Assembly: GCA_964608275.1 (NCBI GenBank)
Contig: CAZSNL010000002.1
Coordinates: forward strand, 15,088-79,087
Direction of reading: 5' to 3'
Origin: an uncultured Hyphomicrobiales bacterium
GTDB taxonomy: Bacteria; Pseudomonadota; Alphaproteobacteria; Rhizobiales; CAZSNL01
DNA length: 64,000 bases
Shown here: piece by piece, positions 1 through 64,000 of the stretch
Position numbering within the stretch: position 1 is the first letter of the stretch
Layout: every line of letters starts with the position of its first letter
Notes under the pieces: model-generated
Seen by the model: the letters and a program-made list of their open reading frames with translations, nothing else
Databases searched by the model: none
Told to the model about the DNA's origin: nothing
Made by a program: the position numbers and the translations under genes

Positions 1-333
1 CTGCAGGCAATCGCGGCGGAGCTGGCAATCGACGTGCTGGTCGAGGACGTCAGGCTGGAAACCGCGATGCCCGCCACGGCGGCGCTGGCGGTGCAGCTGG
101 CCGACCTGGAGGACGCCTTCCGGACGGTGCTTGCCGATCCCGCCTTCGAACAGGCCCTGCGCGAGGATCTCGCGGCGATCCGCCAGAAGGCGCCGAAAGA
201 AGTCCTCGACCTGCTGGAGGAGGACGAACGCGGCCCCGACGTCAAGCGCCTGCTCGCCGCCGCCCGCGACCTGGTCCTCGCCCGGCTCGAACCCGAAGCA
301 GGCACCGGCGCCGAAACGGGGGACGGGGCGTGA
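1..333 (+). CDS. 3' end of an ORF entering from the left edge (partial); possibly the metallophosphoesterase/SbcD-like partner of the downstream ATPase
   Basis: Frame 1 is open from base 1 to TGA 331-333. That stop overlaps the GTG start (330) of the next gene (GTGA coupling). Only an acidic/Ala-rich tail is visible, so the function is inferred from the common exonuclease + SbcC-like ATPase pairing, not from motifs. Confidence 0.4.
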   Translation: MQAIAAELAIDVLVEDVRLETAMPATAALAVQLADLEDAFRTVLADPAFEQALREDLAAIRQKAPKEVLDLLEEDERGPDVKRLLAAARDLVLARLEPEAGTGAETGDGA

Positions 334-3300
334 GATTCCGCGAACTCCACATCGACCGCTTCGGCTGCTTCACGGACAAGCGGCTCAGCTTCAGCGCCGA
401 TGCGCCGCTGACGCTGGTCTACGGCGCCAACGAGGCCGGCAAGACCACCGCGCTGGCGGCGATCGTCGACCTGCTCTACGGCATCGAGGAGCGCAGCGCG
501 TTCAATTTCCTGCACCGCTACGGCGACATGTGCATCGGGGCGACGATCACCGGAGGCAACGGCCAGACCCTGACCTTCCGGCGGCGGAAGCGGCGACAGA
601 ACTCCCTCGTCGACGAAACCGACACGCCAATCGGCGACGATGCACTGGCACCGTTCCTCGGCAATGTCAGCCGGGCCCTGTTCCTCGATGCCTTCGGGCT
701 CGACCGGGCGCGGCTCAACGACGGCGGCAGGCGACTGATCGCCGGCGGCGGCGATCTTGCCGACAGCCTGCTCGCGGCGGCACCCGGGCTGTCGCCGCTG
801 GTCGGATTGCACCGGGACCTGACGGAGGAATGCGACGGCCTGTTTCGGGTCGAGCGGCGGGTTTCGTCGCTGCCGTTCTGGCAGGCAAGCGAACGCTTCG
901 CGGAAGCGCGGCGGCGGGTGCGCGAGGACACCCTGCAGGCCGATACCGTGCGGGCGGCCCAACTGGCGGCGAACGCGGCGCGGCAGGACCTCGCCGATGC
1001 CCGCGCCGCGCTTAACGACCTGCGCGGGGAACGGGCGCGGCTGTCGCGCCTGAGGAATGCGCTGCCGCGGATAAAGACCATCGACGACCTTTTGGCGGCG
1101 ATCGACGAACTCGGCCCGCTGCCCGCCACCCGGGACGACTTTCCCGCCCGCTGCCGCGACGTTCTCGAGCGCCGGCGCGAACTCGCCGCGGCGCTGGAGC
1201 GATTGGCCGGCGAACGCGGGCGCACCCGCGAGGTACTGGCCTCGCTGGTGGTGGACGACCGGCTGCTGGCACGCGCCGACCAGATCCGCGCGCTCGGCGA
1301 TGACCGCGCGAACGTGATCAAGGCCGCCGCCGACCGGCCGAAGCTCCAGGGCAGGATCGAGGAGCAGCACCGGAGCCTTGCCGACCTCGCGCAACGGCTG
1401 GGGCTGGCGGACGGCGACCAGGTGCTGGCGCGGCGGCCGAGCGACGTCGAGATGGCGCGCGTATGGAAGCTGGTGCACGAGCGCCGCCAGCTGGACGAGC
1501 ACCGCCGCGAGCGGAGGGAGCGGCTGGCCGAGGTGGAGAGCACCCTCGAGGATATCGCCGCCAAACGCACGGCGATGGGCCACGTCGCCGACCCGCAGGC
1601 GCACCGGCAGACCCTCGAGCGGCTGGCGGGGCTTGCGGAGCGGGTGGAGGCACGCGACGGGGCGGCCGCGGCGCTCAAGGCCCGGGAGCGCGCCGTTGCC
1701 GACAAGCTGCAGCAGCTCGTGGTGCCGGTGGACGACATCGATCGACTCGCCGAGCTGCGGGTACCGGACATCGGCACGGTCGACCACATGCTGCAGCAAT
1801 GGCAGCGCTCGGCACAACAGCGCGAAGACTGCCATGGCAACCGGCGGCGGCTGAACGACCGGTTGCGGCGGCTGCGGACCCAGATCGACGAGCTCGCCGC
1901 CGGCGACGCGCTGCCGACCCCGGAGGCGGTGGACGAGGCCCGCGCCCGACGCGACGGCCTGTGGCAGGTGTTGCGGCGGGCCCTGCTCGAGGGAGAGCCG
2001 TGCCATGTCGACGACGTGAGCCGGTTCGAGATCGCCGTCGGCCACGCCGACACGCTGGCCGACCAGCGGCAACGCGAGGCCGAACGGCTCGCCACGCACC
2101 GCAACATCACCGCGGAGATCGCCACCGTCCAGGACGAACTCGCCGCGGTCGAGGACGCACTGGCCGATCTGGAAACGGCCCGTCACGGGCTGGAGACCGA
2201 ATGGGCCGGCCTGTGGCAGCCGAGCGGCATCGAGCCACGCGGCCCGCTCGAGATGCGGGCGTGGCTGCAGGCGCGCGAGGACCTGCTGCAGGAACGGGCG
2301 GCAATTGCTTCGGAGCGGCAGCGGCTCGAAGAGCTGAGCCGCCGCGTCGACGAGGCTGCGACGATCCTCGAGGAGATGGCGGCAACGCTCGGGCTCGACC
2401 ACCCGTCACGGTCGCCACTCGATCGCCTGTCCCAGATCAGCGCGGCCGTCAACGAGATGGAACGCCGGTTCCAGGAGGCACGCCATCTCGCCAGCCGGGC
2501 CGACGACTGCGAACGCGAGGCGCGCACCGTGCGCGAGGCGGTATCGGCGGTCGAGGCGCGGCTGACGGCGTGGCAGGCCGAGTGGGCCGACAGTGCGCCG
2601 CGCATCGCGGTGGCGGCGGACGCCAGCATCGAGGAAGCGGAAGCGGCGCTCAACGCATGGCAGGGGGTTCCGGCAATCGAGGTGGCGTTGCGGGACCTGG
2701 AGTACCGGGTGACGCGCATCGGCGAGGACCAGGCGGCCTTCGAGGCCGATGTCCGCGCCATCTGTGCCGACCTCGCCCCCGACCTGGAACACGAACCGGC
2801 GGAAGCGGCGGCGGCCGAGCTTGCCCGGCGACTGGATGCGGCAATCGCGGCGGCGACGCGGCGCGAAGCGCACCAGGCGCAGGCAGCCGAGCTCGACGAG
2901 CGTCACGCCCGCGACGAGCAGGCCCTGCATCAACTGGACGCCGCGCTTGCCGAGCTTGCAGCAGAAGCCGCCACGACGGACGTCGGGCTACTTGGCGAAC
3001 TCGCCGACCGGCTGGATCGCAGGATCGCGCTTGCGGGGCGCCTCGACGACGAGCGAGCGCAGCTGATCGCGACGTCTGACGGCGTCGACGAGGCGGAGCT
3101 GCGCGAACAGCTTGCCTCCTGCGATCCAGACGCGCTCGCGGCCCGGCTGGAGACGCTCGAGGAGGAGGAGCGCGACCTGCAGCACAAGATCGAGGAGGGG
3201 ATCGGCCGCCGCGACGCGGCGGAGGCGGAACTGTCGCGGCTGGAGTCGCTGGCGGGGGCGGCAGATGCCGCACAGGAGGAACAGAACGCACTGGCGGCCA

Positions 3301-3791
3301 TCGCCGGCATCATCGAGAACTGGAGCCTTGCGCGGGCCGCCGAGCGGCTGCTCGGAGCGGCGATCGAGGCCTACCGCGAGCGCCACCAGAACCCGGCGCT
3401 CGAACGGGCGGGACAGGCGTTCGCGCTGGTGACCGAAGGCGCCTACCAGGGGATCGCTGCCGATTACGACGATGACAAGCCGCGGCTCGTGGCGGTCCGC
3501 AATGACGGCCAGCGTCTCGCGGTGGGAGACCTGAGCGAGGGAACCGCCGACCAGCTGTTCCTGGCGCTGCGGACCGCGGCGATCGAGGATTACGCCACCC
3601 GCGCCACCGCGCTGCCGTTCATCGCCGACGACCTGTTCGTCACCTTCGACGACGCCCGGACGGTGGCGGGGCTGCGGCTGCTGGCCGAACTGGGACGGAC
3701 CACCCAGGTCCTCGTCTTCACTCATCACCGCCACGTGGTCGACGCCGCCCGGACCGGGATCGGCAACCAGATCGACCTGGTGACGCTGTAA
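330..3791 (+). CDS. SbcC/Rad50-like (YhaN-type) AAA/ABC-fold ATPase with a long coiled-coil, 1153 aa
   Basis: The N-terminus has Walker A GANEAGKTT. About 900 aa of Ala/Glu/Arg/Leu-rich heptad-like sequence follows. The C-terminus has an ABC-signature-like LSEGTADQLFLALR, Walker B LPFIADDLF and an H-loop-like VFTHH. GC3 is high throughout. Confidence 0.85.
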   Translation: MRFRELHIDRFGCFTDKRLSFSADAPLTLVYGANEAGKTTALAAIVDLLYGIEERSAFNFLHRYGDMCIGATITGGNGQTLTFRRRKRRQNSLVDETDTPIGDDALAPFLGNVSRALFLDAFGLDRARLNDGGRRLIAGGGDLADSLLAAAPGLSPLVGLHRDLTEECDGLFRVERRVSSLPFWQASERFAEARRRVREDTLQADTVRAAQLAANAARQDLADARAALNDLRGERARLSRLRNALPRIKTIDDLLAAIDELGPLPATRDDFPARCRDVLERRRELAAALERLAGERGRTREVLASLVVDDRLLARADQIRALGDDRANVIKAAADRPKLQGRIEEQHRSLADLAQRLGLADGDQVLARRPSDVEMARVWKLVHERRQLDEHRRERRERLAEVESTLEDIAAKRTAMGHVADPQAHRQTLERLAGLAERVEARDGAAAALKARERAVADKLQQLVVPVDDIDRLAELRVPDIGTVDHMLQQWQRSAQQREDCHGNRRRLNDRLRRLRTQIDELAAGDALPTPEAVDEARARRDGLWQVLRRALLEGEPCHVDDVSRFEIAVGHADTLADQRQREAERLATHRNITAEIATVQDELAAVEDALADLETARHGLETEWAGLWQPSGIEPRGPLEMRAWLQAREDLLQERAAIASERQRLEELSRRVDEAATILEEMAATLGLDHPSRSPLDRLSQISAAVNEMERRFQEARHLASRADDCEREARTVREAVSAVEARLTAWQAEWADSAPRIAVAADASIEEAEAALNAWQGVPAIEVALRDLEYRVTRIGEDQAAFEADVRAICADLAPDLEHEPAEAAAAELARRLDAAIAAATRREAHQAQAAELDERHARDEQALHQLDAALAELAAEAATTDVGLLGELADRLDRRIALAGRLDDERAQLIATSDGVDEAELREQLASCDPDALAARLETLEEEERDLQHKIEEGIGRRDAAEAELSRLESLAGAADAAQEEQNALAAIAGIIENWSLARAAERLLGAAIEAYRERHQNPALERAGQAFALVTEGAYQGIAADYDDDKPRLVAVRNDGQRLAVGDLSEGTADQLFLALRTAAIEDYATRATALPFIADDLFVTFDDARTVAGLRLLAELGRTTQVLVFTHHRHVVDAARTGIGNQIDLVTL

Positions 3792-3797
3792 TCCGCC

Positions 3798-4433
3798 CTA
3801 CCCGTTCGGCGCCTGAACGCGCCCGGCCACGGGGTCGACGGTCGTGTCGCGGCCGCGACGCACCTGCCACGCCAGGTAGCCGAGCGCCGCGCCTTCGATG
3901 ACCAGACCGATGCCGAGCATCACGCCGAGCAGCCAGACCGCGGTGACCGGAATGCTGGCCCACAGGAAAAAGGCCAAACCGACACCAACGATGCCGCTGA
4001 GCAGCACCCATCCCCAGTTCGGGAACGGGCGGATGATCAGCGAGAAGATGATCTTCGACATCCCCTCGACCATGAACAGCACGATGACCAGCATGGTCAG
4101 TGTCAACAGGCTTTCGCCCGGGTTGCGCAGGAACAGCGCGCCGACGACGAGGAACAGCACGACCGAGACGAGCTGCAGCCAGAAGTGCGGCACGGCGCGC
4201 GCGCCGATGAGGCCGAGCCCCTGGACGAGACCCGACGCTATCATCAGCCAGCCCAGGAAGATGACCACCGCGATGGAGGAAATGGCCGGCCAGACGAGCG
4301 CCAGAACCCCGGCCACAACCATCAGCCCGGCCTGAAGCAGATACCACGGGAGGTGGCGCTTCACCTCCTGGCGCATCGACTCGCGCATCATCTCGCTGGC
4401 GGCATCAAGCGATATCGACATGGCAACCTCCAT
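3798..4433 (-). CDS. hdeD: HdeD-family (DUF308 repeat) acid-resistance membrane protein
   Basis: This is a 211-aa polytopic protein with repeated hydrophobic segments (WYLLQAGLMVVAGVLALVWP, FWLQLVSVVLFLVVGALFL, GWVLLSGIVGVGLAFFLW). Size and topology are typical of HdeD. It is the last gene on the same strand after arcA. Confidence 0.7.
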   Translation of the reverse strand: MEVAMSISLDAASEMMRESMRQEVKRHLPWYLLQAGLMVVAGVLALVWPAISSIAVVIFLGWLMIASGLVQGLGLIGARAVPHFWLQLVSVVLFLVVGALFLRNPGESLLTLTMLVIVLFMVEGMSKIIFSLIIRPFPNWGWVLLSGIVGVGLAFFLWASIPVTAVWLLGVMLGIGLVIEGAALGYLAWQVRRGRDTTVDPVAGRVQAPNG

Positions 4434-4484
4434 GCATCGAAGCGAAAACCCGGCGCCCCGTCCGGCCTGCCCGCCCGCAGCGCA

Positions 4485-5729
4485 TCAGTCTGCCGGGTCG
4501 CGGATGATCGGACAGGTCATGCAGTGGCCGCCGCCACGGCCGCGGCCGAGCTCGGCGCCGGCAATCGTGATGACCTCGATGCCGGCCTTCCGCAGCAGCG
4601 TATTGGTGTAGACGTTGCGATCGTAGGCGAAGACGACGCCGGGCGAGGCGCATACCAGGTTGGCGCCGCTGTCCCATTGGGTGCGTTCGCGCATGTAGTC
4701 GGTGCCGGCGGTCTCCACGACCCGCATCTGCTTCAGCCCGAGCGCGTCGCGCACGGTATCGACGAACGACCCCTCGTCGCGGCGCAGGTCGATGGAACCC
4801 GGCTTGTTGCCCGGACGGTAGGAATACGCGTGGATGCCGTCGACGATGTCCGGATAGACAAGCACGCAGTCGCGGTCGGCGAACGTGAACACGGTGTCGA
4901 GATGCATGGCGGCGCGCAGCCTGGGCATGGCAGCCACGATGACCCGCTCGGCCACACCGCGGTCGAACAGCGCCCTTGCCACCTGGCTGATGGCCTGCCG
5001 CGACGTGCGCTCGCTCATGCCCACCAGCACGACGCCCCTGCCGATCGGCATGACATCGCCGCCCTCGAACGTCGCAAGGCCGTGGTCGACCAGCGGATCG
5101 CCCCACCAGACCTCCACCCTGCCGGCGAAGTCGGGGTGGAACCGGTAGATCGCGGCGGCGAGGATCGTCTCCTCGTGACGGGCCGGCCAGAACAGCGCGT
5201 TGAGGGTGACGCCGCCGTAGATCCAGCATGTCGTGTCGCGGGTATAGAGCGTATTGGGCAGCGGCGGCAGCAGGTACTCGGTGACGCCGGCGGCATCACG
5301 GATCAGGGTCAGCATCTCGCCGCCGACGGATTCGGGAAACTCGACCGTAGAGAGCCCGCCGATCAGCGTTTCGGCGAGGTCGCGGTCGGGCAGGCCGTCG
5401 AGATAGCTGCGCAGCTCGTCAACGAGGCCGAGGCCGACCTGGTCGGGCACCACCTGGTTGTCGAGGATCCATGCCCTGGCTTCCGACACCGCCACCGTCT
5501 CGGCGAGCAGGTTGTGCATCTCGACGACCTCGACGCCGCGGTCGCGCAACTTGGTGACGAAGTCGAAATGGTCACGCCGGGCGACGTCGACCCATAGTAC
5601 GTCGTCGAACAGGAGCGCGTCGCAGTTGCTGGGCGTGAGGCGCTGATGGGCGCGGCCCGGCGCGCACACCATGACCTTGCGCAGCTGGCCGACCTCCGAA
5701 TGAACGCCGTATGCGGATTGCGTAGCCAT
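4485..5729 (-). CDS. arcA: arginine deiminase
   Basis: 414 aa. The N-terminus [18 protein letters not shown] and the C-terminal catalytic-Cys region [15 protein letters not shown] are characteristic of ArcA. Confidence 0.93.
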
Positions 5730-5741
5730 CGCCGGACCCTT

Positions 5742-7265
5742 TCAGACCTGCACCACGCCCTTTGCGAGCAGCACGATCCCGACGGCCGCAAACGCCAGCA
5801 CGATCAGAAAGACGACGAGGGCGGGGGCCGTGAACACCTGCGCCCCGTGTTCCCGCCGCGCCTTGATGTACAGCATGGTCGCCGGCGCGAGCAGGATGCA
5901 GGCGAGAAAGACGAACGTGTATCCGGCTGCCCAGATCAGGAACAGGGTGTAGACCGTCGACACCGCGGCGATCACCAGCTCCCGGTAACGCACCGCGGAC
6001 GACGTCTCGGCGTAGCCGTCATCCTGCAAGGCGATCTTTGCCGCGTAGAGGCTCGCAAGCGCAAACGGCGCCAGCGCCAGCGCCGCCGTCAGGTCGAGGG
6101 TGAAGTCCAGGGCATCGGCCACGAACTGGACCGCGAACAGGATCGCCGTCACCAGGATCGAGGTCCACAGCACGGCGTGCTCGGGAACCTGCCGGCTGTT
6201 GAGCTCGGCGAAATAGCGGGGCATGTCGCGGTCCTTCGCCGCCGCGTAGATGACGTCGGCGGCCAGCAGCTGCCAGGCCAGGTAGGCGCCGAGCACCGAC
6301 ACGATCAGGCCGATGCGGATGAACACCCCGCCCCACGGGCCGACTGCCGCTTCCAGCACGCCGCCGATGGACGGCTGGGTCAGTCCGGCGATCTCGGCTT
6401 TCGGCAGGATGCCGAAAGAGAGGATCGAGATGGATGCGAACAGGGCGAGCACCGACAGGAAGCCGAGCACGGTGGCGGTGCCGACGTCTTCGCGCCGCTT
6501 GGCGTAGCGTGAATACACGCTCGCGCCCTCGATGCCGAGGAACACGAACACCGTCACCAGCATGGTGCCGCGGACCTGCCGGAACAGCGAGTCGCCACCG
6601 GGAAGGTCGTAGCCGCCGGTCAGGTTGCCGACGAAGACCTCGCCGTCGAAGAAGACGATGACGAGCATCAGGAACAGCGCCAGCGGAACCAGCTTGGCGA
6701 TGGTCACGATGAAGTTGATCCACGCCGCTTCCTTGACGCCGCGGCGGATCAGGAAGAAGAACCCCCACACCGCCGCCACCGAGACGAAGAAGGCGGGCCA
6801 GGTGTCGCCCTTTCCGAACACGTACGCGAACTCCGGGAAGAGCTGCGACATGGTGGTCATGATCAACACCCAGTAGAAGGCGTTGCCGGCGCACGCCGAG
6901 GCCCAGAAGCCGAAGGCGGAGAGAAAGCCGGGATAGAGGCCGAAGCCGGCGCGGGCGTAGACGTAGACCCCGTTGTCCAGGAGAGGCTTGCGGATCGCGA
7001 GGTTCTGGAAGACGAAGGCAAGCGCCAGCATGCCCGCGCCGGCAATGGTCCATGCGACGAGTGCGCCGTAAACGCCGGTCTGGGTGGCAAATCGAGCCGG
7101 AAGCTGGAACACGCCGGCACCAACCATGGAACCGACGACCATCGCGGTGAGGGCGGGAACGGTCAGCTTGTCCGATGCAGTGCTGGCCGCCTCAGCAGCC
7201 GTCGACGCTGGGTTCGCTGTCTCAGCCGACACCGCGGCCTCGCTTCCTCCCGCAAAGTCATTCAA
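5742..7265 (-). CDS. arcD: arginine/ornithine antiporter-type APC permease (basic amino acid/polyamine antiporter family)
   Basis: This is a 507-aa, roughly 12-13 TM protein. The N-terminal motif KLTVPALTAMVVGSMVGAGVFQLP matches ArcD/APA-family antiporters. It sits directly upstream of arcA on the same strand (13-nt gap). Confidence 0.8.
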   Translation of the reverse strand: MNDFAGGSEAAVSAETANPASTAAEAASTASDKLTVPALTAMVVGSMVGAGVFQLPARFATQTGVYGALVAWTIAGAGMLALAFVFQNLAIRKPLLDNGVYVYARAGFGLYPGFLSAFGFWASACAGNAFYWVLIMTTMSQLFPEFAYVFGKGDTWPAFFVSVAAVWGFFFLIRRGVKEAAWINFIVTIAKLVPLALFLMLVIVFFDGEVFVGNLTGGYDLPGGDSLFRQVRGTMLVTVFVFLGIEGASVYSRYAKRREDVGTATVLGFLSVLALFASISILSFGILPKAEIAGLTQPSIGGVLEAAVGPWGGVFIRIGLIVSVLGAYLAWQLLAADVIYAAAKDRDMPRYFAELNSRQVPEHAVLWTSILVTAILFAVQFVADALDFTLDLTAALALAPFALASLYAAKIALQDDGYAETSSAVRYRELVIAAVSTVYTLFLIWAAGYTFVFLACILLAPATMLYIKARREHGAQVFTAPALVVFLIVLAFAAVGIVLLAKGVVQV

Positions 7266-7491
7266 GCTGCTGGCCGCTGCTCACCCCTGCCCCCAAGCGA
7301 TGGCACGGCAGTGGAGAACGCCGGGTTGCGTTCCGCGTTCCTGAACGGGCGGGGGTTCATCCTGCTTTCGTTAACGATCGCTTAAAGAGGCTTCCCGTCT
7401 GGCGACGCTCAGTGGCGCCTGCAAAAACTTATCCCCGCCCCTCCCGGCCCGGCCATGCTCGGCTCGTCATCATCTGACGAGGAAATGTGCC

Positions 7492-7887
7492 ATGACCAAT
7501 CCGAGCGCGCCTTGCGAACGCAGCCAGCCCCGCCGGCGGTTCCGCGCCTACCGGCTGATCCGGGCAGGGGCGGAACGGTACGACCGGGTTCGCCACCTGC
7601 CGCGCCTCATCCCGCTGTCGCTGAACGAAATCACCCGCATCGACATGCTGGAGCCGGCGGTGGTGGTGGCGAGGCTCAGGCGGGCGACGCGGGCGGAACG
7701 GGCGCGCGCCCGGGCGCGTCACTGGGCCTATGACGTGAACCGCCACATCGGTCTCCTGCAGGCCATCAAGGCGGAAAGTGCTGCGGCCGAAACGGGGCAA
7801 AAGGCGAGACAGCCGGGACGGGCGCGGCCGGACCCCGGGCGTGACGTGCGGCCGGCCCGGAATCAGCTCGAACTGTCCTGCCGATGA
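7492..7887 (+). CDS. hypothetical Arg-rich protein (possibly DUF6477-like)
   Basis: 131-aa ORF with a strong GC3 bias. The central segment RHWAYDVNRHIGLLQAIK recalls a small conserved alphaproteobacterial family, but this is from memory only. The 3' end overlaps the convergent gene by 25 nt. Confidence 0.45.
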   Translation: MTNPSAPCERSQPRRRFRAYRLIRAGAERYDRVRHLPRLIPLSLNEITRIDMLEPAVVVARLRRATRAERARARARHWAYDVNRHIGLLQAIKAESAAAETGQKARQPGRARPDPGRDVRPARNQLELSCR

Positions 7888-8360
7888 ACCTCGCGGCCTT
7901 CCCCGCCACCGTCCGGCTCGATGCGGCTCGACAGCCACTGGTAGGCGCCCAGCGCGGCCAGCGCCAGCATCGCGGCGACGAAGAGCATCGCGGGATAGAT
8001 CGCCGACGGAATATCCTCGCGACTGGTCTTGAAGATCATCACCAGCGCCTCGAGACTCGAGGCAATCACGGCGATGGTAATGAACTTGGTGAGCGAGCGC
8101 CGCGACTCCAGTGCCGAACGCAGTTCGCGCTGCCGAATGATCTCCTCCTCGGCAATGAACTTCGACGTCTCGACGACGGCGAACCCGATGATCAGCAGGC
8201 CGATGGAATCGAGGACGGCGTTGACCGGATCCTCGAGCCGGACGATTGCCAGGCCGGTCCGGACGATGGCGCTGACGAAGAGAATGACGGAGAACGCGAA
8301 CAGCGTGATCGTGGCAACCAAGAAATAGGCGTAGGCAAGTCGCTCGTACAACGGGGCCAA
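7863..8360 (-). CDS. small 4-TM membrane protein (YqhA/PsiE-like topology), function unknown
   Basis: The tracked ORF runs to 8486, but its first roughly 40 codons are not hydrophobic and not gene-like. An in-frame TTG at 8360 lies 6 nt after GGGAGGGA and gives MAPLYERLAYAYFLVATITLF... (165 aa). Confidence 0.5.
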   Translation of the reverse strand: MAPLYERLAYAYFLVATITLFAFSVILFVSAIVRTGLAIVRLEDPVNAVLDSIGLLIIGFAVVETSKFIAEEEIIRQRELRSALESRRSLTKFITIAVIASSLEALVMIFKTSREDIPSAIYPAMLFVAAMLALAALGAYQWLSSRIEPDGGGEGREVHRQDSSS

Positions 8361-8500
8361 GGATGTTCCCTCCCGACCGGAAGACGGCCTGTGGGTGGTG
8401 CGACAATCGCGGGGCAGGAACGGACGGGACAAACTGCAGGTTCCGGTCCCCCGCTTGACCCAAGGGGCAACGAAACGCTTCAACATTGACCGGAAACCGT

Positions 8501-8529
8501 TTGCAATGGCGAAGACGCCCGCCTAAATT
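8501..8529 (+). promoter_or_regulatory. candidate sigma70-type promoter for infA (TTGCAA-N17-TAAATT)
   Basis: -35 TTGCAA is at 8501-8506, the spacer is 17 nt, and -10 TAAATT is at 8524-8529. This sits in the 330-nt divergent intergenic region and would give a GC-rich leader of about 155 nt. Pattern match only. Confidence 0.25.
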
Positions 8530-8692
8530 GTCGCGCCGGTTCGAGATACCGGATCGCAACCGCCTCGTTGCACCGGCCGCCGTACCTCCCCGACGCACGA
8601 TCGACGGAGATCCGCCGGCACCGGGACCGGGCAGGCGGATCAGCGCAATTGGCGGCATTCGACGGACAACAGAGGTCTGGAAAGGCGGAGCA

Positions 8693-8962
8693 TTGGCGAA
8701 GGAAGAGCTACTCAGTTTCGAAGGTGTCGTCACCGAGGTGTTGCCGGACGGCAATTACCGGGTGCGGCTGGATAACGGCCACACCATACTCGCCTATGCC
8801 GCAGGCCGGATGCGCAAGCATCGCATACGAACCCTCGTCGGCGACCGCGTGGTCGTCGAAATGTCGCCGTACGACCTTACCAAGGGGCGCATCAACTTTC
8901 GTCACAAGACCGAAGGCGGTCCCACCGGCGGACCGCGCCGCCGGCAGTTCCGCCGCCGCTAG
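8693..8962 (+). CDS. infA: translation initiation factor IF-1 with a C-terminal basic extension
   Basis: A TTG start at 8693 is preceded by GGCGGAG. The sequence [71 protein letters not shown] is canonical IF-1 (S1 fold). It is followed by an extra [17 protein letters not shown]. Confidence 0.9.
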
Positions 8963-9075
8963 ACGGTACGCCTCACCCCCTTTTCGCAACTGCCGCATGA
9001 CCCTTGTGCGGCGCAGCAAAAAGCACTACGTTTCATCGTTTCGGGGCTGTGCCCTGCAGAAGACGAACGGGGCTG

Positions 9076-9513
9076 ATGAGGCACGCAATCCAGAACTATC
9101 TCGAAGACCTCGCGGTCGGAATGGAAGCGAGTCATTCGAAGACGGTTACCGAAACCGACCTCGAGGTGTTCGCCGATCTTTCAGGCGACAACAATCCCGT
9201 GCACATGGACGAGGCCTTTGCGGCCACCACGCCATTCCGGTCGCGGATCGTCCACGGCATGCTGACGGCGAGCCTGATATCGACCATTCTCGGAACCAAG
9301 CTGCCGGGACCGGGCGCGGTGTACGTATCGCAGTCGCTGCGGTTTCGTGCCCCGGTCAGGCTCGGCGACACGGTGGTCGCCCGCGCCACGGTGAGCGAGA
9401 TCGACCTCGACCGCAAGCGGGCACGGCTTGCCTGCTGCTGCATGGTGGGCGAGACGGTCGTCCTTGACGGGGAGGCTCTGGTCATGGTTCCGTCCCGCCA
9501 CGGCTCGAACTGA
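9076..9513 (+). CDS. MaoC-family (R)-specific enoyl-CoA hydratase / hot-dog dehydratase
   Basis: 145 aa from the ATG at 9076. The hydratase-2 motif region FADLSGDNNPVHMDEAFAATTPFRSRIVHGML is present. Confidence 0.85.
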   Translation: MRHAIQNYLEDLAVGMEASHSKTVTETDLEVFADLSGDNNPVHMDEAFAATTPFRSRIVHGMLTASLISTILGTKLPGPGAVYVSQSLRFRAPVRLGDTVVARATVSEIDLDRKRARLACCCMVGETVVLDGEALVMVPSRHGSN

Positions 9514-9534
9514 AGCAGTCCCGAGACAACTGAC

Positions 9535-10584
9535 ATGGATGAACGGCGGGGCGCGCGGCTGACGGCCCCGGACGCGAAGCACATGCTGGTGTTCGACGGC
9601 GGGTCACTGCCCGACGAGTACCGCGGCGGCGTCGTCGCCATCGGCAATTTCGCCGGCGTGCACCGGGGGCACCAGGCGGTGCTGGAGTGTGCCCGCGAGA
9701 TCGCCCGCGGCCGCGGCCGACCGGTCGGCGCGGTGACATTCGAGCCTCACCCGCGTACCTTCTTCAATCCCCGCAACCCGGTGTTCAGGCTGACCCCCTG
9801 CCCGCTCAAGGCTCGCCTGATCCAGGCCCTCGCCTTCGACTTCATGGCCGTGCTGCCGTTCGATGCGGAACTGGCCGGACTGTCGCCGCAGGCATTCGCG
9901 AGCAAGGTGCTGGCGGAGCGCCTCGGCGTCAGCCACGTGGTGACGGGTACCGATTTCCGCTTCGGCAAGGCACGCCAGGGCGACATCAAGGTGCTGGAGA
10001 GCGAAGGCGCCGGCCTCGGCTTCGCGGTGACGCCGTTGGGGCTGGCCGGTGCGGGAACGGACGCCATCCCGTTCTCATCCAGCGCCGTGCGCGAGGCACT
10101 GACCGAAGGCCGCCTTGACGATGCCGCGCATATTCTCGGCTATCGCTGGATGATCATGGGCGAGGTGATACCGGGAGAAAAGCGCGGGCGGGAGATCGGA
10201 TTTCCCACGCTCAACGTCGCGCTCGGCGAGGGCGTTACCCCGAGGCTCGGGATCTATGCGGTCAGGGTACGCATCGACGGCGGTGCCGGCAAGCCATGGC
10301 GCGGCGCCGGCTACATCGGGCACCGGCCGACCTTCGGCGGTTCCGGCATCTTCCTCGAGGTACACCTGTTCGACTTCCAAGGCGATCTGTACGGACAAAC
10401 GGTGCTGGTCGAGTTCATCTCCTTCGTTCGCGACGACCGTTCGTTCGACAGCGTGGACGCCCTCAAGGCGCAGATGGCAGAGGACTGCTCCGCCATTCGC
10501 TCCATCCTCGACGAGCACGACCGTTCCCCCGACCCGGTAACGGAATATCCACTCGGGCTTGCACAGGTGGAGAACCGCCTCTAG
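9535..10584 (+). CDS. ribF: bifunctional riboflavin kinase / FAD synthetase
   Basis: The N-terminal nucleotidyltransferase motif is VVAIGNFAGVHRGHQ. The C-terminal kinase region is GEKRGREIGFPTLNV ... YGQTVLVEFISFVRDDRSFDSVDALKAQM. The start could instead be the Met at codon 17. Confidence 0.9.
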   Translation: MDERRGARLTAPDAKHMLVFDGGSLPDEYRGGVVAIGNFAGVHRGHQAVLECAREIARGRGRPVGAVTFEPHPRTFFNPRNPVFRLTPCPLKARLIQALAFDFMAVLPFDAELAGLSPQAFASKVLAERLGVSHVVTGTDFRFGKARQGDIKVLESEGAGLGFAVTPLGLAGAGTDAIPFSSSAVREALTEGRLDDAAHILGYRWMIMGEVIPGEKRGREIGFPTLNVALGEGVTPRLGIYAVRVRIDGGAGKPWRGAGYIGHRPTFGGSGIFLEVHLFDFQGDLYGQTVLVEFISFVRDDRSFDSVDALKAQMAEDCSAIRSILDEHDRSPDPVTEYPLGLAQVENRL

Positions 10585-10650
10585 TACACGGTCATCGGCC
10601 GCCATCAGGCACCGTACCGGAGCCGACGCGCCACCAGCTGAAGCGATCGC

Positions 10651-13581
10651 ATGAACGACAAACCCGACACCAACACGACCGGTCGCGACTATCGCGAAAC
10701 GCTGTTCCTGCCACGCACCAACTTTCCTATGCGCGCGGGGCTGCCGCAGAAGGAGCCGGAGATCCTCGCCCGCTGGCACCGGCTCGACCTCTACCGACGG
10801 CTGCGCGAAGACGCGGCAGGACGCGAGAAGTTCATCCTCCACGACGGCCCGCCCTACGCGAACGGACACCTGCACATCGGCCACGCCCTCAACAAGATCC
10901 TGAAGGACGTCATCAACCGCTCGCAGCAGATGATGGGCAAGGACGCCAACTACGTTCCCGGCTGGGACTGCCACGGCCTGCCGATCGAATGGAAGGTCGA
11001 GGAACAGTACCGCGCCCAGGGCCTGGACAAGGACAAGGTGCCGATCATCGACTTCCGCCGCGAGTGCCGCGAGTTCGCCGAGCACTGGATCAGGGTCCAG
11101 CGGGAAGAATTCGAGCGGGTCGGCGTCGTCGGCGACTGGAACAACCCCTACCTCACGATGTCGTACGCGGCGGAAGCCCAGATCGCGCGCGAGATCATGA
11201 AGTTCGCCATGACCGGCCAGCTCTACCGCGGCTCCAAGCCGGTGATGTGGTCGGTGGTGGAGAGAACCGCCCTTGCCGAAGCCGAGATCGAGTATGCCGA
11301 CCACACGTCGACGACCATCTGGGTGAAATTTCCGATCGCGGAAGGCGGCGACGACCTCCCCGACAACGCCTCCGTCGTAATCTGGACGACGACGCCATGG
11401 ACGATCCCGGGCAACCGGGCCATCGCGTATTCGCCCGATATCGACTACGGCCTGTACGAGGTGGTCGATCCGGCGGATGCAAGGTGGGCCCGGGAAGGCG
11501 ACAGGCTGATCATCGCCCAGGCGCGCGCCAAGGACGTGTTCGACGCCGCACGGGTGCAGTCGTTCAAGTTTCTCCGACCCGTCGACGCAGCGACCCTTGG
11601 TACCATCGTCTGCCGCCATCCCCTGGCGGGCGGCGGATTCGACACATTCACCGTGCCGCTCATCGGCGCCGGCTTCGTCAGCGAGGACGAGGGAACCGGC
11701 TTCGTGCACACGGCGCCGGGGCACGGCTCGGACGACTACGATCTGTTCGACAGGAACCGCAAGGTCTTCGAGCGCCACGGAACGCCGGAGGTGCCGCATA
11801 CGGTGGGCGCCGACGGACGCTATTACGACGACGTGCCGATGTTCGCGGGCCGCTCGGTGCTGACCGAGGACGGCGAGACGGGCGATGCCAACGAGGCGGT
11901 CATCTCGGCACTGGTGGAGGCGGAGGCCCTCATCGCCCGCGGCAGGATCAGGCACCAATATCCGCACTCGTGGCGGTCGAAGAAGCCGGTCATCTTCCGC
12001 AACACCCCGCAGTGGTTCATCCACATGGACCGCGACATCGATGGCGAGGGCGACACCCTGCGCGCCCGCGCGCTCAAGGCGATCGACGAAACCCGTTTCG
12101 TGCCGCCGGCGGGGCGGAACAGGCTGCGCGGGATGATCGAGACGCGTCCCGACTGGGTCCTGTCGCGCCAGCGCGCCTGGGGCGTCCCCATCACCGTGTT
12201 CGTGCGAAAGGACAGTGGCGAAGTGTTGCGTGACGACGCGGTCAATGCGCGCATCGCGGAGGCATTCGAGGCGGAAGGGGCCGACGCCTGGTTCAAGGCC
12301 GGCGCCAAGGAGCGGTTCCTCGGCGACGGCTACGATCCGGCCGAGTGGGAACAGGTTACCGACATTCTCGATGTCTGGTTCGAATCCGGCTCCACCCATT
12401 CCTTCGTGCTGGAAAAGCGGCCGGATCTCAAATGGCCGGCATCGCTCTACCTGGAAGGGTCCGACCAGCACCGCGGCTGGTTCCACTCATCGCTGCTCGA
12501 ATCCTGCGGAACCCGCGGGCGGGCGCCGTACGATGCGGTGCTGACCCACGGCTTCGTCATGGACGAGCACGGCCGCAAGATGTCCAAGTCGCTCGGCAAC
12601 GTCGTGACGCCGCAGGAGGTCATGGAGCGCAACGGCGCCGATATCCTGCGGTTGTGGGTGGTGAGCTCCGACTATGCCGACGACCTCCGGATCGGCCCCG
12701 AGATCCTCAAGGCCAACGTCGAGAGCTACCGGCGGCTCAGGAACACCATGCGGTTCCTGCTGGCCAACCTCGACGGCTTCACGGACGAGGAACGGCTGGA
12801 CGACGTGGCGGCGATGCCGGAGCTTGAACGCTACGTCCTGCACCAGCTTGCCGAACTCAGCCGGATGGTGCCGCAAGCCTACAACGACTTCGACTTCAAG
12901 CGCATCTATACGCGGCTGTTCAACTTCGCGACGAACGATCTTTCGGCGTTCTACTTCGACATCCGCAAGGATTCGCTCTACTGCGATCCGCCGACCAGCA
13001 CCACCCGACGCGCGTGCCGGACGGTGCTGGACCATCTCCTTTCATGCCTTTCCGCCTGGCTTGCGCCGATGCTCGCCTTCACGATGGAGGAAGTGTGGCA
13101 GGAGCGTAATCCCAGCGAATCCGGATCGGTCCACCTGCGCCAGTTCCCCGACGTGCCGGCCGAATGGCACGACGAGGCGCTGGCAGCGAAGTGGTCGAAG
13201 GTGAGGACACTGCGGCGGGTGGTGACCGGTGCGCTCGAGATCGAGCGCAAGGAGAAGCGGATCGGCTCCAGCCTCGAGGCGGCACCCGTCGTCTACGTCA
13301 GCGACCGCACCTACATCGACGTGTTCAGCAACCTCGACCTTGCCGAAATCGCCATTACGAGCCAGGCACGCCTGGTCGAGGGTGAAGGCCCGGCGGATGC
13401 GTTCCGCCTCGAGGACGTGCCGGGGGTGGCGGTCGTGCCGGAACTGGCGAAGGGGCGGAAATGCGCGCGTTCGTGGAAGATCCTGCCTGAAGTCGGCACC
13501 GATCCCGACTATCCGGACCTCAGCCTGCGCGATGCCGAAGCGGTGCGCCAGTACGACGCCCGGATGCAAGCAGGTGGGTGA
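10651..13581 (+). CDS. ileS: isoleucine--tRNA ligase
   Basis: 976 aa with the class I HIGH motif ([13 protein letters not shown]) and the KMSKS motif ([10 protein letters not shown]). Overall similarity to IleS is clear. Confidence 0.97.
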
Positions 13582-14107
13582 GGCGGGCGCCGGGACGCCA
13601 GGCCGGCATCGCGCCGGATCGCCCGCGGTCGCCGGCATCGCCATCGCAGCCCTCACGCTCGTCGTCGATCAAGGTCACAAGTGGTGGATGCTGGAGGTCT
13701 TCCGCATCGGCGATCGAGGGAGGACGGAAGTCCTGCCGTTCCTCGACCTGGTGCTCGTCTGGAACCGCGGCATCAGCTACGGTTGGCTGCAACAGGACTC
13801 TGATTTCGGGCGCTGGGCGCTCGTCATCGTCGGCTTCGGCGCCGCCGCCCTGTTCGCGTGGTGGCTGTCCGTCACCCGCAGCCGAACCGTGGCGACCGCG
13901 CTCGGGCTGATCATCGGCGGCGCGGTCGGCAATGCCATCGACCGCATCGTGTTCGGCGCGGTGGCGGACTTCTTCAGTTTCCACGCGTTCGGCTTCTACT
14001 GGTACGTGTTCAATCTCGCGGACGCGGCCATTGTTGCAGGGGTCGGCCTGCTCCTGTATGACTCGTTTCGCAGTGGCCGTGGCGGACCCCACAGCCAGTC
14101 GGCGTGA
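13574..14107 (+). CDS. lspA: signal peptidase II (lipoprotein signal peptidase)
   Basis: A GTG at 13574 overlaps the ileS stop by 8 nt. LspA motifs are present: [20 protein letters not shown] and DFFSFH...VFNLADAAI. Confidence 0.88.
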
Positions 14108-14197
14108 TGCGGCGGGCCTCTGTTTTGCCGCATTATGGTGCCACCTGAATGGCCTCAATGCCGAGGGGCGGCAGGAGCGGGGAATCTTCAAGTGCGT

Positions 14198-14722
14198 ATG
14201 ACGTTTGGCAGAGTAGCGATTGCCGGGATCACGCTGGTGTGCCTCTCAGGTTGCGGCAGCACGATCGAAGACGTCATGGGGACCTCGAAGCTGGCGCCGG
14301 ACGAGCGGCAGGTGCGGGTCCATCAGGTGCTGGCGCTGCCGCCGGACCACGATCTGCGTCCACCGATGGAGGGGCCGACCACCAATTCCGGAGACCTGAC
14401 CCTGGATGCGGGAACCGGAACGTTCGTCGACACAGGAGCCACCGAGACAACCGCGCCGGCCGCCCAGCCCACGACCACGGCACGGGCAGCGGTCGAGACC
14501 CCGGATGACGGTACGGGTCCGCGGTCCATCACGCCCGATACGCCCGCGGCGCAAGCCAGTTCAAGCGGCCATGTCATCTCCGACACCAACCCCGACGGCA
14601 CGCCAAAGACCTACCGGCAGAAGGTCGACGAGGCACAGCAGCGGCGGCGGGAACTGGAACGCCAGCGCAATCCCAACTACGGCACGATCTTCAACGTGGG
14701 CGATTTCATCTGGGGCGACTAG
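14198..14722 (+). CDS. lipoprotein (DUF3035-like), Thr/Pro-rich linker
   Basis: Starting at ATG 14198, the signal peptide with lipobox is MTFGRVAIAGITLVCLSG|C. A low-complexity T/P/A linker follows, then a conserved basic C-terminus. Position after lspA is common in Alphaproteobacteria (from memory). Confidence 0.7.
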   Translation: MTFGRVAIAGITLVCLSGCGSTIEDVMGTSKLAPDERQVRVHQVLALPPDHDLRPPMEGPTTNSGDLTLDAGTGTFVDTGATETTAPAAQPTTTARAAVETPDDGTGPRSITPDTPAAQASSSGHVISDTNPDGTPKTYRQKVDEAQQRRRELERQRNPNYGTIFNVGDFIWGD

Positions 14723-14866
14723 AGCCGACCCCGTCCTCGTTCCCGCATCTTCCGGCTTCCTGCCGCGTTACCGAACTTTAATCCGCCGGTTGCGGCCGGT
14801 CGCCTATGATCGCCCCTCGCGTTTCGGCCTCTTTTGCCCCGGGCCGGTCGGAACGGATGACATGAA

Positions 14867-16258
14867 TTGCAGGAGTTGACCGTCTTGAGATCGCGATCCG
14901 TTCGCGCTGCGCTCGCTGCGGTGGCGGGCCTCTTCACGCTGGTGCTCGGTGCGGGTTCGGTGCTCGCTCTGGGCGAGGGGACGACCACCTTCACCCTCGA
15001 CAACGGAATGCAGGTCGTGGTCATCCCGGACCATCGTGCTCCGGTGGTGACGCACATGGTCTGGTATCGGGTCGGCGCCGCGGACGAGCCGCGCGGCCAG
15101 TCGGGCGTCGCCCACTTCCTGGAACACCTGATGTTCAAGGGTACCGAGAAGATCGCGCCTGGCGAATTCTCACGGATCGTCGCCCGCCACGGCGGCCAGG
15201 ACAACGCCTTCACCTCGCAGGACTACACCGGCTACTTCCAGCGCATCGCCAAGGACCGGCTGCCACTGGTGATGGAGATGGAGGCTGACAGGATGTCCAA
15301 CCTCCAGCTCAGCGACGAGCACGTGCTGCCGGAACGCGACGTGGTGATCGAGGAACGCCGATCGCGGGTGGACAACGAGCCTGCCAGCCGCTTCGGCGAG
15401 CAACTCGATGCCACGTTCTATCTCTCGCATCCGTACGGCCAGCCGGTGATCGGCTGGATGCACGAGATCGAGGCGCTGGACCGGGAGAAGGCGATCGCCT
15501 TCTACGAGCGCTACTACACGCCGAACAACGCCATCCTCATCGTTGCCGGCGACGTTACGGAGCAGGAGATCCGACCACTTGCCGAGCGAATCTATGGCCA
15601 GATCCCCGTGCGCGCCGAGGTCGCCCCGCGGCAACGCCCCAAGGAACCGCCCCACGAGGCCGCACAGCGGCTGACGCTGAAGGATCCCCGCGTCACCACA
15701 CCGCTGCTGCGCCGCCAGTACATCGTTCCGAGCTACAGCACGGCCGAACCCGGCGAGGCGGAGGCGCTCGATCTGCTGGGCCACATCCTCGGCGGCGGGA
15801 CGACCAGCCGGCTGTACCGGGAACTGGTGGTCGAGGACCAGATCGCAAGCTACGCCGCGGCATGGTACGCGGGGGACTATCTCGACAGCGGCACCTTCAA
15901 CTTCTATGCCGGCGCCCTCGAGGACAGCACGCTCGAGGATGTCGAGGCACGCATGGACGCCGTGATCGCGGACGTTCTGCAAAACGGGGTGACGGAGGAA
16001 GAGGTCGAGCTGGCCAAGAACTCGCTCATCGCCGATACCATCTACGCGGTCGACAGCCAGGCGAGGCTCGCGCGCATCTTCGGCGTGGCGCTGACCAGCG
16101 GCCAGACGGTCGAGGACGTGCAAACGTGGCCCGACCGCATGGAGCGGGTGACGAAGGACCAGATCGAGGACGTCGCCCGGCGCTACCTCGACATCAGATA
16201 CTCGATCACCGGCCACCTCGTCGGTGACGAGGCGGAGAAGAGCGGAAACGATCAATGA
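14867..16258 (+). CDS. M16-family zinc peptidase (active subunit, HxxEH)
   Basis: It has a signal-like N-terminus, the inverted zinc motif HFLEHLMFKGT, and the downstream Glu region typical of pitrilysin-type peptidases. The start is TTG. Confidence 0.88.
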   Translation: MQELTVLRSRSVRAALAAVAGLFTLVLGAGSVLALGEGTTTFTLDNGMQVVVIPDHRAPVVTHMVWYRVGAADEPRGQSGVAHFLEHLMFKGTEKIAPGEFSRIVARHGGQDNAFTSQDYTGYFQRIAKDRLPLVMEMEADRMSNLQLSDEHVLPERDVVIEERRSRVDNEPASRFGEQLDATFYLSHPYGQPVIGWMHEIEALDREKAIAFYERYYTPNNAILIVAGDVTEQEIRPLAERIYGQIPVRAEVAPRQRPKEPPHEAAQRLTLKDPRVTTPLLRRQYIVPSYSTAEPGEAEALDLLGHILGGGTTSRLYRELVVEDQIASYAAAWYAGDYLDSGTFNFYAGALEDSTLEDVEARMDAVIADVLQNGVTEEEVELAKNSLIADTIYAVDSQARLARIFGVALTSGQTVEDVQTWPDRMERVTKDQIEDVARRYLDIRYSITGHLVGDEAEKSGNDQ

Positions 16259-17628
16259 CCTCGCGCATCCACATTACTGCTTCTCCGCGGGCGGCTCTCC
16301 GGAGCCTGACCGTCTTCGCCCTCGCCCTGCTGCTCGTCATCGGCGGCAGCTCTGCGTCGAGGGCATTCGAGATCCAGCGCGTGACAAGCCCCGGCGGGGT
16401 CGAGGCATGGCTGGTCGAGGAACACTCCATTCCGCTGGTCGCCGTCGAGTTCGCCTTCCAGGGCGGTGCCGCCCACGATCCGGCAGACCGGCAGGGACTG
16501 GCCAACGTGCTGTCGGGGATGCTCGACGAAGGCGCGGGCGACATGGACTCGCGAGCCTTCCAGACGGCATTGCAGCGGCTTTCGGTCAAGCTGTCGTTCA
16601 ACGCCCGGCGCGATGCCTTCCACGGCAACCTGCAGACGTTGTCGAAGAACCTGGACGAGGCATTCACGCTGCTGCGGCTGGCGGTCAACGAACCGCGCTT
16701 CGACGATGAACCGCTGGCCCGGATCAAGCGCCAGATCACCGTAGCCCTGCGCCGGAACATGCAGGACCCCGAACAGGTGACCAGTCGTGCGTGGATGTCG
16801 CTGGCGTTCGGCGATCACCCGTACGCTCTCGATCCCGACGGCACCGTGGAGGGAGTCACAGCGGTCACGGTCGACGACCTGAGAGCGCTGCACGGGCGCC
16901 TGTTCGCGCGGGACAACCTGAAGATCGCCGTCGTCGGCGACATCGATGCTGCGACGCTGGCGGCGAAGCTCGACGAGACCTTCGGTGCGCTGCCGCAAGC
17001 CTCGACGCTCGGCGAGATTCCCGAAGCCGAGGTGCAGGCGGGGCCCGTCCGCCGGGTCATCCCGATGGACATCCCGCAGGCCCAGATCCAGTTCGGTCAC
17101 GTGGGCTTCAAGCGTCACCATCCGGACTTCATTGCCGCCTACATCATGAACCATATCCTCGGCGGCGGCGGCTTCTCCTCGCGGCTGACCGAGGAGGTGC
17201 GCGAGAAGCGGGGCCTCAGCTACTCCGTTTACAGCTATCTCGCACCGCTCGACCATGCGGGACTCTTCATCGGCGGCGCGGCAACCCAGAACCGGCGGGC
17301 GGCCGAAGCGCTCGAGGTCATCCAGGCTGAGATCGAGCGCATGGCACGCGAGGGCCCGACCGCAGAGGAACTCGAAGCGGCCAAGACCTATCTCACCGGT
17401 TCGTACGCGCTGCGGTTCGATACCTCCACCAAGATCGCGGCACAGCTGCTCGGAATTCAGCTCGACGACCTCGGCATCGACTACGTCGAAAAGCGCAACG
17501 AGATGATCGAGGCGGTGACCCTGGACGATGTCAGGCGGGTGGCGGCGGAACTGCTGAAACCCGACCTGCTTCTGGTAACGGTGGTCGGTCAACCTGCCGG
17601 CATTGAGGACAGTTCGGCGATACGTTAG
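16255..17628 (+). CDS. M16-family peptidase-like protein (non-catalytic partner, no HxxEH)
   Basis: The start overlaps the upstream stop by 4 nt. The M16 fold signature is present (LANVLSGMLDEGAG in place of HxxEH). It pairs with the preceding gene. Confidence 0.85.
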   Translation: MTSRIHITASPRAALRSLTVFALALLLVIGGSSASRAFEIQRVTSPGGVEAWLVEEHSIPLVAVEFAFQGGAAHDPADRQGLANVLSGMLDEGAGDMDSRAFQTALQRLSVKLSFNARRDAFHGNLQTLSKNLDEAFTLLRLAVNEPRFDDEPLARIKRQITVALRRNMQDPEQVTSRAWMSLAFGDHPYALDPDGTVEGVTAVTVDDLRALHGRLFARDNLKIAVVGDIDAATLAAKLDETFGALPQASTLGEIPEAEVQAGPVRRVIPMDIPQAQIQFGHVGFKRHHPDFIAAYIMNHILGGGGFSSRLTEEVREKRGLSYSVYSYLAPLDHAGLFIGGAATQNRRAAEALEVIQAEIERMAREGPTAEELEAAKTYLTGSYALRFDTSTKIAAQLLGIQLDDLGIDYVEKRNEMIEAVTLDDVRRVAAELLKPDLLLVTVVGQPAGIEDSSAIR

Positions 17629-17683
17629 CATTGGCCTGTGTCGCCGACTGCCCGATCGGGTTGGCCGAGGGGGGACCGATCGC

Positions 17684-19015
17684 ATGCCGTACCACCACGA
17701 CATATCGGGCTGCTTCACGGATCGGTCCGGCGACGGCGGGCTTGACCTGGAGACATTCTCCGACGCCCTGGCGGCGACGGAACCGGCTCTCGCCAGGCTC
17801 CGCGAATGGCATGGCGAGGGCACGCTGCCGCTCCTGCACCTGCCGGCGAAGCGTGACGACATCGATGCCTGCCGGGCGGCGGCCGACCAGCTCCAGCGCG
17901 GGGCCACCGACGTGCTCGTATTCGGCACCGGCGGCTCGAGCCTCGGCGCCCAGGCGCTCGCGCAGATCACCGGCTGGCACACCCCCGGTCCCGATCCGCA
18001 GGCCGGGACGGCAGGAGAGCCGCGGCCGAGGGTACACTTCTTCGAGAACCTCGACCCCCTCACCATGGACCGGGTGTTCGAGACCCTCGACCTCAAGACG
18101 ACCCGCTTCCTCGTCGTATCCAAGTCAGGCAACACACCGGAAACGGTCATCCAGATGCTGGCGGCCCTCGACCGGCTGAAGCAGGCGGGACTGGAGTGGA
18201 ATGCCGGGCAGCACTTCGTCTGCCTGTCCGAGCCGGGCCCGACGGAACGCAACGCGGTCCGCCACATCGCCAGCCAGCACGGGCTCCCCGTCCTCGACCA
18301 CCATCCCGCGTTAGGCGGACGCTACTCGGTCCTGTCGAACGTCGGCATACTGCCGGCGATGCTGTTCGGTCTCGATCCGGTCGCACTGCGAGAGGGGGCG
18401 GCAGCCGTGCTCGAACCGATCCTCGCCGGGGTTCCGGCGCGCGAGGTGGCACCGGCAGCGGGTGCGGCGGTGAACATTGGCCTGATGCGTGCACGCGGCC
18501 ACTCCGCCACCGTATTCATGCCCTACACGGACCGGCTCAGGACGCTCGCCGGCTGGTACGTCCAGCTGTGGGCGGAGAGCCTCGGCAAGGCGGGGCACGG
18601 CACGACCCCGGTGCCGGCGATCGGGCCGGCCGACCAGCACAGCCAGCTGCAGCTGTTCCTTGACGGCCCGCGCGACAAGCTGGTCACCGTCATCACCCTC
18701 GGCGTGGCAGGCAGCGGCCCGCGCGTCGACGCCGGCTATCTGTCCGACCCCGTCGTCGGCTATCTCGCCGGCAAGTCGATCGGCGACCTCGTCGACTGCC
18801 AGCAGCGGGCGACGGCAGAAACGCTGATTCGCAACGCCCGCCCCACTCGGGTGATCAACGTGCCCGAACTCGACGAACGCGCGATGGGTGCACTCTTCAT
18901 GCATTTCATGCTGGAGACCATCGTGACCGGGCTCGCGCTCGGCATCGACCCGTTCGACCAGCCGGCGGTCGAGGAGAGCAAGGTCCTGGCGCGCGAGTAC
19001 CTGGGCCAGATGTGA
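17684..19015 (+). CDS. pgi: glucose-6-phosphate isomerase (short, about 440-aa type)
   Basis: Starting at ATG 17684, SIS-domain motifs are present: [39 protein letters not shown] and [12 protein letters not shown]. Confidence 0.8.
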
Positions 19016-19037
19016 CGCACGCCGGGACCGACCAGCG

Positions 19038-20837
19038 ATGAGGATACGCCGGCTTCCGGAAGCCACCGTCAACCGCATCGCCGCAGGCGAAGTCATCGAG
19101 CGCCCGGCGAGCGCGGTGAAGGAACTCGTCGAGAACGCGATCGATGCCGGGGCACGCCGCATCGAGACGACGATGACCGACGGCGGCCGCGGGCTGATCC
19201 GGGTGACGGACGACGGCTGCGGAATGGATCGCGACGAGATCGCGCTTGCAATCGAGCGTCATGCCACCTCCAAGCTGGCAACCGACAGGCTCGACGATAT
19301 CCGCACGCTCGGTTTCCGTGGTGAAGCGCTGCCCTCCATCGCCGCCGTCAGCCGGTTTGCGCTGGCGTCGCGCCAGCCGGGCGCCGATACCGCCCATGAG
19401 ATCCGCATCGAAGCGGGCCGCGCGGGGCCGATCCGACCGGTCGCCCTTGTGACCGGGACGCGTGTCGAGGTCCGCGACCTGTTCTTTGCCACGCCCGCCC
19501 GCCTCAAGTTCCTGAAGTCGGAACGGGCCGAAAGCGCAGCCGCGGTGGAAGCCGTTCGCCGGCTTGCCCTCGCTCACCCGGAGATCACGTTCGTCGTTGC
19601 CACTGGCGATCGCACGCCGTTGACCTACCCTGCAGCCGCAACAGGCAACGATCTGCGCGAACGCGTGCGCCAGGTCCTCGGTCGCGAGTTCGCGGAGAAT
19701 GCCGTCGAGGTCACGGCCGAACGCGAGGGGGTGAGGCTTGCCGGCTTCGCGGGCCTGCCCACCCTCAATCGTGCCAACAGCCGGCTGCAGTACATGTTCG
19801 TCAACGGCCGGCCGGTACAGGACCGGCTGCTCTCCGGCGCCGTGCGCGGCGCATATGCGGACGTGCTCGCGCGCGACCGCCACCCGCTGCTGGTGCTGTT
19901 CATCGACGTCGATCCGCATGAGGTCGACGTGAACGTCCATCCGGCCAAGGCGGAGGTACGCTTCCGGGATCCGGGGCTCGTGCGGGGGCTGGTTGTCGGC
20001 GCGCTGAAGCAGGCGCTCGCCGGGGCCGGGCACAGGGCGTCGAGTACCATCGGACAGGCGACGATGTCCGCGTTCAGGCCCACCGCGGCAACGGCGGCGA
20101 TCTTCTCCCCACCGTCGAGGCATGGCGGATTCAACGAGGCGGCCGCCATGTATCACGCGCCGTTGCAACCGGTGTCCGACCAGCCCCTGCCCGGCTTCGC
20201 CGAACCCAGCGCCGAGGGAACACCGCATGCCGGGATCCCCGACGACGATGCCGCATCGCATCCGCTCGGGGCAGCGCGGGCTCAGGTACACGAGAACTAC
20301 ATCATCGCCCAGACCGACGACGGCATCGTGATCGTCGACCAGCATGCCGCCCATGAACGGCTGGTCTACGAACGGCTGAAGCGGATGCACGGTGCCGCCG
20401 GAATTCCGCGCCAGGCACTGCTGGTGCCGGAAGTGGTCGAACTGGACGATCACGAAGCCGAGACGATCGCCGCGCACGCCGACCGGCTTGCCGAACTCGG
20501 CCTCGCGATCGAAAGCTTCGGCCCCGGTGCGGTGCTGGTACGCGAGACGCCGGCGATCCTCGGCACGACGGACGTCCACGGCCTCGTCCGCGACCTGGCG
20601 GCCGAACTGACCGACCTGGACGGCGCCGAGGGGCTTGCCGACCGGCTCGACGGGGTGCTTGCCAAGATGGCGTGTTACGGCTCGGTGCGCGCGGGGCGGC
20701 GGCTCAAGCCCGAGGAAATGAATGCACTCCTGCGCGAGATGGAGGCGACACCGCTTTCCGGCCAGTGCAATCACGGACGGCCGACGTGGATCGAGCTAAA
20801 GCTCAAGGACATCGAGCGCCTGTTCGGCCGGCGATGA
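19038..20837 (+). CDS. mutL: DNA mismatch repair protein MutL
   Basis: The GHKL ATPase N-terminus is [36 protein letters not shown]. The C-terminal endonuclease region includes [12 protein letters not shown] and CNHGRPTW. Confidence 0.95.
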
Positions 20838-21898
20838 GTTCGCGCGAGGCCGCGGTGCACGAGACCCGATCACTGTCCGAAGACCAGTTGCGCATGCGAT
20901 TGACCGACTTCGCTCGCGCGCAAGGGTGCGACGACGTGGCCCTGGGTCCGCTCACCCGCTTCACCTCCGGATTTTCCTGGCTCACATACGGGCTGCAGGC
21001 GCGGTGGCGCGATGCGTCGGGCAACCATGACCGCGACCTCATCCTGCGGCTAGGCGCGCCGTCCGGCATGCTCGCGCCGTACAGCGCCGAACCCGAGTTC
21101 CGCGCGCTGTCCAGCCTCGCCCGATCCGGTGTTCCGGTGCCGGATGCCGTGTGGTGGAGCGACGACAGCGAGGCTCTCGGCGCACCGTTTCTCGTCTGCG
21201 GCAGGATGACAGGCGAGGCGCCCCTGCCATGGACGGTCGATGGCAGCCCCGTCTTCGACGAAACCCGCCGTCTCGCGCTCGCTGAGCAGTTCGTTGCCGC
21301 GCTGGCGCGGGTGCACAACGTGGACTGGCGCGGGACCGAGGCGGAGGGACTGCCGGGTGCGAGGTTCACGGGCGAGGCGGCCTCCGCCCAGATCGCGGCC
21401 TGGGAGGAGCGGCTGCGGCGCTGGTCGCAGCGCCGCTTCCCGATGCTTGCGTGGGCGCTTCGCTGGCTCAAGGAACACGCGCCCGAGGCGCCGCGGCTCA
21501 GCATCGTCCACGGAGACTACCGGATCGGCAATTTCCTGGTCGAGGGCGACCGCATAACGGCGATCCTCGACTGGGAACTCGTCCACCTCGGCGATCCGCA
21601 CGAAGACCTGGGATGGATGTGCCTCCATGCATTTCGCGGCCGTTCGCCGTACATGTGCCATCTCCTGACGAGGCAGGAGCTTTGCGCGGCCTACGAACGA
21701 CACGGCGGGCATCCGGTCTGCCGGCACGCGCTGCACTACTACGAAGCCTTCGGCTGCTTCAAGCTTGCCGCCATCCACCTGGCAGCCGCGAATTGCATCG
21801 AGGAGCGCCGCTCGCGCGACCTCAGGATGGTGGCGATGGGCGCCCAGCTTCCCCGCCTGCTGCTCCAGCTCAAGAGCGTGATCGAGGCCGCACCATGA
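20834..21898 (+). CDS. phosphotransferase-family protein (APH/choline-kinase fold)
   Basis: ATG 20834 overlaps the mutL stop (ATGA). The Brenner/catalytic loop is [13 protein letters not shown], followed by [16 protein letters not shown]. Confidence 0.75.
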
Positions 21899-22362
21899 AC
21901 AATTCCCTGAATACCGTTCTCGACGCCATCAGCGATGCCCTGCGTCACGACATACTGCCGAACCTCGACGACCCGTTCGCTCGGAGCCAGGCGATCGCCG
22001 TCATCGACGTGATCGGCAACCTGAAACCGGTGATCGACTGGTCGGTCGACGTCCTGGCCGAAGCTGTGGCGGCCCGCCGCGAGGCAATCGCAAAGGTCGC
22101 GGCGCTGCTGGACGGCGAGACCGCAACGGAACTGCAGGAGATGGACACGACGGCACCATCCGGCAGCAGCCTCATTGCCATGCGCGATGCGCTTGACGAA
22201 CGGATTGCGGCACTGATCGACCGCCTGCACGATACCGCAGAAGAGGATCGGGCAGCCGAGGCCATCGCGGTGCTGAAGGAGCATATGGTTGCCGAACTCG
22301 AGCGGGAGAGATCTCTCCTCCGCAAACCGCTGTTCGGGGAGATCGGCGGGCCAAAGGCCTAA
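21895..22362 (+). CDS. hypothetical helical protein, 155 aa
   Basis: ATG 21895 overlaps the upstream stop (ATGA). GC3 bias is good. The sequence is acidic and Ala/Leu-rich, with no motif I recognise. Confidence 0.55.
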   Translation: MNNSLNTVLDAISDALRHDILPNLDDPFARSQAIAVIDVIGNLKPVIDWSVDVLAEAVAARREAIAKVAALLDGETATELQEMDTTAPSGSSLIAMRDALDERIAALIDRLHDTAEEDRAAEAIAVLKEHMVAELERERSLLRKPLFGEIGGPKA

Positions 22363-22398
22363 CCTTTCGACGTTGCCATCGGGGAGGAGACGAAAGCC

Positions 22399-22860
22399 GT
22401 GAGCGTCATCGACAAGCGCCTCGAAGAGCTCGGCATCACACTGCCGCCACCGGCCCGGTCGGTCGGGCACTACGTTCCCTATACGCGAGCCGGCAACATC
22501 GTGATCTCGGTGCAGGGTCCGCTGTGGGGCGATGAGCTCCGCTACCAGGGCCGGCTGGGCGAAACGTTCACGCTCGAGGACGGCCAAGAGGCTGCGCGAC
22601 TGGTGATGCTGAACCTGCTGTGCCAGGTGAGGGAGGCCTGCGGTGGCGACCTCGACCGGATGCGCCAGTGCATGCGGCTGGGCGGCTTCGTCAATTCCAC
22701 GCCCGACTTCAACCAGCAGACACTGGTCATGAACGCCGCCTCCGATCTCCTCATCGAGATCTTCGGCGACCGCGGACGACACGCCAGGTTCGTCGTCGGC
22801 TGCTCCAGTCTTCCGTTCGACCTGGCTGTCGAGATCGAGGGAATCTTCGAAATCGCCTGA
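22399..22860 (+). CDS. RidA/YjgF-family protein
   Basis: 153 aa with a GTG start. The sequence has the pattern typical of the RutC/YjgH-like subgroup (LGITLPPP...YVPYTRAGNIVISVQGP ... RFVVGCSSLPFDLAVEIEGIFEI). Confidence 0.8.
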   Translation: MSVIDKRLEELGITLPPPARSVGHYVPYTRAGNIVISVQGPLWGDELRYQGRLGETFTLEDGQEAARLVMLNLLCQVREACGGDLDRMRQCMRLGGFVNSTPDFNQQTLVMNAASDLLIEIFGDRGRHARFVVGCSSLPFDLAVEIEGIFEIA

Positions 22861-22866
22861 GCAGGG

Positions 22867-23649
22867 TCAGCCGGCCAGCGATGCGAAGGCGGGCACGCAT
22901 ACCGTCTGGCCCGATGCCAGCGTCTCGATCGTAACCGATACGCCGTAGATCCGATGGAGTCGTTCCGCCGTGATCACCTCCGCCGGGCTGCCACGGGCCT
23001 GTACGTGCCCGTCAGCCAGAATGCATACGGTGCTGGCGCAGGCGAACGCGTGGTCGGGATCGTGGGTCGACAGCACGATCGCGAGCCCGGTTGCGGCCAG
23101 CGCTCGGACATGGCTCAGCACCATGACCTGATTGCCAAAATCGAGACTGGCCGTCGGTTCATCCATGACGAGTATCGGTGCATCCTGAGCCAGCGCCCTT
23201 GCGATCAGGGCAAGCTGACGCTGCCCGCCGCTGATGCGGGTGTACTCGGCGTTCGCCAGTTCGGCGATCCCGAGCGCGTCCAGCGCCTCGGCGGCGCGGC
23301 GGCGATCCTGCTGCCCCGGGGTTGCGAAAAGACCAAGGTGCGCGGTCCGGCCCATGAGGACCATGTCGAGGACACGGTAGGGAAAGTGGGCGGTATGGGC
23401 CTGCGGCACATAGGCAATCCGGCGGGCCACCTCGCTTCGTGAAAGGCTGGAAAGTACACGACCATCCAGCCTGACCTCGCCGCCACGAGCGGGAAGAAGG
23501 CCTAGCAAGGTCTTGAACAAGGTGGTCTTGCCACTGCCGTTCGGCCCAAGCAGGCAAAGCACCTCCCCTCCGGCGACGGAAACATCGATCCCGCCGGCGA
23601 CCGGGTAACCAGGATAGCCGATGTCGAGCCGGCTCGCTTCGAGCGTCAT
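22867..23649 (-). CDS. iron-chelate (FecE/FepC-type) ABC transporter ATP-binding protein
   Basis: Walker A is GPNGSGKTT, the signature is ISGGQRQL, and Walker B is ILVMDEPTASLD. The ATG overlaps the permease stop (ATGA). The long N-terminal extension in the ORF track is spurious. Confidence 0.88.
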   Translation of the reverse strand: MTLEASRLDIGYPGYPVAGGIDVSVAGGEVLCLLGPNGSGKTTLFKTLLGLLPARGGEVRLDGRVLSSLSRSEVARRIAYVPQAHTAHFPYRVLDMVLMGRTAHLGLFATPGQQDRRRAAEALDALGIAELANAEYTRISGGQRQLALIARALAQDAPILVMDEPTASLDFGNQVMVLSHVRALAATGLAIVLSTHDPDHAFACASTVCILADGHVQARGSPAEVITAERLHRIYGVSVTIETLASGQTVCVPAFASLAG

Positions 23650-24671
23650 GTCCATGCGTATCGGCCGCGCGCGAGCAGCCAGATGAAGAACGGCGCGCCG
23701 AGTATCGCCGTGAGAATGCCGATCGGCGTCTCGACCTGAGCCATGGTCCGCGCAAGCGTGTCGACGAGGAGCAGATAACCGCCACCGAGCAGCATCGCTG
23801 CAGGAAGGAGGCGATCGAAGTTCGGACCCACCAGCATCCGCGCGACATGCGGCATCACAAGGCCGACCCAACCGATGACGCCGGAAATGGCGACCACGCT
23901 GGACGTCATCAGGGTCGCAGCGGCAATCACGAGAAAGCGGATGCGGCCTGCCTCGATGCCGAGCGCCCTCGCCTCCTCGTCGCCAAGCGACAGCACGGTG
24001 ATCCTCCACCGCAACAGAACCAGCGGGACCAGCCCGATGATGGCAACCGGGAGGACACCCATCAAGTCGCCAGTGCGGATGCCCGCCAGCGAGCCGAGCA
24101 GCCAGAACGTTATCGCCGGGAGCTGATCGTAGGGGTCGGCCAGAACCTTCAACAGCGAAATCATGGCACCGGCCAATGCCCCGACGACGACGCCGGCGAG
24201 CACGAGCACGAGGACCGGCTCCCGGCCACGCACCTGGATTGCGACGACATAGACGAGCCCGACGGTGGCGATTCCTGCGGCGAAGGCGAAGCCCTGGATG
24301 AGCGCCAGCGGCAGCGAAAGATAGATGCCGAGGACGGCGCCGAGTCCCGCTCCGGTCGAAACGCCGAGAATGTCCGGCGACACCAGCGGATTGCGGAACA
24401 ATCCCTGATAGGCCGCGCCGGCACCGGCAAGTGCGGCGCCGACGACGAGCGCAGCTCCGATGCGCGGCAACCGCACCTGGAACAGTACGGTTCTCGCCGT
24501 TTCATCGACGCCGGCGCCGCTGATCGCGGCCACCACATCCGCAACCGACAGGGGATAGGCGCCGACCGTCGCTGCCAGGACAGCGATCGCGACGACAGCG
24601 GCGGCAAGCCCGCCAATGAGGGATGCGCTGCCGCGTCCGGCTTCGGTCAGGGTATGGTGCCCCGCGTCCAT
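23646..24671 (-). CDS. iron-chelate ABC transporter permease (FecCD family)
   Basis: This is a 341-aa polytopic protein with FecCD hallmarks: LFQVRLPRIGAALVVGAALAGAGAAYQGLFRNPLVSPDILGVS, and a C-terminus ending ...GAPFFIWLL. Confidence 0.88.
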   Translation of the reverse strand: MDAGHHTLTEAGRGSASLIGGLAAAVVAIAVLAATVGAYPLSVADVVAAISGAGVDETARTVLFQVRLPRIGAALVVGAALAGAGAAYQGLFRNPLVSPDILGVSTGAGLGAVLGIYLSLPLALIQGFAFAAGIATVGLVYVVAIQVRGREPVLVLVLAGVVVGALAGAMISLLKVLADPYDQLPAITFWLLGSLAGIRTGDLMGVLPVAIIGLVPLVLLRWRITVLSLGDEEARALGIEAGRIRFLVIAAATLMTSSVVAISGVIGWVGLVMPHVARMLVGPNFDRLLPAAMLLGGGYLLLVDTLARTMAQVETPIGILTAILGAPFFIWLLARGRYAWT

Positions 24672-25720
24672 TCGATCAGCCGCTTCAGGTCCTCGTCACT
24701 CAGATCGACGTGGTAGAAGAGATCGTAGAACGCTCGCGTCTCGGCGGCGAGATCAAACGTGAAGCGGTCGGGATAGAACAGGCCGGCAAGCCATTTGAGG
24801 CCGATCAGGCGGTTGAGTGACGGCGGCCGGTCGATCCATCCGAACGGCGCCAACGGACTCATGTAGACGCGCCTGTCGCGGACGGCGGCAACGTCCGCCC
24901 ACAGGGGATCATTCCAGACGCTGCGATAGAAGTTCGCGTCCCAGGTGACGATGATCTCCGGATCGGCGGCGAGGATGCGTTCCATCGTCAGCTGAACGAT
25001 GCCCCGACGGCCGGGCACCACACCAACGGCGTTCATGCCGCCGGCGCGCTCGATGATCTCGGTATTGATCGAGCCGACGGACCCGGATTCCAGACCATCA
25101 GGCCCACGGGCGAGATAGACGCGCGGACGTTCATGCTCGGGCACCTTTGCCAGGATGGCATCGATCTCCTCAAAGGTGGATTCGGTATAGCGGGCGAGCG
25201 CTTCGCCACGGGCTTCACGACCGATCGCGCGACCGAGCAAGCGCAACGCCTGCGGCGTCGCATCGAAGCGGCCATCGATCAGGAGATAGGGAATACCGGT
25301 TTGCGCCTGCACGGCATCGGCGAGCGAGATGTAGGTATCACGCACCGAACCGAAATCGACGATGATGTCGGGATCGATCCCGAGTATCACCTCCAGGTTC
25401 GCCGTATCACCGCGGCCGGTGAGACGGCCAAGCTCCGGCAGGTCGCGAAACGGCCCGGCAACATACTTTCGTTCCAGCGGCCGCAGGGCGCGCGGCCACC
25501 CGGTCAACATCTCCGGCGCCAGAACGTATACCAGCACCGATGCCGGCGGCCCGGCGGCAAAGATTCGCTCGACCGTGTCCGGAACTTCGACGATGCGACC
25601 GGCGGAGTCCTCAACCGGGCGCGCGTTGGCTGCAGCAAGCGGCAGAACGAGGAGCAGCAGCCCGACAACGATGCCGCCGAACGGGCCTGACAGGAACCGC
25701 GTGCTGTCATTCCGCTGCAT
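24647..25720 (-). CDS. periplasmic iron-siderophore/cobalamin-type (cluster A) substrate-binding protein
   Basis: It has a signal peptide (GIVVGLLLLVLPLAAANA), then RIVEVPDTVERIFAAGPPASVLVYVLAPEML. The 3' end overlaps the permease start by 25 nt. Confidence 0.85.
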   Translation of the reverse strand: MQRNDSTRFLSGPFGGIVVGLLLLVLPLAAANARPVEDSAGRIVEVPDTVERIFAAGPPASVLVYVLAPEMLTGWPRALRPLERKYVAGPFRDLPELGRLTGRGDTANLEVILGIDPDIIVDFGSVRDTYISLADAVQAQTGIPYLLIDGRFDATPQALRLLGRAIGREARGEALARYTESTFEEIDAILAKVPEHERPRVYLARGPDGLESGSVGSINTEIIERAGGMNAVGVVPGRRGIVQLTMERILAADPEIIVTWDANFYRSVWNDPLWADVAAVRDRRVYMSPLAPFGWIDRPPSLNRLIGLKWLAGLFYPDRFTFDLAAETRAFYDLFYHVDLSDEDLKRLIEWTRGTIP

Positions 25721-25771
25721 TTCACTGCATTTTGTGCCTGCAGCGTGCCCCAGTGTAAAGGTGGCCGGCGT

Positions 25772-26332
25772 TCAGGCCCGGTATCGGAGGAACCGCGTGG
25801 CGGTATCGCCGTATCGTCGCTCATGAATGCGTTCGAGCCCTTCCGGCAGGCTGAAGGGTGCGTTCGCCGCCTCTTCGACGACACAGATGGCGCCCGGTGC
25901 GAGCCAACAGCCGGCAATGGCGGCAATCAGGGACGCTTCGCCAAGACCCTTGCCATAGGGGGGATCGGCAAAAAGAAGGTCGAAAGGGGCAAGCGCTTCC
26001 AGCGAACCCAGCCGCGTCGCATCGCGCCGCCATACCCTGGTACGGCCGGTCAGCGCCAAGGCCTCGATGTTGCGGCGGATGAGTGCACGCGCCTGCGCCG
26101 ACATGTCGACGAACAGGGCAAATCGTGCTCCTCGCGACAGCGCCTCGAGGCCCAGTGCCCCAGTTCCCGCAAACAGATCGACCACCCGCGCCCCGCCGAT
26201 CTCGAAGCCGTCGATCCCATGGCGAAGGATATCGAATATCGCTCCACGCACGCGATCCGACGTCGGCCGTATGGCGTCCGAGTGAGGAGCCGCCAGCCGC
26301 CTGCCACGGAACTCGCCGCCGACGATACGCAT
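25772..26332 (-). CDS. rsmD: 16S rRNA (guanine966-N2)-methyltransferase
   Basis: Starting at the Met of MRIVGGEFRGRRL, the sequence has RPTSDRVRGAIFDIL, the SAM motif DLFAGTGALGLEALSRG, and the DPPY motif (FADPPYG). Confidence 0.88.
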   Translation of the reverse strand: MRIVGGEFRGRRLAAPHSDAIRPTSDRVRGAIFDILRHGIDGFEIGGARVVDLFAGTGALGLEALSRGARFALFVDMSAQARALIRRNIEALALTGRTRVWRRDATRLGSLEALAPFDLLFADPPYGKGLGEASLIAAIAGCWLAPGAICVVEEAANAPFSLPEGLERIHERRYGDTATRFLRYRA

Positions 26333-26336
26333 CGCG

Positions 26337-27158
26337 TCACCTGCCGCCACCCTGCCGGCCAGCCGGTCGCCGCCGGCGTCGATCCGCGGATCGTCGCGCG
26401 GTTTCGCCAGCGAGGCGCGAGCCGAGCTGGTCGCGCAGGATGCGCTGCGACACCTCCTCCACCGCACCCCTCGGCAGGCTGCCAAGCTGGAACGGGCCGT
26501 AGGACAACCGGATCAGGCGATTGACCTTCAGGCCAAGGTGCTCCAGCACGCGCCGCACCTCCCGGTTCCTGCCTTCCCTCAGCGCCATGGTGAGCCAGAC
26601 GTTGTCTCCCTGCACACGGTCGAGGCGGGCCTCGATCGGGCCGTAATCGACCCCGTCGACCGTCACGCCGTCCGCCAGCCCATCGAGTTTCGCCTGATCC
26701 ACGCCGCCGAATGCACGAACACGGTAGCGCCTCACCCAGCCGGTCGATGGAAGTTCCAGTATGCGGGCCAGGCTGCCGTCGTTGGTAAGCAGCAGCAGGC
26801 CTTCGGAATTGATGTCGAGCCGGCCCACGGAAACAACTCGCGGAAGGTCCGCCGGCAGGTGCTGAAACACCGTCGGACGGCCCTGCGGGTCCCGGTGGGT
26901 GGTCACCTGCCCGGGTGGCTTGTGGTACCGCCACAGGCGGGGCGCATCGGGCTCGGGCAGCGGCCTGCCATCGACAGTGATCCGGTCGTCGGCGGTCACC
27001 GTCACCGCCGGCGTGGAAAGCGGCCTGCCGTTGAGCGTAACCCGGCCCTCGGCGATCAGGCGTTCGGCCTCCCGCCGCGAACAGATGCCGGCACGGGCGA
27101 TCACTTTGGCGATGCGTTCACCCTTCGGTGGAGATCGGTCTTTTTCGGTCCTCGACAT
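26337..27158 (-). CDS. rluB: RluB/RsuA-family pseudouridine synthase
   Basis: The S4 domain is RIAKVIARAGICSRREAERLIAEGRVTLNG. The catalytic Asp motif is VSVGRLDINSEGLLLLTNDG. The C-terminal tail is Arg-rich. Confidence 0.85.
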   Translation of the reverse strand: MSRTEKDRSPPKGERIAKVIARAGICSRREAERLIAEGRVTLNGRPLSTPAVTVTADDRITVDGRPLPEPDAPRLWRYHKPPGQVTTHRDPQGRPTVFQHLPADLPRVVSVGRLDINSEGLLLLTNDGSLARILELPSTGWVRRYRVRAFGGVDQAKLDGLADGVTVDGVDYGPIEARLDRVQGDNVWLTMALREGRNREVRRVLEHLGLKVNRLIRLSYGPFQLGSLPRGAVEEVSQRILRDQLGSRLAGETARRSADRRRRRPAGRQGGGR

Positions 27159-27294
27159 CGCAACACCTTTGAGCGCCCGGATGCTTCCCTGTCAAATACC
27201 TGCCAGGCGCTCGACAGTCCGGAAGCAAGCCTTTAATGACGGGTACACGTACTCGCGTACCCGATGATCCGTCCGACCCCCCGATTGGCCCCGC

Positions 27295-28515
27295 ATGACG
27301 ATCGAGCGCCATGTCCAGCCGCCCGCCGGAGTGAAGAGCTTCCTTGGCGACATTTCGGGCGTACACGCCGTCAACGCGATCGTCGGCTTCATCTTCGCTG
27401 CCTCGGGTCCCGTCGCGATCATCCTGGCGGTCGGCAGCCGCGGCGGGCTGTCGGAAGCGGAGCTGGCGTCGTGGATCTTCGGCGTGTTCTTCATCAACGG
27501 CCTGATCTCGATCGGCTTCTGCCTGTTCTACCGGCAACCACTGGTCTTCTTCTGGACCATCCCCGGCACGGTACTCATCGGCCCGGCCCTCACCCACCTC
27601 ACATACCCCGAAGTGATCGGCGCCTATCTTGCCACAGGCGCGTTGATGCTGGCCCTCGGATTGAGCGGCCTCGTCCGGCGGAGCATGGAGGCGGTGCCGA
27701 TGCCGATCGTCATGGGCATGGTCGCCGGGGTCTTCCTGCAGTTCGGGCTCGACTGGATCGTCGCGGTCCGTGACGGATTCCAGATTGCGGCACCCATGAC
27801 GGTGATGTTCTTCGCCGCCATGGCGGTGCCAGGACTGGCACGACGGCTGCCGCCATTGATCGCCGCCCTCGTCGTGGGCATCGTTGCCGTCCTCCTTACC
27901 GGAGGATTTGCACCCACCACGGAGACGGCACAGGTTCTGGCTGCACCGCAATTGCGGCTGCCGGAGTTCTCGGTGCAGGCGATGGTGGAGCTGGTAATCC
28001 CGCTCGCGATCACGGTGCTGGTGGTCCAGAACGGCCAGGGCATCGCCATACTGACGGCAGTCGGCCACAAGCCGCCAATCAATGCCATCACCGTGGCCTG
28101 CGGTGTCGGCTCGCTCGTGTCCACGTTTGTCGGCGCGGTATCGACCTGCCTGACCGGGCCTGTCAACGCCATCATTTCCGGAAGCGGCGAGCGCGACGGT
28201 CAGTACACGGCGGGCGTGCTGGTCGGACTGCTGGCGCTCGCCTTCGGTCTCATGGCGCCGCTGTTCACCAACCTGATGCTTGCCGCTCCAGCCGCCTTCA
28301 TCGCAACCCTTGCCGGGCTCGCCATGTTGCGGGTCCTCCAGAGCGCGTTTGTCATCGCCTTCCGCGACAGGTTTACCCTCGGCGCCCTCGTCACGTTCCT
28401 GGTCACGGTATCGGAAATCTCGCTGTTCAATATCGGAGCGCCGTTCTGGGGCCTCGTGTTCGGCTTCCTGACATCGTGGCTCCTGGAGCGCCAGGACTTC
28501 CAGGCGAAGGACTGA
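27295..28515 (+). CDS. benE: BenE-family benzoate/H+ symporter-like transporter
   Basis: This is a 406-aa polytopic protein with a BenE-like N-terminal region (AVNAIVGFIFAASGPVAIILAV ... FFINGLISIGFCLFYRQPL). Confidence 0.8.
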   Translation: MTIERHVQPPAGVKSFLGDISGVHAVNAIVGFIFAASGPVAIILAVGSRGGLSEAELASWIFGVFFINGLISIGFCLFYRQPLVFFWTIPGTVLIGPALTHLTYPEVIGAYLATGALMLALGLSGLVRRSMEAVPMPIVMGMVAGVFLQFGLDWIVAVRDGFQIAAPMTVMFFAAMAVPGLARRLPPLIAALVVGIVAVLLTGGFAPTTETAQVLAAPQLRLPEFSVQAMVELVIPLAITVLVVQNGQGIAILTAVGHKPPINAITVACGVGSLVSTFVGAVSTCLTGPVNAIISGSGERDGQYTAGVLVGLLALAFGLMAPLFTNLMLAAPAAFIATLAGLAMLRVLQSAFVIAFRDRFTLGALVTFLVTVSEISLFNIGAPFWGLVFGFLTSWLLERQDFQAKD

Positions 28516-28521
28516 GTTGGC

Positions 28522-29382
28522 CTAGAAGATCTTGAGCACGATGATGCCGGCCGCCACCACGATGGCGGCAGCGATGCGGCGCGGCCCGAGACCCTCCTTG
28601 AGAAGGATCGCGCCTATCAGGGCCCCGAAGACAACGCTGGTTTCACGCAGCGCGACGATTTCCGCCACGCCGCCGCGACTGAAGGCCCAGATGACGATCC
28701 CGTAGGCGGCCATGGCAAGGGCACCGGCAACGAAGCCGCCGAGTCCCAGTCCCAGCACGTGTCGCAGGCCCACGTCGCGACGCGCCGCGATCACGTACAA
28801 CGGCATCGGTAGCGAATCCAACAGGAACAACCAGAAGATATAGCCGAGCGGCTCGCCTGAAAGACGCACGCCTTCCGCGTCGATGATGGAATAGACTGCG
28901 ATGACGAGCCCGGTAGCGAGGGCATAAGCGACACCCCGGTCGAGGCGCCGCAGTCTGTAGGCCCGCGAAAATGCGAGGCTCATCACGCCCGCCGAAATCA
29001 ACCCGACGCCGACCAGCATCGCCCACCTCGGCTCCGCCAGTCCCATGGCCAGTGCCGCACCGGCGACCAGCAGCGGAGCGGAGCCGCGGGCAATCGGATA
29101 CGAACTGCTGAGATCGCCATACCGATACGCCTGCATGAGGAAGACGCGGTAGAACACGTGAACGATCACGGAGGCGGCGATGTAGGGCCAGCTCTCGCGC
29201 GCCGGCACGCCGACAAAGGCTACAGCCACGCCCGCGATCACGAGCGCGGTCACGTCGAACCATGCAAACGTGATCAGGCGGTCGACCGATGCCTTGAGAA
29301 AGGCATTCCAGCTTGCGTGCAGGACTGCCGCCAGCAACACGGCCAGCATGACCCACGTATCAAGCTGCGATGTTACCGTCAT
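28522..29382 (-). CDS. DMT-superfamily (EamA-like) transporter
   Basis: 286 aa with about 10 TM segments and a duplicated EamA-type architecture (HASWNAFLK ..., YPIARGSAPLLVA). Confidence 0.8.
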   Translation of the reverse strand: MTVTSQLDTWVMLAVLLAAVLHASWNAFLKASVDRLITFAWFDVTALVIAGVAVAFVGVPARESWPYIAASVIVHVFYRVFLMQAYRYGDLSSSYPIARGSAPLLVAGAALAMGLAEPRWAMLVGVGLISAGVMSLAFSRAYRLRRLDRGVAYALATGLVIAVYSIIDAEGVRLSGEPLGYIFWLFLLDSLPMPLYVIAARRDVGLRHVLGLGLGGFVAGALAMAAYGIVIWAFSRGGVAEIVALRETSVVFGALIGAILLKEGLGPRRIAAAIVVAAGIIVLKIF

Positions 29383-29568
29383 CGGGAGGACCAGCGGCAG
29401 TCGAGGGAACAGTGTTTGGTCTCATACCCGCCGCATGACCACCGGGACAGCGAATTCCCGGCTCTCCATCTGGCCCCGGGGGATCATCTGACTATCGGCG
29501 ATGTCCGTCTTGTGTCACGTGCCCCGTATCGCCAAGTGGTTACGGATCGCGATGACGGGAGCACCGCC

Positions 29569-30915
29569 ATGAACAGGATGTCGGCATTCCAGGAAATGTT
29601 GTCGTCACTCATCTCGCGTGGCGCCAGGTTGGTCGATTTCTCGCAGTTTCCGACACCTGCCAACGATGGTCTCGAACCGATGTGCAAGGCACTGATGTCG
29701 ACCCGCGGCGAAGCCTCCGGGGTGGCGATGGCGACAGAGATCCTGTCGCGCTTCCGCGGCCTGGATGACGAGGCGCGCGAACGCTTCTTCCTTGTACTGG
29801 CGCGCGACTTCGACCCCGATCCGGCGACGGCGCAAGCCGCGGCCGACGCCTACGCACAGGAACAATCGCCGGAAAATCTGGCCGCGCTCATCGCCGCGGC
29901 CGAGCCGCCACGCCAGGAACTCCTGCGCCGGCTCAACGCAGCACCCGGTGGGACCGCGGCGCTGGTGGACATGCGAACCACACTGTTCCGCCTGCTCGAC
30001 AAGCACCCAGATCTCAAGCGGGTCGATGTCGATTTCGCGCACCTCTTCAGTTCGTGGTTCAATCGCGGCTTCCTCGTGCTGAAACCGATCGACTGGGCGA
30101 GCCCGGCCTACATCCTGGAAAAGATCATTGCCTACGAAGCGGTGCACGAGATCGGCGACTGGGAAGAACTGCGCCGGCGCCTGCAGCCGCCGGACAGACG
30201 GTGCTTCGCCTTCTTTCACCCCTCGATGCCGGACGAACCACTGATATTCGTCGAGGTGGCACTTACCCGTGAGGTGCCGGGGTCGGTCCAGGACCTGCTT
30301 TCGGAGGGACGGAATCCGCTGGACGCCGAAACCGCCACGACGGCCGTGTTCTACTCGATATCCAATTGCCAGGAAGGACTGCGCGGCGTCTCGTTCGGCA
30401 GTTTCCTGATCAAGCAGGTTGCCGAGGACCTCATGCATAACCTGCCCGGGCTGAAGACGTTCGTGACGTTGTCACCGGTGCCGGGCCTGATGAACTGGCT
30501 GAGACGGCAGGCTGCTGCGGAACCGGACGGGGCGGCGGCAGAGATCGTCGAGCTGGCAGACCGCGAGGAATGGCATGAAGATCCGGCGGCCAATGCACGG
30601 CTGCGCGAGTTGCTGATGCCGATGACGGCGCGTTACCTGGTGACCGAGAAACGGGCGGACGGCACCCCGGTCGACGCGGTCGCACGGTTTCATCTCGGCA
30701 ACGGCGCGGTTCTGCGTCAGATCAACTGGCTGGGTGACCTGTCTCCACGCGGGCTCGCCCGGTCAGCCGGGATCATGGTCAATTACGAGTACGTGCTGCC
30801 GGACATAGAAGCCAATCATGAAGCCTATGCGGAACGGCGCGAGGTGAAGGTCTCCCGTTCGGTGCGTTCGCTCCTGCCGTCGCAAGCACGTGCAGCGAGA
30901 CGCAAATCGGCCTGA
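29569..30915 (+). CDS. malonyl-CoA decarboxylase
   Basis: Starting at ATG 29569 (448 aa), MCD-family blocks are present: FSSWFNRGFLVLKPIDWASPAYILEKIIAYEAVHEI, CFAFFHPSMPDEPLIFVEVALT, FYSISNCQEGLRGVSFGSFLIKQV and VARFHLGNGA. Confidence 0.88.
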   Translation: MNRMSAFQEMLSSLISRGARLVDFSQFPTPANDGLEPMCKALMSTRGEASGVAMATEILSRFRGLDDEARERFFLVLARDFDPDPATAQAAADAYAQEQSPENLAALIAAAEPPRQELLRRLNAAPGGTAALVDMRTTLFRLLDKHPDLKRVDVDFAHLFSSWFNRGFLVLKPIDWASPAYILEKIIAYEAVHEIGDWEELRRRLQPPDRRCFAFFHPSMPDEPLIFVEVALTREVPGSVQDLLSEGRNPLDAETATTAVFYSISNCQEGLRGVSFGSFLIKQVAEDLMHNLPGLKTFVTLSPVPGLMNWLRRQAAAEPDGAAAEIVELADREEWHEDPAANARLRELLMPMTARYLVTEKRADGTPVDAVARFHLGNGAVLRQINWLGDLSPRGLARSAGIMVNYEYVLPDIEANHEAYAERREVKVSRSVRSLLPSQARAARRKSA

Positions 30916-30949
30916 GATCTGCACCCGCTGTGCGGAGATGCGGTGAGCG

Positions 30950-31585
30950 TCAAGCCCGCTTGCCGTAGGCGGCGAGAAACGTCCGCACCGCACTGTCGAC
31001 AGCACGGGCCAGCCGTTCCGGCGACGGCCTCGTCTCGACGCCCAGCAGGGCGCGCAGCTGGAAGTGCCCAAGCAGCATGCCGAGGAACTGTTCGGCGGCG
31101 AGCTCGGTATCGTCGATTTCCAATCGGCCGCGCTCCTTCTGCTCGTCGAAATACGCCGCCAGCGCCTCGACCGCGGCACGCGCGCCATAGTCGTGCGAGA
31201 CACGGCCGAGCTCCGGAAAGTGCGGGGCTTCCGAAACGATCACCCGGTGCAGTGCCAGCGACGATGGCGACAGGGCAAGATCGAGGACCTGACGGCCGAG
31301 CGCCCGAAGGACGTCCACCGGATCGTCGCCCGCCCCCGGACGGGGCTGGAAGGTTGCCTTGATGCGCCGCAATCGCTCAGTTACGAGCGAACCGAACAGG
31401 GCCTCCTTGGAACCGAAGTGCTGGTACAAGGTCTGCTTGGCGACGCCGGCCTCTCGCGCGATGGCATCCATGCTCGAGCGCCGGTAGCCATTGCGGAGGA
31501 TGATGGTAGCAGCAGCATCCAGGATGACACGGTTCTTGCCGTCGTCACGCGGCAGCTCGGACTGGATCGCCTCTTCGGCACTCAT
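30950..31585 (-). CDS. TetR/AcrR-family transcriptional regulator
   Basis: The N-terminal HTH is ILDAAATIILRNGYRRSSMDAIAREAGVAKQTLYQHFGSKEALF. It is divergent from the RND efflux operon. Confidence 0.88.
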   Translation of the reverse strand: MSAEEAIQSELPRDDGKNRVILDAAATIILRNGYRRSSMDAIAREAGVAKQTLYQHFGSKEALFGSLVTERLRRIKATFQPRPGAGDDPVDVLRALGRQVLDLALSPSSLALHRVIVSEAPHFPELGRVSHDYGARAAVEALAAYFDEQKERGRLEIDDTELAAEQFLGMLLGHFQLRALLGVETRPSPERLARAVDSAVRTFLAAYGKRA

Positions 31586-31645
31586 TGACGAAATCCTGAT
31601 TTGACTCCGAACAATTCGTCTCCATAATTCACGCTACCTGATATA

Positions 31646-31662
31646 GACTGGACGGTCCAGTC
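31646..31662. promoter_or_regulatory. candidate TetR operator (8-nt inverted repeat GACTGGAC-G-GTCCAGTC)
   Basis: A perfect dyad lies in the 105-nt AT-richer divergent region between tetR and the first MFP gene. It is extended by an outer AGACTG...CAGTCT pair (31645-31668). Confidence 0.45.
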
Positions 31663-31690
31663 CAGTCTGCCGGAGACGTCCGCACCGCCC

Positions 31691-32761
31691 ATGTACATGG
31701 TCCTGTCACGCTTCGTCGGCACGCGCGCGGTTGCCCTGCTTGCCACGATATGGATGCCGGTGATGATGGCTGGCGGCGCCGGCTTGACGGCATTGGCGCA
31801 GGATCAGCAGCCGGTGCCGGTCGAGGCCGAGGAGGTGACCGTCGGCGCGGTGCGCGAAGAACTGCAGGCGGTCGGTTCGCTGCGGTCGAACGAGTCGGTC
31901 ATCGTGCGTCCCGAAATTGCCGGGCGGATCCGCGAGATCCACTTCCAGGAAGGGCAGCCGGTCGAGAAGGGACAGGTGCTGTTCACGCTCGACGACTCCA
32001 TCTATCGGGCCGAACTGCTCCAGGCTGAGGCGCGACACGAACTGGCACGCCGTAACCTGGCACGGACCGAAGAGCTTCAGTCTCAGGGCGTCGTATCGCT
32101 GCGTGCCAAGGACGAGCAGCTGGCCGAGCAACGGGTATCCGAGGCTACCGTCGAACTGGCACGGGTACGGCTCGAGAAGACCCGGATACTCGCACCCTTT
32201 TCCGGCATTGCCGGTTTGCGCAACGTCAGCGTGGGCGATTACGTCTCCGCCGGACAGGACCTCGTGAACCTTGAGAACATCCAGCCGATAAAGGTCGACT
32301 TCAGACTGCCGGAGCGGTTTCTGCCGGCGATCCGCACCGACCAGCATATCGACATCATTGTCGATGCATTCCCCGGCGAGGCATTCGATGGCGAGATCTA
32401 CGCAATCGATCCCCAGATCGACCCCAACGGCCGCAACCTGGCGGTTCGCGCACTGGTCGACAATGAAGACGGACGGCTCCGTCCGGGATTGTTCGCGCGC
32501 GTCAACGTGATCCTGGAGCAGAGGACCAACGCCCTGTCCATTCCAGAGCAGGCCATCATGCCGCGCGGCGAGGATCGATACGTCTACCGCATCGAAGGCG
32601 GGATCGCCCATATGGTCAGGGTCGAGACCGGCATTCGCCGCGACGGGCTGGTGGAGATAACCGGGGGACTCAGCCCGGGTGACGTGGTCGTGACCGCGGG
32701 ACACCTCAAGATCCAGGACGGCTCGCCGGTCACGCCGATAAAGCCTCAGGGCACGAGCTGA
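31691..32761 (+). CDS. RND efflux periplasmic adaptor (MFP) subunit
   Basis: It has a signal/anchor N-terminus. The lipoyl and hairpin regions (VIVRPEIAGRIREIHFQEGQPVEKGQVLFTLDDSIYRAEL ... RILAPFSGIAG) are typical of AcrA/MexA-type adaptors. Confidence 0.88.
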   Translation: MYMVLSRFVGTRAVALLATIWMPVMMAGGAGLTALAQDQQPVPVEAEEVTVGAVREELQAVGSLRSNESVIVRPEIAGRIREIHFQEGQPVEKGQVLFTLDDSIYRAELLQAEARHELARRNLARTEELQSQGVVSLRAKDEQLAEQRVSEATVELARVRLEKTRILAPFSGIAGLRNVSVGDYVSAGQDLVNLENIQPIKVDFRLPERFLPAIRTDQHIDIIVDAFPGEAFDGEIYAIDPQIDPNGRNLAVRALVDNEDGRLRPGLFARVNVILEQRTNALSIPEQAIMPRGEDRYVYRIEGGIAHMVRVETGIRRDGLVEITGGLSPGDVVVTAGHLKIQDGSPVTPIKPQGTS

Positions 32762-32765
32762 ACCG

Positions 32766-35700
32766 ATGCAGATCTCCGACGTATCGATCAGGCGTCCCGT
32801 CTTCGCGACGGTCATGAGCCTGATCATCGTCCTCCTCGGCATCGTGTCCTACCAGCGGCTGACGATCCGCGAATACCCCAACATCGACCCGCCGGTCGTC
32901 ACGGTCCGTACCGACTACAAGGGTGCCAGCTCGGAGATCATCGAAAGCCAGGTCACCCAGGTGCTGGAAGACTCTCTCGCCGGCATCGAAGGCATCGATT
33001 TCACCCAATCCATAAGCCGGCCCGAGAGAAGCCAGATCACGCTCTTCTTCGATCTCGACCGCGAACCCAATGCGGTCGCCGCCGACGTTCGCGACAGGGT
33101 GGGCCGTGTTCGGGGCAGGCTCCCGGACGAGATCGAAGAGCCAGTGATCCAGAAGGTCGAGGCCGATGCCCAGGCGATCATCTACCTGGCGTTTTCCTCC
33201 GACCGGCACCGGACGATGGACATCACCGACTACGCCGACCGCTACGTGAAGGACCGCCTCCAGACGCTGCCCGGTGTCGCCGAGGTGCGGATCTTCGGCG
33301 AACGGCGCTATTCGATGCGGCTGTGGCTCGACCCCGCTCGACTTGCCGCCTACAACCTGACGGTCCAGGACGTCGAGAACGCGCTGCGTCGGCAGAACGT
33401 CGAAATTCCGGCAGGGCGCATCGAGAGCGTCAAGCGGGAGTTCACGGTCCTTTCCGAGACGGACCTGCGCACGCCCGAACAGTTCGACAATCTCATCATC
33501 CGGGAACAGGGAGGCTATCTCGTCCGCCTGAAGGACATCGGCCGTGCCGAACTCGGCCCCACCGATGAACGCAGGGTGGTGCGCTTCAATGGCAACACTT
33601 CCATCGTTCTCGGTGTCGTCAAGCAGGCCACGGCAAATCCGCTCGACGTTTCCCGGGAGGTCCGGGCCGTACTGCCCGCGATCGTGGAGTCGCTGCCGGA
33701 AGGCATGCGCGTCGACGTGGCGCACGACAAGTCGGTCTTCATCGAAGAGTCGATCAAGAACGTCTACGCCACCATCGGCGAGGCCGTCGTGCTCGTCGTG
33801 CTCATCATCTTCCTGTTCCTGCGGTCATTCCGCGCCACGCTGGTCCCGCTGGTGACGATTCCGGTGGCGCTCATCGGCGCACTCGCGCTGATGTTCGCGT
33901 TCGGCTTCTCGATCAACACGCTGACGCTCCTGGCACTGGTGCTGGCCATCGGCCTGGTGGTCGACGATGCCATCATCATGCTGGAGAACATCTACCGCCA
34001 TGTCGAAGGCGGCAAGCGACCGCTGGAGGCAGCGTTTCACGGCGCCAAGGAGATCGGGTTCGCGGTCGTCTCGATGACGCTGACGCTGGCCGCCGTATAT
34101 GCGCCGATCGGCTTCATGACCGGGACCACCGGGCGGCTGTTCACCGAGTTCGCCTGGACGCTGGCCGGCGCCGTCCTCGTGTCCGGGTTCGTCGCCCTGT
34201 CGCTGTCGCCGATGATGTGCTCGAAGCTGCTACGCCACCAGTCGCACGGGCGGCTCTACAATTTCACCGAACGTGGCTTCCGCGCGATGAACACGGGATA
34301 TCGCAAGTTGCTGGGCGCATCGCTGCGTGCCCGCCCGGTGGTGCTGCTCATCGGGCTTGCGGTGGCCGGATCGAGCTACTTCCTGTTCGACGTGCTCAAG
34401 TCGGAACTGGCTCCCTACGAAGACCAGGGAACGATCGTCGGGATATTTACCGGACCGCAGGGAGCGACGATCGACTACACCGATCAGTATGCCCGTCAGA
34501 TCGAGGAGGTCCTGAAGGACTCGCCCGACATCGAGCGCTACTTCGTCATCGCCGGGTCTCCCGTTGTTTCCCAGGGCATCTCGTTCATCAAACTGAAGCC
34601 GTGGGAAGAGAGGGACATCTCTCAACAGGAGGTGGCGGCCGATCTGCAGCCGAAGTTCTTCGGAATCCCCGGCGTGATGGCGTTTCCCGTGAACCCGCCG
34701 CCGTTTGGTCAGAGCGCACGGGACAAGCCGATCCAGATCGTCGTCCAGACGTCGCGCCCGTTCTCGGAACTGGAGCAGATGGTCGAAACGGTGCTGGCGA
34801 AGGCCCGCGAGAATCGCGGCCTGACCAATCTGGATACCGACCTCAAGCTCAACACGCCGCAGCTGCGGGTCACCGTCGATCGCGAGAAGGCAATGGACGT
34901 CGGCGTCGACATCGAGACACTGGGCCGGACGCTGGAGAGCATGCTCGGAGGCCGTCAGGTTACCCGGTTCAAGCGTCAGGGCGAACAGTACGACGTGATC
35001 GTCCAGGTCGCCGACGTCGACCGGTCCAACCCCAGCGATCTCGAGCGCATCTACGTGCGCGGACGTGGCGACCAGATGATCCAGCTGTCGAATCTCGTAC
35101 GGGTGGAGGAGACCGTCGCGCCGCAGGAACTCAACCATTTCAACCAGCTTCGGTCGGCCATCATTTCGGCAAACCTGATGCCGGGCTACACCCTGGGCGA
35201 GGGGCTCGCGTTCATGGAAGACGTCGCGCGCGAGGTCCTTCCCGTCGACGCACAGATCGATTTCACCGGCCAGTCGCGCGAGTTCAAGGAGGCCAGCGCC
35301 AGCATCTATGTCACGTTCTTCCTGGCACTCGCGTTCATCTATCTCGTTCTATCGGCCCAGTTCGAAAGCTTTGTCGATCCATTCATCATCATGCTCACCG
35401 TGCCCCTGTCGATCACCGGGGGCCTCTTTGCGCTCTACCTGTCAGGGGGAACCCTGAACATCTACAGCCAGGTGGGGCTGGTAACGCTCATAGGCCTGAT
35501 CACCAAGCACGGGATCCTGATCGTCGCGTTCGCGAACCAGCTCCGCGAAGAGGGACAAAGGAAACTGGACGCGGTAACCGAAGCGGCGGTCCTGCGGCTA
35601 CGGCCGATCCTGATGACCACCGGCGCGATGACCCTCGGTGCAGTACCGCTCGCCATGGCGACGGGCGCAGGCGCGGAAAGCCGGCAGGATATCGGCTGGG

Positions 35701-35864
35701 TGATCGTCGGCGGCCTCCTCGTCGGTACGTTCTTCACTCTGTTCGTGATCCCGGTGGTCTATACATACTTCTCTCGCAGCACAGCCGACGAGCGGGCCAA
35801 GGAAGCGGAAGAACGGGAGCTTGCAGCCGAACCCGAGACACCGCGACTCAGGGCTGCCGAGTAG
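32766..35864 (+). CDS. RND efflux permease (HAE1/AcrB-MexB type), 1032 aa
   Basis: The N-terminus is ISDVSIRRPVFATVMSLIIVLLG. The TM4 proton-relay region is GLVVDDAIIMLENI. It has the 12-TM architecture with two large periplasmic loops. Confidence 0.95.
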   Translation: MQISDVSIRRPVFATVMSLIIVLLGIVSYQRLTIREYPNIDPPVVTVRTDYKGASSEIIESQVTQVLEDSLAGIEGIDFTQSISRPERSQITLFFDLDREPNAVAADVRDRVGRVRGRLPDEIEEPVIQKVEADAQAIIYLAFSSDRHRTMDITDYADRYVKDRLQTLPGVAEVRIFGERRYSMRLWLDPARLAAYNLTVQDVENALRRQNVEIPAGRIESVKREFTVLSETDLRTPEQFDNLIIREQGGYLVRLKDIGRAELGPTDERRVVRFNGNTSIVLGVVKQATANPLDVSREVRAVLPAIVESLPEGMRVDVAHDKSVFIEESIKNVYATIGEAVVLVVLIIFLFLRSFRATLVPLVTIPVALIGALALMFAFGFSINTLTLLALVLAIGLVVDDAIIMLENIYRHVEGGKRPLEAAFHGAKEIGFAVVSMTLTLAAVYAPIGFMTGTTGRLFTEFAWTLAGAVLVSGFVALSLSPMMCSKLLRHQSHGRLYNFTERGFRAMNTGYRKLLGASLRARPVVLLIGLAVAGSSYFLFDVLKSELAPYEDQGTIVGIFTGPQGATIDYTDQYARQIEEVLKDSPDIERYFVIAGSPVVSQGISFIKLKPWEERDISQQEVAADLQPKFFGIPGVMAFPVNPPPFGQSARDKPIQIVVQTSRPFSELEQMVETVLAKARENRGLTNLDTDLKLNTPQLRVTVDREKAMDVGVDIETLGRTLESMLGGRQVTRFKRQGEQYDVIVQVADVDRSNPSDLERIYVRGRGDQMIQLSNLVRVEETVAPQELNHFNQLRSAIISANLMPGYTLGEGLAFMEDVAREVLPVDAQIDFTGQSREFKEASASIYVTFFLALAFIYLVLSAQFESFVDPFIIMLTVPLSITGGLFALYLSGGTLNIYSQVGLVTLIGLITKHGILIVAFANQLREEGQRKLDAVTEAAVLRLRPILMTTGAMTLGAVPLAMATGAGAESRQDIGWVIVGGLLVGTFFTLFVIPVVYTYFSRSTADERAKEAEERELAAEPETPRLRAAE

Positions 35865-36111
35865 ACACGCGCACCTCCGGCTGGCTGCAACCCCGATATC
35901 GAATACTGTCCGCCCGCCGCTTCGAGGGGCCGCGGGCGTGAAGCTCGACGCGGCGGGGAATCAAGACCGGTTGTCCTCGCCACGGCCACATCCGGCGAGT
36001 AGCATTCATCCGAAGCACGCGGGACGAAGCGCGACGGATTCGATGCCGATCGTGCGTTACACACAGGCGGGAAGCTTAACAGGGGAGCCGCGCAACGGCG
36101 TGGCAGGCGTA

Positions 36112-37551
36112 ATGCTGGACGGGGCGCATGTCAGATCATGCACGCGAAAGCGGCGATCGACCTTCCGTCGTTTCGCCACGGGAACGGTAATCATGGTGTT
36201 CGCCCTTCTGGCATCAGGCTGCGCGACGGTCGAGCTGCCGTCGCCGCTGGCCGGCGACGTACCGGCCGAGTTCTCGCGGTCAGGCGCCGAGCCGTTGCCC
36301 GACCGGTGGTGGCACGGTTTGGATGATGCTCAGCTCGACAGCCTCATTCGCGAGGCGCTTGCCGAGAACCCGTCGTTGAAGGCGACATGGGATCGGCTTG
36401 CCCAGGCAAACGCCATTGCCAGGCGCGAACGGGCGACGCTGTGGCCGACCCTCGACGCCGATGCAAGAGCCAGCCGCACGATCAACTTCGAGGGACCGGA
36501 TTCGGAGCGTTACGAACTCGGCATCGCCGCAGCCTACGAAGTGGATCTGTGGGGCCGGCTTCGGTCGTCTGCGGCGGCAGCCCGTATCGATGCCGAGGCC
36601 AGCCGCGAGGAAGTGCTCGCCGCCGCAATTTCGCTGACCGCCGAGATAGCGAGGACGTGGTACGAACTGATCGAACAACGGGGGCAACTGGCGCTGCTTC
36701 AGCAGCAGATCAAGACCAACGAGCAGATCCTCGAGCTGGTGGACCTGCGGTTCCGCCAGGGTCAGACGGTCGCCGCCGACGTGCTGCGCCAGCGGCAGCT
36801 GGTCGAGCAGCGGCGCGGCGAAATTCACGACGTGCGCTCACGCATCGCAGTGCTCGAGCATCAACTGGCGATCCTGTTGGGCAGAGCACCGAAGTCACTC
36901 CAGGTGGCAGACCGGCAGACTATGGGCAACCTGCCGCCACTGCCGGCGACGGGACTTCCCGCCGACCTTATCCGACGGCGCCCCGACGTTCGGCGCGCCT
37001 TTCACGATATCCATGCAGCGAGCGCGCGGGTGGCGGCAGCGATCGCCGACCGGTATCCGCGGATCGACCTTGCCGCCAGCCTGACCAGCGCCGCAACCTC
37101 TCCCGGAGACATCTTCTCGAACTGGCTGGCGACGCTGATGGCCCAGCTCATGGCGCCGATCATCGACGGCGGCGCCCGGCGAGCGGAAGTAGAGCGGACC
37201 GAGGCCGTGCTTGCGGAACGCGTGCACCTATATGAGGAAACGGTGCTTGCGGCATTGAAGGAGGTCGAGGATGCACTCGAACGCGAACGCCGGCAGCATG
37301 AAAAGGTCGCGAGCCTCAGGCGTCAGCTCGAGATTGCCGACGAAGTCGTCGAACGGCTGCGCGCCCGCTATACACAGGGTGCAGCAAACTACCTGGACGT
37401 GCTTGAAGCATTGACAACGCAGCAGAACCTGCAAAGCAACCTGCTCACCGCCCGACGCGACCTCTACTTCTTCCGCATCGATCTTGCCCGCGCACTGGCC
37501 GGCGGGTGGACGATGAACCAGCCCGAACCGCTGTTGCTCGTCAGAACGTGA
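36112..37551 (+). CDS. RND efflux outer-membrane factor lipoprotein (NodT/OprM family)
   Basis: The lipobox is VFALLASG|C. NodT-type repeats follow (WWHGLDDAQLDSLIREALAENPSL ... YDLFGR-like EVDLWGRLRS). The start is uncertain: ATG 36112 gives a 37-aa leader. Sequence upstream of it has poor GC3 and looks non-coding. Confidence 0.82.
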   Translation: MLDGAHVRSCTRKRRSTFRRFATGTVIMVFALLASGCATVELPSPLAGDVPAEFSRSGAEPLPDRWWHGLDDAQLDSLIREALAENPSLKATWDRLAQANAIARRERATLWPTLDADARASRTINFEGPDSERYELGIAAAYEVDLWGRLRSSAAAARIDAEASREEVLAAAISLTAEIARTWYELIEQRGQLALLQQQIKTNEQILELVDLRFRQGQTVAADVLRQRQLVEQRRGEIHDVRSRIAVLEHQLAILLGRAPKSLQVADRQTMGNLPPLPATGLPADLIRRRPDVRRAFHDIHAASARVAAAIADRYPRIDLAASLTSAATSPGDIFSNWLATLMAQLMAPIIDGGARRAEVERTEAVLAERVHLYEETVLAALKEVEDALERERRQHEKVASLRRQLEIADEVVERLRARYTQGAANYLDVLEALTTQQNLQSNLLTARRDLYFFRIDLARALAGGWTMNQPEPLLLVRT

Positions 37552-37559
37552 CCGATCCA

Positions 37560-38819
37560 ATGCCGCACGATCCGGGCAATTCCCCTCTCACGACCCGCCT
37601 TCTCCGTGGTTTCCGGCTGCTGATCAAACTGGTGCTTCCGATCGCGGTCCTGGCCGTTGCGGGGGGTGTCGCAGTCTACATGATGGAGACACAACCGCGA
37701 GCCGAGCGGGCACCAAAGCCGCGCGAGGCACGCCTCGTCGAGGTGATCGAGGTGAGCCCTTCGCAACATAACGTCCGCATCGAGGCCTGGGGCACGGTGA
37801 TTCCGAGCAGGGAGGTAAGCATCGTGCCGCAAGTCAGCGGTGCGGTCGTGGAAGTAAGCCCTGCCCTCGTACCGGGTGGCCGGTTCAAGGAGGGCGACCT
37901 GCTCCTGCGCATCGACCCAAGCGACTACGAACTCGCCGTCGAGCAACGCAGGAGTGGTCTCGCGGAGGCGGAAGCCGAGCTCGCCATGGAGCTCGGCAAC
38001 CAGGCAGTTGCCCGCAGAGAGTACGAGCTGCTCGGGCGCGAGACCACCGAGCAGGAGCGTTCGCTGATACTGCGACAGCCGCAGCTCGCAACGGTTGAAG
38101 CGAAAGTCGCGGCAGCGCGGGCAGCGCTTGCCGAGGCAGAACTCGCACTCGAACGAACGCGTATCGTCGCGCCCTTTGATGCCCTGGTCATTTCGGAATC
38201 CGTCGAGGTGGGTTCGCGGGTTTCGGCTTCCTCGCAGAGCGCCGTGGCTTCGCTGGTGGGAACCGACAGCTACTGGGTCGAACTCGCCGTGCCGGCGAGC
38301 GATCTCAAGTGGATCGAGCTACCTGGCCCCGACCGTGCGGGATCGACGGTGCTCCTGTACCAGGATGCCGTGTGGCCGGCAGGGGTGTACCGTGAGGGCC
38401 GGGTATTCCGTCTGCTCGGGGATCTCGCTCAGACCGGGCGCATGGCGAGATTGCTGGTGGAAGTCGAGGACCCGCTCGCATTGGAGCCCGAGAATGATGG
38501 CAAACCCAGGCTCCTCATCGGCGCTTACCTGCGGGCCGAAATCGCCGGCCGCGCCTTGCCGGATACCGTGAAGGTCGACCGCCGCTTTCTCCGTGACGGC
38601 GATCGCGTCTGGCTGATGGACGCCAATGACCGGTTGGAGATCCGCGCGGTGGAGATTGCCTATCGGGGACCGCAAGACGTGCTCGTGTCCGAAGGGCTCG
38701 ACGCCGGGGACCGGATAGTGACGACGGACATCGCCGTTGCCGTGGAAGGGATGCCGCTGCGACTTGCCACTGATACGCGTGGGCGCACCGCAGGACACGC
38801 CGGAGCGGAATCCCAATGA
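37560..38819 (+). CDS. second RND efflux periplasmic adaptor (MFP) subunit
   Basis: It has an N-terminal TM anchor (LLIKLVLPIAVLAVAGGVAVYM) and adaptor blocks (IVPQVSGAVVEV...GGRFKEGDLLLRIDPSDYELAV, RIVAPFDALV). A GTG at 37548, overlapping the OMF stop, is an alternative start. Confidence 0.85.
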   Translation: MPHDPGNSPLTTRLLRGFRLLIKLVLPIAVLAVAGGVAVYMMETQPRAERAPKPREARLVEVIEVSPSQHNVRIEAWGTVIPSREVSIVPQVSGAVVEVSPALVPGGRFKEGDLLLRIDPSDYELAVEQRRSGLAEAEAELAMELGNQAVARREYELLGRETTEQERSLILRQPQLATVEAKVAAARAALAEAELALERTRIVAPFDALVISESVEVGSRVSASSQSAVASLVGTDSYWVELAVPASDLKWIELPGPDRAGSTVLLYQDAVWPAGVYREGRVFRLLGDLAQTGRMARLLVEVEDPLALEPENDGKPRLLIGAYLRAEIAGRALPDTVKVDRRFLRDGDRVWLMDANDRLEIRAVEIAYRGPQDVLVSEGLDAGDRIVTTDIAVAVEGMPLRLATDTRGRTAGHAGAESQ

Positions 38820-41800
38820 ACGCATCCGATCGAGCAGAGCGCGGTGCAATCGCGTGGTTCACCCGTCACAGGGTGGGGCCAAACCTGCTCATGCTCGTCC
38901 TAATCCTCGGCGGCCTTTTCACCGCGCTCCAGATCAAGCAGGAGGTATTCCCGGAGTTCGAACGTGACACCGTGACCGTTTCGGTAGCATTGCCCGGTGC
39001 AAGCCCCGAAGAGGTGGAGCGGGGCATAATCCTTGCCATCGAGGAAGAACTGCGCAGCGTCGATGGCGTGAAGGAGATCAGCGCCACTGCAAACGAGGGC
39101 TCCGGCCGGGTCGTTGCCGAACTCCAGTCGGGCGGCGACCACGACAGGATCTTCCAGGACATTCAACAGGCCGTCAGCCGTATCACGACCTTTCCTGACG
39201 ATGCGGAGAGGCCCCGGATCACGCTCGATTCCAGGCGCCGGGGCGTGCTTGACCTGCAGCTCTTCGGAGACGTCGACGAGTGGGCACTCCGTGAGGCCGC
39301 GGAAGTTGCGCGCGACCGGCTGCTGGCGGAACCCGGGATCACCCAGGTCGAGCTTGAAGGTGCGAGGGATTTCGAAATTCACATCGAAATCCCGCAGGAG
39401 CGTCTCCGCGCGTACGGGCTGACACTGGATTCCGTCGCCTCGACAATCCGCGAGGCAGCACTCGACCGCGGCGGCGGCTCGATACGGACCGAGGCCGGAG
39501 AGATCCTCCTCCGGGTCCAGGAGCGCCGCGACTGGGCTCGGGAATTCGCCCAGATCCCGCTGATAGCCGGCGCCGGCGGGGCCCTCGTCCGACTTGGTGA
39601 CGTGGCGGATGTCTCGGAAGGCTTTGCCGACAGCCACAGACTGGCGAGCTTCAACGGCAAGCGGGCGATCGGGATCGCGGTTTACCGCGTCGGTGACGAG
39701 ACGCCAGTCAGCGTGTCGAACGCGGTTCGCACGGCCCTGCCCGACATTGTCGCTGCACTGCCGCCATCGATCGAACTCACGATCGAGGACGACGACTCCG
39801 AAGTCTACATGCAGCGGCTCGAACTCCTTCTCAAGAACGGCTTCTTCGGGCTGCTGCTCGTCCTCGGTATCCTGACACTGTTTCTGGAATTCAGGCTCGC
39901 CTTCTGGGTTACCGCAGGCATACCAACAGCATTCCTCGGCGCCCTTCTGTTCCTCCCGGTCTTCGACATATCGATCAACATGATGTCGCTGTTTGCGTTC
40001 ATCGTGGCGCTCGGCATCATCGTCGACGATGCGATCATCGTGGGCGAGAACATCTACGAGTACCGTCAGCGGGGACTGAGCAATCTTGAGGCGGCCATCA
40101 GGGGGGCGAAAGACCTCGCAGTCCCGGTCGTCTTTGCGATCGTCACAAACATCGTGGCGTTTCTGCCGCTGATGTTCATTCCCGGCACGTTCGGCAAGAT
40201 CTGGTCAGCAATTCCACTGGTGACCGGTGTTGCCTTCACCTTTTCGCTGATCGAGGCGCTGTTCATCCTGCCCGCCCATCTGGGCCATAATCGCGGGCGG
40301 CCTGCTGGCGGCATGCGCGTGCGCCTATTTGCCTGGCAACAGGCCTTCTCGTCGTGGTTCCAGCGCATGGTCGAGACCGTCTACGGACCGTTCCTGCGGA
40401 TGACGATGCGGTGGCGTTACCTCACCATGTCGGCGATGCTGGCGCTGCTCATCGTGACACTGGCGCTGCCGATGAGCGGCCGCATGGGTTTCATCCTGAT
40501 GCCGACGGTCGAAAGCGATTTCGCCCAGGCCAGTGCTACGCTGCCAGTTGGCAGCCCGATCGAGCAGGCCATCACGGTCCGGGACCGGCTGGTCGATTCC
40601 GTCTCGGCGGTGATCGCGGCAAATGGTGGAGAGGCACTCAGTACCGGGATCTTCTCGTCTGTCAACGAGAACAGCGTTACCGTTCGGGCGTACCTGAAAC
40701 CCCCAGGCGAACGACCCCTGTCCACCGGCGAGGTGACGCGGTTATGGCGCGAGCAAACCGGTGAAATTGCTGGATTGGAGATGCTTCGGTTCGCTGCCGA
40801 TGCGCGTGGCCCCGGCAGCGGTGCATCAGTCAGCGTCGAATTGCGCCACCGCGACATTCCCACGCTGGAACGTGCGGCCACGGAGCTTGCCGACCGCCTC
40901 GAGGAATTTGCCAACGTAAACGACGTCGATGACGGCCATACGCCGGGCAAGGTCCAGCTCGACATCCGTACCACCGAAGAAGCCCGCAGCCTCGGCCTCA
41001 GTTCGGCGGAGATCGCCCGCCAGGTGCGCGCAGCATTCCATGGCGTCGAAGCGATAAAGCAGCAACGTGGCCGCAACGAAATCACGGTCAGGGTCCGGCT
41101 CCCCGATCACGAGCGGCGAAGCGAGGCAGACATCGAGAACCTCATCCTGCGCACCCCCGACGGTGGCGAAGTGCCGCTGTTCCAGGTGGCAACCGTCGAG
41201 CGCGGCCGCGCCTACACAAGCATCAGCCGCCGGGACGGGCGCCGCGCAGTGACCGTCAGCGCGAACGTCTATCCCCAGAGCGAGACAAGCCGCATTCTCG
41301 ACAGCCTTTCGCGTGAGGTCCTGCCGCAATTGTCTGCCGATCACCCCGGCCTGTCCTGGTCGTTCGAAGGCCGTCAGGCGTTCATGCGCGACGCCATCGA
41401 AAGCTTCTTCCATTCGGTGACGCTGGCGTTGCTCGCGATATATGCGCTGCTCGCCATTCCGTTCCGCAGCTATGTACAGCCGGCGATCGTCATGACGGCA
41501 ATTCCATTTGGCGTGGTGGGCGCCATTATGGGTCACCTGATCATGGGCTACAGCCTCTCGGTCGTCTCGGTCATGGGGATCATTGCGCTTGGCGGGGTGG
41601 TCATCAACGCGGCGCTGGTGATGATCGATTATGCAAACGATCGTCGAAAACGGGGATCGGCTGCGTTCGAGGCCATTCACGAGGCAGGCATTCGCCGGTT
41701 CCGGCCGATCATGCTGACCACGCTCACGACGTTCGGCGGACTTGCGCCGATGATCTTCGAAACATCCCGCCAGGCCCGGTTCCTGATTCCCATGGCCCTG

Positions 41801-41995
41801 TCGCTCGGCTACGGAATTCTGTTCGCGTCGGCGATCGTCCTGGTGCTCATTCCGAGCCTCTACATGATCATCGAGGACTTGAAGCACCTTGCCGCGAAGA
41901 TCACCGCAGCCCTTTCGGGACAGCCTCCCGCCCCAGTCCCGAGCGGCGCCGCACGGCGTGGTACGGGTGAACCGGAGCGGATCGCGGCGGAGTAG
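38816..41995 (+). CDS. second RND efflux permease (AcrB/AcrD/AcrF family), 1059 aa
   Basis: The start overlaps the MFP stop by 4 nt. It begins IAWFTRHRVGPNLLMLVLILGG. The TM4 region is GIIVDDAIIVGENI, and the architecture is 12-TM. Confidence 0.93.
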   Translation: MNASDRAERGAIAWFTRHRVGPNLLMLVLILGGLFTALQIKQEVFPEFERDTVTVSVALPGASPEEVERGIILAIEEELRSVDGVKEISATANEGSGRVVAELQSGGDHDRIFQDIQQAVSRITTFPDDAERPRITLDSRRRGVLDLQLFGDVDEWALREAAEVARDRLLAEPGITQVELEGARDFEIHIEIPQERLRAYGLTLDSVASTIREAALDRGGGSIRTEAGEILLRVQERRDWAREFAQIPLIAGAGGALVRLGDVADVSEGFADSHRLASFNGKRAIGIAVYRVGDETPVSVSNAVRTALPDIVAALPPSIELTIEDDDSEVYMQRLELLLKNGFFGLLLVLGILTLFLEFRLAFWVTAGIPTAFLGALLFLPVFDISINMMSLFAFIVALGIIVDDAIIVGENIYEYRQRGLSNLEAAIRGAKDLAVPVVFAIVTNIVAFLPLMFIPGTFGKIWSAIPLVTGVAFTFSLIEALFILPAHLGHNRGRPAGGMRVRLFAWQQAFSSWFQRMVETVYGPFLRMTMRWRYLTMSAMLALLIVTLALPMSGRMGFILMPTVESDFAQASATLPVGSPIEQAITVRDRLVDSVSAVIAANGGEALSTGIFSSVNENSVTVRAYLKPPGERPLSTGEVTRLWREQTGEIAGLEMLRFAADARGPGSGASVSVELRHRDIPTLERAATELADRLEEFANVNDVDDGHTPGKVQLDIRTTEEARSLGLSSAEIARQVRAAFHGVEAIKQQRGRNEITVRVRLPDHERRSEADIENLILRTPDGGEVPLFQVATVERGRAYTSISRRDGRRAVTVSANVYPQSETSRILDSLSREVLPQLSADHPGLSWSFEGRQAFMRDAIESFFHSVTLALLAIYALLAIPFRSYVQPAIVMTAIPFGVVGAIMGHLIMGYSLSVVSVMGIIALGGVVINAALVMIDYANDRRKRGSAAFEAIHEAGIRRFRPIMLTTLTTFGGLAPMIFETSRQARFLIPMALSLGYGILFASAIVLVLIPSLYMIIEDLKHLAAKITAALSGQPPAPVPSGAARRGTGEPERIAAE

Positions 41996-42157
41996 CAGTC
42001 CCTCCGTCCCTGGTACACACAATCGTGAAGCAAACTGCCCTGCGACCGAATTGCGCGGGGTCTCCGAACACATAGACTTCTGCCGTGGCTTCGCCACAGG
42101 CCGAATCGGACGGCGTGGAAGGCGATTCCGCAGGGTCCATGGTGACAGGAGATCCCG

Positions 42158-42631
42158 ATGGCTCAGACCGATATCCTTCGAGAGAACCGGACTCCGGAGC
42201 GGCTCATTCCGCAGCTGTCTCCCCTCTATGACGCACTGACCCCCTACAGTTGGCCGCTCGTCCGGTTCGCCGCCGGCGCCATGCTCATTCCGCACGGCTG
42301 GGACAAGTTCGTCGGTGGGAGCCTCAGTGGCGTGGCCGGCTACATGAGCAGCCTCGGGATCCAGCCGGGCATTTTCTGGGCCACCTACATCGGACTACTG
42401 GAACTCGTTGGTGGCACATTGCTGGTGATCGGGCTCCTCACCCGGTTTGTCGCCATCCAGGTGTTCGGCTTCATGATGGTCGCCGCCTTCTTCGTGCACT
42501 GGTCCAACGGCTTCATGTGGGCCAACGGCGGCTTCGAGTACCCGCTGTTCTGGGGTCTGGTGGCGCTTGCCATCGCCATCCGGGGGGCTGGGCCGCTTTC
42601 GGTTGACGCCGCAATCGGAAAGGAGCTCTGA
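42158..42631 (+). CDS. DoxX-family membrane protein
   Basis: 157 aa with 4 TM segments and DoxX motifs: RFAAGAMLIPHGWDKF and LLELVGGTLLVIGLLTRFVA. An SD-like AGGAG sits upstream of the ATG. Confidence 0.85.
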   Translation: MAQTDILRENRTPERLIPQLSPLYDALTPYSWPLVRFAAGAMLIPHGWDKFVGGSLSGVAGYMSSLGIQPGIFWATYIGLLELVGGTLLVIGLLTRFVAIQVFGFMMVAAFFVHWSNGFMWANGGFEYPLFWGLVALAIAIRGAGPLSVDAAIGKEL

Positions 42632-42640
42632 CCGAACCTC

Positions 42641-43183
42641 TCACCTCTCTTCGGAGGGTTGGGGCGGCGACACGGGCGGTGCCACGTCGAGCAGGGGTGC
42701 GGCGTCGATCCGGTCGCCGCCCATCATGGCGGCAACCGTCTGCAGGGACTCGACGATCCGTTCCTGCCCGGCAACGTCCATCGCTTCGAAAGCGTCGAGA
42801 AACCTACGCTGCAGCAGGGGCGGTGCCTTGCGGAGCGCCTTCTTGCCCGATGCTGTCAGCCGGGAATGCACGATACGGCGGTCGGTTGCGCTGCGGTACC
42901 GCTCCACGAGACCGCGTGCCTCCAGCCGGTCCAGGATCGTCGTTACCGTTGCCTGACTGAGCGTGACCTCCGCCGATAGTCGCGCGGTCGTGACCTCGCC
43001 CAAGGTGCTGATCGCACGCAGCACCATGATTTGTGCCGTCGTGAGACCTGTCTCGCGCTCCAGCTGCTTCGAATGCAGGTCCACCGCCCGGATGATGCGG
43101 CGCAACGCAACCAATACGGCTTCGGATCGTTGTTCCCGCACAGGTCGAGGCTCGGCAATGGGTTTCATCCTTTGATTTGACAT
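42641..43183 (-). CDS. MarR-family transcriptional regulator
   Basis: The winged-helix core is LTTAQIMVLRAISTLGEVTTARLSAEVTLSQATVTTILDRLEARGLVERYRSATDRRIV. The start may be ATG 43183 (MSNQ...) or ATG 43168 (MKP...). It is divergent from asnO. Confidence 0.8.
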   Translation of the reverse strand: MSNQRMKPIAEPRPVREQRSEAVLVALRRIIRAVDLHSKQLERETGLTTAQIMVLRAISTLGEVTTARLSAEVTLSQATVTTILDRLEARGLVERYRSATDRRIVHSRLTASGKKALRKAPPLLQRRFLDAFEAMDVAGQERIVESLQTVAAMMGGDRIDAAPLLDVAPPVSPPQPSEER

Positions 43184-43187
43184 CAAA
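43171..43187. promoter_or_regulatory. inverted repeat TTTGAT-N5-ATCAAA in the AT-rich marR/asnO divergent region (candidate operator)
   Basis: It lies in the most AT-rich stretch of the window (tttgatttgacatcaaaatattcgatctgtaaatactt). It overlaps the upstream candidate marR start codon, so it is a 5' leader/promoter site only if marR starts at 43168. Confidence 0.3.
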
Positions 43188-43290
43188 ATATTCGATCTGT
43201 AAATACTTAACCATGAATTCCCACGCCACCTAGGGAGCACCAAGGGCCTTCCTCGGTGGCGTTGCCATTGCGGGCATCAATGGAGGGTGC

Positions 43291-45060
43291 ATGTGCGGTT
43301 TATGCGGTGAAGTCCGGTTCGACGGCGGTCCCGCCGATGTAGCGTCGATTGCCCGCATGATGCAGACCCTTGAACCGCGAGGGCCCGACGCAGCCGGAGC
43401 GATCGTACAGACGAACGCCGCCCTCGGACATCGCCGCCTGAAGATCATCGACCTTTCCGACCGGTCCCAACAGCCGATGATCGATCCCGACCTTGGTCTT
43501 ACGGTCTCATTCAACGGCTGCATCTACAACTACAGGGAACTGCGACAGGAACTGCAGACACTCGGCTACCGGTTCTTTTCCGACGGTGACACCGAGGTTC
43601 TGCTCAAGGCTTGGCACGCCTGGGGCCAGGAAGCCCCGAAACGCTTCAACGGCATGTTCGCCTTTGCCATCGTGGAGCGCGATTCCGGCCGCCTTGTCCT
43701 CGGTCGCGACCGGCTCGGCATCAAGCCGCTGTACTACGCCGAAACCGAAAGCGGCATCCGGTTCGCGTCCGCTCTTCCGGCATTGATCGCCGCCGGCGCA
43801 AGCAGCGAAATCGACCCGGTCGCCCTGCACTACTACATGACCTTTCACGCCGTGGTGCCGCCGCCCCGAACCATTCTTGCCGGCGTCCGCAAGCTCCCGC
43901 CGGCAACCGTTGCCATCTTCGAGGCGGACGGGGACCGACGAGACCACGTCTACTGGTCACTGTCCTACGATCGCAGCAAGGCGGATCTCGAAGCAGATGC
44001 GGACCGCTGGGAAGCGGAAGTCCATGCGAATCTCGACGCCGCCGTCAGGCGACGCATGATCGCCGACGTGCCGGTCGGTGTTCTCCTGTCGGGTGGTGTC
44101 GATTCGAGCCTCATCGTTGCACTGCTCGCGGGGGCAGGGCAGCGACACCTCAAGACCTTCTCGATCGGCTTCGAGTCCGCGAACGGCGAGCGCGGCGACG
44201 AGTTCACCTATTCCGACATCGTCGCCCGACATTTCGATACCGAGCATCACCAGATCTTCGTCCGATCGCGGCGGCTGATCGATGCGCTCCCGAAAACCGT
44301 CCTCGCGATGTCCGAGCCGATGGTCTCCTACGACAATGTCGGCTTCTTCCTGTTGTCCGAAGAAGTGTCGAAGCACGTCAAGGTGGTCCAGAGCGGCCAG
44401 GGCGCCGACGAGATCTTCGGCGGCTATCACTGGTATCCGCCGCTGATGGACTCAAACGACCCGGCCGCCGACTACGCCCGTGTCTTCTTCGACCGCGACC
44501 ACGAAGAATACGGCGAGGCCGTGAACGACAGGCTGGTGACGAAGGACCACAGCACGGCCTTCGTCATGGAGCATTTTGCCATGCCCGGCGCAGATCGTGC
44601 TGTCGACAAGGCCCTGCGGATCGATTCCACAGTCATGCTGGTGGATGACCCGGTCAAACGGGTGGACAACATGACCATGGCCTGGGGCCTGGAGGCACGC
44701 GTGCCGTTTCTCGATCACGAACTTGTCGAACTGGCCGCGCGCATCCCACCGGAGCACAAGCTGCGAAACGGCGGCAAAGGCGTACTCAAGGACGTCGCCC
44801 GCAAGATGGTGCCGGAGGCGGTGATCGACCGCCCCAAGGGCTATTTCCCGGTGCCCGCGCTCAAACACATCCAGGGCCCCTATCTCGATATCGTACGCGA
44901 TCTGCTGACGAGCCGGCGCGCGCGGGAACGGGGGCTGTTCAAACCCGAGTACGTGGCGAGGCTGATCGACGAGCCCACGGAGAATTTCACGCCGCTTAGA
45001 GGCTCCAAGTTATGGCAGGTCGCCCTGCTCGAGTTCTGGTTGCAGGAGCACGGTATCTGA
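43291..45060 (+). CDS. asnO: N-acetylglutaminylglutamine amidotransferase (asparagine synthetase family, class II Gln amidotransferase)
   Basis: The N-terminal nucleophile is MCGLCG. The AsnB-type synthetase PP-loop is VGVLLSGGVDSS. It is the first gene of the conserved amidotransferase/GNAT-ATP-grasp/M42 trio. Confidence 0.85.
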   Translation: MCGLCGEVRFDGGPADVASIARMMQTLEPRGPDAAGAIVQTNAALGHRRLKIIDLSDRSQQPMIDPDLGLTVSFNGCIYNYRELRQELQTLGYRFFSDGDTEVLLKAWHAWGQEAPKRFNGMFAFAIVERDSGRLVLGRDRLGIKPLYYAETESGIRFASALPALIAAGASSEIDPVALHYYMTFHAVVPPPRTILAGVRKLPPATVAIFEADGDRRDHVYWSLSYDRSKADLEADADRWEAEVHANLDAAVRRRMIADVPVGVLLSGGVDSSLIVALLAGAGQRHLKTFSIGFESANGERGDEFTYSDIVARHFDTEHHQIFVRSRRLIDALPKTVLAMSEPMVSYDNVGFFLLSEEVSKHVKVVQSGQGADEIFGGYHWYPPLMDSNDPAADYARVFFDRDHEEYGEAVNDRLVTKDHSTAFVMEHFAMPGADRAVDKALRIDSTVMLVDDPVKRVDNMTMAWGLEARVPFLDHELVELAARIPPEHKLRNGGKGVLKDVARKMVPEAVIDRPKGYFPVPALKHIQGPYLDIVRDLLTSRRARERGLFKPEYVARLIDEPTENFTPLRGSKLWQVALLEFWLQEHGI

Positions 45061-45062
45061 CG

Positions 45063-46826
45063 ATGGCGCTACCCAAGGACAAGCAAACCGACACCGTCTT
45101 CGGCGACATCGAGGGCCTCAGTTCGCTGAAGCACTGGGGCGAACCGCCAACAGAACCGCCGCACCCAGCCGTGTGGGTCGACTGTGGATGGGGAAGGCTC
45201 CTGTTCGGCCAGACGTTCCTGAGCGCCGCCGCGCTGGCCGAAGCCCTCCTTAAGGAACGGGAAAACGAGCGCGACATTGCCTTCTACGTACGCGAACCGC
45301 ACGTCGTCCTGGCGCAGGCTCCCCAGGCACTGTTCCTCGATCCCTCGAACACCTTCAGGCTCGAACTCAAATCGAAAGACACCGACACGTCAGCAGGCGA
45401 CATCGAGGTGGTCGAGGCTGTCGAGGGAGACGAAGCCGAGATCAACCGACTTTACGCGTCCCGGGGAATGGTGCCGCTGCGGCAAGGCTATCTGGTCGAA
45501 CAGCCGGAGCGGGATGCTGTCAGCGTTCTGGTCGTACGCGACGAGACCCGCCGGAACGGCCTTGAAGGCGTGGTGATGGGAGTCGACCACCTTCGTGCCT
45601 TCGATGATCCCGACAACGGTGCAAGTCTGTGGGCGCTCGCCGTCGATCCGCAAGCCCGACGCCCGGGCATCGGACAGGCATTGGTGATCGCTCTCGCCGA
45701 CCGCTTCGCCGAGCGCGGTCGCAGCTTCATGGACCTGTCGGTAATGCACAACAACGAACAGGCCATTGCGCTGTACGACAAGCTCGGTTTCAGGCAGGTA
45801 CCGGTCTACTGCGTCAAGACCCGCACCACCATCAACCAGAACCTGTTCATCGGCCCGCCTCCCGAAGAACGCCTCAACATCTATGCCAAGCTTATCGTCG
45901 ACGAGGCGCGACGGCGCGGAATATCGGTGGAGATCGACGATGCGGAAGCGGGGATGTTCACGCTTAGCCACGGCGCACGTTCGGTGAGCTGTCGCGAGTC
46001 CCTCAGCGATCGCACCACGGCGATAGCGATGAGCCGCTGTGACGACAAGGCACTTACGCGACGCATCCTTGAACGCGCGGGCCTGCGCGTGACAGAGCAG
46101 GCAGATATCGCCGACGAGGAGGAGGCAGTGACATTCCTCGAAAAGCACAAGCGAATTGTCGTCAAGCCCGCCCGCGGCGAGCAGGGTCACGGCGTCCGGG
46201 TCGACCTTACCGCGCCCGACGCCGTACGTGCGGCCTACCGGGCAGCCGCCGCCATCTGCGATCGCGTCATTGCAGAGAAGTTCGTCGCCGGCGAGGACCT
46301 GCGGGTCATTGTCATCGATGGCGAGGTGGTGGCCGCGGCCGTACGGCGCCCGGCAGCGGTAATGGGCGACGGTACACATGCCATCATCGAGCTGATCGAC
46401 AAGCAGAGCCGGCGTCGGGCGGCGGCGACCGGCGGCGAAAGTCGGATTCCCCTCGATACGGAAACCGAGCGCTGCGTGCGGGCGTCGGGGCACAACATGA
46501 CCGATGTTCTCCCCTGCGGCGAGACGCTGCGGGTACGGAAGACGGCCAACCTGCACACCGGTGGCACCATCCACGATGTGACTGACGATCTGCACCCTGA
46601 GCTGGCAGCCGCGTGCCTTGCCGCTGCGGACGCTCTGGACATTCCGGTGGTCGGACTGGACCTTATCGTCGAGGCGGTCAACCGCCCGGATTACACCTTG
46701 ATCGAGGCCAATGAACGTCCGGGCCTCGCCAACCACGAGCCGCGACCGACGGCGGAACGATTCGTGGACTTCCTGTTCCCCGAGACAAGGGCCGACCTCC
46801 TGCCGGGAAGGGTGTCCAGACGATGA
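45063..46826 (+). CDS. ngg: N-acetylglutaminylglutamine synthetase (GNAT acetyltransferase + ATP-grasp ligase fusion)
   Basis: The GNAT block is LWALAVDPQARRPGIGQALVIALADRFAERGRSFMDLSVMHNNEQAIALYDKLGF. An ATP-grasp half follows (DKALTRRILERAGLRV..., VVKPARGEQGHGVRVDL, NLHTGGTIHDVT, EANERPGL). Confidence 0.85.
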   Translation: MALPKDKQTDTVFGDIEGLSSLKHWGEPPTEPPHPAVWVDCGWGRLLFGQTFLSAAALAEALLKERENERDIAFYVREPHVVLAQAPQALFLDPSNTFRLELKSKDTDTSAGDIEVVEAVEGDEAEINRLYASRGMVPLRQGYLVEQPERDAVSVLVVRDETRRNGLEGVVMGVDHLRAFDDPDNGASLWALAVDPQARRPGIGQALVIALADRFAERGRSFMDLSVMHNNEQAIALYDKLGFRQVPVYCVKTRTTINQNLFIGPPPEERLNIYAKLIVDEARRRGISVEIDDAEAGMFTLSHGARSVSCRESLSDRTTAIAMSRCDDKALTRRILERAGLRVTEQADIADEEEAVTFLEKHKRIVVKPARGEQGHGVRVDLTAPDAVRAAYRAAAAICDRVIAEKFVAGEDLRVIVIDGEVVAAAVRRPAAVMGDGTHAIIELIDKQSRRRAAATGGESRIPLDTETERCVRASGHNMTDVLPCGETLRVRKTANLHTGGTIHDVTDDLHPELAAACLAAADALDIPVVGLDLIVEAVNRPDYTLIEANERPGLANHEPRPTAERFVDFLFPETRADLLPGRVSRR

Positions 46827-47971
46827 AGAAGGTGGCGATCGATCGCGAGTACCTTCTAGAGACGCTCCGCCAACTCCTGGACATTCCGAGCCCCACAGGC
46901 ATGACCGATGCCGCGGTGGCATATGTATCGAAGGAACTGGAACGTCTCGGCATCGAACACGAGTTCACCCGCAGGGGCGCAATCCGCGCCGATCTGAAAG
47001 GCGAACGAGGCAGCCCCGATCGGGCGATCGTCGCCCACCTCGATACGCTCGGCGCCATGGTCAAGGGCATACGCGACACCGGCCGGCTGGAGGTGGTGCC
47101 AATCGGCAACTGGTCTGCCCGGTTTGCCGAAGGCGCCCGCTGTACCGTCTTCAGCGATGGCGGCAAACGGTTTCGTGGCAGCATTCTGCCCTTGAAGGCC
47201 TCGGGACACACCTTTGGCTCGGAAGTCGACACGCAGCCCGCCTCCTGGGGTAATCTGGAGCTGCGGCTGGACGAGCGTGTCCAGAGCGACGACGATACCG
47301 GCGCCCTTGGCGTCAATGTAGGCGATACGATCGCCATTGATCCCGGTACCGAGGTGCTTGACAACGGGTTCATCTGTTCCCGGCATCTGGACGACAAGGC
47401 TGGGGTTGCGGTCGTTCTTGCAGCGGCAAAGGCTGTCCAAGAAAGCGCCGTCAAGCTGCCGATGGATTGCCATCTCCTGTTCACAATCTCGGAAGAGGTC
47501 GGCGTTGGCGCCTCACATGTCCTGCATGGCGACGTTGCCGAACTGGTTGCCGTCGACAACGGGACACTGGCGCCGGGGCAGAACACCAGCGAGTACGGCG
47601 TGACCATCGCCATGCAGGATTCCAGCGGGCCGTTCGACTGGCACCTCACGCACAGCCTGATCAGCCTCTGCCAGTCACACGGCATTGCTCATGAGCGAGA
47701 CGTGTTTCGCTACTACCGGAGCGATGGCGCAGCCGCCCTCGAAGCCGGCAATGACATCCGTGCAGCCCTGGTGTGCTTCGGGCTGGACAGTTCCCATGGC
47801 TGGGAGCGCACCCACATCGACTCTCTCTGTGCACTGAGCCGGCTTCTGGTCGCATACATGCGTTCGAAACCGCTGTTCGAGCGCGATGTCGAGGCACTCG
47901 GACCGGTGGGCGACCTCCCGCCATCGGAAGAGGCGCCGATGTCGGACGACTCGTCAGCCCCTGAACGGTAG
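46823..47971 (+). CDS. NAGGN-system M42-family peptidase/hydrolase
   Basis: The start overlaps the ngg stop by 4 nt. M42 features are present: LLDIPSPTGMT, AIVAHLDTLGAMV, SRHLDDKAGVAV, FTISEEVG. It is the third member of the trio. Confidence 0.85.
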   Translation: MKKVAIDREYLLETLRQLLDIPSPTGMTDAAVAYVSKELERLGIEHEFTRRGAIRADLKGERGSPDRAIVAHLDTLGAMVKGIRDTGRLEVVPIGNWSARFAEGARCTVFSDGGKRFRGSILPLKASGHTFGSEVDTQPASWGNLELRLDERVQSDDDTGALGVNVGDTIAIDPGTEVLDNGFICSRHLDDKAGVAVVLAAAKAVQESAVKLPMDCHLLFTISEEVGVGASHVLHGDVAELVAVDNGTLAPGQNTSEYGVTIAMQDSSGPFDWHLTHSLISLCQSHGIAHERDVFRYYRSDGAAALEAGNDIRAALVCFGLDSSHGWERTHIDSLCALSRLLVAYMRSKPLFERDVEALGPVGDLPPSEEAPMSDDSSAPER

Positions 47972-48436
47972 ATCCCGGCTACCGGCATTCTTGTGCCTGC
48001 CCGTATCCTTGGGCGGCAGTGGGTGCACCGGTTCGGGATAGAACACCCATTCGCCTTCGGCACTGTTCGTCGGTGTCTCCCGTTTCATGCGAAGTCCGCG
48101 CTCTTCCTGCTCGGCCTGCTGCGCCGCCTCGTGCAGCTGCCGCGCCTGATCCATCGTCCATGGCAGCTGGTAGGCAACAGGCTGCTCGCGCTGTACCCAT
48201 AGATATATCGCACGCCCCTCATCGAGCTCGTAGGCGAGTACCTGCAGATCGTCCCATGACGCGAGCATCTCGTGCGTGGCGGGCCTCGGCGTACCCATCA
48301 ACGCGACTCCGGCAGCCCAGGCGCCTATACCGAACAGTGCGACGAGGACAGGCGCATCCCACGCATTCAACCGCCACCAGAGGTAGACACCAATCACCAC
48401 CAGCGTCAAAGCCACGACCGATGAAAGCAGCATCAT
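47954..48436 (-). CDS. hypothetical membrane protein (2 TM + soluble helical/Pro-rich tail), third gene of the TolQ/TolR-like operon
   Basis: ATG 48436 overlaps the upstream stop (ATGA). The TM segments are LLSSVVALTLVVIGVYLWW and VLVALFGIGAWAAGVALMG. A soluble region follows, with QARQLHEAAQQAEQEERGL and YPEPVHPLPPKD. The 3' end overlaps the convergent M42 gene by 18 nt. Confidence 0.55.
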   Translation of the reverse strand: MMLLSSVVALTLVVIGVYLWWRLNAWDAPVLVALFGIGAWAAGVALMGTPRPATHEMLASWDDLQVLAYELDEGRAIYLWVQREQPVAYQLPWTMDQARQLHEAAQQAEQEERGLRMKRETPTNSAEGEWVFYPEPVHPLPPKDTGRHKNAGSRDLPFRG

Positions 48437-49020
48437 GACTGTGAATGCCTCAGGCTGACAGGAACGGTATGCTTGGAGCCGGGAACTAGCTTCCCGTTGC
48501 GGAGCGCGAAGCGAATGACGGTGATCTCGTCACCGATGCGGGCGATATCGGTGCGGCCCTGATAAATGATCGTCGCATCATTGGGACTTTCGCCACGCGC
48601 GGTCACCTGCACATCGACGGGCACCGCGAGCTCGCAACCGCCGCGGTGGGTATAGAGGTGGAGATTGACGATGTACTCACCGTCGGGGAGGCCGCGGGTA
48701 TAGGCGTTCTCGTAGTTCAGATCGGAAAGATCCCCCTGGTGACCGAGGTCGTCACGCAGGAGATTGAACAACATGTCGGATTGATTGGAGTAGCCCACGG
48801 CCCGTCCCACCGGACCTTGAACCCAGAGGTCGACATCGGTGTGGCATTCGGGCGGCCATATCGTTTCGACGACCAGCGATCCCGGCGGGCGAAGTTGTTC
48901 CGCGGCCTTGGGCGGGTTGACCAGCGGCAACAGGACGACCACCAGGATCAGCAGGATGTCCAGAAACGTGATCTGCCAACTGTCCCGGTCTACGCCAGGT
49001 GGCGTGTCAGGCGCAGCCAT
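48433..49020 (-). CDS. TolR/ExbD/MotB-type single-pass anchor (Asp in TM) fused to a non-canonical beta-rich periplasmic domain
   Basis: Start ATG 49020 follows GGGGG and gives 195 aa. The TM segment WQITFLDILLILVVVLLPLV resembles the ExbD/TolR helix (xxLLDVxLVLLIFF) with its conserved Asp. The remainder (TDVDLWVQGPVGRAVGYSN...NYENAYTRGLPDGEYIVNLHLY) is not ExbD- or OmpA-like. The longer tracked ORF (to 49188) would run antisense-frame through the upstream gene. Confidence 0.55.
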   Translation of the reverse strand: MAAPDTPPGVDRDSWQITFLDILLILVVVLLPLVNPPKAAEQLRPPGSLVVETIWPPECHTDVDLWVQGPVGRAVGYSNQSDMLFNLLRDDLGHQGDLSDLNYENAYTRGLPDGEYIVNLHLYTHRGGCELAVPVDVQVTARGESPNDATIIYQGRTDIARIGDEITVIRFALRNGKLVPGSKHTVPVSLRHSQS

Positions 49021-49352
49021 TCGGCCCCCAATAGTCCGGCTATGGTGGTGTTGAACGCGGTGGCCATCCCCCCCAGTATGAGGTTGAAATCGCCGCCGGA
49101 ATTCGCTGCCACGATGGCGAGGCCGACGACAGTGCCAAACAGGCCGTAGCGCGGCAGGCCCGAAATCAGAAACTCCGTAACCCGCCATCTACCGACGGCC
49201 GCCGCCAAGAGTCCCACACCGGCCAGTGCGGCGATGAAGGCGGTCAACCGCGTCAGATCGTTTTCATAGAGGTACTGCGGCCAGCCGAGCCACCATGCGG
49301 CGATGAAGAGGCCGACGCCCACGACTTGCAAAATCAGGAACCTGGGGCTCAT
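48990..49352 (-). CDS. minimal MotA/TolQ/ExbB-family proton-channel protein (120 aa)
   Basis: It has four hydrophobic segments. The last two carry the family signature: YGLFGTVVGL (compare TolQ GLFGTVWG) and GGMATAFNTTIAGLLGA (compare GIAEALIATAIGL), including the conserved Thr positions. Confidence 0.7.
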   Translation of the reverse strand: MSPRFLILQVVGVGLFIAAWWLGWPQYLYENDLTRLTAFIAALAGVGLLAAAVGRWRVTEFLISGLPRYGLFGTVVGLAIVAANSGGDFNLILGGMATAFNTTIAGLLGAEWLRLTRHLA

Positions 49353-49621
49353 GTCCGACTACCACTTTGGATCATGCTCGCCGTTCCGAACGCCGCATCG
49401 TCACGAATTGTTCCCCTGTGACCCGCCACAGGGCTGGAGCAAAACGATGGAATGAGAGCCCCCGGAGAAAGGGTGTAACGCGGCAATGCCCTGCCGACAT
49501 GAACGACTGACCATTGTGGAACTTCACGCCCCGCCTATATCGGTCAGACCGGCACCTCGCTTGAAATGCGGGGGGCATTTGGCGTAGGGTCTGCCGCAGC
49601 CGAATGGCACCGGGTTGTCGT

Positions 49622-49698
49622 GCAGCTGTAGCTCAGTTGGTTAGAGCGCCTGATTGTGGATCAGGAGGTCGCTGGTTCGAATCCAGCCAGCTGTACCA
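49622..49698 (+). tRNA. tRNA-His (anticodon GTG), no encoded G-1, G1:U72, A73, encoded CCA
   Basis: The cloverleaf was folded by hand. Acceptor is GCAGCTG/CAGCTGT, D arm GCTC-AGTTGGTTA-GAGC, and anticodon arm CCTGA-TTGTGGA-TCAGG. The variable region is AGGTC, the T arm is GCTGG-TTCGAAT-CCAGC, and the 3' end is A-CCA. Total length is 77 nt. Confidence 0.93.
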
Positions 49699-49861
49699 AT
49701 AAAATCAATTTGCTGCGGGCGGCAGGCGCATGCCAGGCCCATTTCCCTGTGACCGTCGGCGAACATGATGGGGCCGATCGGTCCATCCCCCGCAGTTCAC
49801 TTCCCGCCGGTCACGAACCGACCGACAATTTAATCGGTTGAGGGTGTCAACGTCTGTCGGA

Positions 49862-50848
49862 TTACCCCACCAGCTGTCGTGATTCTGGTTTCTCACCGGT
49901 ATCACTCCAGCGGTGTCGAGCGGGAATGATCCGCCGGATGACACTCTCGCATGCCACGACCAGCCCCTCACGGAAAAACATCACGACAAGAAGAGTAAGG
50001 GCCGTGACCGTGACGAGTGTGTACTCGGCGCCAAAGCCACGGATCACGTGCTCGATGAGGCGAATGGAAGCGACCCCGATGAGTGCACCGTAGCGATGAC
50101 CAAGACCACCGACGACGGCCATCGCGACGACCATGCCCATCTCGTTTATGGAGAGCATGGACGGCGCCAGCACGCCGACATAGTTCGCATAGAAGGCGCC
50201 GGCGAGGCCTGCGACCGCCGAGGTGATCACGAACGCGGTGATCTTCACACGGAAGACGTTGACGCCCATTCCGCGGGCGACATTCTCTCCATCGCGCACA
50301 GCGGCCATCAGGAGGCCGAGCCGTCCATCCAGCACCAGGTTCTGGAGGAGGAAGTAGGTACCGACAAGGACGCCGGCGAGCACGAGGAAGGGCGCCCGCG
50401 AGATCCCTTCCACAAGACGCGGAATCGGCATGCCCATGGAGCCGCCGGTGATATCGGTCGCAGCGGACAGAAACACGGCGAAGGCGCCGGCGAATGCGAA
50501 GGTGATGAGCGGCAACTGCACGCCCCTGACCCGGAGTGAGACGAGGCCGAGGCCGTAGCCTACAATCGCCACCGCCAGGGGCATGAGCAGCAAACCCGCC
50601 CAGCCGGGAAGATCGAGGAGAAATATCACACCGGCGGTGCCGTATGCGCCAGCGGCAGCAAGTCCGATATGTGCGAAGGAATACTGGCCAGTGAAGCCCG
50701 CCAGCAGGTTCCAGGAACCAGCGAGCAGAAGATAATATGCCGATAGGATCACGAAGTCTTCAGATATCGGCGACAGCCCGGCGAAAGGAAGCAGGGCCCC
50801 GGCCAGGATGAACAGCGGCGGGACTGAGTGATGAGCGATCTTCGTCAC
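49862..50848 (-). CDS. livM: branched-chain amino acid-type (HAAT) ABC transporter permease, LivM-like
   Basis: 328-aa polytopic protein with the LivM-type block LLAGFTGQYSFAHIGLAAAGAYG. The start overlaps the upstream stop by 4 nt. The symbol is at family level only. Confidence 0.85.
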   Translation of the reverse strand: MTKIAHHSVPPLFILAGALLPFAGLSPISEDFVILSAYYLLLAGSWNLLAGFTGQYSFAHIGLAAAGAYGTAGVIFLLDLPGWAGLLLMPLAVAIVGYGLGLVSLRVRGVQLPLITFAFAGAFAVFLSAATDITGGSMGMPIPRLVEGISRAPFLVLAGVLVGTYFLLQNLVLDGRLGLLMAAVRDGENVARGMGVNVFRVKITAFVITSAVAGLAGAFYANYVGVLAPSMLSINEMGMVVAMAVVGGLGHRYGALIGVASIRLIEHVIRGFGAEYTLVTVTALTLLVVMFFREGLVVACESVIRRIIPARHRWSDTGEKPESRQLVG

Positions 50849-51591
50849 GACACCACTCCCGACCCCTTGTGTGCCATCCAGCCGCGAACGATGTCGTTCA
50901 GCCCCGCCTCGATTGCTGCAGCCGGCCCATCCGTGTCGTTGACCCCCATCGCCAGCACATACACATGGTCGGCAATCGCAAGGGCTTCGCGCACATTCTG
51001 CTCGACGAGCAGAACGGTCACCGCCCGGGCGTCCTTGAGCCGTGCAAGCTCCCGGTAGACCTCACGCACCATGATCGGGCTCAATCCCGCCGTCGGCTCG
51101 TCGAGGAGGAGGATGCGCGGTTCGCTCACAAGGCCGCGGGCGATCTCGACAAGCTTTTGCTGGCCACCGGAAAGCTCCCCCGCGCGACGGGCAAGATGAG
51201 GGCGAACGGACTCGAACATCTCGCCGCAATAGCGGATGCGCTCCTCGAGCCAGTTGCGATCCCGGCGCCGGTACCAGCCGCCGATCCGCAGATTTTCGGC
51301 AACCGTCATCTGGCCGAAGATTGAAGATTCCTGCGGCACGAACGACACGCCAAAACCCACGAGATCTACCGTGGAGCGCCTGTCTATGCGCGTGCCATCG
51401 AGCCAGATTTCGCCGCCTGTAACCGGCGCCACCCCCGCGATGCCCTTGAGGAGTGTCGACTTTCCGGCGCCGTTCGGGCCGATGATCGCCGTAATCGCGT
51501 TTGCGGCACCGTGCAGGGAAACTCCGCGCAGGATCTCGACTTCCCGCTCGTAGGCCACGCGCAAGTTCTGGATGTCAATGGCTGTGCTCAT
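50845..51591 (-). CDS. livF: HAAT ABC transporter ATP-binding protein, LivF-like
   Basis: Walker A is GPNGAGKST, the signature is LSGGQQKL, Walker B is LLLDEPTAGLSP, and LLVEQN is typical of LivF. Confidence 0.88.
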   Translation of the reverse strand: MSTAIDIQNLRVAYEREVEILRGVSLHGAANAITAIIGPNGAGKSTLLKGIAGVAPVTGGEIWLDGTRIDRRSTVDLVGFGVSFVPQESSIFGQMTVAENLRIGGWYRRRDRNWLEERIRYCGEMFESVRPHLARRAGELSGGQQKLVEIARGLVSEPRILLLDEPTAGLSPIMVREVYRELARLKDARAVTVLLVEQNVREALAIADHVYVLAMGVNDTDGPAAAIEAGLNDIVRGWMAHKGSGVVS

Positions 51592-52301
51592 GCGAGGTAG
51601 GCTTCCCGGACAGCCTTGTCGGCGCGGACTTCCTCGGGAGAGCCGCTGGCCAGGACCGTACCGCCAGCGAGAACGAGGACCCGCTGACAGAGATCAAAAA
51701 CCCAGGGCAAGTCATGGCTGATGACGACGAAACCGGTTCCGGCGTCGCGCATGGAGATGATGATCGAACGCATGACATCCATGATTGCCGGGTTGACGCC
51801 GGCGGTCGGTTCATCGAGGAGCGCGATGCGTGGCTTCGCAAGCAGCAGGCGGGCAAAGTCGATCAGCTTGCGCTGCCCGCCGGAAAGATGATCCGCCGTC
51901 CATTCGAGGACCGGTTCCAGCCCGACACGGGCCAGCGCCTCCGCGGCGGCGTGTTCGGCCTCACCACGCCGCATTCCTCGAACAATGCCGGCAACCGCCA
52001 CGTTCTGTAGTGCCGTGAGTTTCGCGAACGTGCCACCATTCTGAAAGGTCCGGAACATGGGACGGCGCGCGTGCGAGCTTGGATCGAGTCGCGTCACGTC
52101 GGCGCCGGCTATTCGGATTACGCCGCGGTCGACCAGAAACTGACCCGCCAGGAGGTTCAGGAGCGTCGTCTTGCCTGCCCCGTTCGGCCCGACAAGGGCC
52201 ACCAGTTCACCAGGTACGACATGGAGGTCTACGCCACGAACGGCGTTCACCCCACCGAACGACTTTGAAAGGCCCGAAGCCTCAAGGATCATCCCGCTCA
52301 T
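51588..52301 (-). CDS. livG: HAAT ABC transporter ATP-binding protein, LivG-like
   Basis: Starting at ATG 52301 (ATGA overlap with the livH stop): LEASGLSKSFGGVNAVRGVDL, Walker A GPNGAGKTT, signature LSGGQRKL. The 300-codon N-terminal extension in the ORF track overlaps livH and is spurious. Confidence 0.88.
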   Translation of the reverse strand: MSGMILEASGLSKSFGGVNAVRGVDLHVVPGELVALVGPNGAGKTTLLNLLAGQFLVDRGVIRIAGADVTRLDPSSHARRPMFRTFQNGGTFAKLTALQNVAVAGIVRGMRRGEAEHAAAEALARVGLEPVLEWTADHLSGGQRKLIDFARLLLAKPRIALLDEPTAGVNPAIMDVMRSIIISMRDAGTGFVVISHDLPWVFDLCQRVLVLAGGTVLASGSPEEVRADKAVREAYLA

Positions 52302-53191
52302 ACCGCCCTTTCCGCCCTGCCGAACAGCCCCTGGGGACGAAGAAGCAGAACGGCAATCATGAGCGCGAATCCGTAGGCATCCGTATAACCGCTGTCGACG
52401 TATACGGTGCCCAGCACCTCGACCATTCCGAGCAGGAGACCCGCGGCGAGCGCTCCGCCGATCGACCCCATGCCGCCGATGATAACCACGATGAACGCCT
52501 TGACGAGCGCCACCGTACCTGATGCCGGATAGACGAACATGAGAGGTGCAAGCAGTGCCGCAGCCACACCGGCGAAGGCACCCGCCGCAAGGAAGGCATA
52601 GTTCGCATATCTGTTGATGTCGATTCCGGCGACTGCGGCGCCCAGGGGATTCTCGGTCAACGCACGCCAGGCACGGCCAATGTCGGTTCTGTAGACGATC
52701 CAGAACAGAAGGCCGATCAGGATTATCGACGCCGCGAACGCGACAATCCGGTTTCCCGAAAGAAACACAAAGTCGAAGAGATTGAGGTTCTCGTTCCAGA
52801 ATCCCGGCAGCCTCCGGTAGGTCGTACCGAAAAGAAGAGTCGCCGCCGCAATCAAGAACTGACTCAGCATGAAGGTGGTGATGATGGTGTATTCGCCCTT
52901 CTGGCGCATGCGCGAGCGGTAGATTGGGCGAAGCACGACGAGATTGGTGGCTGCCGCAACCGCCGCTCCAGCCAGGGCCGCCGCCAAGAGCCCGAACCAG
53001 ACAGGCAACCCCAGTGCCGACACAGCGAAGACGGCGCCGAAACTCCCGAGCATTGCGAACTCGCCATGAGCGAAGTTCACGAGCCGGAGGACACCGAATA
53101 CCAGCGAGAGGCCGACGGCAAGGAGAGCATACAGTCCGCCCTGAAGGACCCCGAGGACAAGGGACTGTATGAGAAGCTGATCCACTGCCAT
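52298..53191 (-). CDS. livH: HAAT ABC transporter permease, LivH-like
   Basis: 297 aa. It begins MAVDQLLIQSLVLGVLQGGLYALLAVGLSLVFGVLRLVNFAHGEF, a typical LivH N-terminus. Confidence 0.9.
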   Translation of the reverse strand: MAVDQLLIQSLVLGVLQGGLYALLAVGLSLVFGVLRLVNFAHGEFAMLGSFGAVFAVSALGLPVWFGLLAAALAGAAVAAATNLVVLRPIYRSRMRQKGEYTIITTFMLSQFLIAAATLLFGTTYRRLPGFWNENLNLFDFVFLSGNRIVAFAASIILIGLLFWIVYRTDIGRAWRALTENPLGAAVAGIDINRYANYAFLAAGAFAGVAAALLAPLMFVYPASGTVALVKAFIVVIIGGMGSIGGALAAGLLLGMVEVLGTVYVDSGYTDAYGFALMIAVLLLRPQGLFGRAERAV

Positions 53192-53212
53192 CGGCCTCCG
53201 CCATCGACACCG

Positions 53213-54403
53213 TTACTTCACGACGTGGACGAGCGTGGCCTCGGCGTCACCATCGCCCACATTGTTGAGTTGCTTGAAGAACATTGCGAACTTGTCCCAC
53301 TGGTGGAAGTTCACGGTTCCCTCATCGTTGCGGAAGGCGATCTCGCCGATCGTCCCTTCGAACTGCACGTTCGGAAGCGTCTCCACGAGTTGCGCCGGGT
53401 CGGCCGTGCCGGCCTTCTCAATCGCGGCCTTCACGGCGTTGAAGTTGTCCCAGAGGTAGTACTGAAAGATTGCGGGCTCCACGCCGTATTCCTGATTGTA
53501 TGCGTCGATGAACTGCTGGCCGGTCGACGTAACCGTCATCGAAGCGTCACTGAACGTCGGATAGATCACGCCGACGCCCGCTTCACCCACCGTGTCCCAG
53601 AAGTCAGGCAGAAGCGGCCAGTCCCAACCTGTCACGATGTCCGCTTTCAGCCCGACTTCCCGACCCTGCTTGATGCTGAGGTTGGTTGCGGTGAAGACCG
53701 TTTGCACGATCACCACGTCCGGCTCCATCGCCTTGACGCGCGACATAACCGCCGTCAGGTCCTGGGTCTGCGCCTGGAACTGAACGATTTCCAGATCGAA
53801 ATCCTTGTCCTTTGCCGCTTCTTCGAAGGATTTCGCAAAACCCAGCCCATAGGCAGTATCCTCCGCGAGGACGACTACCTTCTTGTACCCCCGTGCCTCT
53901 ACAAAGGGCGCCATCTGCGCGGCGATCTGGCTGTTGTAGGGGCCAATACGAAAAACCTGCGGGTAGTTCTTTCCGGTGAACTCGTCCGCCCAGGTGTAGA
54001 ACGCCAGGATGGGCACGTTGTAGCGCTTGGCCACCTCCATCTGGGCCAGGGCTACACTTGACGACCATATGCCGAGAATTGCGGACGCATGGCCCTCCGT
54101 GACAGCGCGCTCGACAGCGGCAGCACCGACCTCGACCTTGCCCTGGTCGTCATAGACAGCGAGCCTGACCTTCTTGCCGTCGATGCCGCCCGCCTCGTTG
54201 GTCATCTTGACCCAAAGATCCGCGGTCTTCTTGATTGCCTCTCCCGAGCGGGCATCGCCCGGCTCCGACAATGGCGAGACCAGGCCGAGTATGATCTCGT
54301 CATCGGCGCCCTGAACGACAGACGGTATCGCCGCCATGGCGGCAAGGCCAACGGCCGTCCCGATCACTGCTCGACGAGTGAGCCCTAAGCCCCTCCTGTT
54401 CAT
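53213..54403 (-). CDS. HAAT-family periplasmic substrate-binding protein (LivK/Amide-urea type) with Tat-like signal
   Basis: Starting at ATG 54403: MNRRGLGLTRRAVIGTAVGLAAMAAIPSVVQG (a twin-arginine-like motif). A type I PBP fold sequence follows (ILGLVSPLSEPGD..., LAVYDDQGK). Confidence 0.85.
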   Translation of the reverse strand: MNRRGLGLTRRAVIGTAVGLAAMAAIPSVVQGADDEIILGLVSPLSEPGDARSGEAIKKTADLWVKMTNEAGGIDGKKVRLAVYDDQGKVEVGAAAVERAVTEGHASAILGIWSSSVALAQMEVAKRYNVPILAFYTWADEFTGKNYPQVFRIGPYNSQIAAQMAPFVEARGYKKVVVLAEDTAYGLGFAKSFEEAAKDKDFDLEIVQFQAQTQDLTAVMSRVKAMEPDVVIVQTVFTATNLSIKQGREVGLKADIVTGWDWPLLPDFWDTVGEAGVGVIYPTFSDASMTVTSTGQQFIDAYNQEYGVEPAIFQYYLWDNFNAVKAAIEKAGTADPAQLVETLPNVQFEGTIGEIAFRNDEGTVNFHQWDKFAMFFKQLNNVGDGDAEATLVHVVK

Positions 54404-54493
54404 GCTCCTGCTCCTCTGTTCCAGTTGCTGACTCTTTTCACGTTCCACCCCGGCTTTCGCTTGCCGACAGGTTGGCGGCATCGTTCTCTCGCC

Positions 54494-55531
54494 TCACGTT
54501 GGCGAATGTTCTGGCGCCGTTGCCGAGCGGATCCCGGCCCTGACCTGCTCGACCAGATCGCGCCGGATCGCCACGCCCAGTTCCTCCGCTTTCCGTCGCG
54601 CAGCCGCCCTGCGACTGCCAGGCAACCTCACGCCCTCCTGTTCCTCGATGGCAGTCAGGAGACTGGCGATGCGGTCGCCGAACAGACCACCGGAAGTCGT
54701 CTCCGCATCGATTGCGACAAAGAACTGTCCGGTTCTCGGTGGCCCGCCTGCGGGCCCCGAGAACGGGCTGGCGTCGATGCTGAGGACGGCGCCGCTCGCA
54801 GCGGCGGCCATAACCTCGACCATGAGCGCGACACCTACTCCCTTGTAGCCGCCTGCGGGCGCCATCGTGCCCTTCAACGCCAGATCTGGATCGGTAGTCG
54901 ATTTACCGTCCGGGCCGAACGCCCATCCGACCGGGATTGTCTCTCCCGCCCGTTTCCGCCTCATGATCTCGCTCTTGGCGATGACACTGGCGCTCTGGTC
55001 GATGCAGATCGCCGCGCCGCCCGCCCCGTCGGGAACGGCGAGGGAGATGGGGTTGGTTCCGAAAACCGGGCGGCGCCCTCCGACGGGTGCGATAGATGCC
55101 GGCGCGTGGGTGAACCCAAGGCCGATGAGTCCAGCCTGAGCGATCCGCTCGGTGTGATAGCCGAGTACACCGCAATTGTACGAGTTGCGGATCGCCAAAA
55201 CCGCTACGCCCTGTTCTCGAGCTGCAGGCAGGAGCTGCTGGAAGCCAGCATCGATCGCAGGATGAGCGAACCCGGACTTGGCGTCGACGACGATGACGGA
55301 GGGCTTCGGTCGCGAAACGGTGGGTACGGCCTTGCCGTTCACCTTGTTGCAGCGAAGATGCTCACAATAAGTCGGGACATAAGCGAGGCCATGGCTTGGC
55401 AGCCCGTCAGCCTCGGCCGCGGCCACTGCCCGAGCGAGCGAACGTGCCGCCTCCTCCCTGGCGCCGGCGGATGCAAGCGCCTCAAACGCGAGCGTCTCTA
55501 CATCGGCTATTGCAACGACTGTGCCCGGCAT
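54494..55531 (-). CDS. Ldh_2-family (malate/L-lactate/sulfolactate dehydrogenase type 2) NAD(P)H oxidoreductase
   Basis: 345 aa with family blocks: GLPSHGLAYVPTYCEHL, NSYNCGVLGYH, GTNPISLAVP and GGYKGVGVALMVEVMAA. Confidence 0.85.
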   Translation of the reverse strand: MPGTVVAIADVETLAFEALASAGAREEAARSLARAVAAAEADGLPSHGLAYVPTYCEHLRCNKVNGKAVPTVSRPKPSVIVVDAKSGFAHPAIDAGFQQLLPAAREQGVAVLAIRNSYNCGVLGYHTERIAQAGLIGLGFTHAPASIAPVGGRRPVFGTNPISLAVPDGAGGAAICIDQSASVIAKSEIMRRKRAGETIPVGWAFGPDGKSTTDPDLALKGTMAPAGGYKGVGVALMVEVMAAAASGAVLSIDASPFSGPAGGPPRTGQFFVAIDAETTSGGLFGDRIASLLTAIEEQEGVRLPGSRRAAARRKAEELGVAIRRDLVEQVRAGIRSATAPEHSPT

Positions 55532-55557
55532 TCGACTGTCCTCAAATCACCTCGACC

Positions 55558-56226
55558 TCAATCATTGTCGATCTCGCCGCCGCCGGCTCCGCGGCGGCGT
55601 GACAGGTCCGAGGCCGGGACATAGGTCAAGTGCGCAAGCCGCTCGAAACGCTGCCAGAGGTCAGGGTCAACGCATGCACCGAGCCAGGCAGGATCGGGCG
55701 AGTTCCTGACATCGCATTCTTCTGCCGATCGGCACGTCACTGTTGCCACGATCGTGAGATGGATGAGGTGGTCGACATCGCCACCACAGGCGCCATTCGG
55801 CCAGACCACCACGCCGCTACTCGGCCACTCGATCTTAGCCGGGCGCTGGCAGGTGCGGGCAACCGTAATGACGAACGGGATCAACAGAACCGGATGAACC
55901 ACGGGGCCCGTGGTGATGACACGACCGTTGCGGATCTCCCCCGCGTGATCGGCAATAACCGGGCCGAGGACCAATGGGCTGAGCGGCCCGTGACTGCCAC
56001 GCCAATTCCCGCGATCGTGGTCGATCCTGGATGCGATCCCACCACCCGCAGAGTGACTTTCGAGCACGTCGGCGAGGGGTCGAAGCGCCTCAAAGCCGTG
56101 CTCAACCAGCTTCCGAGCCGCCTTGCCGGCCTCCTCCGCCTGTCCCCAGCTGAGGCCAGCTCCGCGGGCCGCCTTCCGAACTGCAGCATCGATCTCGTTG
56201 ATGGACACGTGCATCGTCAATGCCAC
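55558..56226 (-). CDS. DUF3726-like protein
   Basis: The N-terminus SINEIDAAVRKAARGAGLSWGQAEEAGKAARKLVEHG matches my recollection of the DUF3726 N-terminal block. The start is either 56226 (10-nt overlap with the upstream gene) or 56214. Confidence 0.55.
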   Translation of the reverse strand: MALTMHVSINEIDAAVRKAARGAGLSWGQAEEAGKAARKLVEHGFEALRPLADVLESHSAGGGIASRIDHDRGNWRGSHGPLSPLVLGPVIADHAGEIRNGRVITTGPVVHPVLLIPFVITVARTCQRPAKIEWPSSGVVVWPNGACGGDVDHLIHLTIVATVTCRSAEECDVRNSPDPAWLGACVDPDLWQRFERLAHLTYVPASDLSRRRGAGGGEIDND

Positions 56227-57995
56227 TCGTCGATCGGCGGAAGCGCCCAGTCATCCGGTTCACTTGAGTGGAGTTCGTCAGGGAACGGTGCGTGCTGGTA
56301 CATCACGATTCTTACCCAGCGGTCGGACTTCGGATCGAACCGTGTCGCGCCGAAAAACGAGAGCTTGCAGCGAAGGAGATCGATCGGGCGTACAGCCGCA
56401 TCGATAAGGTTGTCGCGAATTTCAGCATACGGCCGGCGGCCCGTCGTTTGAATGCGACGAACCACGTGCCGGAACTCGGGAAACGCCATCAGGAATGTCG
56501 CGACGGTTTCCTTCCCTTCCCAGCCAACGAGTGCGTCATTCAGAGCAATGACATCGCGGGCGATGGTTAGCGGCTGCTCGCGATCCGCCCCAGGCTCTTC
56601 GTAGCGTTCACCAAGCCGAGGCTCGAGCTTCTCCTCCGACACGTACCAGAACCGTGCCTGGGTGGCGGGCCGGGAGAAGTCTATCCCGAAGGCAAATGCG
56701 TAATGCTTGCGGACAAGATCGCGAAGCGTGCCAAGACGCATGTCGCCATCGATGGGAAAGTCGCGCTCCTCGTCGGCGGCCATGGTGTTCGCAAGATCGT
56801 CGACCAGATCGCCGTACGGCTCGATCATCAGCGTGACGAGAAACTCCTGCCCCTCGACGCTCAGCCTGTCTTGGGCCCAGGTAAAGAGCGTGTCCCAGGG
56901 CCGAGTGCCATCAAGCACGCCGGTCGCAAGATGATCCTCGAGCAGAGCGAGATCAGCCTCGAGCGCGGCGATCCGGGCGGATTGGATTTCGTCCGCAACG
57001 CGCCATTGGGAAGCGTGGTATCGGGCGCGAGCGATATAATCGCGGAAAGCCGACACACGATCGGCCGAGGCAGACCGCAGCGCGCGGACACGAGCGAGCG
57101 CGGTTTCCCGCGCCGAAATCCAGTGATCCAGCAGAACCTGATGGTTGAACAGGAAGGGCGCCATGCCGAGCCCGGTCGAATTGCCAACGCCCAGATGCCG
57201 ACGGATGGCCTTGTCGAGCCGCGTCGCGGTCACCGGTGCCTGAACGTGAGCCATGTGCTCGGCCAGATCGACGGTGAACGCCCTAATGAGCCAGATGGCG
57301 AGCATCTCCGCACTGAAAGGCCCAGCGAACTCCGGCCGATTGGCGATGCGCTCCCTGTCCGAAAGACCGAACTTCCCACCGCCGTAGACGGCCGTGGTGC
57401 GCATCAGGTAACCCACCCTTTCAATCTCGGCCGGATCAGGCTGTGCGCCCTGCCTCAGCCGGCTCACCACATGCTCGAACAGACGAACACTCTTGTTGGC
57501 TCGCGAAAGAACGATCTCCTGGGCGGTATAGCGACCCGCCTCCTGCAGCGGGACGTTCCGAGCCAGACGCTCAATGGTTTCGTCACTGGCGTCGCCGTCG
57601 TGCAGTGCAAATGTTGCGTCCCATTCATCGGCGATGACGCGATCACTGCGCTTCGCCGGATCGAGATCGTGAGCAAAGCAGACGAGGCTGTAGGTTCGGC
57701 CGTTTCCTCGCACGCGGTAGACGGCAATACCCTCGCCCTTGGCATCAACCCGCCAGCGGGGGCGATCGGCCTGCCATTTCTCTGCCCTAAGCCTGCGCAG
57801 CAGTACGCGCATGAAGCTGAGACGCGTCTGGTGGAAGCTTCCGAGGCGCGCGAGCCGCATGACGTAGTCCGGCTCGCGGAGGGTCAGCGCCTCCGGCGGC
57901 CGATCGCCCGCCGCCTCCAATGCGGCATGACTGTGAAGGGGACCTGCCATGACGGCCCCGAGACCCAGATCCTGTTCGCTATTCAAACTCACCAC
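56217..57995 (-). CDS. large conserved-looking hypothetical protein (592 aa), no recognisable family
   Basis: The ORF is uninterrupted with high GC3 and is tightly packed between the M19-like and DUF3726-like genes. I recognise no Walker, Rossmann, metal or TM motifs. The composition is soluble and mixed alpha. Confidence 0.6.
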   Translation of the reverse strand: MVSLNSEQDLGLGAVMAGPLHSHAALEAAGDRPPEALTLREPDYVMRLARLGSFHQTRLSFMRVLLRRLRAEKWQADRPRWRVDAKGEGIAVYRVRGNGRTYSLVCFAHDLDPAKRSDRVIADEWDATFALHDGDASDETIERLARNVPLQEAGRYTAQEIVLSRANKSVRLFEHVVSRLRQGAQPDPAEIERVGYLMRTTAVYGGGKFGLSDRERIANRPEFAGPFSAEMLAIWLIRAFTVDLAEHMAHVQAPVTATRLDKAIRRHLGVGNSTGLGMAPFLFNHQVLLDHWISARETALARVRALRSASADRVSAFRDYIARARYHASQWRVADEIQSARIAALEADLALLEDHLATGVLDGTRPWDTLFTWAQDRLSVEGQEFLVTLMIEPYGDLVDDLANTMAADEERDFPIDGDMRLGTLRDLVRKHYAFAFGIDFSRPATQARFWYVSEEKLEPRLGERYEEPGADREQPLTIARDVIALNDALVGWEGKETVATFLMAFPEFRHVVRRIQTTGRRPYAEIRDNLIDAAVRPIDLLRCKLSFFGATRFDPKSDRWVRIVMYQHAPFPDELHSSEPDDWALPPIDEWH

Positions 57996-59053
57996 CGTAC
58001 CGACCTGCCGGCGTCGGTTGTGATCCGACCTTCGTTGTCTGAGGGTGGCAGATGACGTGTCGCTGGCTCATGTGATGCCCGGCGCGGGTCGAACGAGACC
58101 TCGAAGAACCTGAGCCAGTTCAGACCCAAAATCTGGTCGACTTCCTCTTCCGAGAACCCCACCTCGCGCAGGCCATCTGCGATATTTCCAAAGTCGCGGT
58201 TTGATCTGAACCAGGACGGCTGGGGAGGAAAACCCTGGGAGACGGTCGGCGTCTCCTTCGTCCACTTGCCGCGGCGCATCCACTCGACTACGGAAGCCGG
58301 CTGGTCTTGGCACAGGTCAGAGCCGATGCCGATTGCGTCGACCCCTATGAGTTCAGCGGTCCGGGCAACCATCTCGCAAAAACCTTCGAGGGTGCAATCG
58401 GAGGAACCCTTCAGGTGATACGGATAGAGGCTGAATCCCAGCATTCCGCCCGATTGCCCGAGTGCCTTCAGCACGTGGTCCGGCTTGTTACGGGCCACCG
58501 AATGCCAGGATCTCGGGTTCGCATGGGTAATGGCAATGGGCCGCTCGGAAATCTCAATCGCCTCGATCGTCGACCGGTCACCCGAATGCGACATGTCGAC
58601 TACCATGCCAAGGCGGTTCATCTCGCCGATGACCTCGCGCCCCATGCGGGTGATGCCGGCATCGTCGCTCTCGTAGCATCCGGCCGCGAGAAGACTCTGG
58701 TTGTTGTAGGATAGCTGCATAAACCTCACGCCGAGCGTGTGGCAGATCTCGATCAGACCGATATCGTCCTCGATCGGAGAACTATTCTGGAATCCGAAGA
58801 AGACCGCGGTGCGACCTTCAGCCTGCGCGCGGCGGACATCGCCGGCATCGCGGCCGTGAAAGATAAGATCGGGAAATTGAACGAACCAAGTGTTCCATTG
58901 CGTGATGTTCTGTACCATCTCAGCAAAGTCTTCGTGGTATGCGATGGTGACATGAATGGCCGTCACCCCACCAGCGATCAGATCACGGAAAATGGATTCC
59001 GAGTAATTGCAATACTGCAAGCAATCAACGATGATCCGTTTTCTATCATTCAT
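57989..59053 (-). CDS. M19 (renal/membrane dipeptidase) family amidohydrolase-fold protein, divergent N-terminal metal motif
   Basis: M19 blocks are present: GVRFMQLSYNNQS, GMVVDMSHSGDRS, PIAITHANPR, IGIGSDL. The N-terminal position that is normally (V/I)DGHxD reads IIVDCLQY. The start is taken at MNDRK (59053). Confidence 0.78.
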   Translation of the reverse strand: MNDRKRIIVDCLQYCNYSESIFRDLIAGGVTAIHVTIAYHEDFAEMVQNITQWNTWFVQFPDLIFHGRDAGDVRRAQAEGRTAVFFGFQNSSPIEDDIGLIEICHTLGVRFMQLSYNNQSLLAAGCYESDDAGITRMGREVIGEMNRLGMVVDMSHSGDRSTIEAIEISERPIAITHANPRSWHSVARNKPDHVLKALGQSGGMLGFSLYPYHLKGSSDCTLEGFCEMVARTAELIGVDAIGIGSDLCQDQPASVVEWMRRGKWTKETPTVSQGFPPQPSWFRSNRDFGNIADGLREVGFSEEEVDQILGLNWLRFFEVSFDPRRASHEPATRHLPPSDNEGRITTDAGRSVRW

Positions 59054-59062
59054 ACGGCACAC

Positions 59063-60538
59063 TTACTGCGGCTGACCGGCGTTGATGTACGACGTTTTCG
59101 TGACTGTATAGAATTCAATCGCCGCGCGCCCTTGCTCGCGAGGCCCGTACGAAGAATTCTTCCGGCCGCCGAAAGGCACATGATAGTCGGTTCCTGCGGT
59201 CGGCAGGTTCACCATCACGCAGCCTGTCTTGACATTGCGCCGGAAGTGCGTGGCCCGCGCCAAAGACCGGGTCATGATGCCCGCGGTGAGGCCGTAGTCG
59301 GTATCATTGACGATTGCCAACGCTTCATCGTAGCTGTCGACCGCGATCACACAGGCAATCGGCGCAAACATCTCCTCGCGATTCACCCGCATGTCGTTAC
59401 GCGAATTCACGAACAGGGCGGGCGTGAGATAGTAGCCTTCGGTCCGGCGCTGGACGCGTTCGCCTCCCCACGCGAGTTCGCAGCCCTCGCTTCTTGCCAG
59501 CTCGATATACCCAAGTGCGGATTTCAGCTGCTTGTCATCGACAAGTGGTCCGATCTGAACACCGTCGTCCAAAGCGTGCCCAATCTTCAGGGACTTCATC
59601 TCCTGAACGAGCTTTTCGACGAACGTGTCATGGACCTTGCGGTGCACGACCAGCCGCGAGGACGCGGTACATTTCTGCCCGGATCCGAAGAAGGCGCCAT
59701 TCAGCGCATGAGCCACAGCTAGATCAATGTCGGCATCATCCATCACGACGAGCGCATTCTTTGATCCCATCTCCAGCTGAAGTCTTGTCAGGTTGGGGGC
59801 ACACGCAATCGCAACCGCGCGGCCAGTCTTGTAGGAACCGGTCAGCGAGATCGCATCCACGTCCGGGCATTCGACGAGGCCATTACCAACGGTCGAGCCC
59901 GGGCCCATGACAAGGTTGAACGTGCCGGCGGGAAGCTCCTGGCGACTTATGATCTCGGTCAGAGCCCAAGCGGAGGCCGGCGTCAGATTCGACGGTTTCC
60001 AGATCACGGCATTGCCAAAGGCGAGCGCCGGGGCAATCTTCCAGCTCGCTGTCGCCATCGGGAAGTTCCAGGGCGAGATGACAGCGACGACGCCGACCGG
60101 CTCGCGTCGAACGTCAATCTCAATACCAGGTCGGACTGATTCGGCGGTCTCGCCATGTTGGCGAAGCGCTTCAGCGGCAAAGAACTGGAAGAACTGACCG
60201 GCGCGGAAGACCTCGCCGACGCCCTCGGCCCGGGGCTTTCCCTCTTCCCGCGACAAGAGTTCGCCAAGTTCGGCACTTCGGATACAGAGTTCATTGCCGA
60301 TGGCCATTAGAACTCTGTGGCGTGTCTCTATCGGGCTACTGCTCCAGACAGCGCAACCACGCCTTGCAGCATTGATTGCAGTAGTGAGCTGGTCCACATC
60401 GGCTTGCGCGTAATCGCCAACGGTGTCGCTGAGATCGGACGGATTGATGTTCGGGATCGAGTCGTTGCTCGTTGCCCAGACACCATCGATGAAATTTGCG
60501 TATACCTCTGACACAGCCCTGCGCCCGGATCTCACCAA
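59063..60538 (-). CDS. NAD(P)+-dependent aldehyde dehydrogenase
   Basis: ALDH motifs are present: VISPWNFP, the catalytic Glu region QLEMGSKNA, the catalytic Cys FFGSGQKCTASSR, and EEMFAPI. The start may be a few codons downstream (VSEVYANFIDG). Confidence 0.9.
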   Translation of the reverse strand: MVRSGRRAVSEVYANFIDGVWATSNDSIPNINPSDLSDTVGDYAQADVDQLTTAINAARRGCAVWSSSPIETRHRVLMAIGNELCIRSAELGELLSREEGKPRAEGVGEVFRAGQFFQFFAAEALRQHGETAESVRPGIEIDVRREPVGVVAVISPWNFPMATASWKIAPALAFGNAVIWKPSNLTPASAWALTEIISRQELPAGTFNLVMGPGSTVGNGLVECPDVDAISLTGSYKTGRAVAIACAPNLTRLQLEMGSKNALVVMDDADIDLAVAHALNGAFFGSGQKCTASSRLVVHRKVHDTFVEKLVQEMKSLKIGHALDDGVQIGPLVDDKQLKSALGYIELARSEGCELAWGGERVQRRTEGYYLTPALFVNSRNDMRVNREEMFAPIACVIAVDSYDEALAIVNDTDYGLTAGIMTRSLARATHFRRNVKTGCVMVNLPTAGTDYHVPFGGRKNSSYGPREQGRAAIEFYTVTKTSYINAGQPQ

Positions 60539-60566
60539 CCGCGCACAAGCGTAGGGCAGATTGGCA

Positions 60567-60613
60567 TTTCAATCGATCGAGAAAAACTTTAGGCTATTTC
60601 AGTTTTATTGAAA
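60567..60613. promoter_or_regulatory. two dyads in the lysR/aldH divergent region (TTTC-N10-GAAA and TTTCA-N7-TGAAA; LysR T-N11-A-like)
   Basis: The 85-nt intergenic region is AT-rich. TTTCAATCGATCGAGAAA is at 60567-60584 and TTTCAGTTTTATTGAAA is at 60597-60613. Pattern match only. Confidence 0.3.
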
Positions 60614-60623
60614 CGCCACGGAC

Positions 60624-61553
60624 ATGCGCCTTTCCATTTCAAGCTTGCGCGTTTTTGTTGCCGTCGCGGAGGCGGGCAGCATCGTTGCTGCGGCGGAGAA
60701 GATCGGCCGGACTCCGTCTTCGGTGTCGATGACACTCAAGCAGATCGAGGAGGATATCGGCAGCCCCCTGTTCGAAACTGAACGGAAGAACCGACTGTCA
60801 AAGGTTGGAGCGTTCGTCGACGCCCAGGCGCGCGAACTCTTGAGCCATTACGAACGAACCATGGCATCCATGCACGCGTTCGCAAGGAACGCGATCGGAC
60901 GTGTTGACGTCGCATGCGTGCCATCAGTAGCAACGACGATCCTGCCCGAGGTGATCTCCCAGTTCCGGACGCAATGGCCAGCAGTCGAATTCGACATTCG
61001 CGATGCTGATTCAAGAACCGTCATCGAGGCAGTGGAAGCCGGCAAGGTCGAAGTCGGGATCGCCAGCATGAGGCGCGAACGTTCGGCAATTAGGTTCGAA
61101 CCGCTTTTCAAGGAACCACTTGGTGTGATCTGCCGAGATGATGATCCGCTTACCAGAGCCGCGGATCCGCTCCCCTGGCGCGCACTTGAAGGTCGCGTCT
61201 TGCTTGCCAACGGGATCTCCGATGCGATCGACAATCCCGAGTTCAAGCAAATCCTGACCGGCTCCCCGATCATCGTCTATAACGTGCTGTCGCTGATTGC
61301 CATGGTGCGATCGGGTGTCGGGGTTACCGTGCTGCCCCGGCTGTCGATTGCCAGTTCGGCTACTGATATCGCTTTTGTTCCGTTAGCCGACCCCGGCGCG
61401 GTCCGCGTTGTCGGACTCCTGTCCCGCGCGACCGGGCATGGGTCTCCCGCGGTAGCTGCCTTCGTCGAGATTCTGAAAACCGCGCTTTGCCAGAACGGCG
61501 GCGAGTACGGCATCAACCGGTTGTTTGAGCCGCCGAGAGGATTGCGGCCTTAG
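60624..61553 (+). CDS. LysR-family transcriptional regulator
   Basis: The N-terminal HTH is LRVFVAVAEAGSIVAAAEKIGRTPSSVSMTLKQIEEDIG. It has an LTTR co-inducer domain length (309 aa) and is divergent from the catabolic operon. Confidence 0.9.
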   Translation: MRLSISSLRVFVAVAEAGSIVAAAEKIGRTPSSVSMTLKQIEEDIGSPLFETERKNRLSKVGAFVDAQARELLSHYERTMASMHAFARNAIGRVDVACVPSVATTILPEVISQFRTQWPAVEFDIRDADSRTVIEAVEAGKVEVGIASMRRERSAIRFEPLFKEPLGVICRDDDPLTRAADPLPWRALEGRVLLANGISDAIDNPEFKQILTGSPIIVYNVLSLIAMVRSGVGVTVLPRLSIASSATDIAFVPLADPGAVRVVGLLSRATGHGSPAVAAFVEILKTALCQNGGEYGINRLFEPPRGLRP

Positions 61554-61725
61554 CAGAACAAGGGAAAAGAAGGAGCTCCCGGCGTTACGCCCTGCCGTCT
61601 GGCAAAGGCAATTCTGCATGCGCCAAGCGGCAACCAAGCGGCGGCGTGATCACCAGCTATATCGCCGCACCCCATGAACTGCTCCGCTGAGCGGACCGCC
61701 TGGCGACGCCCCATGAACTTCCTGT

Positions 61726-61741
61726 GAGCGCTTTCGCGCTC
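61726..61741. terminator. short GC hairpin (GAGCGC-TTTC-GCGCTC) between the convergent lysR and ZIP genes
   Basis: It has a perfect 6-bp stem and a 4-nt loop, with no U-tract on either side. Possible weak bidirectional terminator. Confidence 0.2.
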
Positions 61742-61779
61742 GGCATTGGCTCTGCCTCCGCCTGAAACTGCAGGCACAT

Positions 61780-62562
61780 TCATCCCAATGTCACATCCAG
61801 GAACAGCATGATGACGAGGCCGATGGCCAGGCCGAGAGTGGCTCTGTTCTGATGCCCGCTGCGATGCGTCTCCGGGATGATCTCGTGGCTGATGACGTAC
61901 AGCATCGCGCCCGCCGCGAATGCCAGCCCCCACGGCAACAGCGGTTGCGCCAGGACCATCGCACCGGCCCCGAGGACACCGCCTACGGGCTCCACGAGTC
62001 CTGTCAGGGCAGCTATTCCCCAGGACCGCCTTCTTGAATATCCCTCGCCGAGCAAGGAGACGGCCACAGCCAGTCCTTCGGGTGCATTCTGAAGCCCGAT
62101 CCCGATTGCAAGCGCGAGTCCCCCGGAAACACCGTCGGCGCCGAACGCAACGCCAACGGCAAGACCCTCGGGGAAGTTGTGGATCGTAATCGCAAAGATG
62201 AACAGCCACACCCGTCGCAACGATGCCGCCCGTGGCCCCTCGCGCCCCGTATCGAAGTGCTCGTGCGGCAGCCGCTCGTTCACCAGGGCGACGGCACCCA
62301 TCCCGAGGAGGATTGCAAGGCAGACGATCGCAGCCGGAGCGGCGGCGTGCTCAAACTGCAGCCCGGCAGCATCCAGCGCGGGAACGATCAGCGAGAAGAA
62401 GGATGCTGACAACATGACGCCCGCAGCGAACCCGAGCAGCAAATCCCGTGTCGCCTGCGAGGGAACCCGACCGAACAGCACCGGAACAGCACCGACAGCT
62501 GTCATCATTCCCGCTACGAGGCTGCCAAGGAATCCGAGCGTCAACGGAGAGAAAGCGTCCAC
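61780..62562 (-). CDS. ZIP-family (ZupT/GufA-like) divalent metal transporter
   Basis: 260 aa with 8 TM segments and ZIP signatures: ITIHNFPEGLAVGVAF, GIGLQNAPEGLAV and SHEIIPETH. Confidence 0.88.
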   Translation of the reverse strand: MDAFSPLTLGFLGSLVAGMMTAVGAVPVLFGRVPSQATRDLLLGFAAGVMLSASFFSLIVPALDAAGLQFEHAAAPAAIVCLAILLGMGAVALVNERLPHEHFDTGREGPRAASLRRVWLFIFAITIHNFPEGLAVGVAFGADGVSGGLALAIGIGLQNAPEGLAVAVSLLGEGYSRRRSWGIAALTGLVEPVGGVLGAGAMVLAQPLLPWGLAFAAGAMLYVISHEIIPETHRSGHQNRATLGLAIGLVIMLFLDVTLG

Positions 62563-62842
62563 GTGGACACCTCATGAATGCCTTTCATGAAGGAAGACAC
62601 CGATGGAGGCCCGAGCGCAAATCACGCACAGAACACGGTCAGACCTCTGCCACCGCCAGCAGTGCACCCCCAGGGTTCTGGACATCAGTGCGGTGTCTAT
62701 TCCACAGCAGCAGCATCGGAATCGCGCGTTAGGAGGAACGCCTCCATTGTCGTAACGGGGCCTGACATTGGTCTGCGAACGTGAAACAATCATCGAACAG
62801 CAGCGTTCAAGGGTATCACCTTTCCTCAGGCGGAGAATTCCC

Positions 62843-63487
62843 ATGCGCCTATATCCCATGAAATTGGTTGCCGCGGCCGGTGCGGTCGCCGGCTTCCTCG
62901 GGCTTGCTCTTGCGGCCCACGCCGCCAACCTGCCGGCATCGGCCGTACGCGGCGTGCAGGCGGCCGGCGAAGACGGCCTCGTCAAGCAGGTACAGGATCG
63001 TCGCCGCGCGGGACGGTCGGGCCGGAGCGCTCGCCGCAGTGCGCGCAGTGGCCCACGCAGGGCAACCCGCAGCGCCAGGCGCGCGACCCGGAGCGCCCGA
63101 CGAGCACCGCGACGCGCGGCGCGCAGCAGCCGGCGAGGCGTTCGTACGGCGAGACGGGCACCGCGCAGAGCGATCCGCAACAGCCGCCGCGGGGTTCGCA
63201 CCGCGCGACGCGCACCCCGGTTCGTCGATCGCCGTGCGCGCCGGGTGGCCCGCTTCTACAACCGCAGAATCCATGGCCCCCGTTACCGTTATCGGCGTCC
63301 GGGGTTCGTGCACTTCCATCTCGGCTGGTGGTATGCAACGCCGTGGTGGGTCGCCACGGTTCCGATCTACAGGCACAGCTATCGGGTGGCTACCAGCTGC
63401 GACTACTGGGCCGACCGATGTGCCGCCAACTGGGGCTTCGATAACGTGGATTACTACGGCTGCCTGCGATACCACGGTTGCTACTAG
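62843..63487 (+). CDS. secreted arginine-repeat protein with aromatic/Cys-rich C-terminal domain (hypothetical)
   Basis: ATG 62843 is preceded by GGCGGAGAA. The signal peptide is MKLVAAAGAVAGFLGLALAAHA|AN. About 110 aa of R-x-x-R repeats follow (RRATRSARRATRSARRAPRRAARSSRRGVRTARRAPRRAIRNSRRGVRTARRAP). The sequence ends with GWWYATPWWVATVPIY and a four-Cys tail (C-x6-C-x13-C-x5-C). Confidence 0.5.
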   Translation: MRLYPMKLVAAAGAVAGFLGLALAAHAANLPASAVRGVQAAGEDGLVKQVQDRRRAGRSGRSARRSARSGPRRATRSARRATRSARRAPRRAARSSRRGVRTARRAPRRAIRNSRRGVRTARRAPRFVDRRARRVARFYNRRIHGPRYRYRRPGFVHFHLGWWYATPWWVATVPIYRHSYRVATSCDYWADRCAANWGFDNVDYYGCLRYHGCY

Positions 63488-63694
63488 CTGGCGGAGCGGC
63501 CCTGTTGCGGCGGGGCCGCTCGCCACCCTGACAGGCAAAGCGACACTCCCCTGACAGGTTCGTTGGCGGGCATTGCGCCCGTCGTCGAACCGATCGCATG
63601 AATGCATTTGCATAGGAGCCATGCGCGAGCGGCATTGATCTTGGCCGCTCATGGGCGATGATGCGGTCATCATGGTCTGTTTCCGGATCGCGCA

Positions 63695-64000
63695 TTGAAC
63701 TCCACAGCCGCTGATACCGTCGTCTCGCGGTCCGGCGGCTTTCGGCCTTGGCTCGTCTGGTCGCTGGCCGCGGCGGGATTCGGATACGCCTTCTTCCAGC
63801 GAGTCGCTCCCAGTGTGATGGTGAGCGACCTGATGCGCGACTTCGCCGTCGGGGCGACCGTTCTCGGAAACCTCTCGGCGCTCTACTTCTACGCCTATGC
63901 CGGACTGCAGATTCCGGTGGGTGCCCTTATCGATCGCTGGGGCGCGCGCGTGATGGTGGCCGGTTCGCTCGCGATTGCCGCCACTGGTGCCCTGACGTTC
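63695..64000 (+). CDS. MFS transporter, 5' part (runs off the right edge)
   Basis: The frame is open from 63662 to the window end, with candidate TTG start at 63695. TM1 is WLVWSLAAAGFGYAFFQRVAPSVM, and the MFS motif-A-like sequence is GLQIPVGALIDRWGAR. Confidence 0.65.
   Translation, partial: MNSTAADTVVSRSGGFRPWLVWSLAAAGFGYAFFQRVAPSVMVSDLMRDFAVGATVLGNLSALYFYAYAGLQIPVGALIDRWGARVMVAGSLAIAATGALTF

What the first reader, a model, noticed from the sequence alone, without database searches (positions are those of the whole stretch)
48433..49020. TolR/ExbD-type anchor fused to a domain resembling the DUF2135/YfaP-type 'DxDLxV...GEY' beta module
The periplasmic part reads WPPECHTDVDLWVQGPVGRAVGYSNQSD...DLSDLNYENAYTRGLPDGEYIVNLHLYTHRGG. 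From memory, this follows the pattern of the DUF2135-type domain found in YfaP and alpha-2-macroglobulin-cluster proteins: W...TD(I/L)DLHV..P.GE...Y.N...GYGPEEY....G.Y.(I/V).V.YY. I am not aware of a fusion of such a domain to a stator plug helix. If real, the motor would move or gate a soluble beta-sandwich rather than bind peptidoglycan.
Basis: inference. Interest (0 to 1): 0.6.

Follow-up and report, generated by a model that had tools for sequence, protein, structure and literature searches.

The report
Phage-type proton-motor trio, beta-sandwich subunit
The flagged gene encodes the Asp-bearing membrane-anchor subunit of an undescribed three-gene relative of the ExbB-ExbD / TolQ-TolR proton motors. 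Its periplasmic part is a YfaP/DUF2135-like beta-sandwich, and this compact version of the trio is the kind carried by phages, which makes it an unexpected find.

Summary
Window 48433-49020 (minus strand) encodes a 195-aa protein with an N-terminal helix carrying a conserved Asp. A ~13-residue linker joins the helix to an eight-strand beta-sandwich (AF2 pLDDT 89).

The sandwich is homologous at profile level to the whole C-terminal domain of E. coli YfaP (hhalign E 1e-5 to 3e-5, probability 73-83%). The 48-position Pfam DUF2135 model does not hit the window protein itself.

The Asp aligns in register with ExbD D25 and TolR D23. The gene overlaps an upstream MotA/ExbB-family gene.

- The unit is a fixed three-gene cassette, A (MotA/ExbB-like), B (this gene) and C (a 2-TM protein with no known family). 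It is conserved in at least 583 species genomes with no other constant neighbour.
- The same cassette occurs in cultured rhizobiophages (16-3 p038/p040/p042 and T4-like RHph phages) and in 70 IMG/VR contigs.

The window copy has the shortest A subunit seen (120 aa, cytoplasmic loop deleted). It groups with phage-borne copies but sits in ordinary chromosomal context.

Best reading: a proton-driven ExbBD-like complex with periplasmic output. Its biological role is unknown. No family, PHROG, defence model or paper found covers B or C.

The parts
48990..49352 (-). Subunit A: a 120-aa, 4-TM MotA/ExbB/TolQ-family protein in a compact form, with the cytoplasmic TM2-TM3 loop reduced to ~17 residues. 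It carries the conserved TM3 motif G-L-F-G-T74-V-V-G and the TM4 motif A-x-x-T102-T103-x-x-G.
   Evidence: Pfam PF01618 at E 1.4e-5, 25.3 bits, above the gathering score of 22.9. G70, G73, T74, T102/T103 and G106 are conserved in cellular and viral homologues. Core length is ~115-120 aa, against a median of 178 aa in cellular genomes and 135 aa in viral contigs.
48433..49020 (-). Subunit B (the finding): a 195-aa protein with an acidic cytoplasmic N-tail, an Asp-bearing TM helix, a short linker and a YfaP/DUF2135-like beta-sandwich. Its start overlaps the end of A by 31 nt, and its stop overlaps the start of C (ATGA).
48919..48981 (-). TM helix of B (residues ~14-34). The Asp21 codon GAC lies at 48958-48960.
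   Evidence: AF2 helix 12-34. The Asp is conserved and is in register with ExbD D25 and TolR D23. The codon was read.
48499..48879 (-). Beta-sandwich of B (residues 48-174, eight strands). It contains D62-V-D-L-W66 (48823-48837), N86-L-L-R-D-D91 (48748-48765) and G114-E-Y...H-L-Y123 (48652-48681).
   Evidence: AF2 pLDDT is mostly above 90 here. hhalign to the YfaP domain gives E 3.2e-5 and 9.6e-6. Invariant acidic residues are listed.
47954..48436 (-). Subunit C: a 160-aa protein with two N-terminal TM helices, a ~100-residue domain and a Pro-rich tail (...FYPEPVHPLPPKD). It has no known family. The C-terminal domain is probably periplasmic.
   Evidence: No Pfam, NCBIfam, PADLOC, PHROG or PDB match. 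It is conserved directly after B in 79-82 of ~82 cellular loci and 66 of 70 viral loci. Charge bias: pre-TM1 K+R 0.03, loop 2.18, post-TM2 net ~0.
49622..49698 (+). tRNA-His (GTG), 270 nt upstream of the cassette and divergent from it. This is context only.
   Evidence: ARAGORN.

Best explanation
The gene encodes the B ('axle') subunit of a previously undescribed three-component inner-membrane complex of the MotAB/ExbBD/TolQR superfamily.

Shown:
- A is a MotA/ExbB-family protein that keeps the TM3/TM4 Thr and Gly residues.
- B has a single N-terminal helix with a universally conserved Asp placed as in ExbD/TolR. After a ~13-residue linker comes a beta-sandwich homologous to the C-terminal domain of YfaP (DUF2135).
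- C is a conserved 2-TM protein.
- The three genes overlap and travel together as a unit in bacteria and in phages.

Inferred by analogy with solved 5:2 motors:
- Two B helices sit inside a pentamer of A.
- Protons pass via the B-Asp and A-Thr pathway and drive relative rotation or conformational cycling.

Inferred from anatomy:
- The output is periplasmic, not cytoplasmic. The cytoplasmic loop of A is dispensable: it is ~70 residues in cellular copies and nearly absent in the window and phage copies.
- B's sandwich is tethered too closely to the membrane to reach the cell wall.
- The sandwich carries an invariant acidic cluster (D62, D64, D90, D91, E104, shared with YfaP). This probably binds Ca2+.
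- The sandwich most likely docks the periplasmic domain of C. C would then be the element that is moved or gated, occupying the third-gene position that TonB/TolA hold next to ExbBD/TolQR.

The window copy belongs to the compact, phage-associated lineage of the cassette but lies in ordinary chromosomal context. It is therefore a mobile accessory version.

The biological role is not established. My leading guess is an envelope-acting function that phages bring along to maintain or manipulate the host envelope during infection.
For: Architecture and family:
- Searches give the ORF, the MotA_ExbB neighbour, the conserved Asp, and the helix plus eight-strand sandwich at pLDDT 89.
- Register with ExbD D25 and TolR D23. 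The Asp is universal.

YfaP homology:
-, with matching strand order.

Cassette:
- A-B-C keep their order with overlapping stop and start codons in 84/85 (A) and 82/85 (C) loci.
- Only these three genes recur among flanks.
- At least 583 species genomes carry a relative, and the family has 2009 clusters at 50% identity.

Phage link:
- Phage 16-3 p038/p040/p042 and RHph_N34, N3_19 and I1_18.
- Phage A proteins pass the Pfam MotA_ExbB threshold.
- 70 IMG/VR contigs carry the same triad.
- P0007 (51% identical to the window B) lies next to sheath, terminase, gp15 and neck genes. P0004 lies next to a T4-type portal.

Compactness and topology:
- Compact A in the window and in phages versus long A in cells.
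- The window groups with the compact, phage-context copies.
- Conserved A Thr/Gly and B acidic cluster.
- C topology.
Against: - No direct evidence shows that A, B and C assemble, rotate or conduct protons. The stoichiometry is assumed.
- The TM similarity to ExbD/TolR is weak on its own (E 0.014-0.023).
- The window protein itself has no Pfam DUF2135 hit, and the hhalign probability is 73-83%, not above 95%.
- Structure searches gave no significant solved homologue. The best is 2lge (E 6e-3), and the YfaP model search was uninformative.
- C lacks the conserved His/SHLS-type motif through which TonB/TolA-type transducers bind the motor. The TonB/TolA analogy therefore rests on gene position only.
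- Ca2+ binding and B-C contact are inferences.
- The window locus has no phage genes nearby and no GC anomaly. The label 'phage-type' rests on subunit size and on a neighbour-joining tree.
Confidence: 0.72

Rival explanations
1. The N-terminal helix is a cleaved signal peptide. B would then be a soluble periplasmic YfaP-like protein that merely happens to lie next to a MotA-like gene.
For: YfaP itself is a secreted protein with an ordinary signal peptide (MRKIFLPLLLVALSPVAHSEG). No signal-peptide predictor was available to exclude cleavage.
Against: The helix sequence is conserved, including an Asp that is present in essentially all homologues; signal peptides are not conserved in this way. 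There is no A-x-A site after the helix (…LVNPPKAAEQ). The N-tail is acidic like that of ExbD. A and B overlap and are linked in nearly all of ~160 loci.
Confidence: 0.04
2. The resemblance to DUF2135/YfaP is convergent or generic. B's domain would be just another Ca-binding beta-sandwich of the pre-peptidase-C-terminal / jelly-roll type, not a YfaP homologue.
For: The window protein has no PF09906 hit. The hhalign probability is only 73-83%. The YfaP profile also weakly matches the C-terminal beta domain of a subtilisin-like protease through a similar 'W..DLDLYLYDPNG' string. Foldseek against PDB gives only generic sandwiches for both models.
Against: The alignment spans the whole domain (119-120 columns) with every motif in the same order and a matching strand order. 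The family HMM hits at least 23 of 57 YfaP sequences at E<1e-3. 9 of 38 relatives touch PF09906 independently.
Confidence: 0.2
3. Role-level rival: the trio is a conflict system, either phage superinfection exclusion or an anti-phage defence sensor in the manner of Zorya. It would use the motor to sense or block envelope breach, rather than being an envelope-maintenance machine.
For: It is carried by temperate and lytic phages. The closest relative, P0003, sits in two different chromosomal contexts. Multiple copies occur per genome (L036/L041 and L025/L085). Neighbourhoods are variable. A gives weak PADLOC hits to ZorA (E 0.016). In phage 16-3 it lies just right of the immX immunity region.
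Against: There are no PADLOC hits for B or C and no ZorC/D-like effector. The cellular long-A form sits among housekeeping genes and is very widely conserved. No nuclease or other effector recurs next to it. It is also present in strictly lytic T4-like phages among early and replication genes.
Confidence: 0.2
4. Role-level rival: A and B form a regulated proton leak, a holin- or antiholin-like timer or PMF dissipator, rather than a force-transducing motor. The beta-sandwich would act as the periplasmic plug.
For: The sandwich sits on a ~13-residue tether directly above the channel mouth, where MotB carries its plug. One phage-context copy lies two genes from a GH108 endolysin. A has almost no cytoplasmic part.
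Against: In most phage loci the trio is not in the lysis module. Cellular genomes conserve it in housekeeping contexts. The strict conservation of C and of a surface acidic cluster suggests a partner-binding function.
Confidence: 0.1

Closest known systems
ExbB-ExbD(-TonB) and TolQ-TolR(-TolA) proton-motive-force transducers
   Same: Gene order is A, then B, then a third membrane-anchored gene. A belongs to Pfam MotA_ExbB with the GxxGT motif in the penultimate TM and a Thr in the last TM. B has an acidic N-tail and one TM with an Asp at the same depth (FLDILLIL vs FIDVMLVL and LLDVLLVL). The presumed output is periplasmic.
   Different: B's periplasmic part is a YfaP-like beta-sandwich, not the ExbD/TolR alpha/beta domain (no PF02472 hit). 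A has four TM helices in a MotA-like topology and, in this copy, almost no cytoplasmic domain. C has two TM helices, no conserved His motif and no TonB_C or TolA domain, and is only ~140-200 aa long.
YfaP (DUF2135, PF09906) of the E. coli yfaS alpha-2-macroglobulin operon
   Same: The whole C-terminal beta-sandwich aligns (E ~1e-5). Shared features are W, TD-x-DL-x-V, P-x-G, Y-x-N, an acidic D-x-D / E cluster and G-x-Y-x-V-x-x-x-Y, with the same strand order.
   Different: YfaP is secreted through a normal signal peptide, has an extra N-terminal domain and sits in an alpha-2-macroglobulin operon. B is anchored by an ExbD-like helix and sits in a motor operon. The window protein is below the Pfam threshold.
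GldL-GldM / PorL-PorM (type IX secretion and gliding motor)
   Same: This is a 5:2-type motor whose B-like subunit carries beta-rich periplasmic domains instead of a peptidoglycan-binding domain (established knowledge; reviewed in PMC9389320).
   Different: GldM spans the periplasm with four domains, and its TM lacks the ExbD-type Asp. No sequence or Foldseek match to GldM/PorM was found.
Zorya ZorA-ZorB anti-phage system
   Same: It is a non-flagellar MotAB relative linked to phage-host conflict. A gives weak PADLOC and NCBIfam hits to ZorA over the TM3-TM4 core.
   Different: The trio has no long ZorA cytoplasmic tail, no peptidoglycan-binding ZorB domain and no ZorC/D effectors. It is also encoded by the phages themselves.

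Membership tests
ExbD/TolR (PF02472) | A single N-terminal TM helix with a conserved Asp near its cytoplasmic end | tested here: met
   Helix 12-34. The Asp is present in essentially all cellular and viral homologues. It is in register with ExbD D25 and TolR D23 (weak E 0.014 and 0.023).
ExbD/TolR (PF02472) | Encoded immediately downstream of, and coupled to, a MotA/ExbB/TolQ-family gene | tested here: met
   31-nt overlap with a PF01618 gene. The pairing is kept in 84/85 and 69/70 loci.
ExbD/TolR (PF02472) | Periplasmic ExbD/TolR alpha/beta domain, shown by a match to the family HMM | tested here: not met
   No PF02472 hit for the window protein or for any of 38 relatives at E<=10. The model is an all-beta sandwich.
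ExbD/TolR (PF02472) | Forms the dimeric core of an A5B2 complex and conducts protons | not testable with these tools
   This needs multimer prediction, cryo-EM or physiology.
MotB/OmpA-like stator subunits | C-terminal OmpA-like peptidoglycan-binding domain and plug helix | tested here: not met
   No OmpA-family hit. The linker is ~13 residues with no amphipathic plug helix in the model.
DUF2135 / YfaP (PF09906) | Match to PF09906 at or above the gathering score (22 bits) | tested here: not met
   The window protein has no hit at E<=10. 9 of 38 relatives hit below threshold, best E 5e-4. YfaP itself scores 66.4 bits.
DUF2135 / YfaP (PF09906) | Homology over the whole YfaP C-terminal beta-sandwich, not only the 48-position Pfam core | tested here: met
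   hhalign E 3.2e-5 with probability 73% over 119 columns. E 9.6e-6 with probability 83% over 120 columns. The family HMM hits at least 23/57 YfaP sequences. The strand order matches.
DUF2135 / YfaP (PF09906) | Secreted protein in an alpha-2-macroglobulin (yfaS) operon | tested here: not met
   The YfaP context is yfaQ-yfaS-yfaT-yfaA. No such neighbours occur in ~160 loci of this family.
MotA/ExbB/TolQ (PF01618), neighbour A | HMM match above the gathering score, with conserved Thr/Gly in the last two TM helices | tested here: met
   25.3 bits against 22.9. G70, G73 and T74 are at 96-100% and T102/T103 and G106 at 72-100%. Phage copies also pass the threshold.
TonB/TolA force transducers, neighbour C | N-terminal TM with a conserved His (SHLS-type) motor-binding motif, and a TonB_C or TolA C-terminal domain | tested here: not met
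   There is no invariant His in the TM helices of 19 aligned C proteins. The His requirement is taken from PMC12204202. No TonB_C or TolA Pfam hit. C has two TM helices.
Zorya (ZorAB + ZorC/D/E) | ZorA with a long cytoplasmic tail, ZorB with a peptidoglycan-binding domain, and linked effector genes | tested here: not met
   Only weak ZorA core hits for A (E 0.016). There are none for B or C, and no conserved fourth gene in cellular loci.

The most novel reading that the evidence does not exclude
Tailed phages of Alpha- and Gammaproteobacteria, including the classical temperate phage 16-3 and T4-like rhizobiophages, encode their own minimal ion-driven 5:2-type motor: a ~115-150-aa A subunit, an Asp-TM B subunit with a Ca-binding sandwich, and a 2-TM C subunit. 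In about a quarter of phage loci it is paired with an HtrA-like periplasmic protease. Phages would use it to do PMF-powered work on the host envelope during infection. The window copy would be a chromosomally captured example. This would be the first virus-encoded member of the MotAB/ExbBD motor superfamily and the smallest known one.
Probability: 0.4. Interest if true: 0.85.

Novelty: new variant of a known kind. Interest (0 to 1): 0.7.

Why it matters
Known 5:2 proton motors (MotAB, ExbBD, TolQR, GldLM, ZorAB) each revealed a distinct way of carrying inner-membrane energy to the envelope. This trio adds three things:
- A new B-subunit head, a YfaP-like sandwich on a very short tether.
- A new obligatory partner, C.
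- A near-minimal A subunit of 120 aa, which bears on how little of MotA/ExbB is needed.

It is widespread, with at least 583 species and 2009 clusters at 50% identity, yet it is absent from Pfam, NCBIfam, PADLOC and PHROGs.

Its presence in cultured, genetically tractable phages (16-3 of Sinorhizobium meliloti and the RHph phages of Rhizobium etli/phaseoli) and in Azospirillum makes the question 'what does it power?' directly testable. It also gives the orphan DUF2135/YfaP domain its first mechanistic context.

Tried and rejected
- Direct family scans of B and C against Pfam, NCBIfam, PADLOC and PHROGs found nothing.
- PDB sequence searches with the single sequence and with profiles of B, C and YfaP found nothing significant.
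- Foldseek of the B model against PDB gave a best hit of 2lge, a Ca-bound protein of unknown function, at E 6e-3 and TM 0.33-0.44. No hit had E<=1e-3.
- Foldseek of a YfaP-family model against PDB gave only generic tandem sandwiches. The one entry in both lists was 3u6g, so this indirect structural comparison was uninformative.
- BFVD returned only uncharacterised viral proteins.
- The third homologue search, on C, returned only 2 proteins because the window C is divergent.
- I considered a prophage or island origin for the window locus. GC does not deviate, no phage genes flank the cassette, and the tRNA-His lies on the wrong side for a classical 3'-end integration. The question is not resolved.
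- I considered an EF-hand, because UniRef names P0074 that way and 2 of 38 relatives give weak hits. I rejected it as a pattern match in the acidic N-tail.
- My first loop-length script was flawed and was replaced by envelope core lengths.
- Literature: no paper contains 'DUF2135', YfaP papers are uninformative, and phage-encoded ExbB/ExbD searches found nothing relevant.
Full report
**1. What is at the coordinates**

The minus strand of 48433-49020 is a 195-aa ORF starting MAAPDTPPGVDRDSWQITFLDILLILVVVLLPLVNPP. The same 195-aa protein is called in public assemblies on 36 contigs (P0001).

Its start overlaps by 31 nt the end of a 120-aa ORF (48990-49352). Its stop overlaps (ATGA) the start of a 160-aa ORF (47954-48436). 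All three are on the minus strand.

**2. The protein itself**

No Pfam, NCBIfam, PADLOC, PHROG or PDB sequence match exists for it.

It has many homologues. More than 519 were found in the word-indexed search, all ~180-220 aa, all unnamed and all without Pfam domains. A full HMMER scan of 1.84 billion representatives gave 2009 clusters at 50% identity with E<=1e-3, of which 1472 had E<=1e-10. The 150 best were nearly all 170-260 aa and matched over nearly the whole profile.

An alignment of 38 homologues shows these invariant residues: P46, G47, W55, D62-V-D-L-W66, P70, N86-L-L-R-D-D91, G93, N102, E104, R109, G114, Y116, E165 and T167. D21 in the helix is nearly invariant.

AlphaFold2 with this alignment gives a confident model (pLDDT 89.3, pTM 0.77). 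It has a helix at 12-34, a short linker, and eight strands between residues 48 and 174.

**3. Is the anchor ExbD/TolR-like?**

- The upstream ORF passes the Pfam MotA_ExbB gathering score (25.3 vs 22.9 bits).
- The helix reads ITFLDILLILVVVLL. E. coli ExbD reads VTPFIDVMLVLLIIF and TolR reads IVPLLDVLLVLLLIF.
- hhalign puts the Asp in register with ExbD D25 and TolR D23. The E-values are only 0.014 and 0.023, as expected for ~18-40 aligned residues.
- The Asp is present in 81 of 82 cellular homologues (the exception is a truncated ORF). By inspection it is also present in the viral ones that my strict regular expression missed (FRDLLMN, FLDLLFN, FIDLLFN, LDALFNF).
- The N-tail is acidic, as in ExbD.
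- There is no A-x-A cleavage site after the helix.

I conclude that the helix is a retained, functional ExbD/TolR-type TM segment. No signal-peptide predictor could be run.

**4. Is the periplasmic domain DUF2135/YfaP-like?**

I fetched E. coli YfaP. It carries the remembered pattern: LSWDTDNTDLDLHVVTPDGEHAWYGN...LDMDVTTGYGPEIF...GRYQVYINYYGG.

The Pfam DUF2135 model is only 48 positions long and covers YfaP residues 199-244, the last third of the domain. This explains why the window protein gives no hit.

Several lines of evidence still support homology:
- 9 of 38 relatives hit PF09906 below threshold, with a best E of 5e-4.
- An HMM of 262 family members scores at least 23 of 57 YfaP-family sequences at E<1e-3, up to 22.5 bits.
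- Profile-profile comparison aligns the entire sandwich (target 43-173) with the entire YfaP C-terminal domain. This gives E 3.2e-5 at 73% probability, and E 9.6e-6 at 83% probability with larger alignments.
- An AF2 model of a YfaP-family protein has the same order of strands in its C-terminal domain.

Structure-library searches did not help:
- The best PDB match of the B model is 2lge, a Ca-bound Parabacteroides protein of unknown function (E 6e-3). No hit had E<=1e-3.
- The YfaP model found only generic sandwiches.

I rate homology to the YfaP domain at about 0.8. Formal Pfam membership is not met.

**5. The unit is three genes**

In 85 loci first fetched (80 from GTDB species genomes, plus Azospirillum and metagenome contigs), iterative searches found an A homologue in 84 and a C homologue in 82. 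They are always in the order A-B-C on one strand, typically with overlaps of -14 and -4 nt. The absences lie at contig ends.

Clustering all flanking ORFs showed that only these three genes recur, in 82, 79 and 79 of ~82 non-redundant loci. The next real neighbour occurs in 18.

These are mostly Alphaproteobacteria (Geminicoccaceae, Rhodospirillales, Kiloniellales, Azospirillum), with some Gammaproteobacteria (Azospirillum).

C has two N-terminal TM helices, a conserved ~100-residue domain (…EATVLG…IYLWLQ…EPRAYxLPW…) and a Pro-rich tail (FYAxPQPxLPPKD). It matches no family or solved structure.

Charge bias in C favours N-out, loop-in, C-out, which places the C-terminal domain in the periplasm:

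| Segment | K+R | D+E |
|---|---|---|
| Before TM1 | 0.03 | 0.53 |
| 9-residue loop | 2.18 | 0.10 |
| After TM2 | 1.78 | 1.62 |

C has no invariant His in its helices. TonB/TolA-type transducers are reported to bind the motor through a conserved His (PMC12204202).

**6. The phage connection**

Looking up the closest relatives gave unexpected contexts:
- P0004 (52% identity) lies beside a T4-type portal and tail-tube gene.
- P0106 lies two genes from a GH108 endolysin.
- P0007 (51%) lies beside sheath, large terminase, gp15 and neck genes.

tblastn against cultured phage genomes found B homologues in 17 records. These include temperate Rhizobium phage 16-3 (p040, 46% identity over residues 35-186) and the lytic Rhizobium phages RHph_N34, I46, I1_9, N3_19 and I1_18.

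In each of these phages the B gene sits between an A-sized and a C-sized gene. My HMMs confirm B in all four cultured-phage loci, C in three and A in two. The A proteins of RHph_N34, N3_19 and I1_18 pass the Pfam MotA_ExbB threshold; 16-3 p038 is below it. Phage 16-3 has two extra small ORFs (p039, p041) interleaved.

A scan of IMG/VR found 70 viral contigs, up to 328 kb, that carry a B relative. A-B-C are in order wherever the contig allows: 69, 69 and 66 of 70.

In 21 viral loci an HtrA-like protease (Trypsin_2 with or without PDZ) lies directly before A or directly after C.

No PHROG covers A, B or C, even for the cultured phages.

**7. Where the window copy belongs**

| Source | Core length of A (TM1 to TM4) |
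|---|---|
| Cellular genomes | median 178 aa (75 of 81 between 170 and 190) |
| IMG/VR contigs | median 135 aa |
| Cultured phages | 125-132 aa |
| Compact metagenome relatives | 112-117 aa |
| Window | ~115-120 aa |

The difference is a ~70-residue cytoplasmic TM2-TM3 loop, which is reduced to ~17 residues here. The window B also lacks a 7-residue insertion in the helix that the cellular forms have.

In a neighbour-joining tree the window B groups with P0003, L089, P0007, P0005 and L091. This is the compact set that includes the phage contexts.

However, the window neighbourhood is ordinary chromosome. It holds an M42 peptidase, a RimK-type ligase, asparagine synthase, a Liv-type ABC transporter and an RND efflux operon. 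GC does not deviate. A tRNA-His lies 270 nt upstream.

The nearest relative, P0003 (63%), occurs in two other, unrelated chromosomal contexts. I read the window cassette as a mobile, phage-type version now resident in a bacterial chromosome.

**8. Mechanism**

Shown:
- Family membership of A.
- A conserved Asp-TM in B, in ExbD register.
- Conservation of the A TM3 GxxGT and TM4 TT-x-x-G motifs in cells and phages.
- Tight operonic coupling.
- A YfaP-like sandwich with an invariant acidic cluster (D62, D64, D90, D91, E104) shared with YfaP's TDxDL, DxD and E.

Inferred from solved MotAB, ExbBD and TolQR structures (established knowledge; PMC9389320):
- An A5B2 assembly in which proton flow through the Asp/Thr pathway drives relative rotation.

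Inferred from anatomy:
- Output is on the periplasmic side, since the cytoplasmic loop of A is dispensable.
- The sandwich, on a ~13-residue tether, cannot reach peptidoglycan. It probably docks the periplasmic domain of C.
- The acidic cluster probably binds Ca2+. The best structural neighbour is a Ca-bound protein.

The biological role is open. The options are:
- Envelope maintenance that phages supply during infection.
- Superinfection exclusion or defence.
- PMF-gated leak.

They are listed as rivals with tests.

**9. Comparison with what is known**

The trio works most like ExbBD-TonB and TolQR-TolA, but it fails the membership tests for the ExbD periplasmic domain and for TonB/TolA. It is not MotB-like (no OmpA domain), not Zorya (no tail, no peptidoglycan-binding domain, no effectors), and not GldLM.

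A 2025 survey of MotAB relatives describes heterogeneous 'generic ion transporter' B subunits but mentions no beta-sandwich B subunit (PMC12505986). No paper in the library contains 'DUF2135'.

I therefore class it as a new variant of a known kind: a new family within the 5:2-motor superfamily. Its unusual points are the phage carriage and the near-minimal A subunit.

Noticed in passing
L092 3181-4080; L138-L157 (~590 nt after B); L099, L104, L106, L111, L112, L116 (before A): An HtrA-like periplasmic serine protease (Trypsin_2, with PDZ in some) lies directly before A or directly after C in 21 of 76 viral or phage loci. This suggests a functional link that is absent from cellular loci.
   Followed up: partly
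L138-L161, about 480-770 nt upstream of B (e.g. L152 2611-3066): A secreted DUF992 protein (PF06186, E 7e-47) recurs just upstream of the trio in one viral lineage: 14 loci by the clustering, 13 with coordinates relative to B.
   Followed up: no
L092 4642-4932 and 5462-5647 (phage 16-3 p039, p041): In phage 16-3 two small ORFs are interleaved between A and B and between B and C: a 96-aa Trp- and acid-rich protein and a 61-aa 2-TM protein. Neither matches any family.
   Followed up: no
window 49622-49698 (+): A tRNA-His (GTG) lies 270 nt upstream of the cassette and is divergently oriented. No att-like repeats were searched for. The cassette is on the 5' side of the tRNA, which is not the usual island position.
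   Followed up: partly
L036 and L041 (same contig CAVSVZ010000002.1, ~7 kb apart); L025/L085 and L031/L057 (same MAGs); L075 4965-6801: Some genomes carry two copies of the trio. L075 has a second, longer B-like ORF (295 aa) right after the first cassette, with extra A-like ORFs downstream.
   Followed up: no
L166 and L167 (P0003): The closest relative of the window B (63% identity, A = 120 aa) occurs in two different chromosomal contexts, one with P450 and HWE kinases and one with topoisomerase IB. Both differ from the window context, which suggests the compact trio moves as a unit.
   Followed up: partly
B residues 48-56 (window 48853-48879) vs TolR residues ~42-48: hhalign aligned the family's first strand, VEIRWPD, with TolR's VEVDLPD, the first periplasmic strand after the TM. 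This may be a remnant of common ancestry beyond the helix, or chance.
   Followed up: no
P0074 and A1 members: UniRef names one homologue 'EF-hand domain-containing protein', and 2 of 38 members give weak EF-hand Pfam hits (E 0.04-0.4). This is probably a pattern match in the acidic N-tail.
   Followed up: no
window 35821-41995: A complete RND efflux operon (outer-membrane factor, periplasmic adaptor and a 1059-aa RND pump) lies upstream of a DoxX protein and a MarR-like regulator. It looks ordinary.
   Followed up: no
window 45012-47971: Convergent with the cassette are a 604-aa acetyltransferase-RimK/ATP-grasp fusion and an M42 peptidase, preceded by an asparagine synthase. The same neighbours appear in L002-L004.
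   Followed up: no

Follow-up and report, generated by a model that had tools for sequence, protein, structure and literature searches.

The closest described system to the locus analyzed here is the homABCDER operon, which encodes catabolism of homarine (N-methylpicolinate) (Ferrer-Gonzalez et al., Nat Microbiol 2026, PMC13236597). In R. pomeroyi the hom genes are SPO3192 to SPO3188, and growth on homarine was lost there in a homB transposon mutant and in a homR mutant; it was likewise lost in a mutant of homC, whose product the paper calls a "peptidase", and, in Cobetia, on deletion of homD (PMC13236597). Gene order in Cobetia sp. OBi1 is homR, homD, homC, homT, homB (about 1,700 nt), homA (about 700 nt), homE, and the reference HomB proteins are SPO3189 in R. 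pomeroyi and ACFLL8_11500 in Cobetia sp. OBi1 (PMC13236597). Within this system homA adjoins homB in 97.7% of genomes and AlphaFold heterodimers of the two proteins scored 0.92–0.95, while homE occupies either of two variable positions and 94% of alphaproteobacterial operons are without it (PMC13236597). The functional analogy proposed for the hom system was the two-component oxygenase TgnA/TgnB, which opens the ring of trigonelline in Acinetobacter (PMC13236597).

The present analysis concerns a window of 64,000 nucleotides, by which we mean the whole stretch of DNA that was analyzed, and within it a 592-aa protein that a preliminary description made from the sequence alone had placed in a catabolic operon. 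The patterns detected are consistent with a HomB orthologue which, together with HomA, would open the homarine ring, with the products of the neighboring genes carrying out the downstream steps, an ABC system taking up the substrate, and HomR controlling the operon; to this whole explanation we assign a probability of about 0.78. Its firmest part is the identity of the protein as a HomB orthologue within a hom operon, which is very probable because of synteny, gene sizes, and taxonomy, whereas for the specific ring-opening chemistry by HomA-HomB the odds are about even.

Gene content and order of the locus

The features of the window on which the comparison rests are as follows, with positions counted from its first nucleotide.

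49862–54403, minus strand: five-gene Liv-type ABC importer, likely the substrate importer (ORFs; Peripla_BP_6 for the binding protein)
49862–50848 and 52298–53191, minus strand: ABC importer permeases
50845–51591 and 51588–52301, minus strand: ABC importer ATPases
53213–54403, minus strand: ABC importer binding protein (Pfam Peripla_BP_6)
54494–55531, minus strand: homE candidate, 345-aa Ldh_2-family oxidoreductase (Pfam Ldh_2, E=3.5e-90)
55558–56214, minus strand: homA candidate, 218-aa DUF3726 protein, obligate partner of HomB (657 nt; Pfam PF12525, E=6e-17)
56217–57995, minus strand: homB candidate, 592-aa protein, predicted large subunit of a HomA-HomB ring-opening enzyme (ORF, synteny, homologues, AF2 model)
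57989–59053, minus strand: homC candidate, 354-aa M19-like amidohydrolase (Pfam Peptidase_M19, E=2.5e-74)
59063–60514, minus strand: homD candidate, 483-aa aldehyde dehydrogenase (Pfam Aldedh, E=6e-156; start per public gene calls)
60598–60612, homR-homD intergenic region: candidate HomR operator, dyad TTCAGTTTTATTGAA, a LysR-type T-N11-A box (read from sequence)
60624–61553, plus strand: homR candidate, divergently transcribed LysR-type regulator (Pfam HTH_1 and LysR_substrate)

The ORF of the homB candidate runs for 592 uninterrupted codons (1779 nt) from a GTG start to a TGA stop, with other possible starts at a GTG at 57992 and an ATG at 57950. At its 5' end it shares 7 nt with the end of the upstream M19 gene (4 nt should translation begin at the second GTG), and 2 nt separate its stop from the ATG of the DUF3726 gene. 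GC content at the three codon positions is 0.70/0.46/0.72, a pattern shared by the adjoining genes, and an identical protein occurs on public metagenome contigs for which independent gene calls also yield 592 aa. The long, clean ORF with high third-position GC and a 7-nt overlap that had been described at the outset was found again, and fusion, frameshift, or misassembly, raised there as grounds for doubt, was not seen, homologues of 545–582 aa being collinear with it from end to end.

Reading from the divergent LysR gene, the window carries ALDH, M19, the 592-aa ORF, DUF3726, Ldh_2, and then the transporter, and order and sizes agree gene for gene with homR followed on the other strand by homD-homC-(homT)-homB-homA-homE. 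As in the published operon, the homB candidate is a gene of about 1.7 kb (here 1779 nt) without annotated domains, its immediate neighbor is a homA of about 0.7 kb (here 657 nt), there are a variable homE and a transporter, and the taxonomic range is the same. The published system has homC and homD within 10 kb, plus homR; all three are present here, with the M19, ALDH, and divergent LysR genes contained in 5.4 kb. The transporter differs, being a BCCT ("GBT") protein in the published operons and a Liv-type ABC system in the window, and the window operon has a homE where most published alphaproteobacterial hom operons do not (PMC13236597). Hydroxyproline, ectoine, and dipeptide catabolism and an AcnX-like two-subunit dehydratase were early guesses for this locus and were dropped once the whole gene order was found to agree with that of the hom paper. 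What the pathway degrades, to N-methylglutamate, is an N-methylpyridinium osmolyte, and not peptides.

Neighboring gene products were examined individually. The homD candidate resembles alpha-ketoglutarate-semialdehyde/2,5-dioxovalerate dehydrogenases, and 2,5-dioxovalerate dehydrogenase and KGSADH head its NCBIfam matches, with scores under the cut-offs of both models. For the homC candidate the M19 Pfam match (PF01244) starts at profile position 35, and among PDB structures 2i5g is its best relative (E=3.5e-61). At the place of the N-terminal HxD metal-ligand motif of renal dipeptidase, DGHxD in canonical M19 enzymes, the N-terminus of the homC candidate reads IIVDCLQY and that of 2i5g VIDGLII. 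The best PDB relative of the homE candidate is the imine reductase DpkA, a delta1-piperideine-2-carboxylate reductase (1wtj/2cwf, E=8e-51). The operon shares an operator-like dyad, TTCA-N7-TGAA, with related operons: of 20 related divergent intergenic regions, 13 have it beside the start codon of the LysR gene. Generic scans for sigma-70 promoters and terminators found no more sites in the operon than in shuffled sequence.

The survey of synteny covered 80 related genomes or loci. A DUF3726 gene lay directly downstream of the homB homologue in 75 and an M19 gene upstream of it in 63, with an ALDH gene in 44, a LysR gene in 31, and an Ldh_2 gene, either adjoining homA or beyond homD, in 18; these two places agree with those published for homE (PMC13236597). 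The first reading of a catabolic setting, with M19, DUF3726, and Ldh_2 genes beside an ABC importer, is borne out by Pfam and by related loci, and the counts for DUF3726, M19, and Ldh_2 bear on the co-occurrence that it had proposed for study. Taxa of the related loci were Rhodobacterales, SAR116, Gammaproteobacteria, and non-marine lineages, in agreement with those of the published survey (PMC13236597). On a megaplasmid of Ruegeria sp. TM1040 the order was LysR, ALDH, membrane dipeptidase, BCCT, hypothetical protein, DUF3726, and Ldh, with genes annotated as "sarcosine oxidase" adjoining. A Pfam-confirmed BCCT transporter gene stood between the M19 gene and the homB homologue in 19 of the 80 loci, and the ABC importer is a lineage-specific substitute for this transporter (homT); the same ABC variant follows the hom genes on a plasmid of Mesorhizobium sp. 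131-2-1 and at one further related locus (L001).

An alternative explanation, which we regard as unlikely, is that family and chemistry are the same but that the operon degrades some other N-alkylated pyridinium or heterocyclic carboxylate, such as a plant or soil analogue of homarine, brought in by the ABC importer. The source is apparently a non-marine alphaproteobacterium, its closest relatives are likewise non-marine (a Methylobacteriaceae MAG and a Mesorhizobium plasmid from Lotus), and a Liv-type importer replaces the BCCT protein HomT, but transporters are often exchanged, and such a swap alone need not mean a new substrate. Published hom operons include soil and freshwater genomes, and the same authors caution that presence of hom genes outside the sea does not prove function (PMC13236597). 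That the module has diversified is indicated by a paralogous one with different accessory enzymes on pSymB of S. meliloti, in which a full-length HomB-like protein (29% identity, profile E=6e-100) is followed by a small hypothetical protein, which the HomA profile does not detect, and by an M19 dipeptidase. The pSymB module is regulated by an IclR protein and accompanied by an ABC transporter, an aminotransferase, and SSADH, so that regulator and accessory enzymes differ from those of the hom operon; its substrate is probably another one, and it falls outside the group of HomB orthologues. By contrast with the 29% identity of that paralogue, the five catabolic genes of the window shared 53–72% identity with their counterparts in loci of marine Rhodobacterales and SAR116, in which the gene order is the same; this speaks against a different substrate.

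HomB and HomA as protein families

The 592-aa protein matched at least 8000 database clusters, and its profile matched 1843 representatives at the 50% identity level. The best homologues had E about 1e-242 with 60–68% identity over 92–97% of the length; proteins from identical operons in Ruegeria sp. TM1040, Phaeobacter, and Sulfitobacter were 53–57% identical to it, and a Vibrio copy 39%. When homologues from Leisingera and Ruegeria denitrificans served as queries, R. pomeroyi was absent by name among the matches listed. About a third of the best 120 homologues were natural HomB-HomA fusions; Mesorhizobium WP_199201047 is one natural fusion of this kind.

There were no matches to Pfam, even at E<=10, and none to NCBIfam or to PADLOC. 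Searched by sequence against the PDB, the single protein matched arginine kinase at E=1.5 over 74 residues, and the best result with a profile was a coiled-coil chimera at E=0.07; both were taken as noise, and the UniRef name "Zorya protein..." on one homologue (P0355) was considered spurious, having no support from Pfam or PADLOC. The AF2 model of HomB was confident (pTM 0.86), and a Foldseek search with it against the PDB did not find a fold match. The best entry there, YgiF (CYTH-CHAD; E=0.75, TM 0.10), was rejected, as were the assorted kinases that came next with probability <=0.04, and a CYTH-like tunnel with inward-facing arginines, considered briefly, found no support. The original statement that the protein has no recognisable family accordingly holds in every curated library tried and in the PDB by sequence, profile, and fold, the profile search and the AlphaFold/Foldseek comparison suggested with it having given neither a family nor a PDB match. 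The family stands in no curated domain library, but it was named HomB, with a genetic phenotype, in March 2026. A confident match to a characterised enzyme family, which had been held to count against that statement, exists halfway, as HomB is characterised genetically and not biochemically.

Conservation was pronounced. About 55 positions of HomB were kept in >=93% of 224 sequences, which reach down to 29% identity, and these were mostly Arg, Asp, Glu, Trp, Tyr, and Gly; the alignment contained no conserved Cys and only one conserved His. The four conserved-looking stretches picked out in the preliminary description coincide with invariant columns of the alignment (H55/R58/S60/F61/R63/R67; M198-Y204/G207/K208/G210; G269/G271/N272/T274-G277/P280/F281/H285/W292; W450/Y451/E455-R460/R464), and the invariant residues also include D118, R119, D126, R165, N167, R171, R199, E297, E384, and E392. 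The remark in that description that no nucleotide-binding motif is present was correct for canonical motifs, but two invariant glycine-rich strand-loop-helix elements were found, YGxGKFG at 204–210 and GVGNxTGLG at 269–277. Taken together with about 12 invariant arginines, these elements could form a phosphate- or carboxylate-binding site.

Conservation in the homA candidate covers an N-terminal block and the C-terminal tail, RTYxPxxExSRxxGAGAGxxDND. Its fold was searched with the HomA domain taken from the model of a natural HomB-HomA fusion; the HomB part of that model was of lower quality (pTM 0.61) and the model was not used for the interface. Nearly all of the best Foldseek matches of this domain were Ldh_2 structures, with probability up to 0.99, E of 0.06–1, and structural alignments of 140–160 columns at an rmsd of about 3.7–4.2 A. 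With hhalign the N-terminal 58 columns aligned to Ldh_2 (probability 15%, E=0.0017), and the invariant Ldh_2 motifs SHG and GTNP were absent from the HomA alignment. From these comparisons HomA looks like a degenerate, truncated Ldh_2-like domain rather than a member of that family (AllD, DpkA, ComC, YiaK), being about 215 aa in length against about 340; a true Ldh_2 gene, homE, often adjoins homA. The idea that HomB is the "missing half" of the Ldh_2 fold of HomA was rejected, hhalign of HomB with Ldh_2 giving a probability of 0.3%. FAD-binding motifs have been reported in HomA (PMC13236597), but these were not reproduced with Pfam, and a flavin-reductase signature was not found in HomA, for which Pfam gave DUF3726 only and fold matches were to Ldh_2. 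A literature search for "DUF3726" found no paper.

Proposed ring opening and route to N-methylglutamate

Labelled intermediates observed during homarine catabolism were C7H9NO5, C6H9NO4, C6H9NO3, and N-methylglutamate (C6H11NO4) (PMC13236597). In the scheme that we consider most likely, in which ring opening by HomAB, its need for O2, and what each downstream enzyme acts on are all inferred, the large subunit HomB and the small HomA would form a complex for the first committed step, in which the N-methylpyridinium ring would be activated and opened between C5 and C6. By the likely stoichiometry, homarine + O2 + 2[H] would yield an N-formyl-N-methyl amino-enal, C7H9NO4, whose aldehyde HomD would oxidise to C7H9NO5. 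HomC may then take the N-formyl group off this N-formyl-N-methyl-dehydroamino acid as formate, leaving C6H9NO4 as an enamine or imine, which HomE, as a DpkA-like Ldh_2 reductase, would reduce where present to N-methyl-L-glutamate, for entry into central metabolism as glutamate. M19 "dehydropeptidases" hydrolyse N-acyl-alpha,beta-dehydroamino acids. In the window the Liv-type ABC importer would take the place of the BCCT transporter HomT in uptake, and control of the operon would fall to HomR, the divergent LysR regulator.

The formulas balance at each step (C7H7NO2 + O2 + 2H = C7H9NO4; + O = C7H9NO5, observed; C7H9NO5 + H2O - HCOOH = C6H9NO4; + 2H = C6H11NO4, both observed), and the observed C6H9NO3 would correspond to the deformylated aldehyde. 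Another order also fits the formulas, in which C7H9NO5 loses CO2 to give C6H9NO3 and an ALDH then yields C6H9NO4. The last step cannot depend on HomE alone, as R. pomeroyi has no homE and yet makes N-methylglutamate (PMC13236597).

Assignment of ring opening to HomAB is made by elimination, given that HomC and HomD show recognisable amidohydrolase and ALDH chemistry and that in Cobetia homarine induced only the hom cluster, a sox/mgd-folD cluster, and motility genes (PMC13236597). Like HomA-HomB, TgnA/TgnB consists of two proteins, acts on an isomeric N-methylpyridinium carboxylate (trigonelline, N-methylnicotinate), and is followed by an aldehyde dehydrogenase, and its stoichiometry of substrate + O2 + 2[H] suits the homarine intermediates. 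HomB, however, matches no flavin-dependent monooxygenase family or fold, and HomA no flavin reductase; the likeness is one of task only and not of family. Searches of HomB by Pfam, fold, and alignment found no oxygenase, flavin-binding, or metal-binding signature, and with no conserved Cys and one conserved His, O2-dependent cleavage is without structural support.

It is improbable, and more so than a change of substrate, that HomA-HomB acts later, on an intermediate whose ring is already open, for example as an isomerase, hydratase, or reductase, with the ring cleaved by an unlinked housekeeping enzyme. Such a role could accommodate the missing oxygenase, flavin, and metal signatures of HomB, but no other candidate for ring cleavage was induced by homarine in Cobetia, and the pathway has no markers more specific or more conserved than HomA and HomB (PMC13236597). 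The resemblance of HomA to an NAD(P)H-dependent dehydrogenase fold, and the possibility that another hom protein does the reducing in R. pomeroyi in place of HomE, might also suit a later step, but HomA lacks the catalytic motifs SHG and GTNP of Ldh_2. That the protein is a non-catalytic scaffold, chaperone, or pathway sensor, or the ORF an artefact of annotation or assembly, would fit the failure to find a recognisable catalytic motif or fold and had in part been raised in the preliminary description, but it is very improbable when about 55 conserved positions in 224 sequences form a pattern typical of a ligand-binding active site, when loss of homB abolishes growth on homarine (PMC13236597), and when the ORF aligns collinearly with thousands of homologues and independent assemblies give the same gene call. 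Of the enzymatic or scaffold role first proposed, the enzymatic one is probable and the scaffold disfavored by the active-site-like conservation.

A further and more speculative reading, to which we would give about one chance in three, is that the pair is the founding example of a new enzyme class, in which a previously unseen HomB fold and a degenerate Ldh_2-like HomA open a pyridinium ring, unlike the flavin oxygenase TgnAB. One possible mechanism would be direct hydride transfer from NAD(P)H to the pyridinium, after which the dihydropyridine would be oxygenated or hydrated. The module would then have diversified into paralogous HomB/HomA/M19 systems, such as that on S. meliloti pSymB and fusions of 840–960 aa, that open other N-heterocycles.

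Implications for homarine turnover

What the window itself contributes is one more orthologue, in an operon variant with an ABC transporter. Sharpened by the analysis are the absence of any detectable relative of HomB of solved structure, the Ldh_2-like character of HomA, and the fusion of HomB with HomA in many bacteria; in addition, each of the published intermediates can be given to one of HomD, HomC, and HomE, which leaves HomAB with ring opening. For ORFs that are conserved in catabolic operons and belong to "no Pfam family", very recent literature may already hold the explanation. Homarine is among the most abundant small nitrogen-containing metabolites of the surface ocean, carriers of the hom operon include SAR11, SAR116, and Rhodobacterales, and HomB, as the most specific marker of the operon, is used to track homarine breakdown in metatranscriptomes.

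Gene order and probable identity of the operon

The 592-aa protein is, at roughly 90% probability, an orthologue of HomB (SPO3189 in R. pomeroyi, ACFLL8_11500 in Cobetia sp. OBi1) of the homarine (N-methylpicolinate) pathway, as judged from synteny, gene sizes and taxonomy. Its operon and the facing regulator comprise the following features.

Features of the candidate hom operon (window coordinates)
49862-54403, reverse strand: five-gene Liv-type ABC importer (binding protein, two permeases, two ATPases)
54494-55531, reverse strand: Ldh_2 oxidoreductase, HomE candidate
55558-56214, reverse strand: DUF3726 protein, HomA candidate
56217-57995, reverse strand: 592-aa protein, HomB candidate
57989-59053, reverse strand: M19-like amidohydrolase, HomC candidate
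59063-60514, reverse strand: aldehyde dehydrogenase (ALDH), HomD candidate
60598-60612: candidate LysR-type dyad TTCAGTTTTATTGAA (T-N11-A box), in the homR-homD intergenic region 60515-60623
60624-61553, forward strand: divergent LysR regulator, HomR candidate

The homABCDER genes of Cobetia sp. OBi1 are arranged as homE, homA (about 700 nt), homB (about 1,700 nt), homT, homC, homD and homR, with homT annotated as a glycine-betaine transporter, homC as a peptidase and homD as an aldehyde dehydrogenase (PMC13236597), and the window matches the hom gene order and gene sizes exactly. In R. pomeroyi the genes run from SPO3188 (homA, called a "hypothetical protein" in an independent paper) to SPO3192 (homR); transposon mutants of homB, homC, homD and homR in that species, and a homD deletion in Cobetia, do not grow on homarine; homA adjoins homB in 97.7% of 11,755 genomes, and homE is variably present, either beside homA or beyond homD (PMC13236597). 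Placement in a catabolic operon, as the preliminary description had it, stands; its view of the protein's identity is partly overtaken by the 2026 genetic description of the family as HomB.

The neighborhood was compared across 80 related loci from reference genomes of Rhodobacterales, SAR116, Hyphomicrobiales, several Gammaproteobacteria, Variovorax, Gordonia, Acidimicrobiales, Haliangium and others. The association with M19, DUF3726 and Ldh_2 genes to which the preliminary description had pointed was recovered in a strikingly well conserved module, with DUF3726 directly downstream of the homologue in 75 of the 80 loci, M19 upstream in 63 and Ldh_2 nearby in 18; ALDH was a neighbor in 44 and LysR in 31. 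The Ldh_2 gene was mostly beside DUF3726 and, in two loci (L034, L054), lay between LysR and ALDH, and both positions agree with the two published for homE, whose protein family the main text of the hom paper leaves unnamed and which is probably the Ldh_2 gene. A megaplasmid of Ruegeria sp. TM1040 carries LysR, ALDH, membrane dipeptidase, BCCT, hypothetical protein, DUF3726 and Ldh-family oxidoreductase genes adjoined by "sarcosine oxidase" genes, a common misannotation of the N-methylglutamate dehydrogenase that acts downstream in the pathway (PMC13236597). A Vibrio campbellii replicon has LysR, ALDH (62%), M19 (51%), a gap and then HomB (39%). R. pomeroyi was not named among the matches listed by database searches seeded with the Leisingera and Ruegeria denitrificans homologues.

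In 19 of the 80 loci a gene of about 520 aa, a BCCT betaine/carnitine/choline transporter by Pfam (E=3e-144), lies between M19 and the HomB homologue, and a quaternary-amine substrate was therefore suspected. In place of the HomT that those 19 loci carry between homC and homB, the window, which retains homE, has the Liv-type ABC importer; the ABC variant was also found in locus L001 and, with HomB and HomA fused, on a plasmid of Mesorhizobium from Lotus (L082). That the operon of this lineage, apparently a non-marine one, serves another substrate is unlikely.

There were several further features of the region. The TTCA-N7-TGAA arrangement of the dyad is conserved: among 20 related divergent intergenic regions, 13 have it beside the start codon of the regulator. 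In the window another element that begins with ATTTCA, ATTTCAATCGATCGAGAAA, is situated about 30 nt from the dyad. GC3 of predicted genes drops markedly, from 0.82-0.89 in the left part (1-20000) to 0.68-0.77 in and around the hom operon (42000-62000), and at 58-61 kb bulk GC is down to about 0.58. Horizontal acquisition of the hom region is possible and would fit the presence of the operon on 168 plasmids. Overlapping ORFs with highly repetitive Arg/Ala-rich translations (RRAxRxARR...) occupy both strands at 62572-63487, and Tandem Repeats Finder reports a 54-nt unit at 63099-63216 (2.2 copies, 76% match).

Proposed chemistry of the pathway

Isotope tracing has shown conversion of homarine (C7H7NO2) to N-methylglutamate (C6H11NO4), with the N-methyl group kept, and then to glutamate, with labelled intermediates C7H9NO5, C6H9NO4 and C6H9NO3 (PMC13236597). 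The pathway loses one carbon but keeps the N-C(COOH) unit, for which the simplest explanation would be cleavage of the C5-C6 bond, with release of C6 as formate and conversion of C5 to the gamma-carboxylate. HomAB would then convert homarine, O2 and 2[H] to C7H9NO4, an N-formyl-N-methyl amino-enal; HomD, whose nearest NCBIfam models are 2,5-dioxovalerate and alpha-ketoglutarate-semialdehyde dehydrogenases, would add O to give C7H9NO5; HomC would take up H2O and release HCOOH to give C6H9NO4; and HomE would reduce this with 2[H] to N-methylglutamate, C6H9NO3 possibly being the aldehyde deformylated prematurely. N-acyl-alpha,beta-dehydroamino acids are the classical substrates of M19 "dehydropeptidases", and the compound proposed to be hydrolysed by HomC is of this type; this supports the HomC step, as the nearest solved relative of HomE, the imine reductase/N-methyl-amino-acid dehydrogenase DpkA (E=8e-51), supports the last. 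The formulas also fit a loss of CO2 from C7H9NO5 to C6H9NO3 followed by ALDH action to C6H9NO4, and R. pomeroyi, which has no homE, still forms N-methylglutamate (PMC13236597).

No other candidate ring-cleaving enzyme is induced by homarine in Cobetia (PMC13236597), and ring opening is therefore assigned to HomAB by elimination. The chances that HomAB performs this opening oxygenolytically are about even; action of HomAB at some later step of the pathway, with the ring opened otherwise, is improbable.

HomC matches the Pfam M19 profile only from position 35. Canonical renal dipeptidases have a DGHxD metal-ligand motif at the corresponding N-terminal position, where HomC has IIVDCLQY and 2i5g, the structure closest to HomC ("amidohydrolase", E=3.5e-61), has VIDGLII. 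HomC appears from its sequence to belong with 2i5g to an M19 subgroup lacking the N-terminal HxD motif, possibly with an altered metal site.

The candidate homB gene, its family and predicted structure

The 592-aa ORF is certainly a gene. It has 592 uninterrupted codons from GTG to TGA and a codon-position GC of 0.70/0.46/0.72, a pattern shared by its neighbors; its start overlaps the M19 stop in GTGGTGA, by 7 or 4 nt depending on the GTG chosen, and the DUF3726 ATG follows 2 nt beyond its TGA, so that the earlier account of a long open frame set between these two genes holds. Independent pipelines gave the same boundaries (354-aa M19, 592 aa, 218-aa DUF3726) on public metagenome contigs with the exact protein. 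This protein and its flanking genes occur in 31 blocks of public metagenome assemblies (L085-L087; Logan SRR33696255 and SRR33696299; ENA ERZ23461240), so the source organism turns up repeatedly among sequenced environments. In a database of 5.8 billion proteins at least 8000 clusters matched (best E about 1e-242, identity 60-68%, 92-97% of length covered), and an exhaustive profile search gave 1843 representatives at the 50%-identity level. That the protein is non-catalytic or an artefact is highly improbable.

There was no match in Pfam (even at E<=10), NCBIfam or PADLOC and no meaningful relative in the PDB by single-sequence or family-profile search, in keeping with the initial impression of no recognisable family, and the four conserved-looking blocks first quoted proved to coincide with invariant alignment columns. 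One homologue, on a Tritonibacter scottomollicae plasmid (P0355), bears the UniRef name "Zorya protein..."; this has no Pfam (E<=10) or PADLOC support and appears to be a propagated misannotation.

The AlphaFold2 model, from a 40-sequence alignment, was confident (pTM 0.86, mean pLDDT 81.8). Its N-terminal part, at about residues 35-270, is alpha/beta with six to seven strands, and its C-terminal part is long and helical; Foldseek against the whole PDB gave nothing significant (best E 0.75, TM about 0.1). Comparison of 224 diverse members, down to 29% identity, showed about 55 positions with at least 93% conservation, including arginines (R63, R67, R119, R155, R165, R171, R199, R238, R460, R464, R514, R542), acidic residues (D118, D126, E297, E384, E392), aromatics (W74, W125, W292, W450, Y196, Y451) and a single histidine, H285. 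There is no cysteine in this set, and an Fe-S centre or one with Cys-ligated metal is unlikely. YGxGKFG (204-210) and GVGNxTGLG (269-277), two glycine-rich segments that are invariant, match no canonical motif and each lie, at low pLDDT, between a predicted strand and helix; they could be mobile loops closing over an anionic ligand such as the phosphate of a nucleotide or the carboxylate of the substrate. Sequence and model gave no sign of how O2 or reductant is handled.

HomA, natural fusions and the probable HomAB unit

About one third of the closest homologues (top 120) are proteins of about 810 aa with DUF3726 fused at the C-terminus (P0024, P0007 and P0010, for example, and L082 at 7004-9448). 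Such natural fusions, a classical Rosetta-stone sign, are an indication that HomB and HomA act as one unit; with only 2 nt between the genes in the window, a small indel would suffice to fuse them. A divergent subfamily of 840-960-aa fusions (P0210, P0216, P0238, P0250, P0252, P0256, P0259, P0262 and others) has a longer HomA-like C-terminus, which matches only the first approximately 60 and last approximately 35 HomA-profile positions and ends in another conserved tail, LLVPxxxE..LRP..DPLKxF; these proteins may act on another substrate. On S. meliloti pSymB (L083, CP130050.1 1323402-1334506) an IclR regulator, a HomB-like protein (29% identity), a 242-aa hypothetical protein that the HomA profile did not detect, and an M19 dipeptidase occur with an ABC transporter, an aminotransferase and a succinate-semialdehyde dehydrogenase. 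This paralogous module suggests that the triad of HomB, small subunit and M19 has been reused for a different compound.

HomA itself matches only DUF3726 in Pfam. In its alignment the N-terminal block SLNEIEALAxKAARGAGxxWGLAEEAG is conserved and the C-terminal tail RTYxPxxExSRxxGAGAGLxDND highly so; the former aligned weakly by hhalign, profile to profile, with the Ldh_2 N-terminus (58 columns, E=0.0017, probability 15%). In a model of the 814-aa Mesorhizobium fusion, mediocre as a whole (pTM 0.61), the HomA domain (about residues 596-795 in the fusion homologue P0024) reached pLDDT 85-95, and nearly all its top Foldseek matches were Ldh_2-family structures (probability up to 0.99, E only 0.06-1; 140-160 aligned columns at 3.7-4.2 A), namely type-2 malate/lactate dehydrogenases, AllD (ureidoglycolate dehydrogenase), DpkA (piperideine-2-carboxylate reductase), sulfolactate dehydrogenase and YiaK. 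HomA is about 125 residues shorter than Ldh_2 enzymes, in which SHG and GTNP motifs absent from HomA are invariant, and is best described as what looks like a truncated, degenerate Ldh_2-like domain. The published proposal is a different one, an FAD-binding partner resembling TgnA (PMC13236597). The GAGAG tail, probably disordered given its pLDDT below 50, may account for the dinucleotide motif flagged by pattern-based tools.

The analysis argues against HomAB being simple members of the two-component flavin oxygenase group; the architecture suggested is that of a new kind of enzyme. The 592-aa protein adds a member to a family whose genetic description dates from 2026 and is not categorically new. 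A hom operon here would not surprise a specialist, but the biochemistry of HomAB is a clearly posed, experimentally accessible problem.
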